From: Acidimicrobiia bacterium
GTDB taxonomy: Bacteria > Actinomycetota > Acidimicrobiia > Spongiisociales > ZC4RG35
Direction of reading: 5' to 3'
DNA length: 64,000 nucleotides
NCBI GenBank assembly: GCA_028285585.1
Contig: JANQOU010000008.1
Location: forward strand, 116,298-180,297
Shown here: positions 1-64,000 of the stretch, piece after piece
Position numbering within the stretch: the first letter of the stretch is position 1
How the letters are laid out: each line of letters opens with the position of its first letter
Position numbers and translations under genes: made by a program
The notes under the pieces: model-generated
Told to the model about the DNA's origin: nothing
Databases searched by the model: none
The model's input: the letters and a program-made list of their open reading frames with translations, nothing else

Positions 1-1972
1 GACCCTGAGTCGCAGCGCCGAGGTCTTGCCCTTCCACGAGAGCGGGGTTGATCGCGAACCCCACATCACCAACGGTGGCCAGATGGTTGACGTTGACGTA
101 GCCCGTATCCGGGTCGATCGAGACCTTCACACCCACAGCCCCAACCTCCCAGAAAGGAGGCAGCAGCTCGAGCTCACCTGCTCGTCTCACCAGGCCAACA
201 CCGGTGACTTCACCGGATCCGGCACCGAACCACTCCCGAATCACCTGGTCGTACGGCCAACTCCCAGTACCCGGAACCAGGATCATCCCTTCAGCAGACT
301 TGACCTCCGCCGCAGCCACTCCTGCGTTCTCGGCGGCCATCTCCTCGAGCTTGCTCAAGGCATCACGACAAGCTCTCATGATCGCCAGGCCGACCAGAAC
401 CGTTGTGCGAGAAGCTCCCGTAGTGCGTTCATATGGCGACGAGCCGGTGTCGGACTGAACCACCTTCACTCTCGCGATGTCGACACCCAGCTCTTGGGCA
501 GCGATCTGCGCCAGGACCGTGCGACTTCCCTGACCCATCTCCGTCGATCCACTCATCACCAAAACCGAGCCGTCGAAGAGGACTCTCACCTGTGCCGTTG
601 ACACCGGATATGCCCCGGCATCCGAGGCCGACACTCCGACGCCGGTTCCAGTGAACTCAGAATCCGGGGTATCCCATTCCAGCGCTTCGGAAACCATGTC
701 GAGATCCGAAGCGAGATCGGCATCGAGCCCTCGCTTGCCCGGAAGAATGGTGCCGCCGGGTGCAACCAGGTTCAGCTTCCTCAATTCGATCGGATCGATA
801 CCGAGTTTCTCCGCCGCCTGATCGAGGTTCATCTCGCCGGCCAGATTTCCTTGTGGCGCACCAAAGCCGCGATAGGACGAAGACGAGACCGTGTTGGTGA
901 AGACAGCACGACCCCTCACTCGTAGATTCGGGATGTTGTACGGGCCGAAGCAGCGGTTTGCACACTTGGCGAGAACCAATGTGCCGTTGTCGGTGTACGC
1001 CCCAGTGTCCATCACGATGTCGAAGTCACGAGCAGTGATGCGTCCTTCGGCATCGAAGGCCGAGCGCACGGTGATCACCGCTGAATCAGCCCTCGTCGTG
1101 AATATCGCCTCTTCGGCGTTGAGCGCGACCTTCACCGGGCGTCCGGTTGCCCATGCTCCAACAGCAGCCAGCGGCTCGACTTTGGTGTAGGACTTGGATC
1201 CGTAGCCACCCCCGAGAAGGGGTGATCGGACCCTGACCCGGCTGAGAGGCTCGCCAAAGATCCTTGCCAGGTCATCACGCACCATGAAAGGGTGTTGGGC
1301 GGTAGTGACCACATCGACGCCATCGTCGGTGACGCTTGCGAGGGCGTTGTAGGGCTCCATCGCGTATGCGTAGAGCTTGGGATATTGAGCAGTCGTCTCG
1401 ACGGTTGCCGCGGCCTCAGCGAAGGCAGATTCGACGTCTCCCCAACCGAGACTTACCTCGTGAGCGACGTTGTCCTCTCGTTCGTCCGTTATGGCCTCTT
1501 CGAACGCAGCGTCTCCAACGGGATAGGCGGTGGGATGGATGAGCGGTGCGTCGGGTTCCATTGCAGAAGCGACGTCTGCCAGCACTGGCAGATCGGTGTA
1601 CCGAACCACGACTGCGTCGGCTCCATCATGAGCGGCGTGGATGGTTTCGGCGACCACCAGGGCCACCGGCTCACCCATGTAGTTCGTCTTTTCGATCGCC
1701 ATGATCGGGTGATCAGCCACCAGATGGCCGTATCTCGGGAAGAGATCTGCGAGATCTTCCGAGGTCAGCACCGCGACGACTCCGGGCACCGCTAGCGCAT
1801 CGTCAGTGCCGATGCCATCGATGGCGGCATGGGCACGGGTGGAACGCACAGCAACACCGTGCAGCATGTCCGGCACTACGTGGTCCACTGCGTACCTTGC
1901 GGCACCGGTGACCTTGGATCTGCCGTCGGAACGTGGAAGCGAAGCGCCGATCGACTCGGACTGGCTATTCAC
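1..1972 (-). CDS. Molybdopterin-binding large subunit of a xanthine dehydrogenase / aldehyde oxidase / CoxL-family enzyme (partial; C-terminus lies beyond window start)
   Basis: Absent from ORF track: GTG start at 1972-1970 overlaps the TAG of the upstream gene and there is no stop before position 1. Hand translation of minus strand: VNSQSESIGASLPRSDGRSKVTGAARYAVDH...AYAMEPYNA...SYRGFGAPQG...GSTEMGQGSRT, typical family blocks. The + strand ORFs listed here are shadow ORFs. Confidence 0.85.
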   Translation of the reverse strand, partial: MNSQSESIGASLPRSDGRSKVTGAARYAVDHVVPDMLHGVAVRSTRAHAAIDGIGTDDALAVPGVVAVLTSEDLADLFPRYGHLVADHPIMAIEKTNYMGEPVALVVAETIHAAHDGADAVVVRYTDLPVLADVASAMEPDAPLIHPTAYPVGDAAFEEAITDEREDNVAHEVSLGWGDVESAFAEAAATVETTAQYPKLYAYAMEPYNALASVTDDGVDVVTTAQHPFMVRDDLARIFGEPLSRVRVRSPLLGGGYGSKSYTKVEPLAAVGAWATGRPVKVALNAEEAIFTTRADSAVITVRSAFDAEGRITARDFDIVMDTGAYTDNGTLVLAKCANRCFGPYNIPNLRVRGRAVFTNTVSSSSYRGFGAPQGNLAGEMNLDQAAEKLGIDPIELRKLNLVAPGGTILPGKRGLDADLASDLDMVSEALEWDTPDSEFTGTGVGVSASDAGAYPVSTAQVRVLFDGSVLVMSGSTEMGQGSRTVLAQIAAQELGVDIARVKVVQSDTGSSPYERTTGASRTTVLVGLAIMRACRDALSKLEEMAAENAGVAAAEVKSAEGMILVPGTGSWPYDQVIREWFGAGSGEVTGVGLVRRAGELELLPPFWEVGAVGVKVSIDPDTGYVNVNHLATVGDVGFAINPALVEGQDLGAATQG

Positions 1973-2441
1973 CGTCTGCCCTCTCTGCAGCCAGCTGCAC
2001 CGCCTCGATGATGGGTCGATAGCCGGTGCACCGGCAGATGTTTCCTTCCAGGTAGTGGGTGATCTCTTCGCTAGTTGGATGAGGGTTGCTCTCGAGAAGA
2101 GCGGTCGCCATCACCAAGAAGCCAGACGTGCAAAATCCACACTGGGCAGCGAATCTGTCGAGGAAAGCCTGTTGCAAGGCACTCAACTCATCACCGTCGG
2201 CCAGCCCTTCCACAGTCACCACGCTCTTGTTGTCCAGATCACTGGCCAGAGCAGTGCAGGCACTGACCGGCACACCGTCGACGAGGATGGAGCAGACACC
2301 GCACACCTCCATCTCACAGCTGGTTTTGGTACCGGTCAGTCCAAGCTCGTCGCGGATGAACTCGGCAGCGGTCCACCGAGACTGCACGGAACCGCTATAT
2401 GCGTAGCCGTTGACAACGGTGTTGATCTCAACTCTTGCCAT
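1965..2441 (-). CDS. (2Fe-2S)-binding small subunit of the molybdoenzyme
   Basis: Cysteine blocks CEMEVCGVCS and CGFCTSG...CRCTGY typical of CoxS/XDH small subunits; coupled to neighbours by overlapping start/stop. Confidence 0.9.
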   Translation of the reverse strand: MARVEINTVVNGYAYSGSVQSRWTAAEFIRDELGLTGTKTSCEMEVCGVCSILVDGVPVSACTALASDLDNKSVVTVEGLADGDELSALQQAFLDRFAAQCGFCTSGFLVMATALLESNPHPTSEEITHYLEGNICRCTGYRPIIEAVQLAAERADGE

Positions 2442-3241
2442 CAGTTGCGCTCAGCCAGTTGTGTCAATGCCCGCTCGATGGTGACGCCGGTGACTTGCCG
2501 CTTGTAACGAGCCGATCCCGAGATATCGGGTATGGGCTCGACCAACGAAGCCAGCTCGCGGGAGTCGACCGGATCGCCGCGCCTGACCTCTGTCACGAGG
2601 GTTCGCTCGCCGACCGCTCCGACCACAACCCGTCTAGAACCATCACTCATGTCAAGTGCGGCCACTCCCACGGTTGGTCTCTCCATGGTCTGGTACTTGA
2701 CATATGTCGCCTGCTCCACCCTGTCGATTGGGATCCTGATCTCGGTGAGGACTTCGTCTGGTTCTCGTGCGGAGAAGTAAGGACCGAGAATCAGATCGTC
2801 GAGATCGAGCTGCCTCGAACCGCGTGAAGAAACCAGGACCACCTGAGCATCGAGGGCTCGCAGGATCGTGATCACATCAGACTTGGGCTCGGCGAACACC
2901 AGATTGCCTGCCAGGGTCCCGCTGGCGCGAATTCGTGGATTCCCGACCTGGTGGAGCACCTCGGGCAGGATCGGCAGCCGCTCTTTGATCAGAGGATCCA
3001 CGGCCGCTTGGTGGTGGGTGACGCCACCTCCGATCACCAGTGTCCCGGAATCGAGCGAGATGCCGGCCAAGGTCGGTATCCGCTTCAGGTCGACCAGTAC
3101 CTCCGGCCGGATCACACGCATTCTCATAGCAAGCAGCAGCTCGGTTCCGCCACCGAGCGGCATGCTGTCGATCGACAGCTCAGCCAAGGCGTCGTCCAGC
3201 GTCTCCGCTCGGACCAGGTCGAATGCCGGAAGGACGCTCAT
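2441..3241 (-). CDS. FAD-binding (CoxM/XdhB-like) medium subunit
   Basis: PCMH-type FAD-binding signature (PLGGGTELL...), size and position between CoxG-like and 2Fe-2S subunits. Confidence 0.85.
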   Translation of the reverse strand: MSVLPAFDLVRAETLDDALAELSIDSMPLGGGTELLLAMRMRVIRPEVLVDLKRIPTLAGISLDSGTLVIGGGVTHHQAAVDPLIKERLPILPEVLHQVGNPRIRASGTLAGNLVFAEPKSDVITILRALDAQVVLVSSRGSRQLDLDDLILGPYFSAREPDEVLTEIRIPIDRVEQATYVKYQTMERPTVGVAALDMSDGSRRVVVGAVGERTLVTEVRRGDPVDSRELASLVEPIPDISGSARYKRQVTGVTIERALTQLAERN

Positions 3242-3690
3242 CCCAGATCGTGTCGCGCCGCCTCGGCGAACTCCTCCAGGAGCTTGGTTGCCTTCTGTCT
3301 GATCGTTGAGCTGCCCATCGTGGCGATGCGGCCGGTCACCTCGTAGTCGCCACGAATGTTGACCACGCTGCCGTCACCCGTCGGATCGATACTCAACGTT
3401 GCATCCACAGTGATCCTCGAACCTACCTGCCGGTCCTCGCCATCAGCCCGGATCGTGATGCTCCGCGGGCTCTCGAGATCGGTCACCAGAACGTCCAGAT
3501 CTGCCTTGAGGGTGAATGGTCCCATGCGATCTGCGAGTACAGCCGAATACCGGGCCAGATGTTCGACTTCCCGCACGTCACCCACTACGGATATCCACCC
3601 GGAGATCCGGTCGACGTCGGTGAGCACACCCCAGCACTGGTCACCAGAGCTCCCCACTGTCAAGGACTCCTCAAACCGCTCTGCTACCAC
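3238..3690 (-). CDS. SRPBCC / CoxG-family subunit
   Basis: 150 aa, first gene of the operon, sequence character of carbon monoxide dehydrogenase subunit G-like proteins; 4-nt overlap with next gene. Confidence 0.7.
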   Translation of the reverse strand: MVAERFEESLTVGSSGDQCWGVLTDVDRISGWISVVGDVREVEHLARYSAVLADRMGPFTLKADLDVLVTDLESPRSITIRADGEDRQVGSRITVDATLSIDPTGDGSVVNIRGDYEVTGRIATMGSSTIRQKATKLLEEFAEAARHDLG

Positions 3691-3713
3691 TTCACCTCAT
3701 GTTCTGGGATCTT

Positions 3714-3726
3714 GCATACTGTATTC
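3714..3726. promoter_or_regulatory. Operator-like site GCATACTGTATTC (GTATAC-type motif, copy 1)
   Basis: In divergent intergenic region between coxG-like gene (start 3690) and gntR (start 3836); matches 13-nt motif repeated at five other intergenic sites. Confidence 0.5.
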
Positions 3727-3786
3727 CGTCGCCAGAGTGATGTCGAACACACGGATCACAAGGCTGGGAGCAGATTGACTATCCAC

Positions 3787-3799
3787 GTATACTGCATGC
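3787..3799. promoter_or_regulatory. Operator-like site GTATACTGCATGC (copy 2)
   Basis: Same intergenic region, 37 nt upstream of gntR start. Confidence 0.5.
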
Positions 3800-3835
3800 A
3801 GACAATTCGCCGTCCCGCAACGAAAGCCAGAGTTC

Positions 3836-4528
3836 ATGAGTCAACGTGCCGCATCGTCGATGGAAGAGATAGTCCCAGTTGACCAGCAACTCGAACGCGC
3901 CCTGACCGTCACCGCCGAGGAAGCCGTCACTGCATCTTTGCGACGTGCCATCCGTGAGGGAGTTCTGGTGCCGGGTGAGCGACTCACGCAGTCCGAGATT
4001 GCCAGCCAACTAGGGGTGAGTCGCATTCCTCTTCGAGACGCCCTTCGTCGGCTGGAGGCTGAGTCTCTGGTCGAAATCGACGGCCACAAGGGAGCGAGGG
4101 TCACCGTATTGACCGTCGACGACATCGCTGAGCTGTATGAGATGAGGATTGCCCTCGAGGGTCTGTGCATGAAGTACGCGGTCACCAATCTCTCCGATGA
4201 GACCGCCGAACGACTGGCCAATCTCTCAACGTCGAGTGATGACGACTCACTGAGCCCCCGTGAAGCATTCAATCGACGACGCAGCTTCTACGACGAGCTC
4301 TACAGTCACGCTGGGCGGCCCCGAATGCACCGCACCATCATGCAGCTTCGAGACAACGTCGATCGGTACCACCTCCTCCGAGACCGCGAACATGCTCACA
4401 TGGCTCATCAGGAGTTATCTGAAGCGATCAGCGAACGCGATGGCGACCGGGCCTCCCGGGTATTGGTCGATCACATCTCTGAGTCGCGCGACGATCTGAT
4501 GGCGGAGCTGACCGCTGACGTCCAGTAA
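3836..4528 (+). CDS. GntR-family transcriptional regulator (FadR/FCD subfamily)
   Basis: N-terminal wHTH (LTQSEIASQLGVSRIPLRDALRRLEAESLV) plus helical FCD-like C-domain. Confidence 0.9.
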   Translation: MSQRAASSMEEIVPVDQQLERALTVTAEEAVTASLRRAIREGVLVPGERLTQSEIASQLGVSRIPLRDALRRLEAESLVEIDGHKGARVTVLTVDDIAELYEMRIALEGLCMKYAVTNLSDETAERLANLSTSSDDDSLSPREAFNRRRSFYDELYSHAGRPRMHRTIMQLRDNVDRYHLLRDREHAHMAHQELSEAISERDGDRASRVLVDHISESRDDLMAELTADVQ

Positions 4529-4666
4529 CACACTCACAACTCGACTCCAGGCCTCGTCGTGTGACTACACGAGCCATCCACATTGCTAGGCAGGCCCGTT
4601 GGCAGTTGCGCAAGAGTCGCTCCAGGGCAGGATTGATGCGGTGAAGATATTGCTGCAAGGGTATCT

Positions 4667-4679
4667 GTATACAGTATGC
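4667..4679. promoter_or_regulatory. Operator-like site GTATACAGTATGC (copy 3)
   Basis: About 30 nt upstream of the hydrolase start codon. Confidence 0.5.
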
Positions 4680-4709
4680 TGAATTGGACACCCCAAGAGA
4701 CATGAGGAT

Positions 4710-5624
4710 GTGATGAAAGAGAGCTTGGTCAGCTTCTTCAGTGAAGGTGAGTCGATAAGCGGCATCCTCAGGCTGCCGGACCAGGGCGAGGGCCCCTACC
4801 GGGGCATCGTGCAAGGCCCGGGATGGATGGGGCTCAAAGACGCCAAGTTGTACCTCCGCTATCACGAGGCTCTCACGGCTGCCGGCTTTGCAGTTCTCAT
4901 CTTCGACTATCGCGGCTTTGGCGACAGTGGAGGTCGGACCGATCTGTTGCTTCCGTCGATGCAACTCGAAGACCTGATCAACGCCGTCACCTACCTGAGT
5001 GGCCGCGACGACATCGACCCAGACAACATTGGAGTCTTCGGCTCTGGTGGCACAGGAGGCGGCAACGCGATCCTGTTGGCAGCACACGACCCCCGGGTCG
5101 GATGCGTCGTCTCTCAAGTACCCGTGGCCGACGGCGAGGATTGGCTCCACCGCATGCGCAGCGAGCACGAGTGGCTGTCATTCTTGGAGCGTCTCGAATC
5201 AGACCGAGCGAAGCGCGTTCAGACCGGTGAGAGTGAGATGGTGCACCCACGTGAGGAGATCATGGTGCCAACGCCCGAGAGACGGGCTGCCAACGTCAAG
5301 AAAGACGTCGATTCACGAACACCAACCTCGGTTCAACTGAGATCGGCCGAAGCCATCATCGCCTACAAGCCGATCAACGTGGTCGATCAGATCGCTCCGA
5401 GGGCTGTCTTGGTGATCGGCGTCGAAAACGACGCTGTCACGCCGACCGACCACGCCATCCAGTTGTATGAACGCGCTGGTGCACCGAAGCAGCTCATCCT
5501 CCAGCGTCACACAACCCACTACGCCGCCTACGAGCAGTACGGCGACGAGGTCGTGCCCAGCATCGTCGAATGGTTCGACCAACACCTCACCAACGGCTCC
5601 CTCGATATCAGGGAGACCTCCTAG
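4710..5624 (+). CDS. Alpha/beta-fold hydrolase
   Basis: Length and motifs of dienelactone-hydrolase/S15-like alpha/beta hydrolases (GWMGLKD..., FDYRGFGDSGG, GVFGSGGTGG). GTG 4710 or ATG 4713, AGGA upstream. Confidence 0.65.
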   Translation: MMKESLVSFFSEGESISGILRLPDQGEGPYRGIVQGPGWMGLKDAKLYLRYHEALTAAGFAVLIFDYRGFGDSGGRTDLLLPSMQLEDLINAVTYLSGRDDIDPDNIGVFGSGGTGGGNAILLAAHDPRVGCVVSQVPVADGEDWLHRMRSEHEWLSFLERLESDRAKRVQTGESEMVHPREEIMVPTPERRAANVKKDVDSRTPTSVQLRSAEAIIAYKPINVVDQIAPRAVLVIGVENDAVTPTDHAIQLYERAGAPKQLILQRHTTHYAAYEQYGDEVVPSIVEWFDQHLTNGSLDIRETS

Positions 5625-5629
5625 CCGGC

Positions 5630-6919
5630 CTACTCGGGCACTAGACCGCCACAGATGTCCAACGCGGTCAATGCGTAGATCTTCGCCCCGTCTACGAAGT
5701 CGTTCACATCGATGAAGCCAGTTCCTTGAACCGCCGCTCGACCACGGCTGGGCCCGAAGGTCAAAGAGGGGATGCCGACACGGTTGTAGACGTTGGTGTC
5801 ACGCCACATTCCGACCACAGCGTCTTCGGCGAACTCGGGCATGTCGTTCCCTCGCACCTCGCGGTGGGCCGTCCGGATCGAGCCCAGAAGCGGGTCTATG
5901 GCCTCCCGTGAGGCTTCGTAGCCGGCCTTGTGCATGATCAGCTCGACTTCCACCTCGAGACCACTGCCTTTGATCGCATTCGTCAGTGATCTCGTGACCG
6001 AACTGACGTCTTCACCAGGAAGCGTTCGCACATCGACGTATAGCGCTGCGTAGGTAGCGGACCGATTGGGTCGCCAGGGGATCCCGCCTCGGATAGCTCC
6101 CACCTGTGCTTTGGGCCGCATCATCCCGCATTCCGTCTGACGAGTCCGCTCCTGCTCAAAGGCAACGGCCCATGTCTCGATGAGCTCAACGACACTCGCG
6201 GCCCTGACGATGGCGCTGGGCTGTTCAGCAAGACTGTCGCCCCTGATCAGCCGAGGGGTGTACATGTTCCGGCCCCGCAACGTGATCTTGTAGTAGGCAG
6301 CACCACATTGAATCCATGACGCGGCGAAGTCGGTGGTTTCGGCAATGACTGCGTAGTCGGCCCGATACCCGTGGTCGACGAGATAAGTAGTCCCGAAGCC
6401 TTTGCCCTCGTAGCGAAGCCCTCGGTACTCGTCCACCGGAGCCGCGCCGGTCTCCCCCACCGCTGACTTGAGGAGCAAGTCCCCTTTCAGTTTGATCCCG
6501 GACTCGACGATGGCGCGACCGGCGATCATCTGCATGGCCATACAGCCACGGTCGTTCTGCACTGTGTGCCCGTAGATGAGGTCACCCTCCCGTCGAGCTC
6601 CGACGATGTTCGGGTCCGGTGCGTCCATCAAAGTGTCAAAGTCGGGGCCAGAGGCTTCAGTGTCGAGGTGAGCGTTGTATATGAGGGACTGCCCCGACCC
6701 GTCACCTGCGACCCGGCCGACCACACAAGCTCGGTCCTCGATGATCTCGACGAAGTCCGACTCCATGCCGTTACTCGAGTACCAGTCGTGAACCACGGAG
6801 GCCGTAGCTGCCTCATGCCCGAACGGACCGTAGGTGTTCCCAAGCAGGAGCATCAGCTCGGCAAGTTCCTCCTTGGCCGATTCGATTGAATCGAGAATGG
6901 AGGCGACCCGACGGCTCAT
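5630..6919 (-). CDS. M20-family metallopeptidase / amidohydrolase (ArgE/DapE-like)
   Basis: 429 aa with M20 blocks (YNAHLDTE..., GRGCMAMQ-type region, dimerisation insert). Confidence 0.75.
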   Translation of the reverse strand: MSRRVASILDSIESAKEELAELMLLLGNTYGPFGHEAATASVVHDWYSSNGMESDFVEIIEDRACVVGRVAGDGSGQSLIYNAHLDTEASGPDFDTLMDAPDPNIVGARREGDLIYGHTVQNDRGCMAMQMIAGRAIVESGIKLKGDLLLKSAVGETGAAPVDEYRGLRYEGKGFGTTYLVDHGYRADYAVIAETTDFAASWIQCGAAYYKITLRGRNMYTPRLIRGDSLAEQPSAIVRAASVVELIETWAVAFEQERTRQTECGMMRPKAQVGAIRGGIPWRPNRSATYAALYVDVRTLPGEDVSSVTRSLTNAIKGSGLEVEVELIMHKAGYEASREAIDPLLGSIRTAHREVRGNDMPEFAEDAVVGMWRDTNVYNRVGIPSLTFGPSRGRAAVQGTGFIDVNDFVDGAKIYALTALDICGGLVPE

Positions 6920-7857
6920 TGGACGAACGCCAGACGGTCACGCTGAGAAAGGACACGCTCCAGGTCCGCGCAGGTCAGCGGATCGTCTATCGAATGGTCG
7001 GAGTCTCGGGTAATCAACGCGTCGAAGACGAACTTCCGGACATCACGCCCGCTGAGACCGACAAGACCGCCGGCCAGACGCGACCGATCGTCAGCCGACA
7101 CGTTGGCCGAGATCTCTGTCAACGAGTCTTCCAGTATCGACTCGATCGTCGAGTGGTCCGGCAGCCCAAGATCGACGATGACATCGAGACGGCTCATGAA
7201 TGCTTCGTCTATGGCGTTGGGAAAGTTGGAGGTAGCGAAAATGACGATCCGATCGCCCATCGCCGCCAAATGATCGAGACCGTGCAAAGCGGCTTCGGTG
7301 GCACGGGCCACATCGACGGGATCGGTCCCTGAACTGGCCAGGTCACGGGCCATCGCAATGCTCTCTACTTCATCGATGAGAACCACCAGGGGCAGCCCCT
7401 TCTCGGCAAGTTCCGGTATCGCACGTTCGAGCAGATTCAGAGTGTTTCGCTGGCTATCGCCGAGCATTTGGCTGGGCAGACTGTGGGCATTCACGTCGGC
7501 GAAGAGAACCTCCTCACCGCCCTCGCTGGCGATCTTCTGGGCGAGACCTCGAACCAAACTCGACTTTCCGGTGCCAGGCGGACCGCGCAATAGCGCTATC
7601 CCATGCACAGGTAGGCCGACGATTGAGGTATCTCCCCGCCTGTTCAGGGCGAAACGCGTGTAGTTCGCCAGGCGCTCCTTGGTCGCCTTGGCTACGTAGA
7701 TGCGGTCCCAATACTCGGACCAATCCTCTCGTGGCAGCACCAGCCAATCGATGAAGCCATATCGATCCTGACGCGACCCCGTCTCGGGGATGTCAGGCAT
7801 CAGGACGGCCTTGATCGACATCAGGCCATTCGATGCTCTCGACATTGGGAGGAGCAT
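6916..7857 (-). CDS. AAA-family ATPase
   Basis: Walker A GPPGTGKS, Walker B VVLIDEVES, sensor region SNFPNAIDEAFMSR. Start uncertain (7857, 7821 or 7800; 7800 gives only an 8-nt overlap with upstream stop). Confidence 0.8.
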   Translation of the reverse strand: MLLPMSRASNGLMSIKAVLMPDIPETGSRQDRYGFIDWLVLPREDWSEYWDRIYVAKATKERLANYTRFALNRRGDTSIVGLPVHGIALLRGPPGTGKSSLVRGLAQKIASEGGEEVLFADVNAHSLPSQMLGDSQRNTLNLLERAIPELAEKGLPLVVLIDEVESIAMARDLASSGTDPVDVARATEAALHGLDHLAAMGDRIVIFATSNFPNAIDEAFMSRLDVIVDLGLPDHSTIESILEDSLTEISANVSADDRSRLAGGLVGLSGRDVRKFVFDALITRDSDHSIDDPLTCADLERVLSQRDRLAFVQ

Positions 7858-8836
7858 CGAGCTTCTCGGGCTCCTCGAAGAGGTTCAGCGGTGCGAGCAA
7901 CGCTCCCATCGCGAAGTAGAGCGTGTCGAAGTTGTGCACTCTGATGATCGACGACACGTCGGTCTCCGATGCGTTGAAGTGCTGATGCCATGCCCAGTGA
8001 TCGACGATCACCAGGTCGCCGGCCTTCCAGTCGACGCGCTCATCGTCGATGACGCTGTAGCCCTCGCCTTTGACGCAGTACAGCCATGCCTCGCCCCCAT
8101 GCCGGTGCTTCGACTGGTATAGCCCCGGAGCCAATTGGTGCATCACCGCCGTGATTCCGCCTGTCGTGTAACCGAGCGATGAATCGACGAGGAAGCCGCT
8201 CCTGGCTCCCCGTGGGGTCACCCGGAATGGGACGTCTTCGTACGGAGTGAGGATGCGCGTCTCTGACGCGGCAGTCTGCAGGTCAGACAGCCGGCTCACA
8301 CGACGCGAATAGGGGTCCGCGCCGAGCATCTGTGCCGCTGACAGGGCCCCGCCCTGCAGGTCCTCGAATGGCGTGTCTCCGCCATCTTCGATGGTTGCGA
8401 GCCCGAGCAACTCAACCAAAGGCTGAACACTGAAGGTGACATACCTTGCGGGCGTGGGACCCGATCCGCCATGACGATGCCACTGGCCTCCCGGGAGGTA
8501 GACCGTGTCCCACGGGCGCCAGTCGTAGCGGCGACCTTGCACCTCGGTCCAGCCAGTGCCCTCGATGATGAACATGATTGCGTCCCACGAGTGCCGGTGG
8601 ATGGTGGAAACGGTGTCGGGCTCGATCGAATGCAAGTTGGCGTCGAGATTCAGACTGGGGACGTCCCCATCGGCGCTCACCATCACACCCCTCTTCATGC
8701 GCCGGGGGGTGTCGACCATCTCGACAGACTCTTCGGTGATGATGGTCCGCTGGTTGTCCTTCCAGAACTGAAGCCAGTCGGAACGGCGAAGCTTCTGCAC
8801 CTCGTAGTGCGATGTGGTCGTTCTCGTTTTCGCCAT
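7793..8836 (-). CDS. Bicupin protein (gentisate 1,2-dioxygenase-like fold)
   Basis: Two cupin motifs (HRHSWDAIMFIIEG...WHRH and HRHGGEAWLYCVKG...WHQHFN). ATG at 8836 preferred over ORF-track 8944: GGAGG 7 nt upstream and no overlap with the MFS gene. Confidence 0.75.
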   Translation of the reverse strand: MAKTRTTTSHYEVQKLRRSDWLQFWKDNQRTIITEESVEMVDTPRRMKRGVMVSADGDVPSLNLDANLHSIEPDTVSTIHRHSWDAIMFIIEGTGWTEVQGRRYDWRPWDTVYLPGGQWHRHGGSGPTPARYVTFSVQPLVELLGLATIEDGGDTPFEDLQGGALSAAQMLGADPYSRRVSRLSDLQTAASETRILTPYEDVPFRVTPRGARSGFLVDSSLGYTTGGITAVMHQLAPGLYQSKHRHGGEAWLYCVKGEGYSVIDDERVDWKAGDLVIVDHWAWHQHFNASETDVSSIIRVHNFDTLYFAMGALLAPLNLFEEPEKLDAPPNVESIEWPDVDQGRPDA

Positions 8837-8871
8837 CCCGAACCTCCAGATTTGGCGCCGTCTCGTTGACG

Positions 8872-8884
8872 GTATACCGAATAC
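8872..8884. promoter_or_regulatory. Operator-like site GTATACCGAATAC (copy 4, weaker)
   Basis: Between MFS stop (8886) and bicupin start (8836); 10 of 13 positions match the motif. Confidence 0.35.
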
Positions 8885-8885
8885 C

Positions 8886-10097
8886 TTAGTCGGAAGGGAT
8901 CCGGCTTCGAGCCCGCCAGGCCAGGGGAAGGATGACAAGGACAAAGACGGTGGGAACGAGGATGAACATCGCTTGGAATCCGACCCAGGCAGCCACGAGA
9001 CCGCCCACCGCAGGACCGGCGATCCGCCCGGCGTCGTAACCAGCGCCGATCAAGGCGGCAGTGGCGCTGGCGCTCTCCGGCTCCGAGTGCTCCATTGCCT
9101 CGGACATCGTCCCCACTCGCAGCAGTCCCCGACTTGCGCCATTGGGCACCCACAACAAGAACTGAATCGGATAGATGGGAATCGAACCGATCAGACCGGT
9201 GGTAACCGCGTTGATCAGGTAGAGGGGGATGAAAGCCACGCCGAAAGCGACCCTCGTGAAGATCGCTGATGAGAAGAACCGGATCACGGCGGAGACAGCC
9301 GAACGCGAGCTGGCCAACAGCCCGATTTGGCCAAGCCTGAATCCAAGGGAAAGACCGAGCAGCTGGAAGAACGTGTTCAAGATCGCATTTGCGGTGTTGA
9401 GGTAGAAGCCTGTCAAAGCGGCCACCCAGGCCGTGAGAGGAGCGTCCTTGAACCTGCCGAGGTCGATCTTCCGGTTCGATCGATCCTGGCCGACCGGCAC
9501 GGCCGAGTCACGCAGCAGGGCAACGCCGATCAAGGCTGCAACTCCGAAGATTGCTGCGTGAACTCTCATGCCTGTTGCCGGGCCGAGAAGGCCACCGAGC
9601 ACCCCGGCCACCGCCGGCGCAAGGGTCCTACCGATCCCTTCGACACCCACATAGAACCCGATCACCGCCGTCGCCGTACGACGTCCTCGATCTTGAAGGA
9701 CGAGTGTGAGCAGAACTGTCGAAAGGATGCCCCAGCCGATCCCGTGGATGGCCATGAGGATTGTGAACACACCTATCGACGACGTGTATGTGATCGCAAC
9801 CAAGGCCGCCGTGCTGATCAGCGCGCTGAACCCCACTGTGAGCCTGACCACCGTGGTCTGAAAGCTGATTCCGACACCCAGTCGGGAGGCCAGCGCCGCG
9901 GCACCGAAAATCGACAGAGACAACCCAATCGCGCCCACAGCGGTTCCTTGCTCGGCGAGATACACGGGGGCGAGGAATCGAGCTCCACCCTCCCCGATGC
10001 TCAACGCCAGGATCATGGCGAGGAGCAGCGCACCTAGCCGGCCAAAGCCCCGCAGTTGCTCTCGAAGCTGATCCCAGCGGGTTGCCCGATCACTCAT
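8886..10097 (-). CDS. MFS transporter
   Basis: 403 aa, about 12 hydrophobic segments, MFS loop motifs. Confidence 0.8.
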   Translation of the reverse strand: MSDRATRWDQLREQLRGFGRLGALLLAMILALSIGEGGARFLAPVYLAEQGTAVGAIGLSLSIFGAAALASRLGVGISFQTTVVRLTVGFSALISTAALVAITYTSSIGVFTILMAIHGIGWGILSTVLLTLVLQDRGRRTATAVIGFYVGVEGIGRTLAPAVAGVLGGLLGPATGMRVHAAIFGVAALIGVALLRDSAVPVGQDRSNRKIDLGRFKDAPLTAWVAALTGFYLNTANAILNTFFQLLGLSLGFRLGQIGLLASSRSAVSAVIRFFSSAIFTRVAFGVAFIPLYLINAVTTGLIGSIPIYPIQFLLWVPNGASRGLLRVGTMSEAMEHSEPESASATAALIGAGYDAGRIAGPAVGGLVAAWVGFQAMFILVPTVFVLVILPLAWRARSRIPSD

Positions 10098-10151
10098 GGC
10101 CGTCGTCGCCTATCTGGCGAGACATGAGCGGATGGTGATGAAGGCTCTATG

Positions 10152-11147
10152 TCAGATGGGTTCTTCGTACCCGCTGTAGTCGGGCTCGATCACGGTGGGA
10201 TAGCGGTTGGGGATCGGTGTCCGCAGTGGATCATCCGGATTACCCAACGCGACATTCAGGAAGTTGTTTCGAACCAACAGGTACCGAGCTGGTTCGTGGC
10301 CCCTCGTGGTGTGCCGACGCCAGACGCCAAGAGGTGGGGTCAGCATGTCTCCCTCTCCCCACTCGATCAGATTCTCGTTGCCGTCCTCGTCCCAGACCCA
10401 GGTCCGGAAACGTCCGGACAATGCGTACAGAGCCTCCTCGGCCAGAGGCCGATGCGCTCGAGTTCGGCCACGACGCTCCATCTCGACGATGGAGAAGTCG
10501 AGCATGTAGTGACCGCCCATGCGATAGCGATTCATGTGAACCAGCTCGCCGTAGTCGGGTGCCGGGGCAAGCGGCTCGTTTGCCAGGTCGTGCAGCACAT
10601 TGGCGTCGATCCGCCCGTCCTCGAGCTCCTTGTGCCTGGTCCAATAGTCGGCCTCGTCGTCGTAGCGATCGTGGAATCTGAAGTCGTTCTCGTAGACGAA
10701 GTCCCGGCTGCCGAACAGTGTCCGCAACCAGCGAGTGTTCTTGAACGCCAACTGGAGGGTCGGGTTGTCGGGATCCCCGTTGAAGTGCTGATGCCAGGCG
10801 TTGGACGGGATGGAGATGATGTCCCCAGCCTTCCAGTCGACCCGCTGCACCTCTTTGTCGTCAGCCTGCTTCATCTCGGAATAGCCGTAGCCGTAGATGA
10901 CGAACAGAGCAGCCTCGTCGACATGACGGTGTCCCGGTTTGGTACCACCCGGCGCCATTTGAGAGAGATGAATGCCCAAGGTGGTGTTGCCGGCCAACTC
11001 ATCGAACGCTGCCGCCCGCGAGTTGCGCTTCGGCCGGGGGAAGAGGGGATGCTGCGCAAGATTGCGAGCCACGATGCCTTGCGGGAGTAGGAACTGCCGA
11101 CGCTCGTCGTATCGCATCCCGGGGGGAACAGGAGGGTGCTCACTCAT
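10152..11147 (-). CDS. Bicupin protein (paralogue with swapped cupin order)
   Basis: Cupin motifs GHRHVDEAALFVIYG...WHQHFN and AHRPLAEEALYALSG...WRRH. ATG 11147 preferred (GGAG upstream) over 11204. Confidence 0.75.
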   Translation of the reverse strand: MSEHPPVPPGMRYDERRQFLLPQGIVARNLAQHPLFPRPKRNSRAAAFDELAGNTTLGIHLSQMAPGGTKPGHRHVDEAALFVIYGYGYSEMKQADDKEVQRVDWKAGDIISIPSNAWHQHFNGDPDNPTLQLAFKNTRWLRTLFGSRDFVYENDFRFHDRYDDEADYWTRHKELEDGRIDANVLHDLANEPLAPAPDYGELVHMNRYRMGGHYMLDFSIVEMERRGRTRAHRPLAEEALYALSGRFRTWVWDEDGNENLIEWGEGDMLTPPLGVWRRHTTRGHEPARYLLVRNNFLNVALGNPDDPLRTPIPNRYPTVIEPDYSGYEEPI

Positions 11148-11182
11148 TTTCGTCACTCCAATCGGCCCACGTGCTTTGACTT

Positions 11183-11204
11183 GGTTACTGTATGCCGTAT
11201 ACAA
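11183..11204. promoter_or_regulatory. Operator-like site GGTTACTGTATGC + CGTATACAA (copy 5)
   Basis: Divergent intergenic region between bicupin (11147) and MFS (11258). Confidence 0.5.
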
Positions 11205-11257
11205 CCACTCTAGTACTGACCGCTACACCCTGTCGAGCGGGGATCGAGGGGACATTG

Positions 11258-12478
11258 ATGAGCGAGGACATCGAGAGCCAACGGAATGACACAGACCACT
11301 CTGCGACGTCGGACCAAAGAGGTTCGACTCCGCGGTGGTACTGGCTTGCCTACCTGACCGGAGGATTTGGTCTCGCCTTCAACGCTTCGATGACCTTTCT
11401 CCTTCCGCTGAGAGCATTCGACCTCGGCATCGACATAGCCCTCATAGGTCTTCTGCTGGGCACCAAGGGAGCGGTTGAGGCGTTTGTCTCGGTTCCGGTT
11501 GGCGGGATTGTGGATCGGATCGGGGCGCGTCGCTCCTTCATCATCGGGACACTGGTCTCGACTCTGCTGCTGACGCTGTATGCGGTAGCCACGTCTGTTG
11601 TTGCGCTGTTTGCGTTGCAGATCGCAGTGGGGATCTTCCGACCGATGGCCTGGGTCAGCTCACAGTCTTTCGTCGCCGGGCTTCGCACCGGTCCCGACCA
11701 AGCTCGCGATACGGGTCGTCTCAGCTTCTTCGCCACTGGATCGCAGATAGTTGCTCCACTTCTCGTCGGCTTCGTTGCGCAAGTGACCGACACCGGCACA
11801 GCCTTCTACGCCTTCGCCGCTTACTGCGCCGTGTTTGTGATTGTGGGATTGCTGGTACCCAAAGGCTCAGATTCCGGATCGAAGGTGTCGAAGAAGAGAC
11901 AAGGGCTCATGGCCGGCATCCGCCTGCTCGAGATCCGAGGGATCCGGGTGGTGATGTTCCTGACATTTGCCAGGCTTTGGACCACCACCGCGTTCGTAGC
12001 GTTCGTCCCCCTCTTGCTCGTATCAAACGGGACACCGGAGGGCTCGGCAGCGACCGTGGTTTCCGCCATGGCATTGATAGCCACCCTCATTTCTCCGACT
12101 TCGGGCCGCCTGGCCGAACGCATTCGAGTTGACGCCCTGGCGGCAATCGCATTGAGCTGCGGTGCAATCGGGCTCGCACTGGCACCTGTCTTCGACTCGA
12201 TCCCGGTCGCCTATACGGTCTCCTTCCTCGTCGGGATCGGCAACGGCCTGAGTCTCCCCACCCTCTTGGTGCTGGTGAGCAGGGCGGTTTCAAGTGAGAA
12301 CAGGGGCCTGGCGCTCGGGCTGCGAGCGGGAGTGAATCAGTTGGCGGCGGCGGTGGCCCCAATCTTGGTCGCATCGGTCATAGGGGTCTTCACTGTCGTG
12401 ACAGGTTTCCTGCTGGCAGCCGGGATTGGATTGGGCTTCGTTAGTTCGGCAGTGGTCACGGAGCGGCGGCGCCGATAG
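11258..12478 (+). CDS. MFS transporter
   Basis: About 12 TM segments. ATG 11258 preferred (GAGGGG upstream); the ORF-track start 11192 lies inside the operator-like site. Confidence 0.8.
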   Translation: MSEDIESQRNDTDHSATSDQRGSTPRWYWLAYLTGGFGLAFNASMTFLLPLRAFDLGIDIALIGLLLGTKGAVEAFVSVPVGGIVDRIGARRSFIIGTLVSTLLLTLYAVATSVVALFALQIAVGIFRPMAWVSSQSFVAGLRTGPDQARDTGRLSFFATGSQIVAPLLVGFVAQVTDTGTAFYAFAAYCAVFVIVGLLVPKGSDSGSKVSKKRQGLMAGIRLLEIRGIRVVMFLTFARLWTTTAFVAFVPLLLVSNGTPEGSAATVVSAMALIATLISPTSGRLAERIRVDALAAIALSCGAIGLALAPVFDSIPVAYTVSFLVGIGNGLSLPTLLVLVSRAVSSENRGLALGLRAGVNQLAAAVAPILVASVIGVFTVVTGFLLAAGIGLGFVSSAVVTERRRR

Positions 12479-14018
12479 CGCCACTCGGATAGAGACCTGA
12501 AACGATCTCGCCACGCAATCCCGGATAGCCGGCGAGGTACTCGGCCCGCTCGTTCTTGAGAGTCTCGACGATCGACAGGTACTCGGATTCGCGTCCAAGC
12601 TCTCGATATAGCAACCGCGGGTCGAGAAGTCTCGGGTCGCCGATGCCTGGCACACTCACAGCTCGGTCGTAACCGAAGTCGTCGTCACTCCTCCACTCGA
12701 TCCGACCAGAGACCAGGCCTTCGACGATGGCCGACGTGGCCGGTATGTCGACCTTCTTCGACCCTTCAACTTCTCTCTTGCCGCCGATTCGGCCGGTATT
12801 GAGCACATACACACCGACCTCCCAATCGAGCGATCTGAGAAGATCATCGAGTCGGTTGGCCTGCAACGCATCGTCGTCGAAGAAGAAGGGGTTCGTTCCT
12901 GGCACACGGAGGCTCTTGCCTCTTTCAGCTGTGCCACCCGCGGAGGTACCTGTCGTTTCGCCCAACATGAAGTAGGCCGCCACCTGCTCCTGGTCGAGAC
13001 GAGCGACAGCCGGAATGATGTGCTCACTGCGATTGAGCAGCAGGATGTGACGTAGCCGAGGTACCGAATCCAGGCGGTGATGATCGATCTTCGAGAGCGA
13101 AAACGTCCCCCGCCCGTTCCTGGTGTGCTCAGCGTTGAAGAAGTCGACCGCACCGTCAGGTTCGACGTGAACGTTTTCTAGCCAAGCGTCAGGATGGGCA
13201 ACTCCGCCAAAGATGGTGGGCTCAGCGTCGTGGCTCAGGCCGTAGGTCTTGGCGAAACAGCCGTTTTCTGTGGTGAGGATCTTCCCTCCGGGCAAGAGCC
13301 CGACGAAGTCGTCCTGAACCGGGAGCGAGTCGAGGTGCCGGGCAAACGTGGTGGTGGTCTTGCCCGTGCCGGAGAGACCAATGATGAGTACCGAGTGATC
13401 TTCACCGTCGGGCGTGGAGGAGGCTGGGATGACTTTCAACCCGGCGTGAAGACCGAGCCCGCCTCTCTGGTAGATGAGGTGGTTCCACATTCTCAGCCCA
13501 CCCATCTTTGACTCTCCGAAATAGTCCGACCCGAAGACCCTGGTAATGCCTCGGTCGAGGTCGACGATGATGAGACAGTCGTTGGGCTTGCCTTCCGCCT
13601 TGAGCGTCGGTGTGTAGATGACGGTGAGGTCCTCCGACCATGATTCATCTGGCGGGAAGTAGAGCTGGGTCTGCATCGCTGCGATGTTGGGCTGGGTCGC
13701 TTCGATGACAAGCCGACTGCCCACCCGATCCGGCCCCGGCGGGCCGATGAATCCCTCGACAACGATCACCTCGGAGCCACGCAGGTGCTCGTCCTGGCGT
13801 CGCGCCCAATCCGCTGCCTCGACAGAAGAGATCCGGTTCTGGTGTATCTCGACATCTGAGACGAAGAAAGTCGAACTGGCCAACCGAGAAGTGATTCGGG
13901 CCGTGTAGTTGAGGTTGTTGAACTGGGTTTGGGCCAGGTTCGGCATCACTGCCAAAGCTTGGTTACGGAACCAGTCCTGGTCGGGATTGGTGTGTTGGGT
14001 ACTCCAAGTCATTCGCAT
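12456..14018 (-). CDS. Divergent ATP-type PEP-carboxykinase-fold protein
   Basis: Kinase-1a block IIGLSGTGKTT, GSDYFGESKMGG and VLNTGRIGG resemble PckA, but the DDEHGW and GRSPKDK-type blocks are altered. Start at ATG 14018/14012; the 80-aa N-terminal extension in the ORF track overlaps the upstream gene and looks non-coding. Confidence 0.7.
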   Translation of the reverse strand: MRMTWSTQHTNPDQDWFRNQALAVMPNLAQTQFNNLNYTARITSRLASSTFFVSDVEIHQNRISSVEAADWARRQDEHLRGSEVIVVEGFIGPPGPDRVGSRLVIEATQPNIAAMQTQLYFPPDESWSEDLTVIYTPTLKAEGKPNDCLIIVDLDRGITRVFGSDYFGESKMGGLRMWNHLIYQRGGLGLHAGLKVIPASSTPDGEDHSVLIIGLSGTGKTTTTFARHLDSLPVQDDFVGLLPGGKILTTENGCFAKTYGLSHDAEPTIFGGVAHPDAWLENVHVEPDGAVDFFNAEHTRNGRGTFSLSKIDHHRLDSVPRLRHILLLNRSEHIIPAVARLDQEQVAAYFMLGETTGTSAGGTAERGKSLRVPGTNPFFFDDDALQANRLDDLLRSLDWEVGVYVLNTGRIGGKREVEGSKKVDIPATSAIVEGLVSGRIEWRSDDDFGYDRAVSVPGIGDPRLLDPRLLYRELGRESEYLSIVETLKNERAEYLAGYPGLRGEIVSGLYPSGAIGAAAP

Positions 14019-14027
14019 ACAGTATAC
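14015..14027. promoter_or_regulatory. Operator-like site GCATACAGTATAC (copy 6)
   Basis: Overlaps the start codon region of the PEPCK-like gene, in the 61-nt gap after the zincin-like gene. Confidence 0.45.
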
Positions 14028-14079
14028 AATGCAGAAGACGTCCCAGTGCGGACGGCTCGCAGATCCCACCTGGAGGACG

Positions 14080-14973
14080 TCAGAACTCCATCGACATCCC
14101 TTCGTAGATGTCGTCGTAGTAGAAGCCACCGCCTTCGTAGTCGAGGTTGTAGGCCCGTGATCCGTCCTCTGCCTCCGTGTAGATGAACGGTGACTTGTGG
14201 AGCCGTTCGTAGTGATAGCGACCCTCCGGGCCCGACTCGATCTCGGTGCCGCTCCCATAGAACATCAGGCCACCATCGGCCAAGACCTCATGCTGAGGAT
14301 CGATGTCCCGGTACTCATGACTGACGTTGAGCAGCTTGTGGCCAAGCTCATGTGCGATCGTCTTCCAAGAGTTCTCGGTTCGAGTCAGGTTGGTGATGGT
14401 GATCACCCCCCGGAGCGGGCGAGGGATGGTGTCACCGTGCATGTAGCCGGGGAAAGACAACCCTCCGGTCTCGATCACCTGCGGCTGATAGACCCGTCCT
14501 TCCACCACGGGCTCGTAGTAGTCCATGAACACGGCCTGGAGGGTGACGACATGGACCACGAGATCGCTTCCTGGCTCGTCACCGATCATCGACTCGAAAG
14601 CCTCCTGAGCCTCATCGGAGATCACTGCCGGATGCTGCTCAGCCTGCACGTACATGTTGGAGAACCGGCCCATCGGCAGGTCTCTCCCCCGCTTCGACGC
14701 CTTGATGGCGAAGTGCGAAGGCGAGAGCCAGCCGGTATCGAACTTCGTCAGCTTGAGCTGCACATCCGCTGCCGCAAAGACCTCCTTGGCCCGTGCGAAG
14801 CCTTCGAGAAGAAGCTCGACATTCACCGTCGAGTGGTGTCTCTCGTCGAGGTTGTTTGGGTAGTAGAGCGCGACATCGACAGTCTTCCGACCCGACACGA
14901 GATCGGCGTTGATGGCTTCCACGTCTACGTCAGGGTGGGCAGCCCACTTTCTGGTGGCGTCATCAGCGGCCAT
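14080..14973 (-). CDS. Zincin-like metallopeptidase-motif protein (HEXXH)
   Basis: IAHELGHKLLNVSHE motif near the C-terminus; no signal peptide seen; otherwise no family recognised. Confidence 0.5.
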   Translation of the reverse strand: MAADDATRKWAAHPDVDVEAINADLVSGRKTVDVALYYPNNLDERHHSTVNVELLLEGFARAKEVFAAADVQLKLTKFDTGWLSPSHFAIKASKRGRDLPMGRFSNMYVQAEQHPAVISDEAQEAFESMIGDEPGSDLVVHVVTLQAVFMDYYEPVVEGRVYQPQVIETGGLSFPGYMHGDTIPRPLRGVITITNLTRTENSWKTIAHELGHKLLNVSHEYRDIDPQHEVLADGGLMFYGSGTEIESGPEGRYHYERLHKSPFIYTEAEDGSRAYNLDYEGGGFYYDDIYEGMSMEF

Positions 14974-14975
14974 GG

Positions 14976-15524
14976 TTAGCCCGCTTCGACTGGATCCCGG
15001 CCCGCCACCTGGCGTGCGTACTGACGCGCCGCGTGATCGGGGTCAAGGTCCTTGTAATAGAAGGGCTCACCTTCGGCGGCCGCGTTCTCCATCATCACCT
15101 TCGCCTCGCCGATCCCTGCGGCCATCTCCTCGTATGACTCGGTGCCGGACTTGACGATCAGGATGACGGCCGGCTCGTCGAACGGCGTCTCGAAGCCTGT
15201 CGGCACGCCACCCGGGAAGTGGAAGAGATCGTTCTGGTTGATGACGGTTCGCACTTCCTCGCCGTCCTCGTGTGTGCAGAACACCCACCGCCCGGAGACG
15301 GTGTAGATGATGCTCTCGGTCTCGTGGGGATGGGCATCGCAGTACTGGCCAGGGTGCATGACGATGACGTGTGACCGGATCTTCTGGCCGGTCAAGAGGG
15401 GAACCATGGTGCCCTCCACGGTGTCGATGCCCGGCTGGTCATCGATATTGCGCAGAACCCGGCATTCGCCGATGGGCTCGAGATTGACGGGAGCGAGCCC
15501 GTTCGAGTTGCTTTCAGTACTCAT
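14976..15524 (-). CDS. Cupin-domain protein
   Basis: Single cupin: HPGQYCDAHPHETESIIYTVSG...FHFPGGVP. Confidence 0.7.
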   Translation of the reverse strand: MSTESNSNGLAPVNLEPIGECRVLRNIDDQPGIDTVEGTMVPLLTGQKIRSHVIVMHPGQYCDAHPHETESIIYTVSGRWVFCTHEDGEEVRTVINQNDLFHFPGGVPTGFETPFDEPAVILIVKSGTESYEEMAAGIGEAKVMMENAAAEGEPFYYKDLDPDHAARQYARQVAGRDPVEAG

Positions 15525-15535
15525 AATCTTTCCTT

Positions 15536-15994
15536 TCAGTTGTTGGTTGACACGTTTGGCGGGAACCCGACATCACCCACGCGGCCCATGACGTCGGGCG
15601 CGTCGATGACCACTCGACCTTTGTCGATGGCCTCCTGCTTGAGTGAGTCGAGGTTGATGTTCGGTGGTGGCGGCGAGAAGCTCAGGACGAACGTTGCGGG
15701 TGATTGGGTCCGGTTGGCGACACCAAACGGGGTCCCACGCGGGATGTGCAGAGCATCACCCGCTGACAAGGCGATCTCCTCCTCGCCGCACTCGGCCTGA
15801 AGCGAGCCCTCGACCATGAACAGCGACAGCTCAAACAGCTTCGCTTCCTCGGCATCAGGCGGCATCACACCACCCGCCGGGACATGTGCGACGTAGGTGA
15901 ACAGCTCTTCACCGGCCACGAGAGGGCGATAGAAGTACTCGTCGTCGGCGTGTTGGTAAGCCTCGACGTCGGTGAATCTGCGCTTCATTGACAA
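15536..15994 (-). CDS. Cupin-domain protein
   Basis: Single cupin-like barrel (HVPAGG...GDALHIPRGTPFG). Confidence 0.65.
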   Translation of the reverse strand: MSMKRRFTDVEAYQHADDEYFYRPLVAGEELFTYVAHVPAGGVMPPDAEEAKLFELSLFMVEGSLQAECGEEEIALSAGDALHIPRGTPFGVANRTQSPATFVLSFSPPPPNINLDSLKQEAIDKGRVVIDAPDVMGRVGDVGFPPNVSTNN

Positions 15995-16014
15995 CTCCTT
16001 TCAAAGATGAACAG

Positions 16015-16875
16015 CTAGAGGCGGGGGTTGATCCGCTCTTCCATCGCAAAGGCGATCAGAGCGAAGCCGAGAGAAGCGAGGAGGATCATGATCCCGGGCG
16101 GCAGCACCCACCACTTCCACGCAGGGGTCAGAAACGCACCCCTGGACTGCGCCCAGAACAGAATCGAGCCCCAGCTCTTCTGAATGGGATCCCCCAGACC
16201 GAGGAAGCTCAAGGCAGCCTCCAGAAGGATCGCTCCCGACACCGCCCGGACGAACGTGCCGGTGGCGAGCAACGCGGTTCGGGGAAGGACGTGACGCATG
16301 ATCGCCCACCTGTCAGGGGCACCCATCGTCTGTGAGGCCAGGACGTACTCGCGCGATCGAAGAGACAGCACCTGGGATCGGATGATCCGTGCCGGACCGG
16401 CCCAGATGAGGACGCCGATCACAACGATGGTGTTGATCAAGCTTCGCCCTAGGTAGGCCGCAAGCACGATCAGCAGCGGGAGAAACGGCAGGATCAACAC
16501 GACATCGACCGTCCTCATCAGGATGGCGCCCAGCCGCTTCGGGTAGTAGCCGGCCAAGACACCGACCGAAGTCCCGATGAGGAGGGCGACCAATGCTGCG
16601 ACCACGCCGACCGTCAGAGAGACCCTGCTCCCGAACACCAGCTCGCTGAACAAGTCCTGACCGACGTCGTTTGTGCCGAGCCAATGTGCTGCGCTTGGCG
16701 GCTGAAACGGCGTGCCCACGCGCTCGGTCGGGTCGTATGGAGCTATCCAGGGGGCGAAGACGGCCATGACGACCAGCAGCACCACGATGATCAGCCCGGT
16801 GAGGCCCAGCCGGTCCGCGACGGAAACTCGACGGCGTCTGCGCGTGGTGGGAATCGACTGCTCTGCGGCGCTCAT
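16015..16875 (-). CDS. ABC transporter permease (DppC/OppC type)
   Basis: Typical N-terminal OppC motif and EAA-loop region; 4-nt overlap with upstream permease. Confidence 0.9.
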   Translation of the reverse strand: MSAAEQSIPTTRRRRRVSVADRLGLTGLIIVVLLVVMAVFAPWIAPYDPTERVGTPFQPPSAAHWLGTNDVGQDLFSELVFGSRVSLTVGVVAALVALLIGTSVGVLAGYYPKRLGAILMRTVDVVLILPFLPLLIVLAAYLGRSLINTIVVIGVLIWAGPARIIRSQVLSLRSREYVLASQTMGAPDRWAIMRHVLPRTALLATGTFVRAVSGAILLEAALSFLGLGDPIQKSWGSILFWAQSRGAFLTPAWKWWVLPPGIMILLASLGFALIAFAMEERINPRL

Positions 16876-17843
16876 TCTTCCTGGCTCCGTGGGTCGAGAA
16901 TCGGGTAGATGATGTCGGCGAACAGGTTCGCCACCAGCACGGCGATCGTGATGACCAGGAATGCCGCCTGCATCACGGGGTAGTCACGGCCTGACACTGC
17001 CTCGAAAATGAGCCGGCCCAATCCTGGATAGGAGAAGACCGTCTCGATGATGACGGCACCGCCAAAAGAGAACGCGAACCTGATCGCCAGGAAAGTGACG
17101 ACAGGGGCCATCGCGTTGCGGGCCACATGACCAAACAAGACCCGGCGCTCCGAGGCGCCCTTGGCCCGGGCGGTTCTGATGAAGTCCTCCCCGAGCACCT
17201 CGAGCATCGCGTATCGCATCGTCAGATAGACACCCGGAATCGACAACACGGTGAGAGTGACTGTCGGGAGAACGGCGTGCTCGACTACATCTCCGACCTG
17301 AGCCCAACCGGTCAGATCTGACGCCGGGGTGACCGCGCCAAACGACGGCAGCCACCCGAGCTGGACGGAGAAGATCGAGATCAACAGCATCCCCAGCCAG
17401 AACGACGGCAGCGACTCGAGTGAGATCATCCCCGTTAGCAGGGTCAGATCGCTCTTCTTGCCCCGCCGCCACGCCGAGAAAGCGCCGACGATGATGCCGA
17501 CAACTGCCGACACCACCAGGGCAGCGCCGGTGATCAGCAGCGTCCAGGGGAGCCGCTCGGCGATGATCTCGCTGATGGGCCGGCTCGACCGATAGGAGAA
17601 CCCGAAGTCACCGGTCAGGATCGATTTCCAGTACTCGAAGTACTGGACGATCAGGGGCCGGTTCAGCCCAACCTGCTCGATCAGCTCGGCACGTTCGTCC
17701 GGCGTCATCAGGCCAACGTCGACACCCGCTATCAGTGCCAACGGGTTCCCCGGCATGATCCGGGGCAGCAGGAAATTCAGCGTGACGGCGACTCCAAAGA
17801 CCAGCACGTACTGGCCGAGTCTTCGCAGTCCGAGTCGTCTCAT
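16872..17843 (-). CDS. ABC transporter permease (DppB/OppB type)
   Basis: Family-typical sequence (LPRIMPGNP..., DFIRTARAKG). Confidence 0.9.
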   Translation of the reverse strand: MRRLGLRRLGQYVLVFGVAVTLNFLLPRIMPGNPLALIAGVDVGLMTPDERAELIEQVGLNRPLIVQYFEYWKSILTGDFGFSYRSSRPISEIIAERLPWTLLITGAALVVSAVVGIIVGAFSAWRRGKKSDLTLLTGMISLESLPSFWLGMLLISIFSVQLGWLPSFGAVTPASDLTGWAQVGDVVEHAVLPTVTLTVLSIPGVYLTMRYAMLEVLGEDFIRTARAKGASERRVLFGHVARNAMAPVVTFLAIRFAFSFGGAVIIETVFSYPGLGRLIFEAVSGRDYPVMQAAFLVITIAVLVANLFADIIYPILDPRSQEE

Positions 17844-17908
17844 CGGTCGTCTTCCGGTCTAGGAGGAGGGTGGGGATGCCCGAAGGCACCCCCACCAACT
17901 CTCGCCCT

Positions 17909-19603
17909 CTATGGACGAGCGCTCGCCGGCAGCAAGGACAGCTTGTTGACTATCCCCTGGCCTGCGATGAACTCCCAATCTGCGTAGACGTCGGAGTTGT
18001 ACACGTAGGCACCATCCGGGTACGCCAGCATGATGAACGGAAGGTTCTCCGCCATCAGTGCCTGGATGTCCCCGATGATGTCGGCCGCCACAGCGGAGTC
18101 GGCCTCCACCTGAAGCTGCGCCGACAAAGTGTTGATCTCCTCGTTGTCGAACCCGGTCAGGTTCAAGAAGCCAACACCCGGATCACCATGGACCAGCTGG
18201 GCAATCCGAATCGTGTTCGCCTGAACCGGTGCAGACCAGCCCCACATCGCCAGGTCGTAGTTGCGACCGTTGTTGATGTCGAAGCCAGGCCACACGGCCT
18301 CTTCCCAAGTCGCGGTCTCAACCGAGGCCACTGTCGCCTCGATTCCGACGTTCCCCAGCATCTCAGCCACCAGCTCGGCGAGCCTGAGCCGGAGAGAGTC
18401 GCTTGAGTTCACGATCAGCTCGAAAGACATCGGGCCATCGGCGAACTCGCGGATCCCGTCACCATCGGTGTCGGCATAGCCGGCTTCGTCCAGCAGGGCG
18501 TTCGCCGCATCGGGATCGAACACAGGCGTCACGTCGGGGTTGTAGACCGTCTTGCCGGGATGCACCCAACCGGGGCTGCCAACCGTCGCCGCACCGAGGA
18601 ACACGGTGTCGACCAGGTCCTGGCCGTCAATGGCCAGATCCATTGCCTGACGAACTGCAACGTCATCGAACGGAGCCTTCGTCACGTCGAAGTTGACCAT
18701 CTGCGTCGTGAACTCGGGGCCCTGCGAGATGTCAAGGGGATCTTGAGCGTCGAGCAGCTCGATCTGCTCAGGGCTGATCCTCTCGAAGATCACATCCACT
18801 TCGCCGGAGCGAATGGCGGCATTGGCACCCGCGTCGTCGGCAAAGACGACCACAACGAGCTCATCCACCGGAGACGCTCCGAGGAAGTAGTCCGAGTTCG
18901 CCTCGAACCGGTAGCTCTGATCAGGTGTGTAATCGACCAGTTTGAACGGGCCGGACCCGACGTTGGTAGCGATCTCGAAAGCGATGTCGCCCGGATTCTC
19001 GATGTCCTGCCACACGTGCTGCGGGATGATCGGGACGTCGGCCAGCGCCACCTGGTCGAACGCGGGGTTGGGCGCGCCCAGGCCGATGGTGACAGTGTTT
19101 CCGTCGACTGTGATTGACTCAACGCCTCTGAGATCACGGGAGAAGCGACCTGTCGCCCACTCGATGAAGTAGTCGTACGAGAACTTCACATCGTCGGCGG
19201 TCAGCGCCTCGCCGTCGTGCCAGGCAACGCCTTCCTTGATCTCGAGAACCCACTCTGTGAGGTCCGCGTTCGCCGTCACGCTGTCAGCCAGCCAGGGCTG
19301 AGGAATGCCATCGGAATCAATCTGCATGATCGAGTCGTACTGCATCATCAACAGGTTCCATCCGGGGAACCCGCTGATGTAGGTGTACGGGTTGATGGTG
19401 TCCTCGTCGCCCGTGATCGCCGCACGCACGGTCACCGGCTCAGCCGGCGGTGCGGTGGTGTCAGGCGACGGGCTGTCCGTCGTCTCCGTCCCACCACTGG
19501 TGTCCGGGACGGTCGTGCCCTCGGAGCCGGTGCCACTGCAAGCGCCGATCACCAGCGCAAACGCAACGGCCAGCACCCAGAGCCTGGATCGTCTGGTACT
19601 CAT
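17909..19603 (-). CDS. ABC transporter substrate-binding lipoprotein, family 5 (peptide/nickel/opine type)
   Basis: 564 aa, lipobox VIGACSG, family-5 SBP architecture. Confidence 0.85.
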   Translation of the reverse strand: MSTRRSRLWVLAVAFALVIGACSGTGSEGTTVPDTSGGTETTDSPSPDTTAPPAEPVTVRAAITGDEDTINPYTYISGFPGWNLLMMQYDSIMQIDSDGIPQPWLADSVTANADLTEWVLEIKEGVAWHDGEALTADDVKFSYDYFIEWATGRFSRDLRGVESITVDGNTVTIGLGAPNPAFDQVALADVPIIPQHVWQDIENPGDIAFEIATNVGSGPFKLVDYTPDQSYRFEANSDYFLGASPVDELVVVVFADDAGANAAIRSGEVDVIFERISPEQIELLDAQDPLDISQGPEFTTQMVNFDVTKAPFDDVAVRQAMDLAIDGQDLVDTVFLGAATVGSPGWVHPGKTVYNPDVTPVFDPDAANALLDEAGYADTDGDGIREFADGPMSFELIVNSSDSLRLRLAELVAEMLGNVGIEATVASVETATWEEAVWPGFDINNGRNYDLAMWGWSAPVQANTIRIAQLVHGDPGVGFLNLTGFDNEEINTLSAQLQVEADSAVAADIIGDIQALMAENLPFIMLAYPDGAYVYNSDVYADWEFIAGQGIVNKLSLLPASARP

Positions 19604-21753
19604 TCGTCTTCCTCCCTTTCATTGTTTTGTTGCTTTGGCTCACTCAACGACACCGACGACCAGGCCTCCGAACCCGCCTGGGGTTCTGACACCTGCCCGC
19701 CGGGGCCGTCGACGAGATGACAGGACACCCATCTGCGACTCTCGATCTCTCTCAACTGAGGCACCTCGACATCGCACAATCCGGGCACTGCAACGGGGCA
19801 CCGCGTGTTGAACCGGCAGCCGGCCGGAGGGTCGGCTGGGTCGGGAAGATCACCTACAAGAGGAGGAGCCAGTGCACCCCGGCCACTCGGGTCCGGATCG
19901 GGCACGGCGGCCAGAAGAGCTTTCGTGTAGGGGTGAAGAGGGTCGTCGTAGATGAGATCTCGCTTCGCTCTCTCCACGACCTGACCCAGATACATGACGG
20001 CGATCTCGTCGGAGATGTGACGAACCACCGCCAGGTCGTGAGCGATGAATATGAGCGCGATGCCACGCTCGTCCTGGGTCTCGCGCAGCAAGTTGATGAT
20101 CTGTGCCTGGACCGACACGTCCAGGGCCGACACCGGCTCGTCGCACACAATCACCTCGGGGTCGGCGGCCAGGGCGCGAGCAATGGCGATGCGCTGGCGC
20201 TGCCCACCACTGAACTCGTGAGGGTGCCGGGTAGCTGCGTCATCAGGCAGGCCAACCTGAGCCAGCAGCTTCAGAGAGGTGTCCAGCCGGTCTTCTGCAC
20301 TGCCGATCCCGTGGATCCGCATCGGCTCGCTGATGATGTCAGCCACCCGCATGCCAGGATTCATGGAAGAGAAGGGGTCCTGGAAGATCATCTGGATCTT
20401 CTGTCGATGAAGCCCGCGCGACGTGTCGAGCGGCTCGCCTCGAAGCTGAATCGCCGGCGCCACCGGCTCCACGAGCCCAACGAGGGCTCGCCCGAGCGTC
20501 GACTTCCCACATCCACTCTCACCGACCACGCCCAACGTTTGACCGTGCTTGATCTCGAGATCCACACCGTCGACAGCCCGGACGTACGAGTGCCTGTTCT
20601 TCCTGCTCTTGCGACGAGACGGGAAATGCACCTTCAAGTCGCTGATCGTCACCACGGTCTCAGAGGTCGACCCAGACTCGGTCAGCTCCGTCACATCCAT
20701 GGGCCAAAGATCTTCAGCCGACCCCATGCTCGACACGTGGAGGCAAGCTGAGGCATGTCCCGAGCCTCCCACCGGCTCGAGGTCCGGCAGGCTGCCAGTG
20801 CAGTCGCCTTCGGTCATCGGGCATCTGGCATGGAAAGGACAGCCGACGAGTTGCTCGAGTATCGGCGCAGGTGTGCCCGGTATCTCTGGCAGCTGAGCGT
20901 CGGTGGGGGTGTCGAGGCTGGGTATCGAGCGCAACAGCCCGGCCGTGTAAGGATGACTCGCCGCTGCGTAGACATCCGTTGAGTCACCGGTTTCCATCAC
21001 ACGACCGCCATACATCACAACAACACGATCGGCCAGCTCCGCAACCACCCCGAGATCGTGTGTGATCCACACCACGGCCATGCCCAACTCGTCTTTCAGC
21101 TCCTCGACGAGAGAGACGATCTGACGCTGGACCGTGACGTCCAGGGCAGTGGTCGGCTCATCGGCGATCAACAACTTGGGGTCACAGACCAGCGCCATGG
21201 CGATCATGGCCCGCTGACGCATGCCGCCGGAGAACTCGTGGGGATAGTCACGCGCCCGACGCTGAGCGTTGGGGATGCCAACCCGGTCGAGCAGATCGAC
21301 GGCGCGCTTCATCGCCTCTTTGCGATTGGTGTCCCGGTGAAGCCGGAACGCCTCCGCTATCTGCTTGCCTACAGGGTGGACCGGGTTCAAAGAAGACATG
21401 GGATCTTGGAAGACCATCCCAATGTCCCCGCCCCTGATAGCGCTGAACTCCCGCTTCGAGAGCCCAGAAAGCTCCTGCCCGTCGAATCGAATTGAGCCGC
21501 TGACGACAGCAGGCGGCGTGGGCACGAGCCCCATCACCGAGAGCATCGAGACGCTCTTGCCGGAGCCAGACTCCCCAACAAGGGCCAGCACCTCCCCGGC
21601 CCCGACTTCGAGGTCTATGCCGTTGACCGCCCAAACGTCGCGATCCGGCGTCTCGAAGCGCACTGCGAGATTGCTGATGTCGAGCAGTGGAGCGCGCACA
21701 GATCCGGCACCGCCGGTGCGATCGCTCGTCGAGTCCGGGTAGGTGATTGTCAC
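19600..21753 (-). CDS. Fused double ATPase of the ABC transporter (DppD-DppF type)
   Basis: Two Walker A (GESGSGKS, GESGCGKS), two LSGGQ-type signatures (FSGGMRQR, FSGGQRQR). GTG start overlaps CDF stop (GTGA). Confidence 0.9.
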   Translation of the reverse strand: MTITYPDSTSDRTGGAGSVRAPLLDISNLAVRFETPDRDVWAVNGIDLEVGAGEVLALVGESGSGKSVSMLSVMGLVPTPPAVVSGSIRFDGQELSGLSKREFSAIRGGDIGMVFQDPMSSLNPVHPVGKQIAEAFRLHRDTNRKEAMKRAVDLLDRVGIPNAQRRARDYPHEFSGGMRQRAMIAMALVCDPKLLIADEPTTALDVTVQRQIVSLVEELKDELGMAVVWITHDLGVVAELADRVVVMYGGRVMETGDSTDVYAAASHPYTAGLLRSIPSLDTPTDAQLPEIPGTPAPILEQLVGCPFHARCPMTEGDCTGSLPDLEPVGGSGHASACLHVSSMGSAEDLWPMDVTELTESGSTSETVVTISDLKVHFPSRRKSRKNRHSYVRAVDGVDLEIKHGQTLGVVGESGCGKSTLGRALVGLVEPVAPAIQLRGEPLDTSRGLHRQKIQMIFQDPFSSMNPGMRVADIISEPMRIHGIGSAEDRLDTSLKLLAQVGLPDDAATRHPHEFSGGQRQRIAIARALAADPEVIVCDEPVSALDVSVQAQIINLLRETQDERGIALIFIAHDLAVVRHISDEIAVMYLGQVVERAKRDLIYDDPLHPYTKALLAAVPDPDPSGRGALAPPLVGDLPDPADPPAGCRFNTRCPVAVPGLCDVEVPQLREIESRRWVSCHLVDGPGGQVSEPQAGSEAWSSVSLSEPKQQNNEREEDE

Positions 21754-23006
21754 GGCTTGGGGGGCGGTCGGTCGGATTCCAACATGGTCATCTGTCTAGT
21801 CACCGAGTGGTAATGCTCGAGACCATCGGGGTCGACATGGACCATGACATCCTCGAGCTGCCGTATCGAATCGAAGAGCTTCTGTGTCACAGCGTCTGCA
21901 ATCAGATGGCCCTCCGAGACACTCAGGTCCGGGTCAACCGTGACCTGGAGACTCGCATCGAGGCGATGACCGACCCACCGAACACGAACGCCTTCCACCG
22001 AACGAACGCCCTCCACGGAGGCAGCCGCGTTTTCGACGGCGTCAACCGTCTCGGGCTCGACACCGTCCATGAGACGGCGGAACACGCGTTGGGTGGCGTC
22101 CTTGAGCACGAACAGGATGGCCACTGTTATAAGAAGGCCGACGATGGGATCGGCCTGCGGGAAGCCCATCCACACCCCCAGTGCTCCGAACACGACAGCG
22201 AGAGAGGTCAGGCCGTCGGTCCGGGCGTGCTGGCCATCGGCGATCAAGGCAGCAGAATTGATCTGCCGCCCTACCCGAATCCGGTAGACAGCGACCAGTT
22301 CGTTGCCGATGAACCCGATCACTCCGGCCGCGGCGACCAAGCCAAGATTCTCGATCTCCTGTGGGTTGGCAAGTCGTTGGATGGACTCCCACCCGGCGAG
22401 GATCGCCGAAAACGCGATCATCAGCACGATGAACAGCCCAGAGAGATCCTCTGCCCGCCTATACCCGTAGGTGTAAGAGCGAGTGGCCAGTCTTCGGCCC
22501 AAAACGAAGGCGATCCACAACGGGATCGATGTCAGGGCGTCGGAGAAGTTGTGGATCGTGTCGGCAAGAAGGGCGACTGAGCCGGACAGGGCCACGATCA
22601 GCACCTGGAGGATCGCCGTCGCCATCAGGGCGACAAGGGAGATCTTGACAGCGCGTATGCCCTTGTCCGAGCTCTCGAGGGCCGAATCTATGGAGTCGGC
22701 TGCGTCGTGACTGTGCGGGTTGTAGAGAGACTTGAGCGCACCACGCAACCCTTTGGGATGGTCGTGGTCATGGTCATGGTCGTGATGATGACCATGGTCA
22801 TGGTCATGAGCATTCGAGCTGGCTGAGCCGCTCGTGTGCTCGCCGACAGCTCGGTCCGGCCGGGAGGTCTTCGGTTCCCGCGAGTTCGAGTCGTTCTGGG
22901 TCAAGTTCGGTATCCTCAGTTGACGGTGCCCTAGATATTTGGGAGCATATGTCAGATATATCAGAGGTGTCAACCTGATATGCCAAGTTTCAGCAGAATC
23001 CTTCAC
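21750..23006 (-). CDS. Cation diffusion facilitator (CDF) transporter with His/Asp-rich N-terminus
   Basis: CDF TM core and C-terminal domain; HDHDHGHHHDHDHDHDH tract. Start uncertain: TTG at 22904 with GAGGA 8 nt upstream would avoid overlap with the divergent gntR. Confidence 0.85.
   Translation of the reverse strand: MKDSAETWHIRLTPLIYLTYAPKYLGHRQLRIPNLTQNDSNSREPKTSRPDRAVGEHTSGSASSNAHDHDHGHHHDHDHDHDHPKGLRGALKSLYNPHSHDAADSIDSALESSDKGIRAVKISLVALMATAILQVLIVALSGSVALLADTIHNFSDALTSIPLWIAFVLGRRLATRSYTYGYRRAEDLSGLFIVLMIAFSAILAGWESIQRLANPQEIENLGLVAAAGVIGFIGNELVAVYRIRVGRQINSAALIADGQHARTDGLTSLAVVFGALGVWMGFPQADPIVGLLITVAILFVLKDATQRVFRRLMDGVEPETVDAVENAAASVEGVRSVEGVRVRWVGHRLDASLQVTVDPDLSVSEGHLIADAVTQKLFDSIRQLEDVMVHVDPDGLEHYHSVTRQMTMLESDRPPPKP
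22757..22810. repeat. Low-complexity catggt(c/g) repeat encoding the (HD)n tract
   Basis: atggtcgtggtcatggtcatggtcgtgatgatgaccatggtcatggtcatg, partly self-complementary. Confidence 0.8.
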
Positions 23007-23720
23007 GACGCTTCCGACGAAGCCCCTTCAGCTACAGGCAGGGCCTATCGAACCATCAAAGGTGAAATTCTCAAATGCGAGCTGCCGCCGGGTGCACAGA
23101 TATACGAAGGGGAAACGGCGGAACGCCTCGAGATGAGCAAGACCCCGGTACGTGAAGCGCTCGGCATGCTGGTCCACGAGGGGTTCGTGGAGGTTCGACC
23201 CAGACAGGGCTATCGGGTCGCCGACATCACAATCTCCGACGTGCAAGAGGTGTTCCAAATGAGACACCTCCTCGAGCCCGCCGCCGCAGAGCTGGCCGCC
23301 GAGCGAGCTTCCCCCGAACAGCTCCAGGAGCTGCGGTCCCTAGTGGAGGAGAACAGAGGCGACTCGTTCGACGAACGGGTTGCCTCGATCACCAGGTTCC
23401 ACGAGGTGCTGGCGGATGCCTCAGGCAACTACCGGCTGGCCGGAACCCTGAGGAATCTCCTGGAAGAGGTGCAGCGACTCCTCTACTTCGGCCTCGATCT
23501 TGGCGACATGATCAACATCCACGGTGCCGAGCACCGGGAACTGCTCGACGCCCTGCTCAAGGGAAACCATCACCTCGCCCGAGAGATAGCCACCCGTCAG
23601 GTCGAAGAAAGCCGTCTCCGGTTCTTCGAGGCCATCCTTCAATCCCTCACCGATGCGAACTCGATCGCCGGCAACATCGTCCTCCAGCCCCTCACCAACG
23701 GCCAAGCACCGGCCAACTGA
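22980..23720 (+). CDS. GntR-family transcriptional regulator (FCD subfamily)
   Basis: wHTH (ETAERLEMSKTPVREALGMLVHEGFV) plus FCD-like C-domain; divergent from CDF gene. Confidence 0.9.
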   Translation: MPSFSRILHDASDEAPSATGRAYRTIKGEILKCELPPGAQIYEGETAERLEMSKTPVREALGMLVHEGFVEVRPRQGYRVADITISDVQEVFQMRHLLEPAAAELAAERASPEQLQELRSLVEENRGDSFDERVASITRFHEVLADASGNYRLAGTLRNLLEEVQRLLYFGLDLGDMINIHGAEHRELLDALLKGNHHLAREIATRQVEESRLRFFEAILQSLTDANSIAGNIVLQPLTNGQAPAN

Positions 23721-23754
23721 CACTCAAGGGCCGAGTGGCCTAGAGCAGAGACCT

Positions 23755-24537
23755 TCAGTCGAAGATCTTGGCCGCCGAGGACTCCAGCTCCGCCACTCCA
23801 GCTCGCACCTCATCCTCCGACTGGCCGATCGCATGTACCGCCATCTGATACGGCGAGTCGGCAGAGATCTCCAGCGTCAACGTCCCCGGAGCAAAACTGG
23901 TGGCATTGGCATCGAAGAACGCGACTGATTCAACGCGCGTCTTGAGGTCACAAACGACGAGCGTCTCCTCGAGCTCGTCATCGGGCACCGTCAGCACCTG
24001 CTGTGCCATGCGCACGTTGGCACGCACCAAACTCAGGAGATATCGGACCAGCGACGCTACGGCTCCAAGCGGCCTGATGTGAGCCGTCTCACGAGCCGGA
24101 GCCAACAGAGCCAGCACAAACCCGATGCCAAGCCCGGCAACAACGTTGGCGAGGGAAAGGTCGCGCCACAAGACAACCCAGATCACGGCAGCCTCGAAGA
24201 CGAGGGACCAATTGCGCCTCTTTCCTGACACGGATTGCGGAGCGCCTTCCCCGGCGTCGAAGCTCGATGACACCGGGCTCAAGGCCCGCCCCAACAGATG
24301 ACCGGCTATCGGCGCAGTGAGGAACTGGAGGACTGCGACGAGTGCACCAGTTGCGGCCAGGCCCCAGGACCCTGAAGCGACTCCGGCACCGATCGCGATG
24401 AGGGCGAGGCCCAAGGAGGCGGGTTTTGCCGCGGCGTGAACTCGAGCCAGACCCGACGGAAGACGCACCAGGCCAAACCCGGCGATGAACGCCAGAGTGG
24501 CACCCAGCAGCATCAGGGCGGATCCCAAGAAAGTCAT
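23755..24537 (-). CDS. Mrp/Mnh antiporter subunit G fused to subunit E
   Basis: N-terminal ~110 aa resemble MnhG (GLVRLPSGLARVHAAAKPASLG...). C-terminal ~150 aa resemble MnhE (...SFAPGTLTLEI..., cf. family block TLTPGT). Confidence 0.75.
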   Translation of the reverse strand: MTFLGSALMLLGATLAFIAGFGLVRLPSGLARVHAAAKPASLGLALIAIGAGVASGSWGLAATGALVAVLQFLTAPIAGHLLGRALSPVSSSFDAGEGAPQSVSGKRRNWSLVFEAAVIWVVLWRDLSLANVVAGLGIGFVLALLAPARETAHIRPLGAVASLVRYLLSLVRANVRMAQQVLTVPDDELEETLVVCDLKTRVESVAFFDANATSFAPGTLTLEISADSPYQMAVHAIGQSEDEVRAGVAELESSAAKIFD

Positions 24538-24809
24538 GTCTCATCCCCGGAACGCCACTCGGCGTACCTGGCCACGGCCGCCGTGGCGACGAACGCAACC
24601 AAGCCAACGGCGATTAGCAGCGGTGTGAACACCTCGTCTCCGGTCCGGGCCCCGTAGGCAGCCATGCCGGACGCGATGGCCAGTAGAACAACGTCCAGGG
24701 CGTTGGCCCGGTCGGCCAGCGTTGGGCCGACGACCACGCGGAACAGCGCGGCCAGTGCGGCAAGCCCAACCATCACCTCAACCACGACGAGCACGACATC
24801 CACGGTCAT
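24534..24809 (-). CDS. mrpF: Mrp/Mnh antiporter subunit F
   Basis: 91 aa, three TM segments, MrpF-like (GPTLADRANALDV). Confidence 0.8.
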   Translation of the reverse strand: MTVDVVLVVVEVMVGLAALAALFRVVVGPTLADRANALDVVLLAIASGMAAYGARTGDEVFTPLLIAVGLVAFVATAAVARYAEWRSGDET

Positions 24810-26251
24810 CCACCTCCCGTTGCGGCAGCAAGCAAGGTCTGAGCCGCGTTTGAAGCGACATCGAACAGAGGCCGCGCGAACAGCGCAACGGCCAGACTCA
24901 GCAGAGCCATTGATCCGGTGACGAGACGCATGCCACGGCGAGCCCCCGGGCCGTCACCGACCTGATCCCCCCAGAAGACACCGGTCCAGATCTTCATCAT
25001 CGAGAAGAGGGTCAGAAGACTCACCAGGATGGCGACAGCAGCCACTCCGAATTGGTCTGTCGTGAGGCTTTCCTGGATCAATGCAAACTTGACCACGAAC
25101 CCACCCAGCGGTGGGACTCCGGCAAGACTGAGACCGAAGAGCGCAAATGCCGCGGCCAGCCAAGGACGTTTCCTCACGAGCCCGGAGCCTGCATCGAGGT
25201 CGGACCCGCCAACCTCGGCTTCGATCTCACCCGCGACCAGGAACAGGCCCGTCTTCACGATGATGTGATTCACCATGTAGGCGAGCCCTGCCGTGAGGCC
25301 AGCAAGAGTGAGCAGGCCGAGACCCATGATCATGTACCCGATCTGGCTGACGATGTGGAAGCTGAGAATTCGCTTGACATCGCGTTGAGCAAGGGCGCCG
25401 AGAACCCCAAAGAACATGGTGGCCGAGGCAACGGCAAGCAGCAACGGTTGGTCGGCATCGAACATCGTGGTTTGGGTTCGGTAGATGGCATAAACGCCCA
25501 CCTTGGTGAGAAGACCGGCGAAGAGGGCGGTCACTGGTGACGGGGCGGTCGGATACGAGTCCGGAAGCCACATGAAGAGAGGGAACAGGGCCGACTTGAT
25601 CCCGAAGACCACAATCGTCAGAGCAGAGAGCACTGGAAGAAGACCAGGGCTCTCGGTTCGCAACACCGCTGCGATCTGCCCCATCTCGAGAGTGCCCGAG
25701 GCGGCGTAGGCGAACGCTATGGCCACCAAGAACAGGACAGATGCGACGAGATTCACCACCACGTAGCTGATCGTCGATCTCACCTGACGAGTGCCGGATC
25801 TCACGGTCAGCAGCGTGTAGCTGGCGATCAGGGTCAACTCGAAGCCGACGAAGAGATTGAACAGATCGGTTGTGGAGAGCGAGAGCGCCACACCGGCGGT
25901 CAGGGCCAGGTACTTCGGGTGAAACCACCAGTCGAGGACATCCCTGCCCAACTGCGACATCGAGTAGAGCAGGACGGCGAGACCGACCAGCGTGGCGACG
26001 CTGAGCATCAACCCTGACATCCCGTCGACGAAGAGAGAGATCCCCACACCTTCCGGCCAGCCTCCGATCCGAGCGCTCAGAGGAGTGCCCGCATTCGCCT
26101 CGGCCAAAGCAAGCAGGGAGATGACAAAGACCGCTGTTACAGATGTGACTGCAATGGCTCGCTGCACGAAGAGCCTGCGATGAGCAACTGCTGAAATGGC
26201 TGCGCCTAGCAAAGGCACAGCCACCAGAAGGGGAAGCCATTGGCCACTCAC
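24806..26251 (-). CDS. mrpD: Mrp/Mnh antiporter subunit D (NuoN/NuoM-like)
   Basis: 481 aa proton-conducting membrane subunit family. Confidence 0.9.
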   Translation of the reverse strand: MSGQWLPLLVAVPLLGAAISAVAHRRLFVQRAIAVTSVTAVFVISLLALAEANAGTPLSARIGGWPEGVGISLFVDGMSGLMLSVATLVGLAVLLYSMSQLGRDVLDWWFHPKYLALTAGVALSLSTTDLFNLFVGFELTLIASYTLLTVRSGTRQVRSTISYVVVNLVASVLFLVAIAFAYAASGTLEMGQIAAVLRTESPGLLPVLSALTIVVFGIKSALFPLFMWLPDSYPTAPSPVTALFAGLLTKVGVYAIYRTQTTMFDADQPLLLAVASATMFFGVLGALAQRDVKRILSFHIVSQIGYMIMGLGLLTLAGLTAGLAYMVNHIIVKTGLFLVAGEIEAEVGGSDLDAGSGLVRKRPWLAAAFALFGLSLAGVPPLGGFVVKFALIQESLTTDQFGVAAVAILVSLLTLFSMMKIWTGVFWGDQVGDGPGARRGMRLVTGSMALLSLAVALFARPLFDVASNAAQTLLAAATGGG

Positions 26252-26610
26252 GATTGCTCCCCGCTTGACGCTGATGCGATGCGCCTGTCTTCGAAGTCGT
26301 CTTCGACGAAGTCATCTGACGTGGCGGCCCAAGTCCTCACCGCCAGGGCGAGGAGAAACGCCGTGACGGCAAAAGCTATGACGATCGCGGTCAAGATCAA
26401 GGCCTGCGGTAACGGGTCCGACACCGGGCCCTCGCGACCGTCGACAAGCGGTGCCGAGCCCAGTCGCGCCGAAGCGTTGAGCAGCATCAAGTTGACGCCA
26501 TGGGCCAACATCCCCAGACCCACGAGGACCCGGGTCAGGTTCCGTTGAAGCAGGAGGTAGGCACCCACGGCGAACAGAACTCCGATGGCCGTGACGAGCG
26601 CCAGGCTCAT
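26248..26610 (-). CDS. mrpC: Mrp/Mnh antiporter subunit C (NuoK-like)
   Basis: 120 aa, three TM segments, NuoK-like. Confidence 0.85.
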   Translation of the reverse strand: MSLALVTAIGVLFAVGAYLLLQRNLTRVLVGLGMLAHGVNLMLLNASARLGSAPLVDGREGPVSDPLPQALILTAIVIAFAVTAFLLALAVRTWAATSDDFVEDDFEDRRIASASSGEQS

Positions 26611-29261
26611 GTGGCTTCCATCCCTCTGATAGCGCCGGCCACCGACCCAAGCACCGTGATTGCCACGCCTGCATCGAAGAGCAGCGGAGTCACGAGCTTG
26701 ATCTCACCCAAAGGACCGCCATTGATGCTCCACGAGGCCGACGCCAAGAAAGCGTCTGCCCAAGCGAGCCCGCCGAGGCCGGTGACAACGGCAACAGCCA
26801 GTCCTATGCCGATGAGCATCGACGGCTCGACACGCAAGGCTCGCCGCACTCCAACTGCACCTGAAGACAGCCAGACGATCACCAGCCACCCACTCGCCAC
26901 AAGCCCCGCAGCGAACCCACCGCCGGGCTGGTTGTGCCCTGCAAGCAACAAGTACAAGGCAAAAACGAGAAGGAGTGGGTTGACGATCGCAGCGCCCCTG
27001 TCGAGTATCGGTGAGCGTCGGACGGCAAAGGCGCTGCCACCGACGATCTGACCCAAGGGCCTGACCAGAGCCATGACGCCAAGCGAGGCGATCCCCAACA
27101 CAGCTATCTCTCCCAACGTGTCCAAGGCGCGAAAGTCGACGAGCGTGACGTTCACCACGTTGGCACCCGCGGCTTCGGGGACGGACAGCGCGAGATGGGT
27201 GTCGGAGACCGGGCTCGGGCTGGCCGATCCCGGCACCAGGGCGACGACCACTGCGAATGCCCCTACCAGAACCGCCACCAGACCCTTCCAAGGCACGAAG
27301 ACCAGTCTCCCCGAGAACTGGAGGGGTAGGACGCGAAGCGCCAATGCGAACAAAGTGACCACAAGTGTCTCCACCAGCACCTGGGTGATCGCGACGTCCG
27401 GAGCCCCGGCCAGCGCGAACAGGGCTGACATCGCATAGCCAACCGCTCCCAACAGCAGGACCGCCGACATCCGCCGACGGACACGCAGCAACGCAAGCGA
27501 AGCTGCCACCAGGAAGACGACGATCACCCATTCGATGACCCCGCCGACAGGCGGCACCGGCAACGCTCCGTTCCTGACCAGAGCCGGGAGCGGGACAACA
27601 ACCGCCACCAGGAGAATCTGCCCCAGATAGACGGGAAGGGATCCATTTTGGATGATCGAGGTGACGCGCTCGGCCAGAAGCTGCATTCGCTCAATGCCCC
27701 GGTCAAACTGCTGCGCACTGCCCTGGGCAGGGTCAGGCCTCCGCAAGGACCACATGCCGAGGCCCAGTCCCAGCGCCAAGCCCAGCAACGACAGGCCGAA
27801 GGCCGGCACCAGACCCGGCCAGATGACGAGCTTTGGTGGGCTGGCCTGTCCGACGAGGGCCACAGCGGCGTCACCTTCGACACCAGCAAGGATTCCGGGG
27901 GCCAGACCGAGTGCGATGCCCGCGAGTGTCAGGACCAACACCGGCCCGAGAAGGCCCCGGTCTGAGCGCGGGCGTTCGCCGGCTCGTTTGTCGGCAAAGA
28001 GGGAAGCCGCGAAACGGACCGAATAGGCGACGGTCAACGCCGACAACAAGGCGACAAGCCAACCCGACAAAGAGGACTCACCCAGGTAAGCCTCGAGGGC
28101 CACTTCCTTCGACGCGAATCCCAACGTGAGCGGAACCGCGGCCATCGAAGCAACACCGGCCAAGACGGCGATCGCCACGAGGGGGCGGCTTCGCCCGACG
28201 TGACCGAGCTGACGGAGGTCCCGAGTCCCTTCCGAAACCTCGATGACGCCAACTGTGAGGAAGAGGGCCGACTTGTAGAGAGCGTGAGCCACCAAGACGG
28301 CAAGCCCGGCAACGACGAGTGTGGGCACTCCGGAGCCGACCGCAGCAAACATCAAGCCGAGTGCGCTCACCGTGCCGAAGGCGAGCAACAGCTTCAGATC
28401 GACCTGACGGAGCGCCTTCACCGCGCCGTAGAGCATCGTCACCAGGCCGACGGTGGTGACAACCGGCACCCACCAGCCCACGTCGCCTGCTCCTGGCCCC
28501 AACCTGCCGAGAAGGACGATCCCAGCCTTGACCATGGTCGCCGAGTGGAGAAATGCAGACGCCGGTGTAGGTGCTGCCATCGCCGCGGGCAGCCAGCCAC
28601 TGAAAGGGAACTGCGCAGACTTGGTCATGGCACCGATCAACACCAAGACCCACGCCGCGCCGCCTATTGGAGCAGCGGCGACTATCGACTCGATCGAGGT
28701 CGACCCAGCCTCTTCTGCCAAGAGAATCAGTCCGGCGAGCATGGCGAGACCCCCGGCTCCTGTGACGAGCGCTGCCTGTCGAGCTGACCTCCGCGCTGCC
28801 TCCGACTGATGCTGATGCCCGATCAGGAGGTACGAGGTGAAAGTGGTTGCCTCCCAGAAGATGAACAGGGTCAACACGTCTGAGCCGAGTACCAGCCCTG
28901 CCATCGACGCCGCAAAAGCAAGCGTCGTAGCAACGAAACGGCCGGTCCCCGCCTTGCCTCTCTGGTATCTGGCTGTGAATGCCAAGACGAACACGCCAAT
29001 CACGCCAATGATCACGAGGAACAAGGCACTGAAGGCGTCGAGCGTGAACTCAAACCCGAGCCCCAAGTCGGGGACCCACTGGAACCCGGCCTTTTGCTGG
29101 TCGAAATCGAACAGGGCGACGAGGGCAAAGCCCGAAACGGCAGCCGCAGCGAGCCATGCCGACCGGTGGGCGGTGCGCGGAGCTAAGCGCTCCCACACAA
29201 GAACGGCCGCTATCGCAGCGAGAACGACCAGGAAGACGACGGCGAGAGCTATGCCGAGCAT
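26607..29261 (-). CDS. mrpA: Mrp/Mnh antiporter subunit A with fused B domain
   Basis: 884 aa: NuoL-like N-terminal part plus MnhB-like C-terminal TM region (group-2 Mrp architecture). Confidence 0.9.
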   Translation of the reverse strand: MLGIALAVVFLVVLAAIAAVLVWERLAPRTAHRSAWLAAAAVSGFALVALFDFDQQKAGFQWVPDLGLGFEFTLDAFSALFLVIIGVIGVFVLAFTARYQRGKAGTGRFVATTLAFAASMAGLVLGSDVLTLFIFWEATTFTSYLLIGHQHQSEAARRSARQAALVTGAGGLAMLAGLILLAEEAGSTSIESIVAAAPIGGAAWVLVLIGAMTKSAQFPFSGWLPAAMAAPTPASAFLHSATMVKAGIVLLGRLGPGAGDVGWWVPVVTTVGLVTMLYGAVKALRQVDLKLLLAFGTVSALGLMFAAVGSGVPTLVVAGLAVLVAHALYKSALFLTVGVIEVSEGTRDLRQLGHVGRSRPLVAIAVLAGVASMAAVPLTLGFASKEVALEAYLGESSLSGWLVALLSALTVAYSVRFAASLFADKRAGERPRSDRGLLGPVLVLTLAGIALGLAPGILAGVEGDAAVALVGQASPPKLVIWPGLVPAFGLSLLGLALGLGLGMWSLRRPDPAQGSAQQFDRGIERMQLLAERVTSIIQNGSLPVYLGQILLVAVVVPLPALVRNGALPVPPVGGVIEWVIVVFLVAASLALLRVRRRMSAVLLLGAVGYAMSALFALAGAPDVAITQVLVETLVVTLFALALRVLPLQFSGRLVFVPWKGLVAVLVGAFAVVVALVPGSASPSPVSDTHLALSVPEAAGANVVNVTLVDFRALDTLGEIAVLGIASLGVMALVRPLGQIVGGSAFAVRRSPILDRGAAIVNPLLLVFALYLLLAGHNQPGGGFAAGLVASGWLVIVWLSSGAVGVRRALRVEPSMLIGIGLAVAVVTGLGGLAWADAFLASASWSINGGPLGEIKLVTPLLFDAGVAITVLGSVAGAIRGMEAT

Positions 29262-29325
29262 CGGGTGTGGCGGCGGGTCACCGCCGAATCATGCCACTGG
29301 ACACACTTTGCTTGGCCCCGTTGGG

Positions 29326-29631
29326 TCAGTCGTCGTTTTCCGTAGTCAGCGAAACGGCCACGGCGTCGAGAATTGCTCCCACGGCGAGATGGTCTTCCAG
29401 GGGATGGCGCAGGGGCTTGTCGGCATTCACTTCGTAGTGATTGCGCCTGCCGACTTTGGTGTGGGAGAGATAGCCGGCCGCCTCGAGTTCGGAGATGATC
29501 CTCTGTGCAGAGCGCTCCGTTATGCCGACCAGACTTGAGATGTCCCGAGTCAAGATGTCTGGATTCGCCGCAATGCAAAGCAGCACATGCGAGTGATTCG
29601 TCAGAAACGTCCAGTGTTGACTCATAGGCAC
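29326..29631 (-). CDS. Small winged-helix transcriptional regulator (ArsR/MarR-like)
   Basis: HTH TRDISSLVGITERSAQRIISELEAAGYL; directly upstream of mrpA on the same strand. GTG 29631 or ATG 29625. Confidence 0.75.
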   Translation of the reverse strand: MPMSQHWTFLTNHSHVLLCIAANPDILTRDISSLVGITERSAQRIISELEAAGYLSHTKVGRRNHYEVNADKPLRHPLEDHLAVGAILDAVAVSLTTENDD

Positions 29632-29679
29632 ACCCTAATTCGAAGTTCATATCGTGACTCGGAAAACACGAATCCAAAT

Positions 29680-30648
29680 TCAGTCAATCACCATCGACGG
29701 ATGGTCCCACGGTGGTGGCACCGGGCTCACAAACCAGGGCGGCTTGACCGCCAGCAGCGAGGCGTCGATGGTTGCGAGCACTCGTTCGGCAGTGTTGCCG
29801 ACGATCAGGCCGGCAATCCCCTTTCGGGCGACCGTCCCCATAACCACCACGGCCGGCTCCACCTTCTCAACGAGGGCGACCAAGGCCTCTTCCGGTCGGC
29901 CGTGACTCAGGTGAATCTCCGCCTCGGCAGCCAAAGGGACTTCGGCCAGAAGAGCATCAATCATCGAGTTGGCCGTGTCTTCGGTCTCACGCAGCAGGCC
30001 TTGCACCTGATCGCGGGGAATCTGAACCCTGCTGCCGAGCAAAAGAGATTCGCCAGGAAGACGCCACGCGTGCACCACATGACAGCGAACACCGAGACGC
30101 TCCGCCAGAGAGGTGCCCAACTCGAGGATGGTGCGATTGAGATCTCTCGACTCGGACTCGAGCTCAGGGCCGATCGCAACCATCACATCGCCCGACTGGT
30201 GCTCCTCGTCGACGACCCACACCGGAACCGGCGACTTTCTCATCAAGTGGGCAATCGTCGGATCGAGGCGGGCAGAAGCCTGGTCTCGTGGTTGTGAGCC
30301 GACCAGAACCATGTCGTGACCACCGTTGTAGACCTGATTGATGACCTCGACGAAGTCGACACCGCTGCGCACCACCACATCCGGCGTGGAGTACTCGAAG
30401 GTCTCCGCTGTTTGCCTCAGTCGCTCAGTCGCCGACTCGGCCAGCGCCCGTTCGAGAGCGTCGGTGGTCGACCGTGCACGGCCGAACAACCCGCCGGCCG
30501 ACTCCACCACATCCACGACGGTGACCGTGGCGTCGTTCTGACGCGCCAACTCGTCTGCCGTCTTGACCACGGCCTCGGCCGGCTTGTCCACAGGCAGATA
30601 GACGAGAAGACTCTGGAAACGCCTCATCGCGTCTCGACTCGAGACCAC
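29680..30648 (-). CDS. Tandem universal stress protein (two Usp domains)
   Basis: Two UspA-like halves, each ending with a G-x2-G-x9-G(S/T)-type block (VMGTVARKGIAGLIVGNTAERV). ATG at 30627 is a likely alternative start. Confidence 0.85.
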   Translation of the reverse strand: MVSSRDAMRRFQSLLVYLPVDKPAEAVVKTADELARQNDATVTVVDVVESAGGLFGRARSTTDALERALAESATERLRQTAETFEYSTPDVVVRSGVDFVEVINQVYNGGHDMVLVGSQPRDQASARLDPTIAHLMRKSPVPVWVVDEEHQSGDVMVAIGPELESESRDLNRTILELGTSLAERLGVRCHVVHAWRLPGESLLLGSRVQIPRDQVQGLLRETEDTANSMIDALLAEVPLAAEAEIHLSHGRPEEALVALVEKVEPAVVVMGTVARKGIAGLIVGNTAERVLATIDASLLAVKPPWFVSPVPPPWDHPSMVID

Positions 30649-30660
30649 ATATGCTTCATA

Positions 30661-30699
30661 TTACACGTTATTCATAACGTGCAATGTGAAACGTGTCAA
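30661..30699 (-). promoter_or_regulatory. Promoter-operator module A (TTGACA -17 nt- TATGAA with overlapping palindrome TTACACGTTAT-TC-ATAACGTGCAA)
   Basis: Read on minus strand: TTGACA(30699-30694), 17-nt spacer, TATGAA(30676-30671). Palindrome at 30661-30684. Upstream of usp. Confidence 0.6.
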
Positions 30700-30700
30700 G

Positions 30701-32611
30701 CTACGCGGAGAACACAAGGCGCATCTCCGCTTGTGACTCGTCATCGGCAACCAGGGTCAACTCGTCTCCGACCTGAAGGCGCGTTCGCCCGTCCACCAAC
30801 AGAGCCGCCCTGTCACGCCGAACCTCCATGAGCAGCACTCCCGGCGGGAGGCGAAGCCCAGCGACCGTCGCTCCGTCGAGATCTGGGTTGGCGACCGTCA
30901 CCTGCACGATCTCACGACCGCGGTTGTGCTCGAACAGCAGAGAGGTGGCGTTCGGAGTCAACACGGCCTGCGCCAGAAGCGCCACCACACCGGTCGTCGG
31001 ATGCACGTTGATGACACCATCGACAGCAATGTTCCCGTCGCTTGCTGCGGTGGTCGGCCTAGTCGCGAGCCGGCTCACCCCGTGCTTGTCCGCCGCGAAG
31101 CGGACGATCGAGGTGTTGGCATCGTCGTCCTCGAGCATGGCCACCACGCCCGACACCCTCTCCGAGAACAACTCGGCAAGATCCTCCTCGTCGACACCGG
31201 GAATCGTCACCTCGGTGCAGAACTCGTGAATCTCGACCTCAGATCGTTCGGAGTCCACCCGAACCACGATGACCTCATGATCTTCGGCAGCAAGGATCCT
31301 CGCCACTTCGATGGGTTGGTTGCCGGCCCCGAACACCAGCATCCGCCCGAGGTCGCCGGCGAACTCAGGCTCGTGAGACTCCCCCACGCCGCGCAGCGCA
31401 GACTTGAGGAACAGAGGGCCCGCGATCTCGTTGATGACGACAACCGAGATGATCAATGTTGCAAAGGCATCGCCCAGCGTTGGGAACTGGACCGCCACCT
31501 CCCTGGCCAGGCCTAGCGCAATGCCTGCCTGTGTGACGTAGGCCATCCATGAGTATCGGCGATGCCTGCGGGGCTCCGACCCGAATCGCCCGCCCAAGGA
31601 GGAGCCGACGCCAATGCCGATCAAGCGGACGAGGAACAACCCGAGCGCCACCGGTAGGACCGAGAGGAGAAGGTCGAGCTTCAGGCTGAGCCCGGTGACG
31701 GTGAAGAAGGCGACGTAGACCGAAGGGCCGACCTTGTGCAGCAGGTCTTCGAAGTTGACCCTCTGGGAGGAGTAGTTGGCGACGTAGAGCCCAGCGATCA
31801 ACGAGATGAGGAGAGGCTCGATGTAGACCTCGAAACCCACCAAGTCCGCGCTGGTCGCACGGATGTACCGAGCCAGCTCATAGACCCCAAAGCCAATCGC
31901 AAGCACGGCTGCCGCTTTCGCCGCGAGAGGGCCTCGCCGGGCAATGACCCATGCGATCAGCATGCCGACACTCACCCCGATCCCGAGAGCAGCGACGAGG
32001 TCAATCACCACCACACCGATGAATGCGATGTCCAAGCCGGCGTTCTCGAGCAACGGGGAGGCGAGCGACGTCACCACAGCGAACAGGACGATGATGGCGA
32101 CATCCATGAGGATCGTCACCCCCAGAACCGTCCTGGTGAAACGACCCCGAGCCTGGACGTCTTTGATCACGGCTATCACCGACGGCGGTGAGAGAGCGAG
32201 AAGCACGGCAGCGCCAAGCATGGCGAGGGCGATCCTCGGCCCCGATCCGAAGTCGGCGGTGAACGGGATCACGGGTGCCAACAGATAGATGGCCGTGGCC
32301 AGCACGAGGTAGCCGAACACCAGGATCCCACCGACCGTTGCTCCGATCGCCCTGCGCCGCGGCTTGAGCTCCCGCAGAAGGAGCTCGGCTCCGGCGACCA
32401 TCGCGATCACAGCGAGGGAAACCTCATCGACGAATCGGAGGTCCGTGGTCGCCGACGCGGGCAGCATCCGCAGCACGAAAGGCCCCGCGAGAGCGCCAGT
32501 GAGCAGGTACCCGGTGATTGTGGGGAGACGAGCACGCTTGAAGGCCTTGCCCACGAGGTACGAAGCAAGGCAGATCACCCCGAAGACAGCGAGCTCACGT
32601 CCGAATGTCAT
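30701..32611 (-). CDS. CPA2-family cation:proton antiporter with C-terminal RCK (TrkA-N / TrkA-C) domains
   Basis: About 12 TM Na+/H+ exchanger core, then Rossmann-like MLVFGAGNQPIEVARIL and TrkA-C-like tail. Confidence 0.85.
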   Translation of the reverse strand: MTFGRELAVFGVICLASYLVGKAFKRARLPTITGYLLTGALAGPFVLRMLPASATTDLRFVDEVSLAVIAMVAGAELLLRELKPRRRAIGATVGGILVFGYLVLATAIYLLAPVIPFTADFGSGPRIALAMLGAAVLLALSPPSVIAVIKDVQARGRFTRTVLGVTILMDVAIIVLFAVVTSLASPLLENAGLDIAFIGVVVIDLVAALGIGVSVGMLIAWVIARRGPLAAKAAAVLAIGFGVYELARYIRATSADLVGFEVYIEPLLISLIAGLYVANYSSQRVNFEDLLHKVGPSVYVAFFTVTGLSLKLDLLLSVLPVALGLFLVRLIGIGVGSSLGGRFGSEPRRHRRYSWMAYVTQAGIALGLAREVAVQFPTLGDAFATLIISVVVINEIAGPLFLKSALRGVGESHEPEFAGDLGRMLVFGAGNQPIEVARILAAEDHEVIVVRVDSERSEVEIHEFCTEVTIPGVDEEDLAELFSERVSGVVAMLEDDDANTSIVRFAADKHGVSRLATRPTTAASDGNIAVDGVINVHPTTGVVALLAQAVLTPNATSLLFEHNRGREIVQVTVANPDLDGATVAGLRLPPGVLLMEVRRDRAALLVDGRTRLQVGDELTLVADDESQAEMRLVFSA

Positions 32612-32636
32612 CGATGCGCCGGCCTATGGGTTCGGC

Positions 32637-32672
32637 GACAAAACTGGGAGCCCGGTCGTGGACCGGGCTCCC
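32637..32672 (-). terminator. Intrinsic-terminator-like hairpin inside the antiporter leader
   Basis: Perfect 12-bp stem GGGAGCCCGGTC / GACCGGGCTCCC, 3-nt loop, followed on minus strand by AGTTTTG; lies 26 nt upstream of the antiporter ATG. Confidence 0.55.
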
Positions 32673-32735
32673 TTGGTGAAGGACAAGCAGCTTCTGAGTT
32701 GGAGGAGTTGATGACGCACCTAGGGGACTCGTGCG

Positions 32736-32927
32736 TCAGCGTGCAGCTACCGCGTTTCGTTCAGGCACCTGCTCCCGATTCCTTCGGCGTAAGACCGAGA
32801 TATCTCTGGAGTCTGATCGGTCGGTGAGCAACCTGAGCCGTGCCGGGATCGGATTGAGCAGGCTGACCGTTTCCCCAACACTCGTTGCGGCGAGTGGCGG
32901 ATTCAGCAGGGACATGCGCTCTGACAT
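32736..32927 (-). CDS. Small leader ORF (63 aa) with internal SLLNP repeat
   Basis: AAGGAGG 8 nt upstream of ATG. SLLNP is encoded twice with different Ser codon families (TCC vs AGC) and a synonymous Leu change, arguing for peptide-level conservation. Confidence 0.5.
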   Translation of the reverse strand: MSERMSLLNPPLAATSVGETVSLLNPIPARLRLLTDRSDSRDISVLRRRNREQVPERNAVAAR

Positions 32928-32961
32928 CTTCTTGACCTCCTTTGGCTCTACATGACATTTG

Positions 32962-33000
32962 TTACACGATACTTATAACGTGTAATAGAGTTCGTGTCAA
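32962..33000 (-). promoter_or_regulatory. Promoter-operator module B (TTGACA -17 nt- TATAAG with palindrome TTACACGATAC-TT-ATAACGTGTAA)
   Basis: Same geometry as module A: -35 at 33000-32995, -10 at 32977-32972, palindrome 32962-32985. Upstream of the small ORF and antiporter. Confidence 0.6.
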
Positions 33001-33111
33001 GTGGTTTGTCGGTCAACAGGCTCATGAAGGGCGCGGATCTTCGTAACCCGACACCACAGCCCAAGGTCTTACTCACCACAGGATTCCCTCGCCACCAGGA
33101 GTGCCACACCA

Positions 33112-33681
33112 ATGACAACAGCAGTGATAGCCGGCCGCGCCCTTCCCAGCTCGCGTGCCATGTCCATCTTCCTCGTCGTGGTCGCTGCCGGCCTGACAGC
33201 CCTTGCGGCCCAGTGGCGCATCCAGCTCCCCTTCACTCCCGTCCCCATCACTGGCTCGACTTTCGCCGTGCTGCTCACCGGCGCCGCACTCGGTTGGCGT
33301 CTCGGTGGCCTCGGGCAGCTGCTCTACTTGGGGATCGGCGTGGCCGGTGTCCCGGTGTTCACAAACGGCACAGGGGGCGTCGAAGTCATCAGGGGTGCGA
33401 CTGGCGGGTACATCATCGGCTTCGTGCTCGCTGCTGCTGCCATCGGATGGCTTGCAGAGCGGCGGCAAGACCGGACCTTCTCAGGCATGTTCACCGCCTT
33501 CCTGGCTGGCTCGGCGATCATCTACATCTGCGGAGTGATCGGGCTCATGGGTGCCACCGGGTGGCCCGTGGCCCAAGCCGTGGAGAACGGTGTCGTGCCC
33601 TTCCTGCTCGGCGACCTGGTCAAGGCAGGGGCTGCCGGGCTGCTGCTCCCGACAGCCTGGCGCTTGCTGGCCAACGACTGA
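33112..33681 (+). CDS. bioY: Biotin transporter BioY
   Basis: 189 aa, BioY blocks (VPITGSTFAVLLTGAALG, GATGGYIIGF, PFLLGDLVKA). Confidence 0.9.
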   Translation: MTTAVIAGRALPSSRAMSIFLVVVAAGLTALAAQWRIQLPFTPVPITGSTFAVLLTGAALGWRLGGLGQLLYLGIGVAGVPVFTNGTGGVEVIRGATGGYIIGFVLAAAAIGWLAERRQDRTFSGMFTAFLAGSAIIYICGVIGLMGATGWPVAQAVENGVVPFLLGDLVKAGAAGLLLPTAWRLLAND

Positions 33682-33746
33682 GCGTTGAACATCTAGGTCT
33701 GGCAAGTCTCGGCTGATTCAACACGCCCGCTGATACGCCTAGGTAT

Positions 33747-33785
33747 CCACAACTTGGAGGCACTTTAGGCTGGAGCAAGTTGTGG
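33747..33785. terminator. Inverted repeat between convergent bioY and avidin-like genes
   Basis: CCACAACTTG ... CAAGTTGTGG, 10-bp arms, 19-nt spacer; no clear U-tract. Confidence 0.3.
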
Positions 33786-33798
33786 CGAACTCCCGCTT

Positions 33799-34233
33799 TT
33801 AAGCGTCCACAGGAGCCGGCGGAGAGGAGGCATGGCCGCGCTGTTGCGCCTTTTTGACTGCTTCCGGGGTTGGAGCAAGGCGCGTAAATATGTCCTGCCC
33901 GACCTTGGTCGCCTGCCAGTCGTCTTGTGGTGCCATCTCACTGACCAGGAACCAGAATGCTGAGATCTCCTCTGCTCCAGATTCGTCAATTTGGTACTGA
34001 CCTGCCCACGCCGTAGTCGAGTGCGCATTTCCGTACGAGTTGACCCAAGTCACAGCCCAAGCACAGGACTGGCCACCAGCTGCGGGAGCGGTGTTGAAAC
34101 GACCTACCAATTGGTAGAAGTCCTTGGCATCTCCAACAGCTGACGAGTATTGCCCGGACAACTGACCGTCAGAAGCGGCGATCCTCATCATCGACCCAAG
34201 CTCGTTATGCCAAACACCAGAAATATCAGCCAC
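33799..34233 (-). CDS. Avidin/streptavidin-family biotin-binding protein, no signal peptide
   Basis: Colinear with core streptavidin: WHNELGS, GQYSSAVGD, WAVTWVN, NAHSTTAWAGQY, FWFLVS, DDWQATKVGQDIFT. GTG start with GAGGTG upstream; in-frame TGA four codons upstream. Confidence 0.85.
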   Translation of the reverse strand: MADISGVWHNELGSMMRIAASDGQLSGQYSSAVGDAKDFYQLVGRFNTAPAAGGQSCAWAVTWVNSYGNAHSTTAWAGQYQIDESGAEEISAFWFLVSEMAPQDDWQATKVGQDIFTRLAPTPEAVKKAQQRGHASSPPAPVDA

Positions 34234-34270
34234 GTCAGCACCTCAACTCGCTAATTGATCTATCACATAG

Positions 34271-34298
34271 CTATTTGTACGTGAGGTCTCTTCACTTC
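34271..34298 (-). promoter_or_regulatory. Shared promoter-like motif GAAGTG-N14-ACAAATAG (copy upstream of avidin-like gene)
   Basis: Minus-strand reading; ACAAATAG ends 37 nt before the GTG start. Confidence 0.4.
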
Positions 34299-34505
34299 AT
34301 GTCGGTCAAGCCGAGTTGCGTACAAGATGTCGGCCAGGTTGCACCTAAACTGGGACAGGCCGGCCTCAGCGTCGATGAAAGGGGCGAGTCGACCGGCCTG
34401 TCCCATCCAGTTCTTTGTCCGGAGACAACTTCTTCTTTCGATGCAATAGATCGGCGACTCGAGACAAATAACTGGTTGGTTAGAACCGTCGATGAAGGGG
34501 GACCC

Positions 34506-35036
34506 ATGTTTGGCGTGCTCACGTCAATCGCACTCGTACTCTCCAGCACTGCTGCGCCAGCTGCCGACAGGCCCGCAACCCACGATGACGTTCACTGTGT
34601 CACCTTCGTTGTTGGGCAAGAAGAGGATGGCCAGCTGATCCTCACAGAGCCCGAATGCTTCAGGCATGAGGCTCATGCTCAGCTATGGGCTCTTGTTGGC
34701 TTGCAACAGCCAGCCTTCACCTTCAGCTCCTTTGGGAGCTTTGGCGGTGGCCTGACCGCCTTCTCTTCAATGACGCTCGGTAAGCACTACTCCGGATCCA
34801 ACGGCACGGGCTCATCGATCACAGTGGTGGGATCGTCGTGCACTGGCGGTTATTGGAACACATGGACATCGTGGGACAACAGAATCTCTTCGTCCTACAA
34901 CGGCTGCGCGAGGCTGCGGCACTATGACCTGCCCAACAAGGCCGGGACGAGCCAGAACACCTACGGCGCCGGCACGACCGACAACCTCACCTACATGAAC
35001 AACAGGACCGAGTCGATTTCGTATCACTCCAGCTAA
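34506..35036 (+). CDS. Secreted hypothetical protein
   Basis: ATG 34506 (GAAGGGGGA upstream) gives signal-like MFGVLTSIALVLSSTAAPAA. C-terminal Cys/Trp/Asn-rich domain (WDNRISSSYNGC...MNNRTESISY). The ORF-track TTG 34275 extension looks non-coding. Confidence 0.6.
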   Translation: MFGVLTSIALVLSSTAAPAADRPATHDDVHCVTFVVGQEEDGQLILTEPECFRHEAHAQLWALVGLQQPAFTFSSFGSFGGGLTAFSSMTLGKHYSGSNGTGSSITVVGSSCTGGYWNTWTSWDNRISSSYNGCARLRHYDLPNKAGTSQNTYGAGTTDNLTYMNNRTESISYHSS

Positions 35037-35145
35037 GTCGCATGAGTTCCACCTAGTCCCAAACCCGGAGGTTCACTCGGACAAGTCAGACGCCGACATC
35101 ATTCTCGCCTCGATCGATCGTCCGTCCGAATTCGGGGCCATCTTC

Positions 35146-35664
35146 TTGCGGCACTACGACCGCGTGTATGCCTACGCAGCGAGACGTACCGGACGCTCAG
35201 AATCCGAGGACATAGCAGCTGAGGTCTTCGTCACGGCCTTCAAGATCCGGCATCGCTACAACGCGAGCCACCCCAACTGCCTGGCCTGGTTGCTGGGCAT
35301 TGCCCGCAACACGGTCGGCGACAGACTTCGGGCAACAAAGCGACGTGACCGCATCTACCTTCGGCTACAGGGCGACACAACGCCACTCATGTCTGAAGAG
35401 GCGGATGGGCGTCTCCTCGCCGCTTCTCTGAGCAAGCCGCTGAACGATGCCTTGCGGAAGTTGTCGACGAACGATCGCGAAGCCTTCCTCCTATACGCCG
35501 TCGACCAGCTCACATACTCAGAGATCGCTGTGACACTTGGGGTTCCCCAAGGAACCGTGGGGTCGCGAATCACTCGCGCCAGGCGAAAGATCGGTCAAGT
35601 GATCCCCAACCTGCAACAAATCAGTGGGCGAATGGGAGACGACATGGAGGCAGGTGGTGCCTGA
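35146..35664 (+). CDS. ECF-type RNA polymerase sigma factor
   Basis: Region 2 (RHYDRVYAYAARRTG...EDIAAEVF) and region 4 HTH (LTYSEIAVTLGVPQGTVGSRITRARRKI). TTG start is the first canonical start; sigma-like sequence seems to continue upstream. Confidence 0.85.
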   Translation: MRHYDRVYAYAARRTGRSESEDIAAEVFVTAFKIRHRYNASHPNCLAWLLGIARNTVGDRLRATKRRDRIYLRLQGDTTPLMSEEADGRLLAASLSKPLNDALRKLSTNDREAFLLYAVDQLTYSEIAVTLGVPQGTVGSRITRARRKIGQVIPNLQQISGRMGDDMEAGGA

Positions 35665-36634
35665 GCGACAGCATCGCCTCGACCGCCTGATCCGGATCGT
35701 TGCCGGCACTCCCGTGGCCAGCCGCGCCGCACGCGATCAGGCCGAACGAGACCTTTCAGCGGCCATGAGCTCTCCACCTGTAGTTTCGCCACGCCGACCC
35801 ACCCTGCTGTTGGGGCTCTTGACACTGCTCGTGCTGGTGGTCGTTGTCTTCCTGGTTCAAGCTGCAAGCTTCAGCCCCGCCGCGGCCACCATCAATCAAC
35901 TCGCCGAAATCGCTGAACAAGTTGGGCCTGTTGAAGCCCGGGACGCTTCCTTCGTGTACACCAGGTCGACAACAGCCAGCCTGGTGGTGATACCCAAGGA
36001 AGGCCTTCGAGGTGTGTCGTACGACTCGGATCACCTCGTGTACGAAGAGCGAACGATCCGCGAGTCCTGGATAGGAACCGACGGCACGGTCCAGATCTCA
36101 ATCACAGTCCTCGACCCAATGTTTCTGTCCGACAACGACAGGGCCACCTACTACGCGGCCGGCATCAACGAGCAGGATCAAGTGGGAGAGACAGTCACCT
36201 CCACAATCAGCCAAGCAGAAGACGTCGTATGGCCGTCCGACCCCAACTCTCTCGACGAGGTCATCCGCCGGCATCTCGCTAACGAAAGCGACCTCCCACA
36301 GGCAGTGAAATACCTGAATATGGCTCTCGGCATAATCCGAGAGTCTCATGCCTCGCCAGACCTGCGAGCTGCGACGATGCGACTAGTGGGCACTCTCGAT
36401 GACCTCGAGCTCCTCGGAGTAGACGACGCCGGCACGGCCACGTTCTCAATCAGTTTCGTCGAGCAGGGAATCGACAAGACACAGACCTTCAGCCTCGACA
36501 CCTCCGGCTATGTCCGTCTAGAACGGACCACCAGGGTGGCGGATGATCCGACGTTCGGCATCCCCGCCCAAACTGTGGAGTCGCAGTGGATCTCAGAGCA
36601 ACCTCGCCTCGTGTCGACGCTCGACTCTCCGTAG
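35624..36634 (+). CDS. Single-pass membrane protein downstream of ECF sigma (putative anti-sigma factor)
   Basis: Overlaps sigma gene end (alternative GTG at 35657); one TM (LLLGLLTLLVLVVVVFLV); large extracytoplasmic domain; gene order typical of sigma/anti-sigma pairs. Confidence 0.6.
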   Translation: MGEWETTWRQVVPERQHRLDRLIRIVAGTPVASRAARDQAERDLSAAMSSPPVVSPRRPTLLLGLLTLLVLVVVVFLVQAASFSPAAATINQLAEIAEQVGPVEARDASFVYTRSTTASLVVIPKEGLRGVSYDSDHLVYEERTIRESWIGTDGTVQISITVLDPMFLSDNDRATYYAAGINEQDQVGETVTSTISQAEDVVWPSDPNSLDEVIRRHLANESDLPQAVKYLNMALGIIRESHASPDLRAATMRLVGTLDDLELLGVDDAGTATFSISFVEQGIDKTQTFSLDTSGYVRLERTTRVADDPTFGIPAQTVESQWISEQPRLVSTLDSP

Positions 36635-36654
36635 CGGCCACGAGTCGGCCAACC

Positions 36655-36682
36655 GAATAGAAGCCGAGGCTTGGACAAATAG
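36655..36682 (+). promoter_or_regulatory. Shared promoter-like motif GAATAG-N14-ACAAATAG (copy upstream of papain-fold gene)
   Basis: ACAAATAG ends 18 nt before the TTG start at 36701; GGAGGTGG lies between. Confidence 0.45.
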
Positions 36683-36700
36683 TCGGGTGGAGGTGGAACT

Positions 36701-37576
36701 TTGAGTGTCCAAGTTGCTCTCGACATTTTCAGCGGAAGACCCAACCCCACAGTCACCCTCGAAGGAAGGGAGGCGGCTTCTCTGCTCGAGCGAGCCCAGC
36801 CAACTGTCCGGATCGAACTAGACGAATCCCCTACACCTCCGCCAACTCTGGGTTACAGGGGAATCCTCATCGACCAAGACGAGACAGCTGACCTGCCGCG
36901 CCTGAGCCGCATTCGCGACAACCGCCTCTTTGGGGCCGGCCTCGCTCATCATGCGCGCGACGAGAGCCTCGAAGAATTCTTGATCAGCGACGAAGGCCCC
37001 TTTGCCCAAACCGAAACCGGGATTGAGGTGCTATCCGACCTCAGCGAGCTGCGAGACAAGGCTCTGACCACTGACTGGTCTGACTGGTCCTGGCTAGATG
37101 ACATCATCATCCCCCCATGGCCGGCTCCGTGTAAGTGCGGGCCGATCTATGAGCCGTCATGGTGGAACGTCCCAAGCCGCCAGCCTTATAACAACTGTTA
37201 CAACTATGCGACCAACTATCGGACCGACACCTTTGCGCAGCCTGGCCGAGCCAACGGAGCGATGTACAGCTCCCTCACCTGCAGGTCCGTTCAGCCGGCT
37301 GCAGTCGCCGACAAGCTCATCGAGTCACCTGACGCTGACAATCGGTGCCCTGAAGAGGGACACCTCGTCGCGCTTGTCGTCTGGCCTGGTGGGGACTACC
37401 ACTGGTATCGGAAGGGTGAGGACGGTTGGTGGACTCACAAGCCTGGCAGTACCGCCGTGACCAACCTGGACAACTCCGGAAAGAAAATCGTCGACCCGAG
37501 AACAGCCGACCGAGGCCCATACACTGAGTTCTGCACCTTCATGGTGGTCATGCATGGGCACATCAAGATCGGGTAA
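36701..37576 (+). CDS. Two-domain protein: N-terminal SGRPxP...LGYRG domain + C-terminal papain-fold (protein-glutaminase-like) Cys/His/Asp domain
   Basis: C-domain blocks YNNCYNYA, GHLVALVVW / GWWTHKPG and KKIVDPRTA recall protein-glutaminase DGCYARAH, WSYHVAILV, KRIIDPSLF. No signal peptide. Confidence 0.6.
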   Translation: MSVQVALDIFSGRPNPTVTLEGREAASLLERAQPTVRIELDESPTPPPTLGYRGILIDQDETADLPRLSRIRDNRLFGAGLAHHARDESLEEFLISDEGPFAQTETGIEVLSDLSELRDKALTTDWSDWSWLDDIIIPPWPAPCKCGPIYEPSWWNVPSRQPYNNCYNYATNYRTDTFAQPGRANGAMYSSLTCRSVQPAAVADKLIESPDADNRCPEEGHLVALVVWPGGDYHWYRKGEDGWWTHKPGSTAVTNLDNSGKKIVDPRTADRGPYTEFCTFMVVMHGHIKIG

Positions 37577-37901
37577 CTGGACAGCAACGGCCCACCTGCA
37601 CTCTGGCCGCCCGGACCCGGCTTGGACAGTCCCAGAACAGCAGGCTGTGGAACTCATCAATAAGTGGCAGGGTCTGCCTACGGCAGCCTCCTCGTCATCG
37701 CCGGGCAGCCAACTCGGCTATCGCGGAGTCAGTCTCGCGGGACCGGGCGAAGAGACATGGACTGCGGAACGAGGTGTGGTGACCAAGACACACAGCGGGG
37801 GCCACCGGAAGGATGCAGGACGGGAATGGGAACGTGCCCTGCTCGAGACTGCACCCCAAGGACTTCTTCCACCCGTCGATCTGTCGGACCGGTCAGCTTG
37901 A
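37554..37901 (+). CDS. Stand-alone paralogue of the N-terminal domain of the preceding protein
   Basis: HSGRPDPAWTV...SQLGYRGVSL...GHRKDAGREWERALL parallels FSGRPNPTVTL...PTLGYRGILI...HHARDESLEEFLI; overlaps upstream gene by 23 nt. Confidence 0.55.
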   Translation: MGTSRSGNWTATAHLHSGRPDPAWTVPEQQAVELINKWQGLPTAASSSSPGSQLGYRGVSLAGPGEETWTAERGVVTKTHSGGHRKDAGREWERALLETAPQGLLPPVDLSDRSA

Positions 37902-37956
37902 ACTGGGCACCTGGGCGACTGTCGGCAGCAACACACGCCAGCCGAAGCACACAAGG

Positions 37957-39006
37957 CTATTTGGTGCTGATTGTGTAGCCGTCTCCGGGTGTGGCGACAA
38001 CTGGTGTCGTCTCACCGTGAGGGACAACTTCGATAGGCGTCTTCTTCGACAGCGTCCCAGACACTTTGAACTCGATCCGAGTAGTGGTCCACAAAGAAAC
38101 AGTGACACTGCCCTTGCCGAATGACAATGTGCCTTCTGGCATCGGTAGATACGAGCCCTCTATGGCATACGTCGTCCCGGGAACGAGCGCCGTCGGCGCT
38201 GGCTCAGTCGATCCACCAGTCGTGTACACGCCAGTGATAGTTGGCGTCCGTTGGAGGACAGACTGAAGCCACGAGACCAACTGGTTGTAAGCCGGATTCG
38301 ACTCCGCTGAGTCCAGGTCTGTCGCATACTCGCGAATGAACGTGGGGGTGACAAAGAGGTACGTGTCCTTGTGGAGTTGCCACGTCGTGTGCACTGTCTC
38401 TTCCTTGAAGCAGGGGCCGATCTTCAAATACTGCTTGTTGATGTCGACGTCGGCGTAGACCACCAATGCACTGACTATTGGCATGCCGAGCAGGTACTCA
38501 CAGACGAAAACGATGTTGGCGACTTTGCTATCCACAGAGGAGTGGGACTCGCTGATCGCCAAACCCTCCCGGCCGAGAGAAGCCACCATGGCTGACGCAA
38601 AAGACATCTCGCCGGCACCTGTGGCCAACCCGAGTAGCGCCTCGATCATCTCCTTCGAGAAGTCCATCCCGAAGCTGCTGGACTTGTACGTGACGTCCTC
38701 TTCCGTCACGTGGACGAACAGGCCGGATCCACTGATGACGTTGTTGAGAGCCGTGTAGTTGTAGATCGAATAGGGCTTCTTGGTGACCGGGTTGATAGTC
38801 GTCGAGATCGCCTTGGTCATCGCAGCGAAGAAGACCGAAACCTCGGCAAAGATGTCTTGCACCGACTTCTCGATGGGCTCGTTCGAGTCGACAGTGCTGG
38901 AGATCATGATGTTGCCGGTCTCGTTGAAGATGTAGTACTTCGTTGCCTCGAGATTGTGCGGGTCTCGAGATGGGACCTTCAGTGGCGTGGACTTTGTTTC
39001 AGCCAT
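37957..39006 (-). CDS. Hypothetical 349-aa protein: unknown ~260-aa N-domain + C-terminal beta-sandwich-like tail
   Basis: AGGAG 7 nt upstream of ATG; no signal peptide or TM; no family recognised. The last ~90 aa (TITGVYTTGG...IEFKVSG...) look Ig/IPT-like. Confidence 0.6.
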   Translation of the reverse strand: MAETKSTPLKVPSRDPHNLEATKYYIFNETGNIMISSTVDSNEPIEKSVQDIFAEVSVFFAAMTKAISTTINPVTKKPYSIYNYTALNNVISGSGLFVHVTEEDVTYKSSSFGMDFSKEMIEALLGLATGAGEMSFASAMVASLGREGLAISESHSSVDSKVANIVFVCEYLLGMPIVSALVVYADVDINKQYLKIGPCFKEETVHTTWQLHKDTYLFVTPTFIREYATDLDSAESNPAYNQLVSWLQSVLQRTPTITGVYTTGGSTEPAPTALVPGTTYAIEGSYLPMPEGTLSFGKGSVTVSLWTTTRIEFKVSGTLSKKTPIEVVPHGETTPVVATPGDGYTISTK

Positions 39007-39077
39007 CGGATCACTCCTAGATCGCCCGTGTAGACCAATCGGGTGCCGATGCGCGTCGCAACCGGCTCCTCACTCTT

Positions 39078-39105
39078 CTATTTGTCTGCCGTCCCAAGAT
39101 CATTG
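39078..39105 (-). promoter_or_regulatory. Shared promoter-like motif CAATGA-N14-ACAAATAG (copy upstream of 349-aa gene)
   Basis: Minus-strand reading, about 70 nt upstream of ATG 39006. Confidence 0.35.
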
Positions 39106-39140
39106 CGACCTATGGAGAAGCTGGTGAGATGGAGGCACTG

Positions 39141-39392
39141 CTAACAGTCAGGCAAGTTGTCGAGATTGTTTGAGTGGGTGCCATCAGCGACGGTCTTCAG
39201 GTGCCCGTCAATGGTCACATACACCTCGGTGTGAGTCCCGGCCTCGTCCACGAAGTACTTGTGCAAACCACTCTTTATGTCGCTGACGGCATCTGCCTTC
39301 GATCTCGGCGACCACAACTCCCCCGTGTTGCACAGAGCTGTGATGTCACCATCTGGATCCTTGCCCGTCTGTCGTACTCGTCGCTCGGCCAT
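39141..39392 (-). CDS. DUF3892-domain protein
   Basis: 83 aa; GDITALCN...WSPRSKADAVSDIKSG...NNLDNLPDC matches my memory of DUF3892 proteins. Confidence 0.7.
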   Translation of the reverse strand: MAERRVRQTGKDPDGDITALCNTGELWSPRSKADAVSDIKSGLHKYFVDEAGTHTEVYVTIDGHLKTVADGTHSNNLDNLPDC

Positions 39393-39419
39393 GAGACACC
39401 TCCTCGTCGTCCCAAACTC

Positions 39420-39447
39420 CTATTTGTCGAGTGTCGAATCGCTATTC
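39420..39447 (-). promoter_or_regulatory. Shared promoter-like motif GAATAG-N14-ACAAATAG (copy upstream of DUF3892 gene)
   Basis: Minus-strand reading; ACAAATAG ends 27 nt before ATG 39392; GAGGAGG lies between. Confidence 0.45.
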
Positions 39448-39611
39448 ACCCAAGTGGCTTGGGGGCATCCAATGACACGCACATGCGACCACGGCCGCCG
39501 TCGCCTCCCTCTCGAGATCGAATAGGACTGCGGTCTCTGAGAGAACCTCCAGGAGCGAGGCCATACCCCAATTCCGGGTCTGGTGAGCAAGCGACAATTC
39601 GATGGCGTTCC

Positions 39612-40304
39612 CTAGTCGCAGGCGATCGCCCGGTCGATTCCTTCGAGCAGCAAATCGAGCCCGAACTCGAAGGAGTCACCGAAGTCGTACCCGGGCTTCA
39701 TCACATGCTCCTGACTGAGCTCAGCAACGTGCGGATATTCCGCCAGGAAGTCGCTCTGGTCCATCTCAGCAGCGATGTCCGCCATGTCCTTGTCCCCTGA
39801 CGGAAGGGTGGATTCTTCGAACGCGAAGCCGTAGACGAAGCTGTCCAGGATCGCGTAAGCGTGAGCAGTCAGCTCGATCGAAAGCCCTCCCCGGCGAAGA
39901 CAGCCGATCACAGCGTCGTGATGACCAAGATTGGCGGGACCGGGCACGGGCCTCGACTCCATGAGTGGTGCCGCCCAAGGATGCCGTCCCAAAGCAGCCC
40001 TCGCCGACAGGCAGCGCCTGCGAATTGCCGTCTTCCAGTCTTCGTCCTCAGATGGCAGCTCGATCTCACCGAACACCACTTCCACCATCCCGTCCACGAT
40101 CTCGTCCTTCGACGAGAGGTAGTGGTAGATGTTCATCGGGGCCACCCCGAGTGCGGTTGCCAGCTTGCGGATCGTGAAGTCCTCCATGCCGCTCACGTCC
40201 GCCAGATCCACTGCCGCTTTGAGGATGCGCTCCCTGGTCAGCTCCCTGGTCAGCTCCCTGCTCTTCTTCGTTCCTATCCCGGCTTTTCCTTGTCGAGTTG
40301 ACAT
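39612..40304 (-). CDS. TetR-family transcriptional regulator
   Basis: HTH FTIRKLATALGVAPMNIYHYLSSKDE plus TetR C-terminal domain. ATG 40304 preferred over 40334, which would run through the operator. Confidence 0.9.
   Translation of the reverse strand: MSTRQGKAGIGTKKSRELTRELTRERILKAAVDLADVSGMEDFTIRKLATALGVAPMNIYHYLSSKDEIVDGMVEVVFGEIELPSEDEDWKTAIRRRCLSARAALGRHPWAAPLMESRPVPGPANLGHHDAVIGCLRRGGLSIELTAHAYAILDSFVYGFAFEESTLPSGDKDMADIAAEMDQSDFLAEYPHVAELSQEHVMKPGYDFGDSFEFGLDLLLEGIDRAIACD
40231..40260. repeat. 12-nt tandem repeat (tccctggtcagc x2.5) inside tetR
   Basis: Encodes RELTRELTRE near the N-terminus. Confidence 0.85.
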
Positions 40305-40305
40305 A

Positions 40306-40320
40306 TCGTACTTAGTACGA
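40306..40320. promoter_or_regulatory. Perfect 15-bp palindrome TCGTACTTAGTACGA (TetR operator candidate 1)
   Basis: Immediately upstream of tetR start, in divergent region. Confidence 0.65.
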
Positions 40321-40338
40321 ATACGGTGTCGCAAGTAA

Positions 40339-40353
40339 TCGTACTAAGTACGA
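40339..40353. promoter_or_regulatory. Perfect 15-bp palindrome TCGTACTAAGTACGA (TetR operator candidate 2)
   Basis: 33 nt from copy 1; differs only at the central base. Confidence 0.65.
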
Positions 40354-40419
40354 ACATCCCTCGAGGAGAGACGAAATGAACATCATCACCACATCGGGAA
40401 AGACATCCGGAGCCCGGCG

Positions 40420-41160
40420 ATGACCGCCTCCACCACACACAAGGCCGCCGGGTCACTTCGGCCATACGCCGTGATTGCCGGGGTCGGGTACGTCCTCTTG
40501 TTCGTCTTGGGCGTGTTCGCCAACTTCTTCGTGCGAGAGAGCTTGATCGTGTCGGGTGACGCTGCGGCCACCGCCGCGAACATCACCGATTCGATCGGCC
40601 TGTTCCGGGCCGGGATGGTCGCCTTCGCCGCGATCTTGGTGATCGATGTCATCGTGGCTTGGGCTCTCTATGTGCTCTTCAAGCAGGCGAACGCCCACCT
40701 GTCACTGCTCACGGCCTGGTTCCGGATCGTCTACTCCGTGCTCCTCGGCGTGGCACTGGTCTTCTTCTTCCAAGCCCTCCAACTGCTCCAACACGATGCA
40801 TTCACAGACGTCTTCACCACGGATCAGCTGAACGCCCAGGCACTCGTGGCCCTTGACACCTTCAACTCGACGTGGCTGATCGGACTGCTCACATTTGGTG
40901 TGCATCTGGTACTGCTCGGCCTGCTTGTGGTCCGCAGCGGGATCACAAGCAGGACTCTCGCTGCCGTGCTGATGGTGTCGGGCGCGGCGTATGTGATCGA
41001 CACAGTCGCACACGTATTGCTCAGCAATTACAACGACTACGAGACCTTGTTCGTGACGATCGTCGCCATCCCATCGATTCTCGCTGAGGGCTGGTTCGCC
41101 CTGTGGCTGCTGCTTCGAGCCGGCCGGAGCCAGGACGGCGCCCACACGGAGCGGTCCTGA
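40420..41160 (+). CDS. DUF4386-family membrane protein
   Basis: 246 aa, about 6 TM, N-terminal pattern typical of DUF4386; divergent from tetR. Confidence 0.65.
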   Translation: MTASTTHKAAGSLRPYAVIAGVGYVLLFVLGVFANFFVRESLIVSGDAAATAANITDSIGLFRAGMVAFAAILVIDVIVAWALYVLFKQANAHLSLLTAWFRIVYSVLLGVALVFFFQALQLLQHDAFTDVFTTDQLNAQALVALDTFNSTWLIGLLTFGVHLVLLGLLVVRSGITSRTLAAVLMVSGAAYVIDTVAHVLLSNYNDYETLFVTIVAIPSILAEGWFALWLLLRAGRSQDGAHTERS

Positions 41161-41230
41161 AGGGCCCAGTCAGCATGCGTGGAGCGTCGAGACCGCGAAG
41201 ATGTTCACCTCCAAACGGAACGCGACAGCT

Positions 41231-42163
41231 TCAGTCCTTGGTTGCTCCGGTCAGCGAGCCGGTAATCACATACTTCTGAGCCAAGATGAAGACGATGGCC
41301 ACGGGGATGGCCAAGATCAGCGAAGCCAGTGCCACCTCCGGCCGCTTGATTGGTGTCGAACCCAGGAAGGTGGGCCTCAGCGCGCTCGTCGACTGAACAA
41401 GTGCATTGAGACCTACAGGAAGATTGATCGTGTCCGCGGAATTCAGCATCACGAACGGCAAAAAGAACCGATTCCAGTTCACCGTGAAATTCAGGAACGC
41501 GAGCAACCCGAGAAGAGGCTTGGAAAGAGGCAGCCCGACCTTCCTGAAGGCTTGCCAATGACTCGCGCCATCGATGGAAGCTGCCTCCAAAAGGCTCGGC
41601 GGGAGAGATCTCCTGTAGTAGATGTACGCAAGATATGTCCCGAACGGGAAGAAACCCATCGGCAAAATGACCGAAATGGGTGTGTTGAGGAGCCCAACAA
41701 AGTTCATTCCCAAGAAGAGCGGAAGTACCGTCGCCGAGACCGGAAGGATCATGGTCACAAGCGTCAGCGCGAGGATAGCGCGCTTCCCGGCGAAGTCCCG
41801 CGTGGCAAGTCCGTAGCCAGCGAGGATCGACGTACCGACTGCGATGACAAGAGCGGTTAGGGCATAAACAAGAGACCGAAGTGCCCAATCAAGAATGGCG
41901 CCGTCGTTGAAGCTGTAGAGATCAGTCCAGGTCTCCCCTAGTTGCTCCCATGAGCCCCACGCCAACGGCGCACGATCCAGAAGCTCATTGTCCGTCTTGC
42001 TGGGCGCTAGCACGAGCCAGATGACCGGCACTACCCAGAAGACGGCAAATATGGCCAGAACGATCCGTCGGACGATATTGGTGTGCCATGGCAGACGCTC
42101 CCCGATGGCAAGTCGAGGACCAGTCCTGTCCCCAAGGATGCGACGACGCGAAGACAAAGCCAT
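41231..42163 (-). CDS. Carbohydrate ABC transporter permease (MalG type)
   Basis: EAA-loop region LLEAASIDGASHWQAFRKVGLP. ATG 42163 overlaps upstream TAA by 1 nt; the longer ORF-track start overlaps the upstream permease. Confidence 0.85.
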   Translation of the reverse strand: MALSSRRRILGDRTGPRLAIGERLPWHTNIVRRIVLAIFAVFWVVPVIWLVLAPSKTDNELLDRAPLAWGSWEQLGETWTDLYSFNDGAILDWALRSLVYALTALVIAVGTSILAGYGLATRDFAGKRAILALTLVTMILPVSATVLPLFLGMNFVGLLNTPISVILPMGFFPFGTYLAYIYYRRSLPPSLLEAASIDGASHWQAFRKVGLPLSKPLLGLLAFLNFTVNWNRFFLPFVMLNSADTINLPVGLNALVQSTSALRPTFLGSTPIKRPEVALASLILAIPVAIVFILAQKYVITGSLTGATKD

Positions 42164-43086
42164 TACGTCCTGAACAAATCCGTGAAGCGGAGCACAATCG
42201 CGGCGGCAAGCAGCCCGACTATCAACATCGCGAGAGAGATCACAGCTGCCACGCCAAAGAGCCCGAGCTCGAACGCGAATGAAAAGGCGAGCTGGTTGGG
42301 AGACCAGGTCGGACTGATCGGGGCCACCGCTGCAGCTTTCAGGACTTGTGGTTCCGCGAACAGTTGAACATTGCCCGCAAAGACGATCACGAGCATGTAG
42401 ATGATGTATGGCTTGATCATCGGGACCTTGAGATGCCAAGCCAGTTGCCACGGCGATGCACCGTCAACCACAGAAGCCTCGATGAGTTCCTGAGGAACGG
42501 CGTTGAGCCCACCGTAGAAGATGGCAATCCAGGCACCGGCCCCGGCAAAGAAGCTGATGATCATGAAGATCGTCGGAAGGTTGCCCTGAGAAAGTGTGTT
42601 CACCACGCTCTCATTGCCGAGCATTCTCAACAGTGGGGCAAACGGACTGACGTTGGGGTCAAACATGAAGATGGTGAGTAGAACGGCTGGGACACCTGCA
42701 AGTGCCGCCGGGACGAAGTACAAGGTCCTCAAGACCGCAGCGCCCCGAGACCTGCGCATATGGAGAAGGACGGCCAGCAGCGTCACGAGAAAGACTCCAA
42801 GTGGCACCGACACGGCCAGGAATTTCGCAAGATTGAGCGTTACTTCACCGAGACGGAAGTCCGTGAACGCAATGCGAAAGTTCTCCAAACCCGCCTCGAA
42901 GAAACGAGGTGTTCCTTGATCGAACTCGGCAAACAGCAAGAAGACGGCGTACACGCCCGGGAATACGCCAAAGAGAACAAGGAGCACCAGATAAGAGCTC
43001 GTAAATGCAAGGCCGCTCAGATCCCGCGAGGTGCCCGCTTGTCGCCGATCGTTCGCAAATCCCTCGATTCGAGAAACTCGCCGCAT
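42163..43086 (-). CDS. Carbohydrate ABC transporter permease (MalF type)
   Basis: LIEASVVDGASPWQLAWHLKVP EAA loop, 6 TM. Confidence 0.85.
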   Translation of the reverse strand: MRRVSRIEGFANDRRQAGTSRDLSGLAFTSSYLVLLVLFGVFPGVYAVFLLFAEFDQGTPRFFEAGLENFRIAFTDFRLGEVTLNLAKFLAVSVPLGVFLVTLLAVLLHMRRSRGAAVLRTLYFVPAALAGVPAVLLTIFMFDPNVSPFAPLLRMLGNESVVNTLSQGNLPTIFMIISFFAGAGAWIAIFYGGLNAVPQELIEASVVDGASPWQLAWHLKVPMIKPYIIYMLVIVFAGNVQLFAEPQVLKAAAVAPISPTWSPNQLAFSFAFELGLFGVAAVISLAMLIVGLLAAAIVLRFTDLFRT

Positions 43087-43191
43087 CTCTTTCAGTATCC
43101 CATCTCGCAGAGGTTGCCGCCCAAGCTCCGACAGAGGTCGGTGCTCTCTGGGAAGAGAGCACCGACCTCTAGATGGACGCGACTGGTGTTG

Positions 43192-44595
43192 CTAACGGGC
43201 CGGCTCTGAGTCGATCAGCGCGTAGCCATTGAGCTCGGCAAGAGACCGAAGAGGCTCTTCGAGATCGCCAAAGACTTCCGCAACAGTGCTTCCAGACTGA
43301 ACCGGGCCGATGACAAGGTCCACAAACGTCCCGAGGTAGTCGTATCGGACGCTGCCCCAGGATGGATCCAGCAGATCGGCTGCCTCGGTCACAACCGACA
43401 CCACATCATTCGCGTAGAGCGGGTTGTCGTTGATGTTGCCTGCCCATGCCGGCGCCGCTGGTGCGTACGCCGGATAGCCACCTGCCACACCTTGGAAGAT
43501 GGGCGAGGTGGTCACCCACTCGACGAAGTGAGCTGCGGCTTCCGGGTGCCCAGTGTGCTGGGAGACAGCCCAAGCTGCGCCTCCGCGAGCACCGGTCCAA
43601 GCAACGTCCTCACCTTCCCAGAGGAGCGGAGGTGCTGCCCCAACCTGACCTTCGCCGGTTTGGTAATAGAGCCCATCCTCACGCCCTTGGAAAACGAACT
43701 CTCCGTACCAGTTCGCGGCCGGAAAGAGGAGCCACTCATCGTTCTGGATCTTCTCAACAAACGCTGGATCGAATGGCCCAACCTTCGAAAGCACGCCGAG
43801 TTCGATCAAGTTGTCTGCCATCTCGGTGACTCTCGTGCAACGCTGGTCGGCCAGATCAATGAAGACGCCACCCTCTCCGTCGAGAACCTGCACTGGGCAG
43901 CGCGACGGCCAGTAGTAGGTGTCGAGAGCCTGTTCGTCGCCGAAGGCGCCAATCAGGAATCCCGGATGGTCTGCGGCAACCTGCTCACCGAAGGCTTCGT
44001 ACTCTTGCCATGTGGTGGGAAGCTCGTACCCGAACTCTGCCATCTTCGGCGCGTTGTACCAGACCACCATGTGGGCGATGTCGTTACGAAGACAGAGCAC
44101 TCGGTCACCGTCCAAGCACGGGGCAATACCACCCGGATAGAAGCCGTCGACCACACCGTCGGAGAGATAGGGGGTCAGGTCGAGCGGATAGTCATGTTGC
44201 TCATCCGCCGCCCGCGCCAGGATCTCAGGCTCTGCGAACATCACGTCTGGCCATCCTTCACCAGCCGCGTTGAACAACAGAACCTGTGCTGGGAACTCGC
44301 CGCGGTCTACAAACTCGTACTCGATGTTGGCATCTGGAAATGTCTCCAGATAGAGCGTGACGGCCTTCTCACGCGGCGGATCGATCCACACCTTCAGCGG
44401 CTCATCAATCACCCACGGCTGATCTGAACCGCTCGGTTCTGAACCAGAATCCGTCGCCTGGGTCCCTTCACTCGATGTCGTTCCGGTTACCTCATCGACT
44501 GTCGTTGTCGTCTCAGCAACTCCGCCGCTACACGCAGCAGCGACGAGCGCAAGTACGAGAGCGACGATGATGAGACGGCTTGCTCGAATTGTCAT
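43192..44595 (-). CDS. Sugar ABC transporter substrate-binding lipoprotein (family 1)
   Basis: Lipobox LVAAACSG, 467 aa, family-1 SBP character. Confidence 0.8.
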   Translation of the reverse strand: MTIRASRLIIVALVLALVAAACSGGVAETTTTVDEVTGTTSSEGTQATDSGSEPSGSDQPWVIDEPLKVWIDPPREKAVTLYLETFPDANIEYEFVDRGEFPAQVLLFNAAGEGWPDVMFAEPEILARAADEQHDYPLDLTPYLSDGVVDGFYPGGIAPCLDGDRVLCLRNDIAHMVVWYNAPKMAEFGYELPTTWQEYEAFGEQVAADHPGFLIGAFGDEQALDTYYWPSRCPVQVLDGEGGVFIDLADQRCTRVTEMADNLIELGVLSKVGPFDPAFVEKIQNDEWLLFPAANWYGEFVFQGREDGLYYQTGEGQVGAAPPLLWEGEDVAWTGARGGAAWAVSQHTGHPEAAAHFVEWVTTSPIFQGVAGGYPAYAPAAPAWAGNINDNPLYANDVVSVVTEAADLLDPSWGSVRYDYLGTFVDLVIGPVQSGSTVAEVFGDLEEPLRSLAELNGYALIDSEPAR

Positions 44596-44668
44596 GTTGA
44601 CTTCCTCCCTAAGGATGCGGCCCGTTGGCTGCGCCTATTCATCAAGCACCTTCTCGGTATCTGAATTA

Positions 44669-44682
44669 GATATCGATTTTTC
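44669..44682. promoter_or_regulatory. LacI-type operator-like site GATATCGATTTTTC
   Basis: Upstream of the SBP/permease operon. Confidence 0.4.
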
Positions 44683-44724
44683 CAAGCTGGAACACCGCAC
44701 TCCGCAGCGCAACGCCCTATTCAG

Positions 44725-44736
44725 GAAATCGATATC
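44725..44736. promoter_or_regulatory. LacI-type operator-like site GAAATCGATATC
   Basis: Upstream of the SBP/permease operon. Confidence 0.45.
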
Positions 44737-44907
44737 TCGAATATAGGCGGTTGTCGCCCCTGATGTCAACGGGCTCTCTTTCGGACACGATCGGCGACCG
44801 GCAGGCAGAACTGCGACAGTCGGATCAGAGAAGTGGTCGCGACCCAATCTCACTGTATGAAGACCGCATGCGACGATCGCCGCAGCAGAGGCAGCTCTCG
44901 GATCTTG

Positions 44908-46971
44908 TCAGTGACGGAGCTCCGCGACGGCGTGCATTTCGACTGTCGGGAAATGGATAGTGAGCGAGCCGTCGGCTTCCGACTCGTGAGGCCGTTCGCG
45001 ACCCGACAGCGGGTCGACGACCGAAGTCACCTGGTGACCCAGCCTCACGGTGGCCTTGACGTCACTGACCGGAACAACATCGTCGATGATGACCGCCTCG
45101 CCGCGGGCCACGACCGTCGCGTAGAGGACGTGCACGAGAGTTCGAGACTGCTCAGGCTGGTGCAAGACGGTGACGCGCCCACCGGGCGGCAGATTGTGGA
45201 CGCTGATCGTTGGTTCCGGGTTGATCATCTCCACCAGACTCCAGATGAGCGAACGGTGGACCTCCGCCCCATGCCGGAGATACAACCGACCAAGGGGGTG
45301 GGCTGAAACCAAATGATCGTTGTATCGGTGTACAGCAGCAAACGAAGTCGGGTCGACAAGCGGCGGAGCATTCTGATGCGAGAAGTATTGGCCGTACGTC
45401 CGGTCAAAGAAGGCCTCATGAATCAGACCCAGAGAGTCAGCGCTCGGATGCAGCGTGTGTCGCCACCCTGGTTCGTAGTTGTAAGCGAGACCGGCACCAA
45501 GGTGCCCTAGCTCGCCACCAAAGGCAGTGAAGTCGCCGTCTGCGGTGCTGGGTTGGCTTGCCGTGATCCCGAGCAGGCTCGAAGCCAGGTCAGGCGGACA
45601 CTCCGAGAGGGCGTCACCGAGGGCCAGTATGCGCCCACCATCGGCGGCGTATCGAGCCAATGACTCATAGACATCGACACTCGTGGGGGCTGCTGCGAGC
45701 ACTACTGCTTGGTGCTCCGACGGGTCGAGGCGCGACGCCGGCACCACGACAAACTCGCGATGCTGCTCGAGAAGAGCCCGCGCCACACCCTGGTCATCGT
45801 CCTCTGAAACAGATACACAGAGCGCGAGATTGGATATTGGACGCGCTCCGTCGACGTGACCCCGCATCATCTCGACCGCTTGATAGGCAGAACCAACCAA
45901 CTCATAGGTCTGAGAATCCAGCACACCGTTCGGATGCAGCTGATCGCCCATGTTGCACCGAGCCCCGTTGGCAATCATCGCTCGGACTTCATATTCGAGC
46001 GCGCGTTGGGATTTGTATCCACCGAACTCGCCCCATGTTGTGTGGAACTTTCCACTGATCGCAAGGAGGTCGTACCCCAGCGTGTGGAAGTACCGGGCGC
46101 GCAGGGGAAGTTTGTCGTATCCACCCCATGTCGTTGGCAGGTCCTCCAAATCCAGGTGCGTGTTGAAGACGTGAAGGCCGGACGTGGCGGCGGGAGCGTG
46201 CTCATCGTTGCCATATATCCGCGTCGTGCCGTTGAATGACCCCCATCGGGATTCGCTTACGCCACCGGCGACCCGCAAGGCAGCAAGAGCGTTTGCCCAC
46301 CTTTCATTGCTGTACGCCAACGTTGCGACATCGTCGTCTCTGTCTATGCCCAGTTCAGCCATGCCGTCGCTGCAGGTCCGACAGAAACAAGGAGGGGCAA
46401 AGCAGATATCGAAGAAGAAGCCATCGGGTTCGTAGCGCTCGGCAATCTCTTCGACCTCGGCGACCATCGCATCAAGATACGGTCCCGAGGGACACAGGAA
46501 CTCCCAAGACACGATTGGCCGGGGGTCGCTTGGATCCGCGTCGGCGTCCATGTGGAAGAGCTGCGGAGCACCGTTCCGATCGAGACCAGCCCACTCAGGA
46601 TGTCTTCGCACATCTTCGGCCGACCATGCGATGGTGTAGTACGCCCCAACGATCAAGCCAGCTTCACGACAGGCCTCAACCTGCTGTCCAAACAGATCGA
46701 AGTCCAAACCCGGATGCACTTGTCCAAGCTCTGTCGGGTAGTACGACCAGCCGTGGTGACACTTTGCGAAGAGGTTGACATGATCAACGGCCGCATCCGT
46801 GAATGTGCCGGCGAACTCCGCCGCATTGAATTGGTCGCCGATACGGCCGGCCTCAGCGGGCGTGTGGAAGTCGAGGTGGATTTGCCTTTGGCCGATTCTC
46901 GGACGCGTGGTGAGCGCCAGACCATCCACACTCCAGGTACCGGAATCTGCTTGGGGGTGAGATGGTGTCAT
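44908..46971 (-). CDS. Putative glycoside hydrolase (GHL6 / beta-galactosidase-trimerisation-like)
   Basis: N-terminal TIM-barrel-like block QIHLDFHT...NLFAKCHHGWSYYPT...FFFDICF as I remember for the 'hypothetical glycosyl hydrolase 6' family. Confidence 0.55.
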   Translation of the reverse strand: MTPSHPQADSGTWSVDGLALTTRPRIGQRQIHLDFHTPAEAGRIGDQFNAAEFAGTFTDAAVDHVNLFAKCHHGWSYYPTELGQVHPGLDFDLFGQQVEACREAGLIVGAYYTIAWSAEDVRRHPEWAGLDRNGAPQLFHMDADADPSDPRPIVSWEFLCPSGPYLDAMVAEVEEIAERYEPDGFFFDICFAPPCFCRTCSDGMAELGIDRDDDVATLAYSNERWANALAALRVAGGVSESRWGSFNGTTRIYGNDEHAPAATSGLHVFNTHLDLEDLPTTWGGYDKLPLRARYFHTLGYDLLAISGKFHTTWGEFGGYKSQRALEYEVRAMIANGARCNMGDQLHPNGVLDSQTYELVGSAYQAVEMMRGHVDGARPISNLALCVSVSEDDDQGVARALLEQHREFVVVPASRLDPSEHQAVVLAAAPTSVDVYESLARYAADGGRILALGDALSECPPDLASSLLGITASQPSTADGDFTAFGGELGHLGAGLAYNYEPGWRHTLHPSADSLGLIHEAFFDRTYGQYFSHQNAPPLVDPTSFAAVHRYNDHLVSAHPLGRLYLRHGAEVHRSLIWSLVEMINPEPTISVHNLPPGGRVTVLHQPEQSRTLVHVLYATVVARGEAVIIDDVVPVSDVKATVRLGHQVTSVVDPLSGRERPHESEADGSLTIHFPTVEMHAVAELRH

Positions 46972-46996
46972 CGGCGGGTCGCTCCATAGCTATCGG

Positions 46997-47008
46997 GAAA
47001 TCGATTTC
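46997..47008. promoter_or_regulatory. LacI-type operator-like perfect palindrome GAAATCGATTTC
   Basis: 26 nt upstream of the hydrolase ATG. Confidence 0.55.
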
Positions 47009-47211
47009 ACACAATAGGACAGAATCGCGAAGGCTCCCAACCGCGAGACTTCGTCCAAACAAAGTCTGGACCGTTGAACCGGACCATCAAAGGCTGACGT
47101 CTATGATCCCTGCTTCGATTGCTACGCCATACCCTGCCAGACCGACCAGGACTTTCATGATGGGGCCCAGGCCTGGCAGAATTCTGCGGAACCTCGACTA
47201 TTGATACGCAA

Positions 47212-48201
47212 ATGACGACCATCCGCGATGTCGCAGCCCACGCAAACGTCTCACCGGCCACGGTCTCGAGAGTCATCAACGGGAGCAACGAGGTCAACCC
47301 GTCACTAGCCGCTCGAGTCTGGGACTCGGTGGCAGTCCTCGACTATCGGCCAAGTCGACTGGCCCGGTCCCTCAGATCGCAGAGATCCTTGGTGTGGGGT
47401 CTCATCATTTCGGACATCCGAAACCCGTTTTTCACCGACATGGCAAGGGGCGTCGAAGATGCAGCCGCCGACATGGGCTACTCGGTCGTTCTGTGCAACG
47501 CCGACGAGGACACCGCTAAGGAGCAGCGCTACATCGAGTTGATTCTCGATGAGCGAATGGCTGGTTGCATCATCACACCCGCGCACCTCGTTGATTCCAG
47601 CGTCCAACCATTGCTTGATGCCGACATACCCGTTGTGGCTGTTGACAGGGAGATCTCTGGCACCGCCACCGACCTGGTCCGGTTGGACAACCGGGAGGCC
47701 GCTGCGCACGCGACTCGGCACCTCCTCGAGCAGGGTTACGTGCGCGTGGCTTGCATTTCAGGACCTAAATCAACCACTACGGGCACAGACAGGGCCGCCG
47801 GATATCTCGAGGCACTCGAGGGTCGCGAGGCCCTCCTTCAATACGCAGACTTCAGGGTCGAAGGTGGATATCGAGCTGCGCAGTCCCTCCTCCGTCGAGC
47901 AGAGCCGCCCGACGCGATCGTTGTTGGCAACAACCTCATGACGATCGGGGCTCTACGAGCGATCTCGGACACTGGCCGGTCAACTCGAGACTTCGGCCTC
48001 ATAAGTTTCGACGAGCTGGCGTGGGCCGACCTGGTCGATCCCGCTCTGAGCACGATAGGCCAGCCAACATACGAAATTGGCAAGGCTGCGGCTGGCCTGC
48101 TGATGAAACGGATTCAGGGCTCGACTACTCCCCCCGAGATCCTCACGCTGGAGTCGGAAATGCACGTTCGAGAGTCCAGCATCAGGCGGCACCGCAGCTA
48201 A
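47212..48201 (+). CDS. LacI-family transcriptional regulator
   Basis: MTTIRDVAAHANVSPATVSRVING HTH and periplasmic-binding-like core. Confidence 0.9.
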   Translation: MTTIRDVAAHANVSPATVSRVINGSNEVNPSLAARVWDSVAVLDYRPSRLARSLRSQRSLVWGLIISDIRNPFFTDMARGVEDAAADMGYSVVLCNADEDTAKEQRYIELILDERMAGCIITPAHLVDSSVQPLLDADIPVVAVDREISGTATDLVRLDNREAAAHATRHLLEQGYVRVACISGPKSTTTGTDRAAGYLEALEGREALLQYADFRVEGGYRAAQSLLRRAEPPDAIVVGNNLMTIGALRAISDTGRSTRDFGLISFDELAWADLVDPALSTIGQPTYEIGKAAAGLLMKRIQGSTTPPEILTLESEMHVRESSIRRHRS

Positions 48202-48279
48202 AACTCTCGTCGAACGGTTCACCTGACCTGTCGCAGCAATCTCCATCGTTTGACACATCGAGCACGCTCGACGTAGCCT

Positions 48280-48291
48280 GAAACCGATTTC
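48280..48291. promoter_or_regulatory. LacI-type operator-like site GAAACCGATTTC
   Basis: Upstream of the isomerase-like gene. Confidence 0.5.
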
Positions 48292-48357
48292 TCAGATGCG
48301 GAGGATTAGATCCTGAACACCCCAGACCTTCCCCCAAAGACGAGGAATGTCCATCTC

Positions 48358-49938
48358 GTGGCCAGCGGCGACGCTCGAGAACCTGCGAACATTGCCGGCT
48401 GGCCTGCCCAACAGCGTCTGGAGGCTGCCATCACCAAGGCGGCAGCTGAGCGCGGGGTCATCGTGAAGCGGGCAACCGAGCCGGACATTGCGCGCGGACA
48501 CGGATTCATTTCGAGCCAGCGAGAAGGTCTGGACCTCTTTGCAAGGATCGATCCCGACGACGCCATAATCATGGCGGAGGCCATCTGGCAGTTCAGTCAC
48601 CATGTCCACGGAGGCCTACTCCATCACAAGGGACCGGTGCTGACAGTGGCAAACTGGAGCGGGCAGTGGCCGGGGCTCGTTGGCCTGCTCAACCTCAATG
48701 CATCCCTAGCCAAGTCGGGGCGCGAGTATTCGACCCTCTGGAGCGAGAACTTCGACGATGACTTCTTTCTCAGCGGCTTTCAAGAGTGGCTCGAAACCGG
48801 CACAATCACTCACGACTCGTCGCACGTGCGACCTTTCGACCCTGATCAAGCAAAGGGAAAGGGTGGCACCGTCGGACGTGAAGCCGGAGAAAGCCTCCTC
48901 CGCTCGAAGTCGATCATCGGTGTCCTCGACGAAGGCTGCATGGGAATGCACAACGCCATCCTCGACGATCACTTCCTGCACGAAATCGGCATCTTCAAGG
49001 AGCGGCTGAGTCAAACGGCCTTGATCGCAGAGATGGAGCGTGTGGCCGACGAAGATGCGACGGCGGCAAGAGTGTGGCTCGAGGACCGTGAGTTTGAGTT
49101 CGTCACCGGTGAGGATCCGGAGACATCGCTGACCGACGAGCAGATTCACGCGCAATTGAAGATGTACATTGCGACCGGGCGCATTGCCGACCGCTACAGC
49201 TGCGACGCCATAGGAATCCAATACCAACTCGGCATGATCGATGTGGCTCCAGCCTCAGATCTCGCCGAGGGCCTCCTCAACAACAGCGAACGGCCGCCAA
49301 TCCTCAGAGTGTCGGACGGCGAGGAGATACTCCCCGGACGCCCTATCCCCCACTTCAACGAGGTCGATGAGGGCATTGCAGTAGATCTAGTGGCCACAAG
49401 CAGGATCTGGCCCGCTCTCGGGCTCGATCCGTCGGCGACACTTCACGACGTGCGTTGGGGCGAGGACTTCGATCTGCCCGGAGGAACAGAATTCGTGTGG
49501 ACGTTCATGATCTCCGGATCCGTACCGGCATCACACATCGACGGGGGGTACGCCTCAGCGAAGTCATACCGCCAGCCACCTATGTATTTTCGGTCGGGCG
49601 GGGGGACACTCAGCGGAGTCTGCCGTCCTGGGCCGGTCGTTTGGAGCCGGGTGTATCAGCTCCCCGACGGACTCCATGCCGACATTGGACTTGCAACTGC
49701 CGTTGAGCTCCCAGAAGCCGAAACGGAGAGAAGGCTGAAAGAGACCACACCTGAGTGGCCGATCATGCACGCCACGCTTCACGGCGTGTCGCGAGATCAG
49801 TTCATGGCGCGGCACAAGTCCAATCATGTGACGGTCGCCTACGCAGACTCACAGGAGGCAGCCAAGACAGCGCTAGAGGCCAAGGCGGCTTTCTTCGACC
49901 GGATCGGCATCACAGTTCACCTCTGTGGAATAACCTGA
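48358..49938 (+). CDS. L-fucose/L-arabinose isomerase-family-like protein
   Basis: LVASGDAREPAN...ANWSGQWPGLVGLLNLNASL resemble that family. The frame is open back to 48310 and GGAGGA at 48300-48305 sits 7 nt before CTG 48313, so the true start may be non-canonical and upstream. Confidence 0.55.
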   Translation: MASGDAREPANIAGWPAQQRLEAAITKAAAERGVIVKRATEPDIARGHGFISSQREGLDLFARIDPDDAIIMAEAIWQFSHHVHGGLLHHKGPVLTVANWSGQWPGLVGLLNLNASLAKSGREYSTLWSENFDDDFFLSGFQEWLETGTITHDSSHVRPFDPDQAKGKGGTVGREAGESLLRSKSIIGVLDEGCMGMHNAILDDHFLHEIGIFKERLSQTALIAEMERVADEDATAARVWLEDREFEFVTGEDPETSLTDEQIHAQLKMYIATGRIADRYSCDAIGIQYQLGMIDVAPASDLAEGLLNNSERPPILRVSDGEEILPGRPIPHFNEVDEGIAVDLVATSRIWPALGLDPSATLHDVRWGEDFDLPGGTEFVWTFMISGSVPASHIDGGYASAKSYRQPPMYFRSGGGTLSGVCRPGPVVWSRVYQLPDGLHADIGLATAVELPEAETERRLKETTPEWPIMHATLHGVSRDQFMARHKSNHVTVAYADSQEAAKTALEAKAAFFDRIGITVHLCGIT

Positions 49939-50014
49939 CCACTAGCGGCCACGGAAAGGTGTGGTCGCTGTGCGCTCGAGTTCTCGCTCAAAACCCTCTT
50001 GACTCTCACGTAGC

Positions 50015-50530
50015 GTGAGGGCATACGGTGTCGGCATGATCGAAGTGACCACACCTACGAGCAGCCAGGAGAATCCTGAGCTGCTCGGACAGCACGAGGG
50101 ATGGGACGTGTACCCCATGCCTGTCTTCGTGACCATCAACACCCCCGACGTCTCTCGCATGGCCAGCTGGTTCCGTGACGCGCTCGGATTCGGCGTCATG
50201 TTCGTCGGGCCGGACTCCGGCGACGGCCCGACAATGGTCCACATGCGACGCATGAAGTACCAGGACGTCCTCATTGCCGCGGGCCTCGAGCACAACATCG
50301 ACCGAGACAGGTCGCTCACAGTCACCTTTCAGGCCATGACGGACACCGAAGTCGACCTCTTGGCTGACCGGGCCGCCGGCCACGGCGATGTCGAAGGCCC
50401 GTACGACACCCCTTGGAACACCCGAGAGGTGACAATGATCGACCCCGATGGGCACCATTTTGTCTTCACTGGCCGGCGCACCGATGCGCCTGTGGGGAGT
50501 CTCGACGAAGCGACCGGGATCGACCAGTGA
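50015..50530 (+). CDS. VOC (glyoxalase/bleomycin-resistance) family protein
   Basis: 171 aa, paired beta-alpha-beta-beta-beta module character (WFRDALGFGVMF...IDPDGHHFVF). Confidence 0.7.
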   Translation: MRAYGVGMIEVTTPTSSQENPELLGQHEGWDVYPMPVFVTINTPDVSRMASWFRDALGFGVMFVGPDSGDGPTMVHMRRMKYQDVLIAAGLEHNIDRDRSLTVTFQAMTDTEVDLLADRAAGHGDVEGPYDTPWNTREVTMIDPDGHHFVFTGRRTDAPVGSLDEATGIDQ

Positions 50531-51288
50531 CCCGGCTGCGAACCGTCGGTGAAGTGGCAGCCTTGGCCGGCACCACCGTCCGAGCATTGCACCACTACGA
50601 CGAGATCGGTCTCCTGGAGCCCTCTGTGCGTAGCGCCACCGGATACCGCCTCTACGCCGAGACTGACATCGTCCGACTCCACTCAATCATCCACTGGCGG
50701 TCGCTCGGGATCGGGTTGGAGGAGATCGCGGACCTGATCGACGCTCCGGATGTCGACCTCGCCGTCGGGCTCAAACGCCAGCTCGAGCGGATGAGAGACC
50801 ACGCCAAAGACCTGGAAACAATGATCGAAGCCGTCGAAGCAACCATCGCCTCGCTGGAGAAGGGAGATGACATGACCGATGATGCCGTCCACAGCATGTT
50901 CAACGGATTCGACCCAAGTCGTCACGACGAGGAGGCCGAACAGAAGTGGGGCGACACTTCGGCGTACCATGAGTCTCAGCGACGAGTGGCGAGCTACAAC
51001 GCAGACGATTGGCAGCGTTTTGCAGACGAGAACGGTGCCAACATCGAAGAGTTCGTGGCTCTGATGAGGGATGGTGTCGACCCCGGCGACGAGGCCGCAG
51101 CCGAAGCGGCCAGAACACACGGCGAGCTCATCGATCGCTGGTTCTACCCGCTCCAACCTGAAACCCACCTTGGCCTTGCGGATGCCTACGTCGCCGACCC
51201 TCGATTCGAGTCCACCTACGAAGCCATTGCACCCGGGCTGGCCCGGTACATCAGCAATGCGATACAAGCTCTCCACACTGCCGACTAA
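50527..51288 (+). CDS. MerR-family regulator with TipAS-like C-terminal domain
   Basis: VGEVAALAGTTVRALHHYDEIGLL HTH. GTG 50527 overlaps VOC stop (GTGA); the longer ORF-track start overlaps the VOC gene. Confidence 0.85.
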   Translation: MTRLRTVGEVAALAGTTVRALHHYDEIGLLEPSVRSATGYRLYAETDIVRLHSIIHWRSLGIGLEEIADLIDAPDVDLAVGLKRQLERMRDHAKDLETMIEAVEATIASLEKGDDMTDDAVHSMFNGFDPSRHDEEAEQKWGDTSAYHESQRRVASYNADDWQRFADENGANIEEFVALMRDGVDPGDEAAAEAARTHGELIDRWFYPLQPETHLGLADAYVADPRFESTYEAIAPGLARYISNAIQALHTAD

Positions 51289-51304
51289 TGCCAGACTTCA
51301 CTTC

Positions 51305-51616
51305 ATGACAGCTGACATCGAGATCCGTGGTCTTGGACCGACGACGACTCAGTCAGGGCCGGTGGCTGCGGTTCTCGACAGTGGCCAGCTACCCGCTGAC
51401 ACCACACATGTGACCGTCGTCGCCACCGACGGCTACCGGGCTTCAATACCGCTAGAGGTTCTTCGAGACGGCGGAGTGTTGTCTGTAGAAGACGACGCCT
51501 GGAGGCTCAAGGTCGTCGACGGCAACACCTTGTGCTGGAACGTCAAAGACGTCATCCGACTCGAGCCGACACACGGGAAAGCCGAAGACGACATCCCGGA
51601 GAACCCGAGTCACTAA
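51305..51616 (+). CDS. Small hypothetical protein (possible molybdopterin-oxidoreductase-like fragment)
   Basis: 103 aa from ATG 51305. VVATDGYRASIPL...LCWNVKDVIRLE faintly recalls the sulfite-oxidase-fold Mo domain. Confidence 0.4.
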   Translation: MTADIEIRGLGPTTTQSGPVAAVLDSGQLPADTTHVTVVATDGYRASIPLEVLRDGGVLSVEDDAWRLKVVDGNTLCWNVKDVIRLEPTHGKAEDDIPENPSH

Positions 51617-51691
51617 CCGTCCTCTCTGACATCGCACGTCCCGACCAGCTGGGCTTTTGGGTTCAGATCGGCGAGGCGGTAGAAGAGGACC

Positions 51692-52177
51692 ATGAAGAAC
51701 CGGATGCACCCACGCACAGCTGTGGTGACGGCAATAGCAGCTCTTCTTGTCCTCGCCGCATGCACTCCCGCAAAGACATCAGACTTACCGGAGATCACGG
51801 ACGCCAGGGTGGGCCAGCCGACAGGCCCGAACGCTGCCCTCTATCTCACCGCCCGTGGCTACGGCAAGGCCGACACTCTCATCTCGGCGGCCACCGACGC
51901 CGCTGAGACCGCGGAGATCCACCAGACGACCTCAAACGACGACGGGACAATGGGTATGCAACCCGTGGGCTCGTTGGAGCTGCCTGCAGACGGTGAACTT
52001 GTCCTCGAACCAGGCGGCTACCACATCATGCTGCTCGGTGCGGACCGTCAAGACGTCGGAGCCATCGTCAAAGTCACTCTCACATGGAGCCAAGCCGGTG
52101 AGCAGACGATTGAGGCGGTGGTTGTCGACCCGTCGGAAACCATGGGAGACATGGATCACTCACACGCGGATCACTGA
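51692..52177 (+). CDS. Copper chaperone PCu(A)C lipoprotein
   Basis: Lipobox LAACT. Met/His motif region (TMGMQPV...GGYHIMLLG) typical of PCuAC/DUF461. Confidence 0.85.
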   Translation: MKNRMHPRTAVVTAIAALLVLAACTPAKTSDLPEITDARVGQPTGPNAALYLTARGYGKADTLISAATDAAETAEIHQTTSNDDGTMGMQPVGSLELPADGELVLEPGGYHIMLLGADRQDVGAIVKVTLTWSQAGEQTIEAVVVDPSETMGDMDHSHADH

Positions 52178-52217
52178 GACATAGAGACGGACCAACCTTG
52201 GGGCTGATCCGTGCTGA

Positions 52218-52670
52218 CTAGCTGGACTCTCTCCAGTCAGGACGATCCGGCGCGTCAGGCTCCCAGGCGCGGATGAAGGTCGTGACCGCCTTGATCTGCT
52301 CCGACGTCAACGGGCCGCCGAAGTCGAGCGAGTAGGCGTTCATCTGGCTTCCCGGCACACCGACTGCGATCAAGCCTTGGATCTGGTCGTCGGTGGCCAG
52401 CTGAAGAAACTGCATCGAGTTGAGAGCTGGAGCGAGCCCGCCCTCACCGTTCAGGCCGTGGCAAGAAGCGCAGTTGAACTCCCAGATCGATGAGCCCTGC
52501 TCCTGTAGCGACTCGAGTTGCAACTCACGGGACTCTGCCCTCGCGCTCGGCTCGAACCATCGGTAGAAGGGGAAGACCAGGGCCATCAGAAGCATGAGGA
52601 CCAACCCGACGACCATGACCCTGTTGGTGGACCGGTTGAGCTCTTCGTCGGTCTGGTAGTCGTAACCCAT
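52218..52670 (-). CDS. Membrane-anchored monohaem cytochrome c
   Basis: N-terminal TM, CASCH haem site, distal Met region (GSQMNAY). ATG 52670 overlaps Rieske stop by 1 nt. Confidence 0.85.
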   Translation of the reverse strand: MGYDYQTDEELNRSTNRVMVVGLVLMLLMALVFPFYRWFEPSARAESRELQLESLQEQGSSIWEFNCASCHGLNGEGGLAPALNSMQFLQLATDDQIQGLIAVGVPGSQMNAYSLDFGGPLTSEQIKAVTTFIRAWEPDAPDRPDWRESS

Positions 52671-53185
52671 CAGGCTTCGTGCCCCGAGTCTGTGCAAGAC
52701 GGCCCGGTGGCCGGCTCGTCGGCAGTGATGACACCAGGGGCAGGTCCTTCGATAACCGCTCCAGTGTCGATGTAGATCAAACCGTCCTCTTCGCCGATCT
52801 CAATCGGGTATTCGTCCATCCCCCTCGGTGCCGGCCCGGACCGGTAGTCGCCGGCCCTGTTGAACGTGGTGCCATGACAAGGACACTCGAATTGGCTCGA
52901 TGTGTTGCAGAAGGGAACGCGACACCCGAGATGGGTGCATTTCTCTGAGAGGGCTTTGACCTGACCGTCGATCCGAACCAGGTAGGCGCGGGCTTGGGGC
53001 ACCTCTATCGCACCAGTCTCAGGGACCGCTTCGGGCGGCACCGTCCTCACCTTGCCGCCGAAACCCGATGCTTCGAGCGGTTGGAGAAGGTCCCACGACG
53101 TCCAGATTCCGGCGGCTCCGATGAGAGTGATGCCCGCCTTCCACATGCGGGTCAGGAAGTCACGCCGGTTCAACATGTCACTCAT
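52670..53185 (-). CDS. Rieske [2Fe-2S] subunit with Tat signal
   Basis: RRDFLTRMW Tat motif; CTHLGC...CPCHG cluster boxes. Confidence 0.9.
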   Translation of the reverse strand: MSDMLNRRDFLTRMWKAGITLIGAAGIWTSWDLLQPLEASGFGGKVRTVPPEAVPETGAIEVPQARAYLVRIDGQVKALSEKCTHLGCRVPFCNTSSQFECPCHGTTFNRAGDYRSGPAPRGMDEYPIEIGEEDGLIYIDTGAVIEGPAPGVITADEPATGPSCTDSGHEA

Positions 53186-53727
53186 AGCTCACCGTGCCAT
53201 TCCTCCCAGGGCCAGACCCAGGCCCAGTTGGGACCTCGGAAAGCGAATCCAATGATGGTCAAGACAATCCAGAGGACCATGAAGGCGGTGAAGGTGTACA
53301 CGGCCACCTTTCGGTACTTCGGGTCGTGGAACGCCGTTCGATCGATGTACGGGAGGGCGACGAGCCCGATGATGATGGCTCCGGGTACCAAGACCCCCGC
53401 CACCAGGGGGTGGAAGTGGGCGAGCAGCTCTTGGAGCGCGACGAAGTACCAGGGCGCCTTCTCGGGGTTCGGCGTCACCGTCGGGTTGGCAATCTCCTTG
53501 AGAGGAGCGTCGAAAAGGACCGCCAGCACAAGCACGAGCAACAAAACGGCCAGAGCGGCGACGGCGTGCCGGACGAGCAGATGGGGCCAGACCATTGCCA
53601 TCTCGTCATCGGCCGGCCTCTTCTCCTCGCCCGCCGCAGGCTTGCCCGGCACCACACCGAGAACTCTCTGGCCTTTGATCACCTTTGGATCCCCCGATCC
53701 AATTGTCACTGGCTGCTGGTCACTCAT
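53182..53727 (-). CDS. Cytochrome b C-terminal part (b6f subunit IV-like)
   Basis: PEKAPWYFVALQELL (PEWY-type motif), 3 TM. Confidence 0.85.
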   Translation of the reverse strand: MSDQQPVTIGSGDPKVIKGQRVLGVVPGKPAAGEEKRPADDEMAMVWPHLLVRHAVAALAVLLLVLVLAVLFDAPLKEIANPTVTPNPEKAPWYFVALQELLAHFHPLVAGVLVPGAIIIGLVALPYIDRTAFHDPKYRKVAVYTFTAFMVLWIVLTIIGFAFRGPNWAWVWPWEEWHGEL

Positions 53728-54448
53728 CGGGTGATCCTTCGCTGGTCAGCATCGAGTCTTTCCTCCATCTCCAAAGATGAACAGCGAGCGTGAGTACAAC
53801 GGCCGCCGGGAGCACGGCGACGTGCAAGACGTAGAAGCGGATGAGGGTCGACGAGCTGACTGTCGTGCCTCCGACCAGAATCTCCTGCACGGTGTCGCCG
53901 ATGTAGGGGACGTACCCGGCCATCGAGGTCCCGACAGTGATCGCCCAGTACGCCAGCTGATCCCAAGGAAGCAGGTAGCCGGTGAACGACAACAGGAGGG
54001 TGAGCACCAGCAGAACCACGCCAATGACCCAGTTGAACTCCTTTGGCGACTTGTAGGCACCGCGATAGAAGACCCTGGCCATGTGTGCCGCCACCGCGAT
54101 GACCATCAGGTGGGCCGACCACCGATGGACGTTCCTCACGTATTGACCGAACGCCACGTCCGTCTGGATCGTCTGTATGTCGGTGTAGGCCTGGGCCGGG
54201 GACGGCACATAGAAGAACATGAGGTAGATGCCTGAGGCGATCAGCGACCCGAACAGCACGGCTGAGGCCACACCGAGATACCACGAGTACCGGAACCCGA
54301 TCTCCCTCTTGGGGACTTTCACCGGGTAGATGTGGAGGAAGAAGTTCGACCAGTGCCCAGCTGCTCGATCGCGCGGCGTCTTCCGATCCGGGTTGCGGAC
54401 TATCGACTTGCCGACAGTCGACTTCTTGAAGCGATCGATAATTGTCAT
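53720..54448 (-). CDS. Cytochrome b N-terminal part (b6-like, dihaem)
   Basis: Four-helix core with His pairs (RNVHRWSAHLMVIAVAAHMARVF...). ATG 54448 overlaps upstream TGA (ATGA). Confidence 0.85.
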   Translation of the reverse strand: MTIIDRFKKSTVGKSIVRNPDRKTPRDRAAGHWSNFFLHIYPVKVPKREIGFRYSWYLGVASAVLFGSLIASGIYLMFFYVPSPAQAYTDIQTIQTDVAFGQYVRNVHRWSAHLMVIAVAAHMARVFYRGAYKSPKEFNWVIGVVLLVLTLLLSFTGYLLPWDQLAYWAITVGTSMAGYVPYIGDTVQEILVGGTTVSSSTLIRFYVLHVAVLPAAVVLTLAVHLWRWRKDSMLTSEGSPDE

Positions 54449-56223
54449 GCCGGAACTCCCACACCAGTCCAGACACCCATGCTGAGGGCGTCGGTCGGAC
54501 ACCTTTCAATGCACAAGGCACACCTGATACAGCGCTCCTCGTCCAAGAGAAGAGCTGTGCTGCCACGCGCCGTCACGTCGACCCGCTCTGCCGGGACCAG
54601 CGAGATGACATCCACCGGGCAAACGTCCGAGCAGAGAGCGCAGAGGACGCACTTCTGGACATCGAGGAGGATGTTGCCGAAGCAACGCAAGCAGCGGCTC
54701 GCCTCGAGTCGAGCCATCTCCTCGGTGAACCCCGTATCAACTTCGGCTAGGCCGATACGCCGCCCGGTGTCGAGGGTTGGGACATCGACTCTGTCGTAAC
54801 GGTCGTAGGTGTCGTCGAAACGGTGGAAGTCGGGCACGACCTCCATGTGCCCACGGGTTCGATCTGGCACTTCGCCACCGAAATGCCGGTGAATGTCTTC
54901 GGCAGACCTTCGGCCGTCGGCGATGGCGTCGATCAAGGTCCGGGGGCCCTTGGCTGCATCTCCGCCCGACCAGATGCTCTCGATCGAGGATCTACCCGTC
55001 TCGGGGTCTATCTGAATGGTCCTCCTCGGCGAGATGTCAGGGCCGTCGGGACCCAAGGCGTCGAGATCGATTGCCTGTCCGATGGCCAAGATGACTGTGT
55101 CTGCATCGAGGACGCTTCTGTCCTCCTGGTCGAACTCGGGGGCGAAACGGCCTTCGGAGTCGAACACCGAGAGCACCCCTATCGTCTCCAAGCCGGTCAC
55201 CGTGTTTGTCTCGCCGGTGACGATTCTCGCCGGGCCTCGGCGGTGGACGAACTTGATCCCTTCCTTCTCGGCCTCTTCGATCTCAAACTCATGCGCAGGC
55301 ATCTCCTTGCGGTTCTCCAGGGAGATCACCGTGATGTCGCGAGCTCCGGCACGGGCCGCGGTTCGGGCCGCATCGAAGGCGACTTGGAGAGATGGGCCCT
55401 CATCGTCGTGAACACCTCTGTCGGCGGCAGCCGAGTACTCGTCGGCCCTCAAGGCTGTTCTGGCAGCGTCCATGGCGACGTCTCCGCCACCGATGACGAC
55501 AACTCGCTCGCCGACTTCCACCTCGAAGCCACGGTTCATGTTGATGAGAAACTCGATGGCGCGGAACACACCGTCGGCCTCGTTGCCTTCGATGTCGAGG
55601 CCCCGCCCCAGCGTGGCGCCGATCGCCAGGAACAGAGCGTCATGACGCTCGCGTAGCTCACCGAGAGAGACGTCATGTCCCAGACGCGTGTCGTACTCGA
55701 CTTCAACGCCGAGGCTGAGAATGGCGTCGACGTCGCGCTGCAGGACGTCTCTATCAAGCCGATACTCCGGGATCCCCAGCCACATCGCCCCGCCCAGCTT
55801 GTCCGTGGCCTCATACACGGTGACCTGATACCCCCACTTGCGCAGGTCATGAGCGGCAGCCAAGCCCGCGGGACCGCCGCCGACGATGCCGACGCTTTCT
55901 GCCCTTTCGACTGGAGGAGGGGAGGCCACCGTCTTCCAGGCCTCGCCGTCGACTTCCGTCCCGTACTTCTCCGTCACGAAGCGCTTCAGCGCTCGAATTG
56001 CTATCGGCTTGTCGATCTCGCCGCGCCGACAGGCGTCTTCACAGGGCGCGGCACAGACACGGCCGCAGACCGAGGCGAAAGGGTTGGGGAGACGGGCGGT
56101 CATGTAGGCCAACTCGTCGTTGCCGTCTGCGATGGCAGCCACATACATGCCCGCGTTGGTGTGGACTGGGCAGGCAGCGAGACACGGGATATTCTGGTCG
56201 TAGAAGTGGAGATCCCAGCTCAT
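54445..56223 (-). CDS. GltD-like FAD/NAD(P)-binding oxidoreductase with N-terminal Fe-S site and two C-terminal ferredoxin-type [4Fe-4S] motifs
   Basis: PCLAACPVHTN...CGRVCAAPCEDACRRG, dinucleotide fold IVGGGPAGLAAAHDL and VVVIGGGDVAMD, C-terminal CVLCALCSDVCP and CIRCALCIERCP. ATG 56223 overlaps upstream TGA. Confidence 0.85.
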   Translation of the reverse strand: MSWDLHFYDQNIPCLAACPVHTNAGMYVAAIADGNDELAYMTARLPNPFASVCGRVCAAPCEDACRRGEIDKPIAIRALKRFVTEKYGTEVDGEAWKTVASPPPVERAESVGIVGGGPAGLAAAHDLRKWGYQVTVYEATDKLGGAMWLGIPEYRLDRDVLQRDVDAILSLGVEVEYDTRLGHDVSLGELRERHDALFLAIGATLGRGLDIEGNEADGVFRAIEFLINMNRGFEVEVGERVVVIGGGDVAMDAARTALRADEYSAAADRGVHDDEGPSLQVAFDAARTAARAGARDITVISLENRKEMPAHEFEIEEAEKEGIKFVHRRGPARIVTGETNTVTGLETIGVLSVFDSEGRFAPEFDQEDRSVLDADTVILAIGQAIDLDALGPDGPDISPRRTIQIDPETGRSSIESIWSGGDAAKGPRTLIDAIADGRRSAEDIHRHFGGEVPDRTRGHMEVVPDFHRFDDTYDRYDRVDVPTLDTGRRIGLAEVDTGFTEEMARLEASRCLRCFGNILLDVQKCVLCALCSDVCPVDVISLVPAERVDVTARGSTALLLDEERCIRCALCIERCPTDALSMGVWTGVGVPA

Positions 56224-57068
56224 ATCCGCTTCTCCCGCTGGAACCACCACAAGCCCAGGATGCCGATGCCCAGGGCACCGGCCCAGACGGCTGTCGTAAC
56301 GAAGTCTTGGACGCCTCTCGGCAGCCGGGTCATCACCTCTGTGGACAGCAGAAGTGAAGGCAGGAAGACAGTGGTTGCGGCGAAGTACACCACTATGAGC
56401 CCGCCCTTCAGAGCCGCATCGAGCCGATTCGGGCTCCTGCGATCGATGACTCCGATGATCCGCGGCGCGAGGACCCAGAGGGCGATCCCGATCGCGATGA
56501 GATAGGCAACGGAACTGAAGGTCCCGACCACCGCAGGAAGCGTGGTCCCGGCTACGGGGCCTGCGCTCTCCGGCGCGGGTGGCGTGCCGCCGGGGACAAC
56601 GAGGTCGTTCTGGAGGAAAGCGATGACTGCGTCGACCTGGTCGTCGTCGAGTGTGCCGAACGAGGGCATGACAGCGTCATAGGTCTCGCCGTTGACTTCG
56701 ATGGGACCGGATAGGCCATTCTGGATGACCTCTCGCAGGTAGTCGGTGTCGTCGATGCGCGGGTTGCCCTTCAAAGGTGGAAAGGCACCCGAGAGGCCGA
56801 GGCCGCTGGGCTGATGACAGGAGGAGCAATTGTTTGTGTAGACCTGCTGACCCTGTGCTAGTTGCTCCGTGTTCTGGTCATCGCCGGACTGCGCCAAGCC
56901 GGTGACCGGTATCAGAAGAAAGGCGATGAATGCGACCACAAGCACCAAGGTGCCCGTGCGGGGGCTCCTCCACTTGTCATCCGCTCTCGCGGCGTCCACC
57001 CGGACCTCCTGTGATCGCGTCGAATCCACAAGATGGACCCGTCCCCTCCATGGTCTACGAGGAGACAC
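56220..57068 (-). CDS. Monohaem cytochrome c with C-terminal multi-TM domain
   Basis: Signal/anchor, CSSCH, Met region (DAVMPSF), then about 3 hydrophobic helices. Start position uncertain. Confidence 0.8.
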   Translation of the reverse strand: MSPRRPWRGRVHLVDSTRSQEVRVDAARADDKWRSPRTGTLVLVVAFIAFLLIPVTGLAQSGDDQNTEQLAQGQQVYTNNCSSCHQPSGLGLSGAFPPLKGNPRIDDTDYLREVIQNGLSGPIEVNGETYDAVMPSFGTLDDDQVDAVIAFLQNDLVVPGGTPPAPESAGPVAGTTLPAVVGTFSSVAYLIAIGIALWVLAPRIIGVIDRRSPNRLDAALKGGLIVVYFAATTVFLPSLLLSTEVMTRLPRGVQDFVTTAVWAGALGIGILGLWWFQREKRI

Positions 57069-57172
57069 TTCAATCGGAAGGGCCTTTTGGCCCTATTGGC
57101 TCGCAACATCCGTCAGCAACCTTGCACAGGACAGGTTGAGAAGATGGGAGTTTCGTGACGACCGAGTCGGAA

Positions 57173-57307
57173 ATGGCGCCTAGCTCCGAGCAGGAGCACT
57201 TCAAGCCGGTGGGGACGGTGTTCATCCTCGCCGCTTTCGTGCTCACCATCATCCTGCTGTGGGGCTCGGTCTACTTGATTCTGTTGAGTCGGGGCGCAAC
57301 CGGATGA
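57173..57307 (+). CDS. cbaD: ba3-type cytochrome c oxidase subunit IIa (not in ORF track)
   Basis: Hand translation MAPSSEQEHFKPVGTVFILAAFVLTIILLWGSVYLILLSRGATG; pattern KP.G...TI..W..VY....RG as in Thermus CbaD. TGA overlaps subunit II ATG (ATGA). Alternative GTG start at 57155. Confidence 0.65.
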   Translation: MAPSSEQEHFKPVGTVFILAAFVLTIILLWGSVYLILLSRGATG

Positions 57308-57834
57308 GCCCGACCTCAGAGAAGACCAAGGAGTCGATGGGGGTCGACCCGTTCGAGCGCAACTGGATGATCTTCAGCATCGGCATGCTGGTGGTGTTCT
57401 TCACACTGGTCACGGTGGCCGGATTCGCTCTCGGCTTCCAGGTGCCCGGAGTGGAGACGAAGGTGGACCCTCGAACCGTCACCGTTGACCCTGCCTCACC
57501 TTTCTCAGAGCCGGGCCTCAGAAAAGTGTCGGAAGGCAATTACGAGGCGTATGTCGTGGCCCGGACTTTCAGCTACGAGCCCCGCGAGATAGAAGTCCCG
57601 GTGGGCTCAAAAGTGACGATCTACGTGACCAGCCCCGATGTTCAGCACGGCTTCAAGGTGCAGGACACCAACATCAACATGCAGATCGTCCCCGGGCAGG
57701 TGTCGAAGCTCGAGTACACCTTCGATCGGGTTGGGGAGTTTCCGTACATCTGCACCGAGTTCTGCGGGATCGGGCACGCCGCAATGTTCGGAGTGGTCAA
57801 GGTCGTACAGCCCGGTGAAGGAGGTGACCAGTGA
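57304..57834 (+). CDS. cbaB: ba3-type cytochrome c oxidase subunit II (CuA)
   Basis: One TM plus cupredoxin; CuA site HGF...CTEFCGIGHAAM. ATG 57304 preferred over GTG 57259. Confidence 0.9.
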   Translation: MSPTSEKTKESMGVDPFERNWMIFSIGMLVVFFTLVTVAGFALGFQVPGVETKVDPRTVTVDPASPFSEPGLRKVSEGNYEAYVVARTFSYEPREIEVPVGSKVTIYVTSPDVQHGFKVQDTNINMQIVPGQVSKLEYTFDRVGEFPYICTEFCGIGHAAMFGVVKVVQPGEGGDQ

Positions 57835-59495
57835 CGGTCTCCGACGTGAAGGTGGGCTATGAGCTGACGACGAAGGAGAAGCGGTTCATCGGATGGCACA
57901 TCCTGGTTGCCGTCCTCGCTCTCCTGATAGGCAGCCTCATGGGGCCGCTTCAATCGTTCGAGTTCTCAGGGCTGAACCTCTATCGATACCTGGAGCCCAT
58001 CCTTCAGGACTACTACCAGGGCCTCACGCTGCACGGAGTCCTCAACGCTCTCGTCTGGACGACCTTCTTCATCGTCGGGTTCACGAACCTGACGACCATC
58101 AAGGGACTGGGCCGACCGCTGTCTCACCCGCTGGTGAACAAGATCGGCTTCTGGACGATGCTGACCGGGCTGGTGATGACAGCCGTGCCTCTGCTGCTGG
58201 GCGAAGCCACGGTGCTCTACACCTTCTACCCGCCACTCGAAGCCAGCTGGGCGTTCTATCTGGGATTGACCCTCGTCGTAGTCGGAAGCTGGATCGAGGG
58301 GTACGGGTTCTTCCTCACCTACCGCGGCTGGCGCAAGGACAACCCCGGCGTGCGGTCACCGTTCATCGCCTTCGCCGGCGTCCTCAACATGGCCATGTGG
58401 CAGATCGCCACGCTCGGCATAGCGGTCGAGATCCTGACCATGCTCCTCCCCTGGTCGGTCGGGCTCATCGATGCCACCGATCCTGAGCTGGCCCGGACCT
58501 ATTTCTGGTTCACCGGGCACCCTCTTGTCTACTTCTGGCTGCTGCCGGCATACATCTCCTGGTACGCGATGCTGCCCAAGCAGGCCGGGGGCAAGCTGTT
58601 CAGCGACTCGCTGGCGCGGCTCGCGTTCTGGCTGTTCCTGCTGGTCTCGATTCCCGTCGGGTTCCACCATCAGTTCGTCGATCCCGGAATCCCGGAAGGC
58701 TGGAAGTGGATACATGCGGGGCTCACCTACGCAGTGTTCTTCCCATCGATGCTGACTGCGTTCACGGTCATTGCCTCGCTCGAGCACGCTGCCAAGCAGC
58801 GCGGCGGCAAAGGGCTGGTCGGGTGGATTCGCGCCTTGCCGTGGTCGGATCCGTCGGTGTCGGCACAGCTTCTCGCCGGGATTCTGTTCATGTTTGGCGG
58901 CATCGGGGGGCTGGTCAACGCCAGCTACAACATCAACACCGTCATCCACAACACGGCTTGGGTGCCGGGGCACTTCCACCTCACCGTCGCCACAGCGGTG
59001 ACACTCTCGTTCATTGGCATCAGCTACTGGCTGGTCCCACATCTCTCCGGGAGGAAGCTGTGGAAGCCCAAATGGGCCGTGATTCAGACGTGGACGTGGT
59101 TCGTGGGAATGATCATCTTCTCCAATGCGATGCACGTCCTTGGCCTGCTCGGAGCGCCGCGGCGGACCCCGTTGGGGCAAGCTCCGTACGTTCCCGAGGA
59201 GTGGGCCGGCCACCTTCTCCGGGTGAGCATCGGTGGCGGCATCCTCTTCATCGCCGTGATCATGTACGTCTGGACCATGTACAAGACGGTTCGCGGCCCG
59301 AAGGTCGACCCCTCCGAGGTTCCCGAAGTGCCGATCGCCGAATCGATGCGTCATCCACAGCTCACCCCGGCCTGGCTCGATACCTTCAAGCCTTGGCTCA
59401 TCGGAGCGATCGTGCTGATCCTGGTGGCCTACGGCCCACAGCTGTTCGAGCAGATCTCAAACATCTCTCTGAACTCACCCGGCATCGGTCCGTAG
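57831..59495 (+). CDS. cbaA: ba3-type (B-family) cytochrome c oxidase subunit I
   Basis: YFWFTGHPLVYFWLLPAY and other haem-copper oxidase blocks closely resembling Thermus ba3 subunit I. Confidence 0.9.
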   Translation: MTVSDVKVGYELTTKEKRFIGWHILVAVLALLIGSLMGPLQSFEFSGLNLYRYLEPILQDYYQGLTLHGVLNALVWTTFFIVGFTNLTTIKGLGRPLSHPLVNKIGFWTMLTGLVMTAVPLLLGEATVLYTFYPPLEASWAFYLGLTLVVVGSWIEGYGFFLTYRGWRKDNPGVRSPFIAFAGVLNMAMWQIATLGIAVEILTMLLPWSVGLIDATDPELARTYFWFTGHPLVYFWLLPAYISWYAMLPKQAGGKLFSDSLARLAFWLFLLVSIPVGFHHQFVDPGIPEGWKWIHAGLTYAVFFPSMLTAFTVIASLEHAAKQRGGKGLVGWIRALPWSDPSVSAQLLAGILFMFGGIGGLVNASYNINTVIHNTAWVPGHFHLTVATAVTLSFIGISYWLVPHLSGRKLWKPKWAVIQTWTWFVGMIIFSNAMHVLGLLGAPRRTPLGQAPYVPEEWAGHLLRVSIGGGILFIAVIMYVWTMYKTVRGPKVDPSEVPEVPIAESMRHPQLTPAWLDTFKPWLIGAIVLILVAYGPQLFEQISNISLNSPGIGP

Positions 59496-59502
59496 ACGGC
59501 AG

Positions 59503-61665
59503 ATGGACGGCGGCGGCGAGGCGAGAGACCCCGCCAAGCATCCCTACATCGATGGACTGGCCCGTGTCACGTTTGCCGCGGAGTCACCGGTGCGGCGGTT
59601 GGTCGGGTCCGGCCGGCTCAACCCGCTTCCGCATGCCGGGACCATCAGCGTGGTCCTCTTCATCATCGTGGTGATCACCGGGGTCTACATCACCCTGTTC
59701 TTCGAATTCGGCTTCGAGGCCTCGCATCGTTCGGTGGAGAGGCTGACGTCGCATCCGATTCAACGGTTCATGCGGAGCCTGCACCGGTACTCGTCAGCCG
59801 CACTCGTGCTGACGACAGTCGTTCATGGCTGGAGGATCTTCGTCGCGTCGCGATTCAATGGGCCACGGCGTTGGCGATGGTTGACCGGCCTCAGCGCCCT
59901 TCTGGTCGTCTTCCTGGCCGGTGTGACCGGCTACTGGCTGCTTTGGGACGAACGGGCCCAGCTTCTCAACGAGGCGACTGCCTCTGTGTTCGACGACCTG
60001 GGGCTGGACACGGTCGTCGTCAGCTCTGTCCTCACCGCCGATGGCAGTGGCTGGCAGGTCTTGTTGCTGATCTGGTTCGTCCACCTGCTCACCACCGCCG
60101 TGATCGGATGGTTCCTATGGAGGCACCTCCGCCGGACAAGTCTGCCGTGGCTGCCACCTCGTCTGTGGACCTGGCTGATGGTCGGTGCGCTGGGGCTCGT
60201 GTCGATCGCGTTTCCGGCAGAGCTCCTTCGGATCGCAGATCCTTCGAATCTCGTCGACAGCGTGCCGGTCGACCCCTTCTTCCTGTTCTTGCTTCCAGGC
60301 CTTGCCGCTCTCCCCGGGCCGCTGGTGTTGGCAGTGTTCGGATCGATCTCGGCTTTCGTGGCTGGCCTCCCGTGGCTGCTGGCACGCGGCAAGTCCCAGG
60401 TGGTGACAATCGACGCCAACCTGTGCACCGGATGCGAACTGTGTGTTGTCGACTGTCCTTATCGCGCCCTTCAGATGATCTCGCTAGGCGAGCGAGTGAT
60501 CGCCGAGGTCGACCCGGCGTTGTGTGTCGCCTGCGGCATCTGCATCGGATCATGCGTCTTCGACGCCATCGACCTTCCCGGTGCCACACTCCCCCAAGCC
60601 GCCGACATCGCAGGCCGCGATGTGGTGGTCACCTGTGAGCGGCACCGGCAGCTGAGCGGAGTGAATGATCGCTACGTTCTCACCGTCCGCTGCGCGGGTG
60701 TGGTGAGTCCAACAGCGCTCACGAGGCTCCTCAAGAAGGGTGCCCGGTCGGTGCAGGTCGTCGGCTGCCCGCCAGCGGACTGTGCGTTTGGAGTCGGCAA
60801 TCAACTGGCCGAGGAGCGGATGTCAGGTGAGCGCCGTCCCCATGTGCCGCGGGGCTCTGCCGCCATGATCAGCCGCGACTTCGTGGCGCCTACCGCACTC
60901 GAGCACGCCATTGCAACGCCCGGGACCCACCTATCGGCCGACCCCCACGACATCCCCAGAAATCGAGTGCGGATCGGCATGACCGGTGCGATCGTGCTCG
61001 GCTCAATGCTCCTGGTCGGTCTTGCCACGACCATCGCCCTGACCGTCAACCGGCCGGAGGCCGCGGTCCTCGTCGTGGTCCACCACAAACCCGGAGCGGA
61101 GATCGCCGGCACCGGTGTGACCAGTGGATCTGTCGGCACACCCACGGTCCTCAGGACCGCCATCGGAGCTGCGCAGCCCACGGAAGAGCAGATCGGAGAC
61201 GGCGGTGTGGCGTCTGCCGTCGTCGAGTTGGCAGCTGACGCCGGGGAGACCCACCTGCTGATCGAACTGCTGGAGGGCGGAGACAGGACCGTCATCCAGG
61301 ATGGCAGCGTGCAGCTTGCTGCCGGTCGGCGCCTCGTGGTGATTGTGGAGGACGAGGTCAATGTGGACGCCGAGCTGGGCCGCCAGATCTTCGAGTCCTC
61401 CAAGGCAGGCTGCACCGTTTGCCACTCCGTCGACCCCGGCGTCGAGTTGGTTGGCCCGAACCTGTCAGATATGGGGACCGTGGCTGCGAGCAGAGCCCCC
61501 GGGTTGTCGGCCGAGGAGTATCTCTTGGAGTCGATCGTGGATCCGGACGCCTTCTTGGTCGACGGCTACCGGTCCGGGCAGATGCTGGATATCTATGAGG
61601 AGACTCTCACGAGTAGGGAAATCGAAGCACTAGTTGCATACTTGCAATCGCTGGAGGTCGAATGA
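59503..61665 (+). CDS. Multidomain fusion: dihaem cytochrome b domain + 2x[4Fe-4S] ferredoxin + MvhD/FlpD-like domain + TM + monohaem cytochrome c
   Basis: His94/His108 and His194/His208 each 14 residues apart in TM helices. Also CTGCELCVVDC and CVACGICIGSC; VVVTCERH...VRCAG...VVGCPPADCAFGVGNQLAEER; TM at residues 493-515; CTVCH with downstream Met. Starts 7 nt after the cbaA stop. Confidence 0.8.
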   Translation: MDGGGEARDPAKHPYIDGLARVTFAAESPVRRLVGSGRLNPLPHAGTISVVLFIIVVITGVYITLFFEFGFEASHRSVERLTSHPIQRFMRSLHRYSSAALVLTTVVHGWRIFVASRFNGPRRWRWLTGLSALLVVFLAGVTGYWLLWDERAQLLNEATASVFDDLGLDTVVVSSVLTADGSGWQVLLLIWFVHLLTTAVIGWFLWRHLRRTSLPWLPPRLWTWLMVGALGLVSIAFPAELLRIADPSNLVDSVPVDPFFLFLLPGLAALPGPLVLAVFGSISAFVAGLPWLLARGKSQVVTIDANLCTGCELCVVDCPYRALQMISLGERVIAEVDPALCVACGICIGSCVFDAIDLPGATLPQAADIAGRDVVVTCERHRQLSGVNDRYVLTVRCAGVVSPTALTRLLKKGARSVQVVGCPPADCAFGVGNQLAEERMSGERRPHVPRGSAAMISRDFVAPTALEHAIATPGTHLSADPHDIPRNRVRIGMTGAIVLGSMLLVGLATTIALTVNRPEAAVLVVVHHKPGAEIAGTGVTSGSVGTPTVLRTAIGAAQPTEEQIGDGGVASAVVELAADAGETHLLIELLEGGDRTVIQDGSVQLAAGRRLVVIVEDEVNVDAELGRQIFESSKAGCTVCHSVDPGVELVGPNLSDMGTVAASRAPGLSAEEYLLESIVDPDAFLVDGYRSGQMLDIYEETLTSREIEALVAYLQSLEVE

Positions 61666-61706
61666 CGAAAGACGATCGGATACCGGACGTGACGCCCGGG
61701 CCTGAG

Positions 61707-62102
61707 TCAAGGATCGGGGAAGATCTCCTCAGTGCCAGGCTGGTCGACGCCGTCGATGGTCCTGGTGCCAAGGAGCCGACCGTCGTCCATGATCTCGTAT
61801 CGAGCAGTGCCGGTGGAGACGCCACGGGAACCGTCAGCGATCACCCAGTCGACTTCGAGGAAGTCACCTTCGACTCGTCCCTCGCCGCGAATAATCGCAC
61901 CGGTGACCACCCACTCCATGACGACCTCGCCGGCAGCGTCGCCAGCCGTGATCGAGAGACGTCCGGTGTACTCAGCACCGACCGGGTCGACGCCGTTGAC
62001 GACATACGTACCGAGGATTCCGGGGCCTTGCTCGAGCTGGGCTCCGGGGAGACAACCCGCGAGAAGAACGGCGAAGAGAGTGAAGACGAGCGCCCTGACC
62101 AT
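61707..62102 (-). CDS. Hypothetical lipoprotein
   Basis: Lipobox LLAGC, coherent 131-aa sequence; the antisense + strand ORF here looks like a shadow extension. Confidence 0.6.
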   Translation of the reverse strand: MVRALVFTLFAVLLAGCLPGAQLEQGPGILGTYVVNGVDPVGAEYTGRLSITAGDAAGEVVMEWVVTGAIIRGEGRVEGDFLEVDWVIADGSRGVSTGTARYEIMDDGRLLGTRTIDGVDQPGTEEIFPDP

Positions 62103-62123
62103 GACGACGAGTCTACGACTGGG

Positions 62124-62780
62124 ATGCGGCCTCTCTTCAAGTGGCTGATCGGGTTCGGGCTTGTCGTCGTGCTGTCAGTGATGGCGTTTGCGATCTTCGA
62201 GCCAGTGCAGGTCCTCCCCCGGCTTCGCATCGGCCCTGGTTTCGCTCTGGTCGACCAGTCGGGCATGTCGCTCACCTCTGAGGATGGGCGCGGTGCGGTG
62301 ACCCTCTACACCTTTCTTCCCAGCGACTGCCTCGATGACTGCTCGTCCGTGAACGAGACGATGGCACAAGTCGGCGAGCGGGTGGCCTCACTGGATCTCG
62401 GGGACGCCGAATTCCGGCGGGTGACCGTGGCTCTCGACACCGACGAACCATCCGCACTGACCGCAGCAGCCGAGGCATCAGGAGCAGACGGCACGAGTTG
62501 GCGGTGGATCGGTGGGGACAATGAGACCTTGCGAACCGTGGTCGGCGAGGGGTTCGGCGTGTACTTCGAGGACACCGAGGACGGGGTGGCCTTCGACCCG
62601 GTCTACATAGTCGTGGATGGCAACGGGCTCGTTCGCGGTGACTACCGATACTCGACTCTCGCCTCCGATGCCGATCGGCTCACCAGGCACATCTCAATCC
62701 TCGCCGAGGAGTTGAGAAACGCGTCCGGTGCGGCTTCTCTCGTCTATGAGGCCGCCCACGTCTTTCTCTGTTACCCATGA
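62124..62780 (+). CDS. SCO1/SenC-like thioredoxin-fold protein (divergent)
   Basis: ATG 62124 gives TM anchor + FLPSDCLDDC (CxxxC). The 154-aa N-terminal extension in the ORF track is antisense to the lipoprotein gene. Confidence 0.65.
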   Translation: MRPLFKWLIGFGLVVVLSVMAFAIFEPVQVLPRLRIGPGFALVDQSGMSLTSEDGRGAVTLYTFLPSDCLDDCSSVNETMAQVGERVASLDLGDAEFRRVTVALDTDEPSALTAAAEASGADGTSWRWIGGDNETLRTVVGEGFGVYFEDTEDGVAFDPVYIVVDGNGLVRGDYRYSTLASDADRLTRHISILAEELRNASGAASLVYEAAHVFLCYP

Positions 62781-63418
62781 GCATCGACACTGCTCCTAAG
62801 CCAGTCCGCGAACCGCGACCTCGGCGATGGGCCTTGCCCGTGCTGGGCGCTGCGCTGGGTGTAGTGCTGGCTATCGCCGTGCTCTCCGTGTTTCGCCCTC
62901 ACGTGTTCTCAGGTGTCGTGTTGCAATCTTCGGATCCGGCACCATCCATGGAGCCCCTGGCCTATACCGACGGGGAGCCCGTGGACATAGCCGCACTCCA
63001 GGGCAACGTGGTGTTCGTCCACTTCGGCTTCACCTACTGCCCGGATGTCTGCCCGTTGACGATGGCCACCGTGAGCAGGGCGATCGACTCGTTGGAGCCC
63101 GACGACGCGCAGAGAGTCGAAACCATCATGGTGACGGTCGACCCGCACCGTGACTCGCCGGCAGCTCTCAACGACTACCTGGCGAACTTCGACGCCCGAT
63201 TCCGCGGAGTGTGGGGCGAAGAGGGCGATGTCCGTTCGGTAGCGACCCGGTACGGCGTCACTTTCGAGTACGGCGAAGAAAACGCCGACGGGCAGTACGA
63301 CGTCATCCACACTGCCTCACTGATGGTCATCGACCCCGACGGTGCTCTTCGCATCGTCTATCCGTTCGGAGTCACTCCCGAAGAGTTGAGCGCAGACCTC
63401 CGGCAGCTGCTGAACTGA
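62777..63418 (+). CDS. SCO1/SenC family copper chaperone
   Basis: TM anchor, FVHFGFTYCPDVCP (CxxxC), downstream conserved His (VIHTAS). Confidence 0.9.
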   Translation: MSIDTAPKPVREPRPRRWALPVLGAALGVVLAIAVLSVFRPHVFSGVVLQSSDPAPSMEPLAYTDGEPVDIAALQGNVVFVHFGFTYCPDVCPLTMATVSRAIDSLEPDDAQRVETIMVTVDPHRDSPAALNDYLANFDARFRGVWGEEGDVRSVATRYGVTFEYGEENADGQYDVIHTASLMVIDPDGALRIVYPFGVTPEELSADLRQLLN

Positions 63419-63469
63419 GGCGAGTAACGCAGCACCGTTGACGACGTCCGAACCGGACCTGGCCAAGGC

Positions 63470-63787
63470 CTAAGAAACGGCCTCACCTCGAGAGTGAGGG
63501 CGAATCCGGCGGACCTCATCGCCCTCGTCCTGTTGGGCGTAGTACAGGTCCCATCGCATTTGACCGTTCATCCAGAAGCCACTCGAAGTGCCAAAGTACT
63601 GCGAGAGTCGCAATGCGGTGCTCGGTGTCATCCCGCGGCGCCCGTTGACGATCTCGTTGACCCTCTGATACGGCACACCAATGCCATTCGCCAGCTCCCG
63701 CTGAGTTATCCCCAAGGGTATGAGGAACTCTTCAAGCAACATCTCACCTGGGTGAGTAGGGACTCGGTTGGCAGGAACACGGACCAT
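63470..63787 (-). CDS. higA: HigA-family antitoxin (XRE HTH)
   Basis: HPGEMLLEEFL...GITQRELANGIGVPYQRVNEIVNGRRGMT typical HigA. Confidence 0.85.
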   Translation of the reverse strand: MVRVPANRVPTHPGEMLLEEFLIPLGITQRELANGIGVPYQRVNEIVNGRRGMTPSTALRLSQYFGTSSGFWMNGQMRWDLYYAQQDEGDEVRRIRPHSRGEAVS

Positions 63788-63795
63788 GTTTCTCC

Positions 63796-64000
63796 TCAGT
63801 GATAGTCGACCACTTCAACATCGACCGGACCCGAATCCGTCCAATAGAAACAGATCCGATACTGAACATTGATCCGAATGCTGTGCTGACCGCTGCGATC
63901 TCCCCGAAGGGCCTCCAGTTGGTTCCCAGGAGGTACCCGCAAGTCATCGAAGATCTCGGCCTGATCGAGCGCATCGAGCTTCCTCGCAGTCACCTTCCAC
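63796..64000 (-). CDS. higB: HigB/RelE-type toxin (5' end beyond window end)
   Basis: ...NQLEALRGDRSGQHSIRINVQYRICFYWTDSGPVDVEVVDYH is a typical HigB C-terminus; the frame is open to the window edge. Confidence 0.75.
   Translation of the reverse strand, partial: WKVTARKLDALDQAEIFDDLRVPPGNQLEALRGDRSGQHSIRINVQYRICFYWTDSGPVDVEVVDYH

What the first reader, a model, noticed from the sequence alone, without database searches (positions are those of the whole stretch)
33112..34233. Signal-less streptavidin homologue convergent with the biotin transporter gene bioY
The 144-aa ORF is colinear with core streptavidin and keeps the blocks that carry biotin contacts:
- WHNELGS vs WYNQLGS
- GQYSSAVGD vs GTYESAVGN
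- WAVTWVN vs WTVAWKN
- NAHSTTAWAGQY vs NAHSATTWSGQY
- FWFLVS vs QWLLTS
- DDWQATKVGQDIF vs NAWKSTLVGHDTF, which includes the inter-subunit Trp

The GTG start has a GAGGTG Shine-Dalgarno. An in-frame TGA lies four codons upstream, so there is no room for a signal peptide.

The gene ends 118 nt from the end of bioY, in convergent orientation.

A cytoplasmic high-affinity biotin binder next to the biotin importer is unusual. Possible roles are biotin buffering or storage, a biotin-starvation weapon released on lysis, or stress-induced metabolic arrest. It also carries the ACAAATAG promoter-like motif shared with the neighbouring islet genes.
Basis: partly seen in the sequence, partly recalled or inferred. 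Interest (0 to 1): 0.7.

Follow-up and report, generated by a model that had tools for sequence, protein, structure and literature searches.

The report
Non-secreted streptavidin relative beside bioY
This is an intact gene for a streptavidin-like biotin-binding protein that has no export signal, one of a large and little-studied group of such proteins; its position next to the biotin importer gene is peculiar to this lineage, not a conserved two-gene system.

Summary
ORF 33799-34233(-) encodes a 144-aa avidin-family protein (Pfam E=6e-28). It is 45% identical to streptavidin, and 15 of 16 pocket or interface residues checked are identical. AlphaFold gives pLDDT 93 and about 1 Å rmsd to core streptavidin. 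An in-frame TGA four codons upstream leaves no room for a signal peptide. bioY (Pfam E=8e-40) converges on it across 117 nt.

- Lacking a signal is normal for this clade: 94 of 152 nearest cluster representatives, and 81 of 143 fetched loci, have no room for one.
- The bioY linkage is not conserved. BioY is nearby in 1 of 143 other avidin loci, and in none of five bioY loci from related Acidimicrobiia.
- The avidin gene is compositionally foreign (GC3 0.58 against 0.73±0.06) and shares a promoter-like motif with a low-GC islet, not with bioY.
- Avidin genes do recur beside biotin-supply genes (bioY, bioBFCDA, bioB, bioA) in 4 of 90 clusters. Eighteen control cofactor genes gave one hit.

Most likely it is a cytoplasmic trap for free biotin, capped by its own C-terminal tail. 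Its physiological role is unresolved: a private hoard or sink, or a withholding weapon released on lysis.

The clade carries a fixed-position S-H-P tail motif resembling the Strep-tag. The window protein has S-S-P there.

The parts
33799..34233 (-). Avidin-family CDS: 144 aa, GTG start, TAA stop at 33799-33801
   Evidence: ORF. Pfam PF01382 E=6.1e-28. Streptavidin E about 2.5e-29. AF2 pLDDT 93.3. Foldseek rmsd about 1.0-1.1 Å to core streptavidin.
34239..34244 (-). Shine-Dalgarno-like GAGGTG, 5 nt upstream of the GTG start
   Evidence: Read directly from the sequence.
34243..34245 (-). In-frame TGA four codons upstream of the start; it excludes any N-terminal extension
   Evidence: Sequence. 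Stop-to-first-Trp distance is 10 codons.
33802..33882 (-). C-terminal extension, residues 118-144: a helix at 123-132 followed by a tail. It is homologous to the C-terminal polypeptide of full-length streptavidin.
   Evidence: Aligned with streptavidin 132-156, including APVDA against NPLDA. AF2 predicts helix 123-132, with tail pLDDT about 67-72. Foldseek aligns 136 columns at 2.0 Å to full-length streptavidin 2bc3_B.
33820..33828 (-). Codons for S136-S137-P138, the register where the signal-less clade carries its conserved S-H-P motif (here His is replaced by Ser)
   Evidence: Alignments A2 and A5. Motif statistics.
34271..34278 (-). ACAAATAG promoter-like motif, 38-45 nt upstream of the avidin start; shared with three other islet genes
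   Evidence: 4 matches against 0.25 expected. Alignment of the four sites.
33112..33681 (+). bioY, the biotin-specific S component. No bioM/bioN lies beside it (a solitary BioY at this locus).
   Evidence: PF02632 E=7.9e-40. Orthologues at 70-76% identity are named BioY in Acidimicrobiia MAGs. The neighbours are a Na+/H+ exchanger and the avidin gene.
33682..33798 (.). 117-nt spacer between the convergent stop codons. It contains a perfect 10-bp inverted repeat (33747-33756 / 33776-33785).
   Evidence: the repeat finder. The fold is not significant, z=-0.8. No T-tract terminator was found.
33700..39600 (.). Lower-GC islet to which the avidin gene belongs compositionally. It holds the avidin gene, a putative secreted protein, an ECF sigma factor, a CU044_5270-family protein (candidate anti-sigma factor by position only), three or four ORFs of unknown function, and a DUF3892 ORF.
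   Evidence: GC falls from about 0.65 to 0.54-0.60 right after bioY. Avidin GC3 is 0.579 against a mean of 0.725. All four ACAAATAG sites lie inside it. Domains.

Best explanation
The ORF is an intact, probably horizontally acquired gene for a non-secreted streptavidin-type biotin binder.

**Shown**
- It belongs to the avidin family and folds (by prediction) as an eight-stranded barrel.
- It keeps 15 of the 16 streptavidin residues checked: 14 of 15 biotin-pocket residues, including the Trp donated by the neighbouring subunit. N49 becomes Asp; the interface residue H127 becomes Gln.
- It cannot carry an N-terminal signal peptide.
- It belongs to a large clade, found in bacteria, some archaeal MAGs and probably fungi, whose members start directly at strand 1.
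- It has a C-terminal helix plus tail homologous to the streptavidin extension.

**Inferred**
- It folds and tetramerises in the cytoplasm and binds free biotin very tightly.
- The tail folds back over or into the pocket as an intrinsic pseudo-ligand, as reported for full-length streptavidin and bradavidin. Bulky biotinylated carboxylases would then be spared while free biotin displaces the tail.

**Net effect.** A cytoplasmic sink for free biotin. Its expression is probably driven with the neighbouring low-GC islet (shared ACAAATAG motif, ECF sigma factor), not with bioY.

**The bioY adjacency.** It is a lineage-specific juxtaposition of a native gene and an incoming islet, not a conserved module. 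It does fit a weak general tendency for avidin genes to be kept beside biotin-supply genes. That placement would either offset the cost of sequestering biotin or feed the sink.

**Physiological payoff (least certain).** Hoarding or withholding of biotin. This could be a private reserve in a vitamin-poor habitat, or an anti-nutritional factor released when the cell is lysed or eaten.
For: **Family, fold and pocket**
- Pfam and PDB sequence hits.
- 45% identity over 138 aligned positions; N23, L25, S27, Y43, S45, V47, W79, S88, T90, W92, W108, L110, W120 and D128 are conserved.
- AF2 pLDDT 93.3. Foldseek gives about 1 Å rmsd to core streptavidin.

**No signal peptide**
- In-frame stop four codons upstream.
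- Homologues begin at the same position.
- 94 of 152 nearest representatives, and 81 of 143 genomic ORFs, have no room for one. Only 8 of 143 show a hydrophobic N-extension.

**Tail**
- It aligns to the streptavidin C-terminus.
- The model superposes on tail-in-pocket full-length streptavidin 2bc3 over 136 columns at 2.0 Å. The S-H-P-bearing relative P0002 superposes over 141 columns at 2.3 Å.
- Streptavidin residues 150-153 occupy the pocket, and bradavidin's tail hinders large biotinylated ligands (PMC3344845).
- A fixed-position HP motif occurs in 106 of 165 signal-less tails against 9.6 expected, and in 1 of 13 signal-bearing ones.

**Foreign origin and islet membership**
- GC3 0.579 against 0.725±0.059. 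The GC drop starts right after bioY.
- Motif enrichment.
- Avidin homologues on 85 plasmids.
- No synteny with any related locus.

**bioY linkage is lineage-specific:**

**Weak recurrent link to biotin genes:**
Against: - No binding, localisation or expression data exist.
- The AF2 coordinates could not be inspected, so tail docking rests on superposition statistics and precedent. Tail pLDDT in the window protein is only about 67-72.
- The window protein lacks the clade's conserved His (it has S-S-P), so its tail may behave differently.
- N49 is replaced by Asp. The effect on affinity is unknown.
- A femtomolar binder with a slow off-rate is a poor reversible store.
- Low GC3 could reflect low expression rather than transfer.
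- No mobility genes or tRNA mark the islet's borders.
- Signal-peptide absence was judged by room and hydrophobicity, not by SignalP. Non-classical export is not excluded.
Confidence: 0.55

Rival explanations
1. BioY and the avidin form a selected functional pair. The cytoplasmic avidin traps biotin that enters through the solitary BioY, so uptake becomes effectively one-way (a 'pull' or buffer-and-store system). The two genes are co-regulated or mutually regulated through convergent transcription.
For: - The genes are immediately adjacent, and BioY has no bioMN partner at the locus.
- A second, independent avidin-bioY adjacency exists in a Thermomicrobia MAG, L059.
- Avidin genes sit directly upstream of bioBFCDA (L124/L127), next to bioB (L012), and 1.1 kb from bioA (L007 group). 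All were validated above NCBIfam cut-offs.
- Eighteen control cofactor genes gave 1 hit in the same loci.
Against: - BioY is present in only 1 of 143 other loci, and not in L057, the closest relative of L059.
- Five bioY loci of related Acidimicrobiia lack an avidin.
- The avidin gene is compositionally foreign and shares its upstream motif with islet genes, not with bioY.
- The palindrome upstream of bioY is absent upstream of the avidin gene.
- The orientation is convergent, so the genes cannot form an operon.
Confidence: 0.2
2. The protein acts outside the cell like streptavidin, as a biotin-starvation antibiotic. It would leave the cell by a non-classical route or by programmed or predator-induced lysis. 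This resembles what has been proposed for the fungal tamavidins, which I recall as lacking a signal peptide. Under this model the bioY adjacency is coincidental or serves self-protection.
For: - The family-wide defensive interpretation, and the frequent location of avidin genes on mobile elements (PMC8033661).
- Homologues on 85 plasmids.
- A patchy distribution across phyla and varied neighbourhoods, typical of accessory or competition genes.
- In the window it lies in an islet with an ECF sigma factor and a putative secreted protein.
- In L049 a signal-bearing and a signal-less avidin gene lie in tandem.
Against: - There is no export signal of any recognisable kind.
- A cytoplasmic apo-avidin would be saturated by the cell's own biotin before release.
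- There are no hits to defence-system models and none in phage genomes.
- No lysis or secretion genes are conserved nearby.
Confidence: 0.17
3. The protein keeps the avidin fold but does not serve as a high-affinity biotin binder. It might bind another ligand such as a biotin precursor or a peptide. Alternatively it is a silent, recently transferred gene on its way to decay.
For: - N49 is replaced by Asp, H127 by Gln, and the clade's tail His is lost.
- GC3 is atypical.
- The closest GTDB relative, L003, carries an in-frame stop inside its avidin ORF.
- The score is below the NCBIfam streptavidin equivalog cut-off, 123 against 300 bits.
Against: - 15 of 16 residues checked are identical to streptavidin.
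- The ORF is intact, with a good SD and an N-terminus matching its homologues.
- The model is high-confidence and superposes on streptavidin at about 1 Å.
Confidence: 0.08

Closest known systems
Streptavidin (Streptomyces avidinii), including full-length streptavidin, PDB 2BC3
   Same: - 45% identity over 138 aligned positions.
- 15 of the 16 pocket or interface residues checked are identical, including the W120 equivalent.
- The loop 3-4 residues checked (S45, V47, N49) align without a gap in that stretch.
- The C-terminal extension is homologous down to the terminal P-[LV]-D-A.
- The predicted structure superposes at about 1 Å on the core and 2.0 Å over 136 columns on the full-length form.
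   Different: - There is no signal peptide and no N-terminal pro-segment.
- It scores 123 bits against the 300-bit NCBIfam streptavidin equivalog cut-off.
- N49 is replaced by Asp, and H127 by Gln.
- The source is an Acidimicrobiia-type genome, not Streptomyces.
- No stravidin-type partner is evident.
Tamavidin 1 and 2 (Pleurotus cornucopiae)
   Same: Short (about 140 aa) avidin-family proteins that begin a few residues before strand 1 with W-Y-N-E-L, and that I recall as lacking a signal peptide. This rests on my memory of Takakura et al. 2009 and was not verified here. They cluster with streptavidins in the published tree (PMC8033661).
   Different: - They are eukaryotic.
- Their tail, as I recall it, lacks both the S-H-P motif and the streptavidin-like P-V-D-A ending.
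- No direct comparison was run, because I did not have a verified sequence.
Bradavidin and hoefavidin (avidins with intrinsic C-terminal ligands)
   Same: A C-terminal extension occupies the biotin site and hinders large biotinylated ligands. The authors speculated that this spares the host's biotinylated proteins (PMC3344845; hoefavidin is cited in PMC8033661).
   Different: - Their tails are unrelated in sequence (the Brad-tag is SEKLSNTK).
- In bradavidin the tail binds across subunits.
- Tail docking here is inferred, not shown.
Putative bacterial avidins without a predicted signal peptide (survey by Laitinen et al. 2021)
   Same: This is the same class of prediction. About half of the surveyed bacterial avidins lacked a SignalP signal, the genes were often on mobile elements, and no clear association with particular pathways was seen (PMC8033661).
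   Different: - That survey does not mention bioY, 'intracellular' or 'cytoplasm', Acidimicrobiia, or HPQ (zero text matches for each).
- No member of the signal-less bacterial group appears to have been characterised.
Solitary BioY (an ECF S component without a dedicated BioMN)
   Same: A BioY-family protein with no adjacent A or T components, as in the related Acidimicrobiia loci.
   Different: Whether an ECF module exists elsewhere in the genome is unknown, since only 64 kb is available.

Membership tests
Avidin family (Pfam PF01382) | Profile match above the curated gathering score over the whole domain | tested here: met
   98 bits against a cut-off of 24; residues 4-117 match profile positions 2-116 of 116.
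Avidin family (Pfam PF01382) | Eight-stranded antiparallel beta-barrel | tested here: met
   The AF2 model has 8 strands and pLDDT 93.3. Foldseek probability is 1.00, TMt 0.92-0.95, rmsd about 1.0-1.6 Å to core streptavidin.
Avidin family (Pfam PF01382) | Biotin-contact residues (streptavidin N23, S27, Y43, S45, N49, S88, T90, D128; W79, W92, W108) and the inter-subunit Trp (W120) | tested here: met
   All are identical except N49, which is Asp35 here.
Avidin family (Pfam PF01382) | High-affinity biotin binding in vitro; tetramer formation | not testable with these tools
   Needs the recombinant protein, with HABA, ITC or fluorescent-biotin assays and SEC-MALS.
Streptavidin proper (NCBIfam NF047623 equivalog) | Score above the equivalog cut-off | tested here: not met
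   123.1 bits against a cut-off of 300.
Streptavidin proper (NCBIfam NF047623 equivalog) | Sec signal peptide and secretion | tested here: not met
   In-frame stop four codons upstream of the start; only 7 residues precede the first barrel Trp.
Signal-less, tail-bearing avidin clade (defined here) | Start codon 5-8 residues before the first barrel Trp, with the motif G-x-W-x-N-E-L-G-S | tested here: met
   The protein begins MADISGVWHNELGS. The same layout is seen in 94 of 152 nearest representatives and most of the 143 loci.
Signal-less, tail-bearing avidin clade (defined here) | S-H-P motif at a fixed distance (His at +20) after the D-x-F end of the barrel | tested here: not met
   The window protein has S-S-P in that register. 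The motif is present in 106 of 165 clade members, 79 of them at exactly +20.
Avidins with an intrinsic C-terminal ligand (full-length streptavidin, bradavidin, hoefavidin) | The C-terminal extension occupies the biotin pocket in the apo protein | tested here: inconclusive
   The extension is present and homologous to streptavidin's. The model aligns over 136 columns at 2.0 Å to 2bc3_B. Tail pLDDT is only about 67-72, and the coordinates could not be inspected.
ECF-type biotin transporter BioYMN | BioY S component | tested here: met
   PF02632 at 136.5 bits against a cut-off of 25.
ECF-type biotin transporter BioYMN | Adjacent bioM (the A component, an ATPase) and bioN (the T component) | tested here: not met
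   The neighbours are a Na+/H+ exchanger-TrkA fusion and the avidin gene. The related loci also lack them.
Known anti-phage defence systems (PADLOC) | Match to any defence-system protein model | tested here: not met
   No hits for the avidin or for seven islet proteins.

The most novel reading that the evidence does not exclude
Signal-less avidins may be a widespread and uncharacterised class of cytoplasmic free-biotin traps that gate themselves with a built-in 'natural Strep-tag'. This would be a conserved S-H-P(x) motif held exactly 20 residues after the barrel. It would sit in the biotin pocket as the HPQ peptides and streptavidin's own residues 150-153 do. The trap would then capture free biotin while leaving biotinylated carboxylases untouched.

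On this reading, the recurrent placement beside bioY, bioBFCDA, bioB or bioA reflects a real physiological circuit: a sink that pulls or stores biotin, or a supply that pays for the sink. The window protein, with S-S-P and a streptavidin-like P-V-D-A ending, would be a natural variant with altered gating, paired with a solitary BioY.
Probability: 0.25. Interest if true: 0.7.

Novelty: new member of a known kind. Interest (0 to 1): 0.45.

Why it matters
The biological role of avidins is still unclear more than 80 years after avidin was identified, and every characterised bacterial avidin I could confirm is secreted. A non-secreted member with a fully conserved pocket raises a direct question: how does a cell tolerate a femtomolar biotin binder in the same compartment as BirA and its carboxylases?

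The family-level data gathered here give two testable answers:
- a self-capping tail;
- occasional coupling to biotin supply genes.

If the tail works as proposed, these proteins would also be of practical interest. They would be naturally self-blocked streptavidin scaffolds, and natural counterparts of the Strep-tag/streptavidin pair.

For this particular window the finding is modest. It is a new, intact member of that clade whose adjacency to bioY is not conserved.

Tried and rejected
- **Word-indexed protein search.** It found only the protein itself and one 55%-identical metagenomic protein. The exhaustive HMMER search was needed.
- **Contig look-up.** The exact-protein look-up for the window protein returned nothing.
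- **Related-locus scans.** The 44-sequence alignment was too diverse for the search for related loci. The single-protein metagenome scan found no relatives. Narrower alignments worked.
- **Conserved partner gene.** All-against-all clustering of 644 neighbour ORFs gave no cluster in more than 7 loci. Pfam on 133 immediate neighbours gave a top family in only 5.
- **Synteny.** Window flanking genes matched the 143 loci only through BioY in L059, plus one weak ECF sigma hit.
- **Shared operator.** The palindrome TTACACG-N10-CGTGTAA lies upstream of bioY and of a Usp gene. It is not upstream of the avidin gene, and it is not conserved upstream of bioY in relatives. I rejected it as a biotin operator.
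- **Terminator between the convergent genes.** No T-tract terminator was found. The 10-bp hairpin is not energetically unusual.
- **Other negative searches.**
  - Rfam and tRNA scans of the window found nothing.
  - PADLOC found nothing.
  - Phage genomes gave no match.
- **Literature.** Searches for an avidin-bioY link, and for a statement on tamavidin's signal peptide, found nothing usable.
- **False leads among biotin-gene hits.** L014's 'BioA-like' gene falls below the BioA cut-off. L069's 'BioF-like' gene was not tested against NCBIfam and is not specific within the BioF/Kbl family. Neither was counted.
Full report
**1.

The window holds a 144-aa ORF at 33799..34233(-) with a GTG start, and a 189-aa ORF at 33112..33681(+). 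On the minus strand the start region reads ...GAGT TGA GGT GCT GAC GTG GCT GAT... This gives a GAGGTG Shine-Dalgarno at 34239-34244, 5 nt before the GTG, and an in-frame TGA at 34243-34245, four codons upstream.

The 144-aa protein matches Pfam Avidin PF01382 end to end (E=6.1e-28, 98 bits, cut-off 24). The other ORF matches BioY PF02632 (E=7.9e-40). Streptavidin chains in the PDB match at E about 2.5e-29, with query residues 2-137 aligned to mature streptavidin 15-151.

ACAAATAG occurs four times in the window against 0.25 expected.

**2. What the protein is.**

A pairwise alignment with mature streptavidin gives 45% identity over 138 positions.
- Identical: N23, L25, S27, Y43, S45, V47, W79, S88, T90, W92, W108, L110, D128, and the inter-subunit W120.
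- Changed: N49 becomes Asp35, and the interface residue H127 becomes Gln113.

AlphaFold2 with a 44-sequence alignment gives mean pLDDT 93.3. It predicts eight strands, a short helix at 102-107, and a C-terminal helix at 123-132. Foldseek places the model on core streptavidin at about 1.0-1.1 Å over about 121 columns.

The protein is not streptavidin itself. It scores 123 bits against the 300-bit NCBIfam equivalog cut-off.

bioY orthologues at 70-76% identity come from Acidimicrobiia MAGs, so the window is most likely from that class.

**3. No signal peptide, but that is the rule in this clade.**

Only 7 residues precede the first barrel Trp, and an in-frame stop lies three codons before that. 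No upstream ORF in another frame is hydrophobic.

An exhaustive HMMER search found 843 relatives at E≤0.001. Of the 152 sequences examined (150 hits plus P0001 and P0002):
- 94 have at most 14 residues before the G-x-W-x-N-E-L motif;
- 22 have a hydrophobic N-extension;
- 25 have an N-extension with no hydrophobic stretch;
- 11 did not match the motif used for classification.

I fetched 143 genomic and metagenomic loci. In 81 of them an in-frame stop lies 25 codons or fewer upstream of the first Trp. Only 8 show a hydrophobic 10-mer upstream, six of them in Amycolatopsis or Streptomyces.

One caveat applies. The DNA patterns used to fetch loci (G-x-W-Y-N-E-L-G...) favour this clade. The unbiased figure is the HMMER one.

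A published survey reported signal peptides in only about 50% of putative bacterial avidins (PMC8033661). 'Signal-less' is therefore not unusual, although no such bacterial protein seems to have been characterised.

**4. The C-terminal tail.**

Residues 118-144 align with streptavidin's C-terminal polypeptide down to the ending APVDA against NPLDA. In T7-tagged full-length streptavidin (2BC3), residues 150-153 occupy the biotin site as an intrasubunit ligand. Bradavidin's tail behaves similarly and reduces binding of large biotinylated ligands. Those authors speculated that this protects the host's own biotinylated proteins (PMC3344845).

The window model gives its highest query TM-score (0.84) with 2bc3_B, at 136 columns and 2.0 Å.

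Across the clade the tail carries a striking feature. Of 165 non-identical signal-less members with a tail of at least 20 residues, 106 have His-Pro 14-30 residues after the barrel's D-x-F. In 79 of these the spacing is exactly +20, and the preceding residue is usually Ser. Shuffled tails would give 9.6. Among members with a hydrophobic N-extension the count is 1 of 13.

S-H-P(Q) is the core of Strep-tag II, WSHPQFEK (table in PMC3344845). A model of the S-H-P-bearing relative P0002 has pLDDT 87 over residues 131-140, and aligns to 2bc3_B over 141 columns at 2.3 Å.

The window protein has S-S-P in that register, and its tail pLDDT is lower, at about 67. I could not inspect coordinates, so docking of the tail remains an inference.

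**5. The bioY linkage.**

Evidence that the linkage is not conserved:
- A BioY profile found BioY near the avidin gene in one of the 73 GTDB loci. This is L059, a Thermomicrobia MAG, where the genes are divergent and 550 bp apart. It found BioY in none of the 70 metagenomic loci.
- L057, whose avidin clusters with L059's at 70% identity or more, has no BioY.
- Five bioY loci from related Acidimicrobiia share the context UPF0182 - DivIVA - PDZ/Lon_C - bioY - convergent Liv-type ABC operon, and none has an avidin.
- In the window, avidin GC3 is 0.579, the lowest of 36 genes (mean 0.725, sd 0.059). bioY's GC3 is 0.795.
- GC content drops immediately after bioY and stays low to about 39.6 kb.
- No window flanking gene recurs in any related locus.
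- Neighbour clustering and Pfam scans show no conserved partner.

The adjacency is therefore a junction between a native gene and an incoming islet.

A weaker association is nevertheless real. E. coli Bio proteins used as queries found the following, with NCBIfam scores in brackets:
- a signal-less avidin directly upstream of bioB-F-C-D-A in L124/L127 (BioB 415 bits, cut-off 225);
- bioB directly downstream of a signal-bearing avidin in Amycolatopsis, L012 (387 bits);
- bioA 1.1 kb from the avidin gene in the L007/L082/L083 group (530 bits, cut-off 405).

Together with L059, that is 4 of 90 avidin clusters at 70% identity. Eighteen control genes from six other cofactor pathways (thiamine, pantothenate, folate, molybdopterin, lipoate, riboflavin) were searched in the same way over the same loci. 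They gave a single hit.

As a rough inference, the control rate is about 0.17 events per pathway, so four events for biotin is unlikely by chance. This was not a formal test.

**6. Local regulation.**

All four ACAAATAG sites sit upstream of islet ORFs in their orientation: the avidin gene, orf36701, orf39006(-) and the DUF3892 ORF 39141..39392(-). Two of them share GAATAG-N14-ACAAATAG. A third has a degenerate first element (AATGAT) at N13. The islet encodes an ECF sigma factor, followed by a CU044_5270-family protein that could be its anti-sigma factor.

The avidin gene therefore looks co-regulated with the islet. Nothing links its upstream region to that of bioY.

**7. How it most likely works, and the rivals.**

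Shown:
- an intact avidin-family gene with a conserved pocket;
- no N-terminal signal;
- membership of a large signal-less clade;
- a streptavidin-homologous tail;
- foreign composition;
- lineage-specific adjacency to bioY.

Inferred:
- cytoplasmic folding and tetramerisation;
- tight binding of free biotin;
- a tail acting as a competitive cap that spares biotinylated carboxylases;
- expression with the islet.

I cannot decide the physiological payoff between a private biotin hoard or sink and a withholding weapon released on lysis. Placement near biotin-supply genes fits both: a supply feeding the sink, or a supply paying for the cost.

The rivals and their weights are listed in the Rival explanations section: a dedicated BioY-avidin module, extracellular action, and a non-binder or decaying gene.

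**8. Comparison with what is known, and novelty.**

It works like streptavidin or tamavidin with a bradavidin- or full-length-streptavidin-style intrinsic tail. It is a member of the avidin family, but not of streptavidin proper. It is a new member of a known kind.

The family-level S-H-P motif, and its restriction to signal-less members, did not turn up in the two avidin papers I text-searched (no 'HPQ' match in either). It is the most interesting by-product of this work.

**9. Limits.**

- SignalP was not available.
- Gene calls in fetched loci were greedy ORF calls.
- The enrichment estimate is rough.
- Only 64 kb of the source genome is known.

Noticed in passing
Family level: proteins P0002-P0152 and loci L002-L144. 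The window register is 33820-33828.: Signal-less avidins carry a fixed-position S-H-P motif, with His exactly 20 residues after the barrel's D-x-F in 79 sequences. HP is present in 106 of 165 against 9.6 expected, and in 1 of 13 signal-bearing members. Some read SHPQ, as in Strep-tag II. The window protein has S-S-P there.
   Followed up: partly
L124 236-5110; L127 4474-7767: In a low-GC metagenomic organism a signal-less avidin gene lies directly upstream of bioB-bioF-bioC-bioD-bioA on the same strand. A T-rich stretch that looks like a terminator separates them.
   Followed up: partly
L012 10001-11534; L007 4247-7233: In Amycolatopsis sacchari a signal-peptide-bearing avidin gene is followed directly by a bona fide bioB. 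In a Nitrospirae MAG a bona fide bioA lies 1.1 kb upstream of a signal-less avidin gene.
   Followed up: partly
window 30661-30684 and 32962-32985: A 24-bp palindrome, TTACACG-N10-CGTGTAA, occurs once perfectly and once with one mismatch, on either side of the Na+/H+ exchanger-TrkA gene. One copy is 13 nt upstream of a tandem-Usp gene that precedes Mrp antiporter genes. The other is 127 nt upstream of bioY. It is likely an operator of a cation or pH-stress regulon. Two matches at up to 3 mismatches are not significant on their own (26 of 100 shuffles).
   Followed up: partly
window 34271-34278, 36675-36682, 39078-39085, 39420-39427: ACAAATAG occurs 4 times against 0.25 expected, each copy upstream of an islet ORF in its orientation. 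Two share GAATAG-N14-ACAAATAG. This is a candidate promoter for the islet, which also encodes an ECF sigma factor (35146-35664).
   Followed up: partly
window 34351-34363 / 34393-34405: A perfect 13-nt inverted repeat, TGGGACAGGCCGG-N29-CCGGCCTGTCCCA, lies in the divergent region between the avidin gene and orf34506.
   Followed up: no
L003 9908-10440: The closest GTDB relative (an Acidimicrobiia MAG, 56% identity) has an in-frame stop at the position of Gln81 (WAGQY*VD), with the homology continuing in frame afterwards. This could be a pseudogene, a sequencing error or recoding.
   Followed up: no
L049 728-1680; L030 8195-10420: There are tandem avidin paralogues. In L049 (Flavihumibacter) the first copy has a clear signal-peptide-like N-terminus and the second has none.
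   Followed up: no
L148, L149, L150, L152: about 60-90 nt upstream of bioY (near 5920-5990 in L148, L150 and L152): Related Acidimicrobiia share a conserved element upstream of bioY: GGTAAC(G/T)A(C/T)GACC followed by a GACC-N10-GGTC-like palindrome. The window shows only a degenerate version. It may be a biotin-regulon operator.
   Followed up: no
L006, L008, L011, L016, L017 (Candidatus Methanoperedens); L058 (Nitrososphaeraceae): Signal-less avidin genes occur in archaeal MAGs. In Methanoperedens the upstream neighbour belongs to one cluster seen in four of these loci. An AAT (PF03417) family match was found in 3 of the 133 immediate neighbours, but I did not map it to specific loci.
   Followed up: no
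window 34506-35036, 36701-37576, 37957-39006: Islet ORFs without family assignment. One has a signal-peptide-like N-terminus and a faint peptidase-inhibitor I36 resemblance (E=0.19). One is a Cys/Trp-rich 291-aa protein. One is a 349-aa protein with a faint TIG-domain hit.
   Followed up: partly

Follow-up and report, generated by a model that had tools for sequence, protein, structure and literature searches.

The window, i.e., the whole stretch of 64 kb of DNA that was analyzed, contains an islet organized around a three-gene operon. The first gene (34506..35036, + strand) encodes a 176-aa protein with a hydrophobic N-terminus and a C-terminal beta-gamma-crystallin domain, whose AF2 model (pLDDT 82.5) matched 1nps, 3i9h, and 3hzb with a Foldseek probability of 1.0. 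Its N-terminus was read as a signal peptide and therefore the protein is presumably secreted. It is found together with the second gene, coding for an ECF sigma factor (35071..35664, + strand; Pfam Sigma70_r2 and r4_2, with limits set by homolog alignment), in ~80 loci. In line with the first-pass annotation, this was the single ECF sigma gene in the 64 kb, and its product reached no cut-off of the curated NCBIfam equivalogs. Homolog alignment of the start-codon region extended the conserved N-terminus to ~35068 with the first canonical start codon being a TTG at 35146, and the activity of the sigma factor in this strain is not certain because no canonical start codon was present at the conserved N-terminus. 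The third gene encodes a putative single-pass membrane anti-sigma factor of 325 aa (35657..36634, + strand) identified by synteny in 49 loci and by the NCBIfam family CU044_5270 (E 3.5e-14, below that model's cut-off), with its transmembrane segment read from the sequence.

The accessory genes include a 144-aa avidin-family gene without a signal peptide (33799..34233, - strand; Pfam Avidin E 6e-28, and 123 bits against the NCBIfam streptavidin model, below its cut-off) that is a predicted regulon member, and a 291-aa gene of a widespread uncharacterized family (36701-37576, + strand). The end of the latter is overlapped by a 115-aa gene (37554-37901, + strand) that is a paralog of the N-terminal domain of the 291-aa protein. 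These are followed by a 349-aa gene (37957-39006, - strand) and a DUF3892 gene (39141-39392, - strand). A TetR protein gene is located at 39612-40334.

The lower GC content previously attributed to the islet was retained marginally against the left flank (gene GC of 0.556-0.629 vs. 0.57-0.67, with all islet genes at ≤0.60 except the 115-aa ORF) and was lost against the right flank, which was equally low, and by GC3, which failed to separate the islet. A horizontal origin of the islet, as initially proposed, was likewise not demonstrated for the window, where neither a tRNA nor an integrase was found and composition changed without a clear break; a 98.5% identical strain had the same layout. 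In two other lineages, the cassette of these three operon genes adjoins integrase and relaxase genes.

A two-block motif ahead of the islet genes

Exact counting confirmed four copies of ACAAATAG in the 64 kb window, with the positions and orientations first reported. Four copies were reached in 0/100 dinucleotide shuffles (mean 0.25, maximum 2), such that the earlier chance expectation of ~2 copies per 64 kb was an overestimate. All four lie on the same strand as their gene, 18-71 nt 5' of a start codon with a Shine-Dalgarno sequence, and are preceded by a GAATAG-like hexamer exactly 14 nt upstream (4/4). This spacing agreed with the first-pass annotation, while its order of the hexamers needed correction, as GAAGTG belongs to the avidin-family gene and CAATGA to the 349-aa gene. 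The predicted sites were P_avidin (GAAGTG-N14-ACAAATAG; 34271..34298, - strand; 20.5 bits, 37 nt 5' of the avidin-family GTG start), P_pap for the papain-like gene (GAATAG-N14-ACAAATAG; 36655..36682, + strand; 26.9 bits, within the 66 nt that separate the anti-sigma and 291-aa genes), P_349 (CAATGA-N14-ACAAATAG; 39078..39105, - strand; 22.0 bits, 71 nt 5' of the 349-aa gene), and P_DUF3892 (GAATAG-N14-ACAAATAG; 39420..39447, - strand; 26.9 bits, 27 nt 5' of the DUF3892 gene). A fifth full site, the predicted autoregulatory P_sec (CAATAG-N14-ACAAATAA; 34444..34471, + strand; 25.0 bits), was identified 35 nt before the ATG that opens the 176-aa gene, ahead of the operon for the presumably secreted protein, sigma, and anti-sigma.

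When all 64 kb were scanned with a position-weight matrix, these five sites ranked highest (20.5-26.9 bits). All of them are intergenic and share the strand of the gene that follows, whose start codon is 18-71 nt away. Ranks 6 and 7 (16.2 and 12.8 bits) were both within the islet and conserved in orthologous loci, and all remaining matches scored ≤12.4 bits. The exhaustive search thus added three weaker copies to the earlier four, giving seven predicted sites spread over 5.2 kb, and a search of the region for sigma-70-like promoters found none. The -35 elements GAAGTG, CAATGA, and AAAGAA of the window are degenerate, ACAAAT differs from the usual CGT-type ECF -10 element, and AATAG half-sites 22 bp apart can be read from the sequence. 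The first-pass annotation had listed neither P_sec nor the two sites described below, one divergent and leading into a hairpin and the other internal to the sigma gene.

The three-gene cassette was kept in ~80-85 related loci, apparently of Acidimicrobiia, with the two-block motif at the same operon position (consensus GAAC-N16-(G/A)C(G/A)AAT; extended family consensus GAAC(C/A)G-N14-(G/A)C(G/A)AATA, with a -35 element of ECF type) and a nearly invariant 14-nt spacer. This consensus corresponds to a classical ECF promoter. The motif preceded the operon in orthologs with a sigma factor 35-77% identical, including loci L004 (77%) and L002 (53%). Among 41 loci having enough upstream sequence, 29 plus-strand matches were located 41-80 nt before the start codon and three elsewhere in the scanned region. 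A family-type site also precedes a DUF3892 homolog in six loci. All motif blocks were intact in the 98.5% identical strain, although SNPs had accumulated in one spacer and immediately next to one octamer.

The motif is therefore very probably a promoter read by the adjacent ECF sigma factor, with GAAT/GAAC as candidate -35 and CAAAT/CGAAT as candidate -10 elements, and GAATAG-N14-ACAAATAG would be a lineage-specific form of this ECF promoter family. The dedicated promoter class tied to the sigma/anti-sigma pair that had been proposed earlier was strongly supported by the comparative evidence, i.e., the autoregulatory position, the consensus, and the travel of the motif with the cassette; the ECF-regulon reading is well supported in silico because ~85 loci keep the cassette and an ECF-type motif at the same place.

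The internal site P_anti (CAAGTG-N14-ACAAATCA; 35596..35623, + strand; 16.2 bits) lies within the sigma gene, near its 3' terminus, and is followed by a GGAGG at 35646 and, at 35657, by the GTG with which the anti-sigma gene starts. A motif of ≥9.3 bits occupied this position in 35/53 unique sigma genes and was maintained in two reading frames with divergent peptide tails, which is consistent with P_anti being a moderately likely working promoter.

The divergent site and its hairpin

P_as (AAAGAA-N14-ACAAAGAA; 34411..34438, - strand) is placed back-to-back with P_sec, their -35 elements being 5 bp apart, and scored 11.9 bits with a family matrix trained on plus-strand sites alone, compared to 7.6 bits for the control 99th percentile. 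It leads directly into a GC-rich hairpin, a predicted small RNA (34347..34410, - strand; MFE -36.8 kcal/mol, z -2.7) whose core stem comprises 12 bp (34352-34363 with 34393-34404) and which had no match in an Rfam search. On the minus strand, the sequence of the hairpin apex (34370-34384) is CCCCUUUCAUCGACG. This is antisense to the ribosome-binding region ahead of the 176-aa gene, where the predicted target CGTCGATGAAGGGGG (34487..34501, + strand) covers the Shine-Dalgarno sequence. The loop is a near-duplicate of this segment, and the two places are the sole exact matches within the 64 kb.

A minus-strand site above the control 99th percentile was found at the same place in 27/44 unique loci and its motif type agreed with the plus-strand site of its locus (-35 position 4 concordant in 19/21 loci; Fisher p 8.5e-4, with no phylogenetic correction). 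The hairpin started a median of 4 nt past the octamer of the divergent site and had a median z-score of -3.2 (31 unique sequences, with stems unlike in sequence). A stretch of 10-15 nt of the ribosome-binding site was repeated at the hairpin apex in 22/44 loci, compared to ≤9 nt for the reverse-complement control. The apex and ribosome-binding-site pair comprised at least eight sequence types that differed between lineages and matched within each locus, and the divergent site and the duplicate were both absent from some loci. The RNA itself did not distinguish the strand of the hairpin, duplex energies showing only a modest gap between own-locus (-35.3 kcal/mol) and cross-locus (-29.6 kcal/mol) pairs. 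On balance, the hairpin is probably made as a minus-strand RNA that represses translation as a sigma-dependent anti-Shine-Dalgarno small RNA.

It is possible, although unlikely, that the promoters are correctly read and the hairpin is no regulatory RNA, but instead insulates the divergent units from each other or terminates transcription between them, acts as a plus-strand element, or forms two DNA operators, with the likeness of loop and ribosome-binding site due to local duplication without a pairing function. This would fit with both strands folding about equally and with neither wobble test separating them (52 minus-strand and 44 plus-strand G-U pairs in stems; 19 wobble-compatible and 18 A-C copy-to-copy mismatches), with the absence of a U-tract terminator after the hairpin on the minus strand, and with locus L168, in which the loop is kept and the target segment is partly deleted. 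The plus strand past the hairpin is also T-rich in ACAAA-type lineages, as a terminator would be, but ATTCGC takes its place in GCGAAT-type lineages and therefore the T-rich tract tracks promoter type rather than the need for a terminator. A plus-strand element is at odds with a plus-strand promoter-type match before the hairpin in just 1/41 loci, a protein operator needs a protein that co-evolves with it, which is missing from the cassette, and a neutral duplication would not stay matched within loci across at least eight types and placed at the apex.

In the antisense RNA reading, the divergent transcript would be short, with a hairpin portion of about 50-80 nt whose apical loop would pair with the Shine-Dalgarno region of the 176-aa gene at the head of the operon, blocking its translation and perhaps also destabilizing the mRNA. 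If true, the sigma factor would have a built-in post-transcriptional brake.

Regulon reading and closest known systems

A different reader of the motif, either a second ECF sigma factor from another part of the genome or a transcription factor, for which the TetR protein (39612-40334) would be one candidate, is very improbable. In its favor, the link between sigma factor and motif is computational, the genome was covered over 64 kb, and the AATAG half-sites might suit a response regulator as direct repeats. Against this, the motif accompanied the sigma cassette in ~40 unique loci irrespective of neighboring genes, including TetR-free loci and unrelated genomic contexts, integrative elements among them, containing no other regulator, and the sigma factor is the only evident DNA-binding protein of the cassette. 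The two blocks, fixed spacer, strict orientation, and GAAC at -35 have the form of a promoter, and the motif precedes the sigma operon itself as predicted for ECF autoregulation. Short dispersed repeat remnants or a chance cluster without a regulatory role, suggested by the restriction of the copies to 5.2 kb and a somewhat lower flanking GC as in acquired DNA, have almost no probability and were effectively refuted by the comparative data, as the likeness ends at the two blocks with spacers and flanks unrelated in sequence, no shuffle gave four copies, and distant orthologs conserve position, spacing, and orientation.

An ECF sigma promoter set plus an antisense small RNA is likely the best explanation of the locus as a whole. 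Release by the membrane anti-sigma factor would free the sigma factor, and RNA polymerase carrying it would then initiate at the seven sites. P_sec would drive the operon as positive autoregulation, and four accessory units (avidin-like; 291-aa plus 115-aa; 349-aa; DUF3892) would be switched on. Of the weaker sites, P_anti would give the anti-sigma gene a separate sigma-dependent transcript and the one back-to-back with the operon promoter would yield a short transcript.

The system resembles the autoregulated ECF operons RpoE-RseA of E. coli, SigW-RsiW of B. subtilis, and SigK-RskA and SigL-RslA of M. tuberculosis in a sigma factor with sigma-2 and sigma-4 domains only, predicted co-transcription with a single-pass membrane anti-sigma factor, and a predicted cognate promoter on its own operon with a small local regulon. 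The family -35 element GAAC(C) presumably resembles SigL-type promoters and the -10 element (G)CGAAT those of SigK type. In contrast to these operons, an extra conserved first gene codes for the presumably secreted beta-gamma-crystallin protein, the motif in the window is derived and AT-rich (GAATAG/ACAAATAG), a further motif occurs within the sigma coding sequence before the anti-sigma gene, the divergent motif would drive the predicted hairpin RNA, and the sigma factor is below every curated NCBIfam equivalog cut-off.

MicA, RybB, and MicL are Hfq-dependent small RNAs. In E. coli, they are Sigma-E-dependent and constitute the repressor arm of an ECF regulon with porin and Lpp mRNAs as targets (PMC8103513). 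The predicted RNA would similarly provide an activator-only ECF sigma factor with a repressing output by blocking translation, but its gene is back-to-back with the sigma operon promoter rather than elsewhere in the genome, and it is predicted to act on the gene that heads the sigma operon, with locus-specific complementarity.

Divergent, non-overlapping cis-encoded small RNAs are also characteristic of the type I toxin-antitoxin loci IstR-1/tisB, OhsC/shoB, Orz/Zor, and AgrB/dinQ, with which the locus shares a (predicted) small RNA gene adjoining its target and transcribed in the opposite direction, as well as a short local duplicate complementary to the 5' untranslated region of the target. 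It differs in that the target is the 176-aa protein heading a sigma operon rather than a small hydrophobic toxin and that a single alternative-sigma type accounts for both predicted promoters.

The C-rich-loop small RNAs of Gram-positive bacteria include 6C RNA in Actinobacteria and RsaE in Firmicutes. The predicted RNA is comparable in its C/U-rich apical loop on a GC-rich hairpin that would pair with a G-rich Shine-Dalgarno sequence, probably Hfq-free, but has no sequence or Rfam relationship to them, is a single hairpin, and its loop has a locus-specific extension past the anti-Shine-Dalgarno core.

Finally, action of a small RNA on an mRNA encoding an alternative sigma factor, as predicted here, has a parallel in UdsC, which interacts with rpoHII mRNA in Rhodobacter sphaeroides (PMC9779115). 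Unlike the RNA predicted in the window, UdsC is a product of a 3' untranslated region, has an RpoH-type sigma target, and is not divergent from the sigma promoter (PMC9779115).

A promoter-like motif and the ECF sigma module

The octamer ACAAATAG occurred four times in the 64-kb window, before the avidin-family gene (34271-34278, minus strand, with the hexamer GAAGTG), the 291-aa gene (36675-36682, plus strand, GAATAG), the 349-aa gene (39078-39085, minus strand, CAATGA), and the DUF3892 gene (39420-39427, minus strand, GAATAG), compared to a mean of 0.25 and a maximum of two chance copies in 100 dinucleotide-preserving shuffles. These were the places and strands reported by the first-pass annotation, and its claim of a hexamer exactly 14 nt upstream of each octamer also held for all four when the sites were compared in fixed register (ungapped alignment with MAFFT misaligned them), while its order of the hexamers was wrong and is corrected here. 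All four octamers lay before genes in the gene's own orientation, as had been described, 18-71 nt from start codons bearing a Shine-Dalgarno sequence. The spacers and flanks of the four sites were unrelated to one another, ruling out that the copies represent a dispersed repeat.

A one-mismatch search identified a fifth site missed in the first pass, consisting of ACAAATAA at 34464-34471 (plus strand) with CAATAG 14 nt upstream and located 35 nt before the ATG at 34506 of a 176-aa gene. This gene (34506-35036) opens a plus-strand cassette continued by the ECF sigma gene (35071-35664) and a putative anti-sigma gene (35657-36634), and the site before it (34444-34471 in full) would be the autoregulatory promoter expected for an ECF sigma factor. 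When the whole window was scanned with a position-weight matrix, these five sites scored 20.5-26.9 bits, and both next-best matches also fell within the islet (~33.8-39.4 kb), one inside the sigma gene 3' end (35596-35623, plus strand, 16.2 bits) and one directed away from the operon (34438-34411, minus strand, 12.8 bits), with all remaining matches at or below 12.4 bits. A scan of the islet region for sigma-70-like promoters returned none.

The sigma protein (172-197 aa) matched Pfam Sigma70_r2 (E 2.5e-12) and Sigma70_r4_2 (E 1.9e-17), having sigma-2 and sigma-4 domains only with regions 1.1 and 3 absent, and scored 86 bits against the NCBIfam sigma70-ECF superfamily model (cut-off 42.9). A window-wide search agreed with the first pass that this is the single ECF sigma gene in the window. 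No curated NCBIfam cut-off was reached for named ECF equivalogs (SigE, SigM, SigK, SigW, RpoE, BldN, and others), the best equivalog-level scores being 52-74 bits versus cut-offs of 185-265. The putative anti-sigma gene begins before the sigma gene ends, retains synteny in 49 loci, and codes for a 325-aa protein with one transmembrane segment in which no anti-sigma Pfam domain was found and for which the sole match was a sub-threshold, distant relation to the NCBIfam CU044_5270 family. In all features that can be tested by sequence the module looks like an ECF sigma gene paired with a putative anti-sigma gene, but it belongs to no named equivalog. The sigma N-terminus EVHSDKSDADIILASIDRPSEFGAIF (35038-35160) was conserved and aligned with homologs beginning M-EVHS; the start position is occupied by GTG in the related locus L004 and by CCG in both the window and L166, a strain 98.5% identical to it, and the first canonical start codon in the window is the TTG at 35146. 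The window sigma factor would either use a non-canonical start or lack ~25 N-terminal residues.

ECF sigma factors form the largest alternative sigma family, and most groups are without a known promoter, regulon, or signal. Homologs of this sigma factor were rare and the nearest genomes were Acidimicrobiia MAGs. Scanning metagenomes with the 176-aa protein yielded 80 loci that, together with the window and five earlier loci, gave 86 loci under tblastn, including the first gene in 86, the sigma gene in 80, and the anti-sigma gene in 49, and their order was kept wherever the contig was long enough. The best motif match in the orthologs lay 25-65 nt before the first gene's start codon. Loci near to the window (L002, L004, and L088) retained GAATAG/ACAAATAG, and more distant loci carried forms such as GAACCA-N14-GCGAATAG or GAACCC-N14-ACGAATAG. 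The family consensus of 27 sites was GAAC(C/A)G-N14-(G/A)C(G/A)AATA, also written GAAC-N16-CGAAT/CAAAT with an AAC-type -35 and a short -10, and the spacer was 14 nt in nearly all family sites. Judged by its sequence, this consensus has the typical form of an ECF promoter, and the window form is an AT-rich variant of it.

In a positional test of the plus strand covering the 41 loci that had 400 nt or more of upstream sequence (threshold at the control 99th percentile), 29 matches lay at -80 to -41, two at -120 to -81, and one farther upstream; the first 200 nt of the coding region had none. The motif moves with the cassette into unrelated contexts, including integrative elements (loci L002 and L168), and, apart from the sigma factor, no evident DNA-binding protein accompanies it. 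All motif blocks were intact in L166, where SNPs fell at 39430 within a spacer and at 34270 right beside an octamer. The motif is very probably read by the islet's own ECF sigma factor, and the ECF-regulon reading proposed in the first pass was well supported in silico by the site before the operon in the window and its orthologs. An uncharacterized ECF group, apparently of uncultured Acidimicrobiia, thereby gains a promoter consensus, a conserved partner protein, and a small variable regulon.

The motif within the sigma gene and the divergent hairpin

Of 53 unique sigma genes, 35 had the internal motif at 9.3 bits or more (control 99th percentile 7.6 bits), placed 5-47 nt ahead of the stop codon. 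The motif was encoded in two reading frames (ELIPDLEQI-type and RNLIxxxDES-type) within otherwise divergent peptide tails, which argues for constraint on the DNA rather than the peptide and makes the end of the sigma gene a clear case of DNA-level constraint on coding sequence. Downstream of the window copy, GGAGG at 35646 and the anti-sigma GTG start at 35657 are suitably spaced, and it is somewhat likely that the anti-sigma gene has a separate sigma-dependent transcript.

The minus-strand match (34411-34438) stands directly beside a hairpin at 34347-34410. In four close loci, the stretch separating the operon promoter from the neighboring divergent gene held a strong hairpin, the loop of which was a near-copy of the ribosome-binding region of the 176-aa gene; in the window, GTCGATGAARGGG had just two exact matches, the loop copy and the ribosome-binding copy. 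A same-strand duplicate of 10-15 nt was identified ~125-170 nt upstream of the start codon in 22 of 44 unique loci, while the reverse-complement control in this longest-common-substring test never exceeded 9 nt. Long-region duplex energies separated own-locus from cross-locus pairs modestly, the longest-common-substring test being cleaner. The duplicate varied among lineages and matched inside each locus, with at least eight types such as CCGTCGATGAAGGAG, GCGACCTGTGGAGG, CACCGATGGAGGA, TTGGAGGGTGGC, and GCGGTTGAGGA.

Using a matrix trained on plus-strand sites only, a minus-strand promoter-type site directly beside the hairpin scored above the control 99th percentile in 27 of the 44 loci. Locus L147 carried GAACTC-N14-ACGAAT on both strands, and the two -35 elements of locus L108 together form GGTTCCGGGAACC. 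The divergent-site type tracked the plus-strand site type of the same locus, position 4 of the -35 element agreeing between strands in 19 of 21 loci (Fisher p 8.5e-4, uncorrected for phylogeny). A T-rich tract in ACAAA-type lineages was considered as the tail of a plus-strand intrinsic terminator and dismissed as such, since its occurrence goes with the promoter type. A small upstream ORF from the ATG in the loop copy was likewise discarded, as it spans 5-24 codons and its length was not conserved.

The layout of the hairpin was tightly conserved: it began a median of 4 nt past the octamer, was 50-80 nt long, and had a median z-score of -3.2 (31 unique sequences), with stem sequences differing by lineage and the antisense stretch located at the apex. 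The stems were too variable in length and sequence for a trustworthy covariance-model seed alignment, and Rfam 15 gave no covariance-model match at E up to 1 on either strand of 33000-40500. The promoter was the sole basis for assigning the strand, since the RNA-based tests failed to discriminate (stem G-U pair counts were uninformative, and mismatches between loop copy and ribosome-binding site comprised 19 wobble versus 18 A-C) and no U-tract terminator was present at the hairpin. The features of a predicted small RNA included a promoter-type site, a stable structure, no conserved ORF, and a locus-specific apical seed of 10-15 nt, and the hairpin is rather probably a sigma-dependent small RNA with an apical loop that would pair with the Shine-Dalgarno region of the first gene. 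At L168 (2300-2490) the hairpin was kept with CCGTCGATGAAGGGG in its loop and the target before the start codon was partly deleted (aaccgtc---tcgtATG), which could reflect target decay, faulty assembly, or use of another start codon.

The proposed circuit would comprise an autoregulated operon promoter, a back-to-back divergent promoter producing an anti-Shine-Dalgarno small RNA with a seed that evolves in step with the first operon gene's ribosome-binding site, and a promoter in the sigma coding tail giving a separate anti-sigma transcript, each read by the module's own sigma factor. That this three-promoter core, all self-read, is conserved in an ECF module family apparently from Acidimicrobiia is given about even chances; if true, the circuit would be self-contained and combine positive feedback with RNA-level and protein-level negative feedback. 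Type I toxin-antitoxin loci also feature divergent, non-overlapping small RNAs, and the predicted RNA has this geometry but is not one of them, as a type I toxin is a small (<~60 aa) hydrophobic toxic peptide whereas the target here is a 176-aa protein of predicted beta-gamma-crystallin fold. In its action the predicted small RNA would resemble MicA, RybB, and MicL, which constitute the sigma-E-dependent repressor arm (PMC8103513), yet it is no member of that group. Full-text searches returned neither such a circuit for an ECF sigma factor nor an ECF operon with a back-to-back sigma-dependent RNA against its own ribosome-binding site, though this does not prove novelty; the promoter and regulon add a new member to a known kind, and a core of three promoters including a self-targeting small RNA would be a new variant. 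A sigma-dependent anti-Shine-Dalgarno RNA would offer a compact self-limiting route for an activator-only regulator, and the co-varying seed/target pairs would provide material for compensatory mutations and orthogonal synthetic circuits.

Genes of the islet and the wider regulon

According to Pfam, NCBIfam, and public gene calls on this contig, the gene order was BioY, avidin-family, 176-aa, ECF sigma, 325-aa membrane protein, 291-aa with an overlapping 115-aa ORF, 349-aa, DUF3892, and TetR. The 176-aa protein has a hydrophobic, signal-peptide-like N-terminus as read from its sequence and is presumably secreted. Its AF2 model had a pLDDT of 82.5 overall and >90 over residues 88-176, and Foldseek assigned probability 1.0 to Protein S, clostrillin, and the Flavobacterium johnsoniae beta-gamma-crystallin domain (3hzb) with target TM-scores of 0.62-0.73, such that in the model the C-terminal half is a beta-gamma-crystallin domain with a double Greek-key fold; Pfam Inhibitor_I36 reached only E 0.19. 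The conserved partner of the sigma factor would be a presumably secreted protein with this domain. A 253-aa ORF from a TTG at 34275 was an ORF-calling artefact, its first 77 codons (34275-34505) spanning the intergenic promoter and hairpin, and the ATG at 34506 is the true start of the 176-aa gene.

The avidin-family gene had a clear Pfam match and fell below the cut-off of the NCBIfam streptavidin model. It lacks a signal peptide, adjoins the BioY biotin-transporter gene (both within 33112-34233), and has a sigma-type promoter; a predicted cytoplasmic biotin binder under ECF control would be unusual. The 291-aa protein, labeled as a papain fold in the first pass, had no significant Foldseek, Pfam, or PDB match, and its model was poor over residues 135-219; structure prediction and fold search did not bring out a catalytic domain. 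Cys166 and several His were invariant in 34 homologs. It belongs to a large, uncharacterized family (3035 matches, 55-65% identity across distant phyla, no Pfam domain) with an invariant NNCYNY and several His. The 115-aa ORF overlapping the 291-aa gene (the pair spanning 36701-37901) is a paralog of the 291-aa N-terminal domain (E 1e-5), and the 349-aa and 115-aa proteins gave nothing significant in Pfam, PDB, or NCBIfam.

In a regulon survey, the ORFs downstream of all family-type sites in the 86 loci were clustered. Recurrent members were the 176-aa gene (39 loci), the anti-sigma gene via the internal site (26 loci), DUF3892 (six loci), and a 69-aa Cys-rich protein (six loci), the remaining clusters holding two to four ORFs or a single ORF each. 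In L006, a locus of an Acidimicrobiia MAG, one of the DUF3892 genes directly adjoins the cassette, and its protein was 77% identical. The avidin-like gene, the 291-aa/115-aa pair, and the 349-aa gene were accessory members of the window lineage only, and the predicted regulon in this genome joins a cytoplasmic avidin-like protein beside a biotin transporter with the widespread, unstudied family of the 291-aa protein. The 69-aa Cys-rich protein (YVNKNPQTNGDHEVH...NGCYYC...CH) was found downstream of family-type sites in L002 (~8720-9060, minus strand) and five other loci and has no counterpart in the window.

Genomic setting of the islet

The first-pass annotation had also regarded the islet as lower in GC than its flanks and as horizontally acquired. 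Islet genes had a GC of 0.556-0.629 (all but the 115-aa ORF at or below 0.60) and the left genes 0.57-0.67; the islet was below most left-flank genes and similar to right-flank genes, its GC3 overlapping the flanks, and the claim of lower GC was marginal. No tRNA was found in the window and no integrase or mobility genes within 10 kb either side of the islet, and neither these results nor the overlapping GC3 supported horizontal acquisition of the window's islet. The related strain L166 had the same layout as the window. Comparison of the islet with plasmid and phage collections gave matches to DUF3892 only, and this gene (39141-39392) is the sole one in the islet with relatives in plasmid DNA, from Clavibacter and Paracoccus at 70-75% identity. 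In other lineages the cassette was located beside a phage-type integrase and an excisionase-like HTH_17 gene, accompanied by a TrwC relaxase in L002 (13700-19700) and by an AAA_25 protein in L168 (6000-10200), and from this gene content the cassette evidently rides integrative mobile elements in these two lineages.

Follow-up and report, generated by a model that had tools for sequence, protein, structure and literature searches.

What is the role of an NAD(P)-type flavoprotein whose gene lies among those of a Rieske/cytochrome b complex, and in which direction would electrons pass between the two? The question is raised by an operon on the minus strand, at 57068-52218, of the 64,000-nucleotide stretch of Acidimicrobiia DNA that was analysed as a whole (the window).

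A six-gene operon beside a haem-copper oxidase

The six ORFs of the original prediction are all present at the coordinates proposed for them, and they are chained by start/stop overlaps that read in every case as described: ATGA at 56223-56220, 54448-54445 and 53185-53182, ATGAGTGA (8 nt) at 53727-53720, where the gene of the subunit IV-like protein meets that of cytochrome b6, and TGATG at 52670, with one base common to the Rieske gene and the last cytochrome c gene. The start codons at 56223, 54448 and 52670 are consistent with the N-termini of aligned homologues. Pfam domain matches agree with the identities put forward for all six products, for which NCBIfam was searched as well, and the gene order is cytochrome c, a 592-aa flavoprotein, cytochrome b6, subunit IV, a Tat-dependent Rieske protein and an anchored cytochrome c. 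A scan of the coding strand within the operon found no promoter-like or terminator-like sites.

The first gene (56220..57068, minus strand like the other five) encodes a class I monohaem cytochrome c with a CSSCH motif (Pfam Cytochrom_C 71-154, E 4.8e-14) and an N-terminal signal/anchor. The C-terminal membrane part ascribed to it is borne out as three hydrophobic helices, read from the sequence by eye, but its start has to be revised, with GTG at 56999, which has AGGAGG 7 nt upstream, as the probable true start rather than 57068. In 57 of the 80 related loci this gene immediately precedes that of the flavoprotein. The Rieske [2Fe-2S] protein (52670..53185, 171 aa; Pfam Rieske, E 5.6e-13) carries the twin-arginine (Tat) motif RRDFL and the boxes CTHLGC and CPCHGTTF, with boxes and RR motif invariant in the Rieske alignment. 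Gene 6 (52218..52670) encodes a second monohaem class I cytochrome c (CASCH, 150 aa; Pfam Cytochrom_C 57-134), which has an N-terminal membrane anchor and is kept at the end of the operon in related loci.

On the plus strand, at 57259..59495, a haem-copper oxidase is encoded by genes for a CuA subunit II (191 aa) and a subunit I (554 aa) (Pfam COX2, COX1, E 5e-95), accompanied by Cu chaperones. This cytochrome c oxidase is the likely sink for the cytochromes c of the complex, and its cluster is the divergent neighbour in 43 of the 80 related loci. The gap between the two clusters (57069..57258) is presumed to serve both as a common promoter region; a simple scan of it gave no sigma-70-like match.

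A synteny survey of 80 related species loci found the order flavoprotein, b6, subunit IV, Rieske and cytochrome c kept in 76, the remaining four being contigs that end directly after the flavoprotein gene. In one relative (L077, 68% identical) the ATGA, 8-nt and 1-nt overlaps are all kept. Judged from the sequences, the six-gene arrangement is not a product of chance, given its recurrence, the kept overlaps and the lack of an internal promoter- or terminator-like site. Farther afield, homologues of the flavoprotein at 36-47% identity adjoin Rieske and cytochrome b genes in eight of nine contexts, in Brocadiales, Acidobacteriota and Desulfobacterota, with differing gene orders; the exception (P0193), a YRRS-type homologue, lies away from any Rieske/cytochrome b gene.

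The flavoprotein and the cytochrome b subunits

The 592-aa protein (54445..56223) is an FeS flavoprotein of the NfnB/GltD/DsrL type according to Pfam, PDB alignments, an AF2 model and Foldseek. Its Pfam profile, as expected from the original prediction, comprises Fer4_20 (11-86), Pyr_redox_2 (111-437, E 6e-27) and Fer4_7 (524-579). The Fer4_20 domain is permuted: the distal cluster is ligated by C511, C514, C14 and C65, and the proximal cluster by C18, C57 and C61 with K80 in the fourth position, where NfnB, as aligned, has its fourth proximal-cluster ligand, Glu117. A buried lysine that matches K80 has been described in Kuste4570 and Kustd1483 (PMC12954380). A C-terminal 2x[4Fe-4S] domain (C525-C535, C565-C575) follows, so that the motifs give four FeS sites and an FAD; all FeS cysteines are invariant in the homologue alignments. 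The AF2 model (pLDDT 87.7) finds its best Foldseek match in 9bov_A (E 3e-51; TM-score 0.72 normalised to the query), and the best structural relatives are NfnABC (9bov/9bp5) and FwdF (5t5i). The protein has no membrane segment and is read as cytoplasmic.

Loss of the dinucleotide-binding motifs would have spoken against the original prediction, and both are intact, GGGPAG for FAD and GGGDVAMD for NAD(H). Of the proposed NAD(P) linkage, the flavoprotein identity holds, whereas the NADP(H) option is probably to be dropped: S301-L302-E303 stands where NfnB has Y310-R311-R312 (PDB alignment), and with the NADPH motif YRR replaced in this way we predict NAD(H), not NADP(H), as the nucleotide. S-L-E fits the S/T-x-x pattern of DsrL-1 enzymes, which are NAD(H)-specific by experiment, and a disordered insert at 269-291 can be set beside the ~32-aa insert in the NAD domain of AvDsrL-1A, an enzyme biased towards NAD+ reduction (PMC7596348).

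The b6-like subunit (53720..54448, 242 aa; Pfam Cytochrome_B, E 1e-46) is a four-helix dihaem protein with the ligand pairs H108/H122 and H209/H224, whose best PDB matches are b6 chains (E 6e-42). Tyr57 occupies the position of the haem cn cysteine in CxGG, so the subunit should lack haem cn, and the b6f-like motif R229-K230 after the bN ligand is conserved. Conserved too is the n-side N-terminal segment with an invariant His39 (NFFLHIYP), which the alignments show in every flavoprotein-linked cytochrome b examined, including those of Brocadiales. In AF3 models of the Kuenenia complexes an N-terminal His (His43 or His62) holds an inter-monomer haem b, and by analogy His39 may ligate such an extra haem. 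The segment, however, also falls within the region matched by the model of Geobacter ExtP, from an operon without a flavoprotein, so His39 may be a feature of the clade and not specific to flavoprotein linkage. The subunit IV-like protein (53182..53727, 181 aa; Pfam Cytochrom_B_C, E 1.4e-11) has three helices, a conserved cytoplasmic N-terminal motif RVLGxVPGxP, and an invariant TPNPEKAPWYF containing the APWY Qo motif that defines a clade of its own (PMC4122944).

Relation to known complexes

The likeness to anammox Rieske/cytochrome b complexes, pointed out in the original prediction, reflects real homology. Brocadiales homologues are 36-38% identical to the flavoprotein over the full length, and one Candidatus Brocadiales protein (36%, full-length) adjoins Rieske and cytochrome b genes. 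In Kuenenia stuttgartiensis, the complexes Kuste4569-4574 and Kustd1480-1485, with the NAD(P) oxidoreductase subunits Kuste4570 and Kustd1483, likewise combine split cytochrome b6 and subunit IV, a Rieske protein and c-type cytochromes with an in-operon cytoplasmic FAD/4xFeS flavoprotein. Kuste4570 shares the best structural relatives 9bp5/9bov and 5t5i (PMC12954380), the proximal cluster of three Cys and a Lys is common to both sides, and the N-terminal cytochrome b His and the APWY motif are also conserved at the Brocadiales-type locus. The differences lie around this core: the Acidimicrobiia operon has Tyr where the anammox proteins have the haem cn cysteine, three subunit IV helices instead of five, two class I cytochromes c with one haem each in place of multihaem proteins, no octahaem HAO-like partner and another gene order, and it lies beside an O2 reductase in an aerobic host.

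Among solved structures, cyanobacterial and chloroplast cytochrome b6f is the best match for the b subunit; in both, cytochrome b is split, an RK motif follows the bN ligand, and the helix-D ligands are 15 residues apart (H209 and H224 here, H187 and H202 in b6). Unlike b6f, the Acidimicrobiia complex lacks the haem cn cysteine, cytochrome f and the small subunits, has APWY in place of PEWY and adds the flavoprotein. The claim that this is not the canonical actinobacterial qcrCAB is well founded, as identity with QcrCAB is rejected by NCBIfam scores far under the cutoffs (QcrB 110 bits against 500, QcrA 31 against 275, QcrC 28-33 against 200). With QcrCAB (bcc) the operon has in common the phylum, membrane-anchored c-type cytochromes, an adjacent oxidase and the lack of a soluble cytochrome c gene nearby, while it differs in its split cytochrome b, its small Rieske protein and two separate monohaem cytochromes c instead of the dihaem QcrC. 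The nearest NCBIfam models for the b subunits are ExtP (268 bits, cutoff 290) and ExtQ of Geobacter ExtOPQ (Cbc6), both scoring under the family cutoffs. Multihaem cytochromes are encoded in the Ext cluster, which contains no flavoprotein gene (PMC5877670).

The flavoprotein was compared with the NADP(H) modules of Bfu-type NfnABC/StnABC (9bov, 9n5u, 8oh5) and with classical NfnB/GltD. It resembles the NfnB-like module in fold, in the permuted RCLxC ligands after the flavin domain and in the Lys at the Glu117 position, which the Bfu-type module shares; it differs in standing alone, with a C-terminal 2x[4Fe-4S] domain of its own, in S-L-E for YRR and in an NAD domain with a duplicated helix and the disordered insert. 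By description it is also like DsrL, an NAD(P)H:acceptor oxidoreductase that serves dissimilatory sulfur metabolism, with the same domain order (2x[4Fe-4S], FAD with embedded NAD(P) domain, linker, C-terminal 2x[4Fe-4S]), and DsrL-1 enzymes also lack YRR and use NAD(H), DsrL-1A having an insert of its own in the NAD domain (PMC7596348). DsrL partners with DsrAB, however, whereas the 592-aa flavoprotein belongs with cytochrome b genes.

Direction of electron flow

The reading that we favour, tentatively and at rather less than even odds when taken whole, is that of one membrane complex with a docked flavoprotein that carries out menaquinol-driven NAD+ reduction. Cytochrome b6, subunit IV, the Tat-dependent Rieske protein and the two membrane-anchored monohaem cytochromes c would form an APWY-clade, b6f-like menaquinol:cytochrome c oxidoreductase passing electrons to the neighbouring CuA oxidase. 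The flavoprotein would sit as a cytoplasmic subunit on the n-side of cytochrome b6/subunit IV, a physical association that we infer, and FAD, the proximal [3/4Fe-4S], the distal [4Fe-4S] and two further [4Fe-4S] clusters would join NAD+/NADH to haem bN, perhaps with the extra haem b on His39 in the chain. Menaquinol oxidation at Qo would be bifurcated, as proposed for Kuenenia, where this mechanism is itself a proposal only: the first electron would run downhill through the Rieske protein and cytochrome c to O2, the second from bP to bN and through the FeS chain to NAD+.

From standard potentials (MK -74 mV, NAD -320 mV and, as an assumption, cytochrome c +250 mV) we estimate that the bifurcated reaction is near equilibrium after paying for the membrane potential, which would probably make the branch reversible and let it work as a valve that connects the b-haem chain with the pool of NAD(H). 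The Kuenenia Rieske potentials, measured above +300 mV, are in keeping with the scheme, and the oxidase with its Cu chaperones provides the high-potential sink. Against it, aerobic heterotrophs have no obvious need for quinol-derived NADH, NAD+ reduction is by the same estimate endergonic at midpoint potentials and full membrane potential, and diversion of the bN electron would abolish the Q cycle if this is the sole complex III. The n-side wiring may also differ from that of anammox complexes, since the haem cn cysteine is absent.

The opposite flow, which we hold somewhat less likely, would make the flavoprotein an electron-input module: NADH would reduce FAD, the FeS chain, haem bN and, at Qn, menaquinone, so that the enzyme would run an internal Q cycle and act as an NADH:cytochrome c oxidoreductase, in effect complex III fitted with an NDH-2-like dehydrogenase. 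Analogues would be the proposed FNR/ferredoxin entry at the b6f n-side and the membrane-anchored dehydrogenases from which bc complexes have been suggested to descend. Such flow is, in our estimate, downhill and independent of membrane potential; the predicted NADH specificity suits the catabolic pool of aerobic heterotrophs (Acidimicrobiia, Terracidiphilus); GltD-type modules usually take electrons from NAD(P)H and deliver them to FeS acceptors; Dibrova et al. regard subunits of this sort as oxidoreductases for which a small cytochrome b serves as anchor (PMC5600118); and R229-K230 is conserved as in b6f. Yet some 250 mV would be lost relative to complex I, the waste for which NADH input was rejected in Kuenenia (PMC12954380), the tie between the flavoprotein and a clade with an altered Qo site would be left unexplained, and the characterised AvDsrL-1A, with the same motif and an insert, favours NAD+ reduction. 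Menaquinol-driven NAD+ reduction is slightly favoured over NADH input.

The flavoprotein might instead be soluble and independent, an NAD(P)H:acceptor oxidoreductase that is co-transcribed with the complex but no subunit of it and serves, for example, ferredoxin or another enzyme. This would suit a protein without a membrane segment whose relatives GltD, NfnB and DsrL use soluble partners, and P0193 lies remote from Rieske/cytochrome b genes, but we consider it improbable. In Kuenenia, co-migration of the homologous subunits with their complexes has been reported (PMC12954380, PMC5600118). In addition, the linkage to Rieske/cytochrome b genes outlasts rearrangements of gene order across at least four phyla, b6 and subunit IV have conserved n-side extensions, and the flavoprotein gene, for which independent transcription or a lack of conserved synteny would have counted against the original prediction, keeps its synteny and is translationally coupled on both sides. 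Least probable is that the NfnB-like FAD itself bifurcates or confurcates, splitting NADH electrons between b haems or quinone and a ferredoxin-like carrier or the reverse, as the bifurcating FAD of NfnB (the closest classical relative) and the two separate FeS modules, N- and C-terminal, might suggest, for the module in the nearest structural relatives, NfnABC and StnABC, reportedly serves as a plain NADP(H) site, AF3 models of the anammox homologues show one linear four-cluster chain from FAD to the membrane part, and no ferredoxin gene is found among the ORFs of the operon.

A Rieske/cytochrome b complex with an NAD(H)-type flavoprotein is of an already known kind, noted earlier outside anammox bacteria (PMC5600118, PMC4122944). 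In Acidimicrobiia it serves as the standard operon for respiratory complex III, the norm there and no oddity of one genome, and as its hosts are aerobes with cultured relatives, the predicted function could be put to experiment in them.

Operon architecture, membrane core and neighbouring oxidase

Six open reading frames lie head to tail between 57068 and 52218 of the minus strand, and their junctions lie exactly where the original prediction had placed them, with ATGA overlaps at 56223-56220 (genes 1 and 2), 54448-54445 (genes 2 and 3) and 53185-53182 (genes 4 and 5), the overlap ATGAGTGA at 53727-53720 (genes 3 and 4) and a TGATG at 52670 in which one base is common to genes 5 and 6. The identities assigned there were also recovered with Pfam for all six genes, namely a class I cytochrome c (282 aa) with three hydrophobic helices after the haem domain, as counted from the sequence, a 592-aa flavoprotein (54445-56223) comprising Fer4_20, Pyr_redox_2 and a C-terminal two-cluster ferredoxin domain, a cytochrome b/b6 (242 aa; b6), a cytochrome b C-terminal/subunit IV protein (181 aa; SUIV), a Rieske protein with an RRDFL twin-arginine signal (171 aa) and an anchored class I cytochrome c (150 aa). 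The longest reading frame of gene 1 begins at GTG 57068; within its 5' stretch (56997-57068, minus strand) an alternative GTG at 56999, which sits at the right spacing behind AGGAGG and yields a normal signal peptide (MDAARADDKWRSPRTGTLVLVV...), is probably the true start, in which case the annotated 5' end is 69 nt too long. A simple sigma-70/E. coli-type scan, which is of limited value for an actinobacterium of 61% G+C, found no promoter-like sites in the operon region and no terminator-like sites on the coding strand inside the operon.

The b subunit is closest to solved cytochrome b6 chains (PDB search, E 6e-42), and the ligands of haems bP and bN, H108/H122 and H209/H224, do not vary among 21 Acidimicrobiia sequences or in distant lineages. 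The Rieske boxes CTHLGC and CPCHG are invariant, the latter followed by Thr/Ser and then Phe, and the twin-arginine motif is conserved. Cytochrome b6f proper differs from this complex in several respects: the position of the haem cn cysteine (CxGG, Cys35 of b6f) is taken by Tyr57 (YLGV) in all 21 Acidimicrobiia sequences aligned, the Qo motif in SUIV is APWY, inside an invariant TPNPEKAPWYF, instead of the PEWY of b6f, and Pfam identifies the c-type subunits as cytochromes c of class I rather than cytochrome f. Also unlike b6f, conserved cytoplasmic N-terminal extensions are present in both b6 (R18...K44, with H39 within NFFLHIYP) and SUIV (RVLGxVPGxP). No structure in the PDB shows a Rieske/cytochrome b complex together with a flavoprotein subunit; the b6 matches that rank best there are ordinary b6f.

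That the layout is not the canonical qcrCAB, as had been proposed, is borne out by the NCBIfam models for QcrB (110 against a cutoff of 500), QcrA (31 against 275) and QcrC (28.5 and 32.6 against 200); because all three score far below their cutoffs, an actinobacterial QcrCAB identity was rejected. The nearest NCBIfam models for b6 and SUIV are ExtP and ExtQ of Geobacter, with scores just below or well below the cutoffs, and Geobacter Ext/Cbc6 was rejected as home family on account of these scores and of an Ext cluster that has no flavoprotein. The complex carries the defining motif of the "APWY clade" of cytochromes b set up by Kao and Hunte in 2014, and by this motif belongs to it; the clade, which approximately equals subfamily G of Dibrova et al., has members among delta-proteobacteria, Chloroflexi, Nitrospirales, Planctomycetes and Actinobacteria, and its list names the split cytochrome b of Ilumatobacter coccineum, with no member characterised at that time (PMC4122944). 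This one-line mention of Ilumatobacter was the only Acidimicrobiia-specific description found in the literature (PMC4122944).

Divergent from the operon, a plus-strand cluster encodes a CuA subunit II of 191 aa (57259-57834), oxidase subunit I (57831-59495), a 720-aa fusion protein as third gene of the coxII-coxI cluster (59503-61665) and two SCO1-like proteins (61662-63418), while a PCuAC copper chaperone is encoded on the other side of the operon (51692-52177, plus strand). The adjacent haem-copper oxidase is atypical: subunit II gives a weak, below-cutoff match to a ba3-type COX2 transmembrane model and, as subunit I reaches 118.6 bits where the aa3 CtaD model requires 670, the enzyme may be B-family-like. 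The 720-aa protein contains a four-helix bundle of the dihaem cytochrome b type that retains both His pairs, two [4Fe-4S] clusters, an FlpD/MvhD-like domain, an extra membrane segment and, at its C-terminus, a class I cytochrome c (CTVCH). Only 413 homologues were found, which are full length and 44-97% identical; the named ones are all Acidimicrobiia or Actinomycetota and carry the annotation 'hydrogenase iron-sulfur subunit'. The protein resembles a transmembrane wire leading from an FeS donor in the cytoplasm to the oxidase, and 'subfamily H' of PMC5600118, itself uncharacterised, may be its family.

The rest of the 64-kb window is free of nuo, ndh and qcr genes; it encodes transporters, an Mrp antiporter and PEP carboxykinase and includes a cluster for sugar utilisation. 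The Mrp-type cation/proton antiporter cluster (about 23700-29300, minus strand) comprises an MrpA/B-like fusion of 884 aa and an MrpD-like protein of 481 aa, and it lies where the AT skew of the window is strongest (about +0.3). The sugar-utilisation cluster (41200-51300) encodes an ABC transporter, a 687-aa GHL6/alpha-L-fucosidase-like protein, a fucose-isomerase-like protein and, as judged from its sequence, a LacI-like repressor; next to it, immediately upstream of the respiratory genes, come a glyoxalase-fold protein and a MerR/TipAS regulator.

Cofactor sites of the flavoprotein

In HMMER searches against the PDB the flavoprotein matches best the NfnB-like modules of Bfu-type transhydrogenases (9bov_A, E 1e-89, identical in sequence to 9bp5; 9n5u_A; 8oh5_C), followed by classical NfnB/NfnI-L (about 1e-64) and GltD (1e-53), and its residues 524-584 match FwdF (5t5i). 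Membership in the NfnB/GltD group is supported by Fer4_20 and the two-dinucleotide-binding fold (Pfam; PDB E 1e-89 to 1e-53; Foldseek probability 1.00). An AlphaFold2 model built from a 22-sequence alignment reached pLDDT 87.7 and pTM 0.87, is not confident at residues 269-291 and has 9bov_A as its top Foldseek match (E 3e-51). The dinucleotide motifs, the absence of which would have spoken against the original prediction, are intact (GGGPAG for FAD and GGGDVAMD for NAD(P)).

The RCLxC pair, N-terminal in NfnB (C39, C42), lies here behind the flavin domain (C511, C514), the same permuted position as in 9bov, 9n5u and 8oh5, and the ligands of the distal cluster are therefore assigned as C511/C514/C14/C65. 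The proximal cluster has C18/C57/C61 as ligands, and its fourth position (Glu117 of NfnB) is K80, which is invariant in 22 diverse family members. Since C-terminal CxxCxxCxxxCP pairs (C525-C535 and C565-C575) add to these two sites, FAD and four FeS clusters are expected; fifteen cysteines in all are invariant or aligned with known ligands. The helix behind GGGDVAMD is duplicated (AMDAARTALRA / AFDAARTAARAG; residues 250-296, window 55350-55450, minus strand), and the loop between the two copies is disordered in the AlphaFold2 model and varies widely in length, being much longer and rich in Ala, Ser and Pro in the divergent locus L077. The Rieske-linked flavoprotein family as a whole is marked by this duplication.

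The triad of NfnB that binds the 2'-phosphate of NADPH (Y310-R311-R312) is replaced by S301-L302-E303, invariant in 37 Acidimicrobiia sequences. In DsrL, S/T-x-x triplets in place of YRR go with experimentally determined NAD(H) specificity, and DsrL-1A has an insert of about 32 residues in the NAD domain and a bias towards NAD+ reduction (PMC7596348). Because YRR has given way to a DsrL-like S-x-x triplet, the nucleotide of the flavoprotein is predicted to be NAD(H) and not NADP(H).

Conservation in Acidimicrobiia and comparison with anammox complexes

Every named close homologue of the flavoprotein (72-100% identity) comes from Acidimicrobiia, Ilumatobacter among them. Scanning one genome per GTDB species gave 80 related loci, nearly all with titles naming Acidimicrobiia or Actinomycetota, against which the window proteins were run by tblastn. 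Two MAGs are titled Gammaproteobacteria (L050) and Chthoniobacterales (L066), yet contain the full operon and a 70-71% identical flavoprotein, and are probably mis-binned Acidimicrobiia contigs. In 76 of the 80 loci the next gene downstream of the flavoprotein is b6, and in the four others (L004, L038, L061, L078) the contig stops at the flavoprotein gene; SUIV, the Rieske protein and the small cytochrome c follow b6 in all loci where the contig goes on. The upstream cytochrome c with its helical tail was found in 57 of the 80 loci, the divergent oxidase cluster in 43 and the gene for the 720-aa protein in about 37. Gene overlaps were compared, by ORF coordinates, in one divergent locus, L077 (flavoprotein 68% identical), where they measure 1 nt before the flavoprotein gene, 4 nt before b6 and 8 nt before SUIV, and where the small cytochrome c frame overlaps the end of the Rieske gene. 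The synteny on which the original prediction had staked its reading is thus kept, and since synteny and overlaps are both preserved, the flavoprotein gene is neither independently placed nor sporadic but part of the operon in Acidimicrobiia. The operon is apparently the standard complex III operon of this large aerobic actinobacterial class, paired with an O2 reductase.

The resemblance to anammox complexes that had been pointed out proved to be one of homology, as the flavoprotein aligns over its full length with P0415, a Candidatus Brocadiales homologue whose gene adjoins Rieske and cytochrome b genes (36% identity over 617 aligned positions, E 6e-116); on the anammox side, the sequences compared were those of named Brocadiales homologues. 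For Kuste4570 and Kustd1483, the NAD(P) oxidoreductase subunits of the Kuenenia Rieske/cytochrome b complexes, structural homology to 9bp5 and 5t5i was described in 2025, with four clusters lined up from the membrane part to FAD, the FAD-nearest of which is without a fourth Cys and has a buried Lys close by (PMC12954380). The window flavoprotein has the same two PDB relatives and the same site of three Cys and a Lys. The Kuenenia subunits are reported to co-migrate with their complexes (PMC12954380, PMC5600118), whose Rieske potentials lie above +300 mV and whose AF3 model places an extra haem b between two cytochrome b monomers, with N-terminal His43 or His62 as ligand (PMC12954380). All the flavoprotein-linked cytochromes b that were aligned (nine lineages, Brocadiales included) share His39 of b6; His43 of Kuste4571 corresponds to it by position only, and the associated haem is an AF3 prediction.

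An exhaustive HMMER search of the flavoprotein against 1.84 billion cluster representatives gave 3629 matches below 1e-30, with many full-length relatives of about 600 aa and 37-50% identity. Eight of nine distant relatives examined in their genomic context directly adjoin genes for a Rieske protein and a cytochrome b, usually arranged as flavoprotein-Rieske-cytochrome b-cytochrome c: P0135, P0127, P0140, P0124, P0130 (Desulfomonilaceae), P0182 (nearest named relatives Brocadiales), P0415 and P0485 (Terracidiphilus, Acidobacteriota). The ninth, P0193 (L085 1457-3367; 636 aa), stands alone beside NifU and DctP genes and has an NADPH-type YRRS motif; with no Rieske or cytochrome b gene nearby, it indicates that not every family member is linked to such a complex. 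In three of these loci a sigma-54 activator precedes the flavoprotein-Rieske-cytochrome b operon (L081 1694-4632, L082 1751-4176, L083 4311-5714), in L081 and L082 together with a histidine kinase, which suggests regulated expression, unlike the oxidase-linked arrangement of Acidimicrobiia.

P0182 is 61-63% identical to named Candidatus Brocadiales relatives, and its locus (L087) encodes a CLGG-type b6, a 258-aa SUIV with extra C-terminal hydrophobic stretches (two more helices as read from the sequence), a multihaem cytochrome and an octahaem-family protein, matching the pattern of Kuste4569-4574. Both Brocadiales-type flavoproteins (P0182, P0415) have C-L-E where NfnB has YRR, and APWY occurs in all SUIV or long cytochrome b partners inspected. 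Whereas the Brocadiales-type loci have CLGG with the haem cn Cys, the window b6 has Tyr57, and absence of this Cys is common to Acidimicrobiia, Acidobacteriota, Desulfomonilaceae and several metagenome loci; the Acidimicrobiia also differ from the anammox type by a three-helix SUIV, two monohaem cytochromes c and a different gene order. Complexes of this kind were known before, and that of the Acidimicrobiia adds to them one with distinct traits: not a new category, but a known, biochemically uncharacterised kind that is the norm in a large aerobic lineage.

Direction of electron flow and implications

The original prediction coupled quinol oxidation to a pyridine-nucleotide-linked reaction; the gene arrangement behind it is confirmed and the interpretation is supported at sequence level by cofactor-binding motifs, coupled and conserved genes and homology to the Kuenenia subunits. 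The flavoprotein would sit on the n-side and link NAD+/NADH to haem bN via its four FeS clusters, and an extra haem on His39 might form part of this route. The high-potential branch presumably runs forward (quinol to Rieske protein to cytochrome c to O2), as supported by an oxidase that needs a cytochrome c donor, a role in which the two anchored cytochromes c of the operon can serve.

For the direction of flow we made an energy estimate with menaquinone at -74 mV, NAD at -320 mV and an assumed +250 mV for cytochrome c. Per two quinols oxidised, the high-potential branch would yield 648 meV, the NAD branch would cost 492 meV and moving two electrons against the membrane potential a further 300 meV or so, and quinol-driven NAD+ reduction is therefore endergonic at midpoint potentials. 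By the same estimate the reaction can proceed when the quinone pool is reduced, that of cytochrome c oxidised and the ratio of NAD+ to NADH high, and because it lies so close to equilibrium, either direction is possible. Quinol-driven NAD+ reduction is slightly favoured, though at less than even probability, on account of the anammox proposal, of the tie between the flavoprotein and an altered APWY Qo site and of the DsrL-1A-like NAD domain. The opposite flow, with NADH feeding in at the n-side, would be downhill and fits heterotrophs, and is judged only a little less probable. Smaller weight is given to the flavoprotein being an unattached enzyme rather than a subunit of the complex, and to flavin-based bifurcation by the flavoprotein itself.

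Extending quinol-driven NAD+ reduction to whole lineages, the main complex III of aerobic Acidimicrobiia, and apparently also of Acidobacteriota such as Terracidiphilus, would be a reversible menaquinol/NAD(H)/cytochrome c machine in which bifurcation at Qo, pulled by O2 via the neighbouring oxidase, pushes the second electron of quinol up to NAD+. This generalisation is considered unlikely as it stands; if true, it would mean reverse electron transport that does not draw on the proton-motive force in ordinary aerobes.

The proposal of Rieske/cytochrome b complexes with an NAD(P)-flavoprotein was reportedly based on anammox genomes and dates back more than a decade, and we know of no enzymatic characterisation of any complex with such an NAD(P)-binding FeS subunit. 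Anammox hosts grow slowly and are kept in enrichment cultures. The present survey finds the module in Acidobacteriota and Desulfobacterota as well, and flavoprotein genes now labelled "formate dehydrogenase beta subunit" or "glutamate synthase small subunit-like" should be annotated as complex III subunits. Two specific predictions follow from the complex, NADH specificity and an extra haem on His39, and the Acidimicrobiia form can be compared as a natural variant free of haem cn. With Ilumatobacter and other relatives in culture, an unproven anammox proposal would become directly testable and, if true, would describe a widespread respiratory mode, with tractable organisms in which to ask whether Qo bifurcation drives NAD+ reduction or NADH feeds the b haems.
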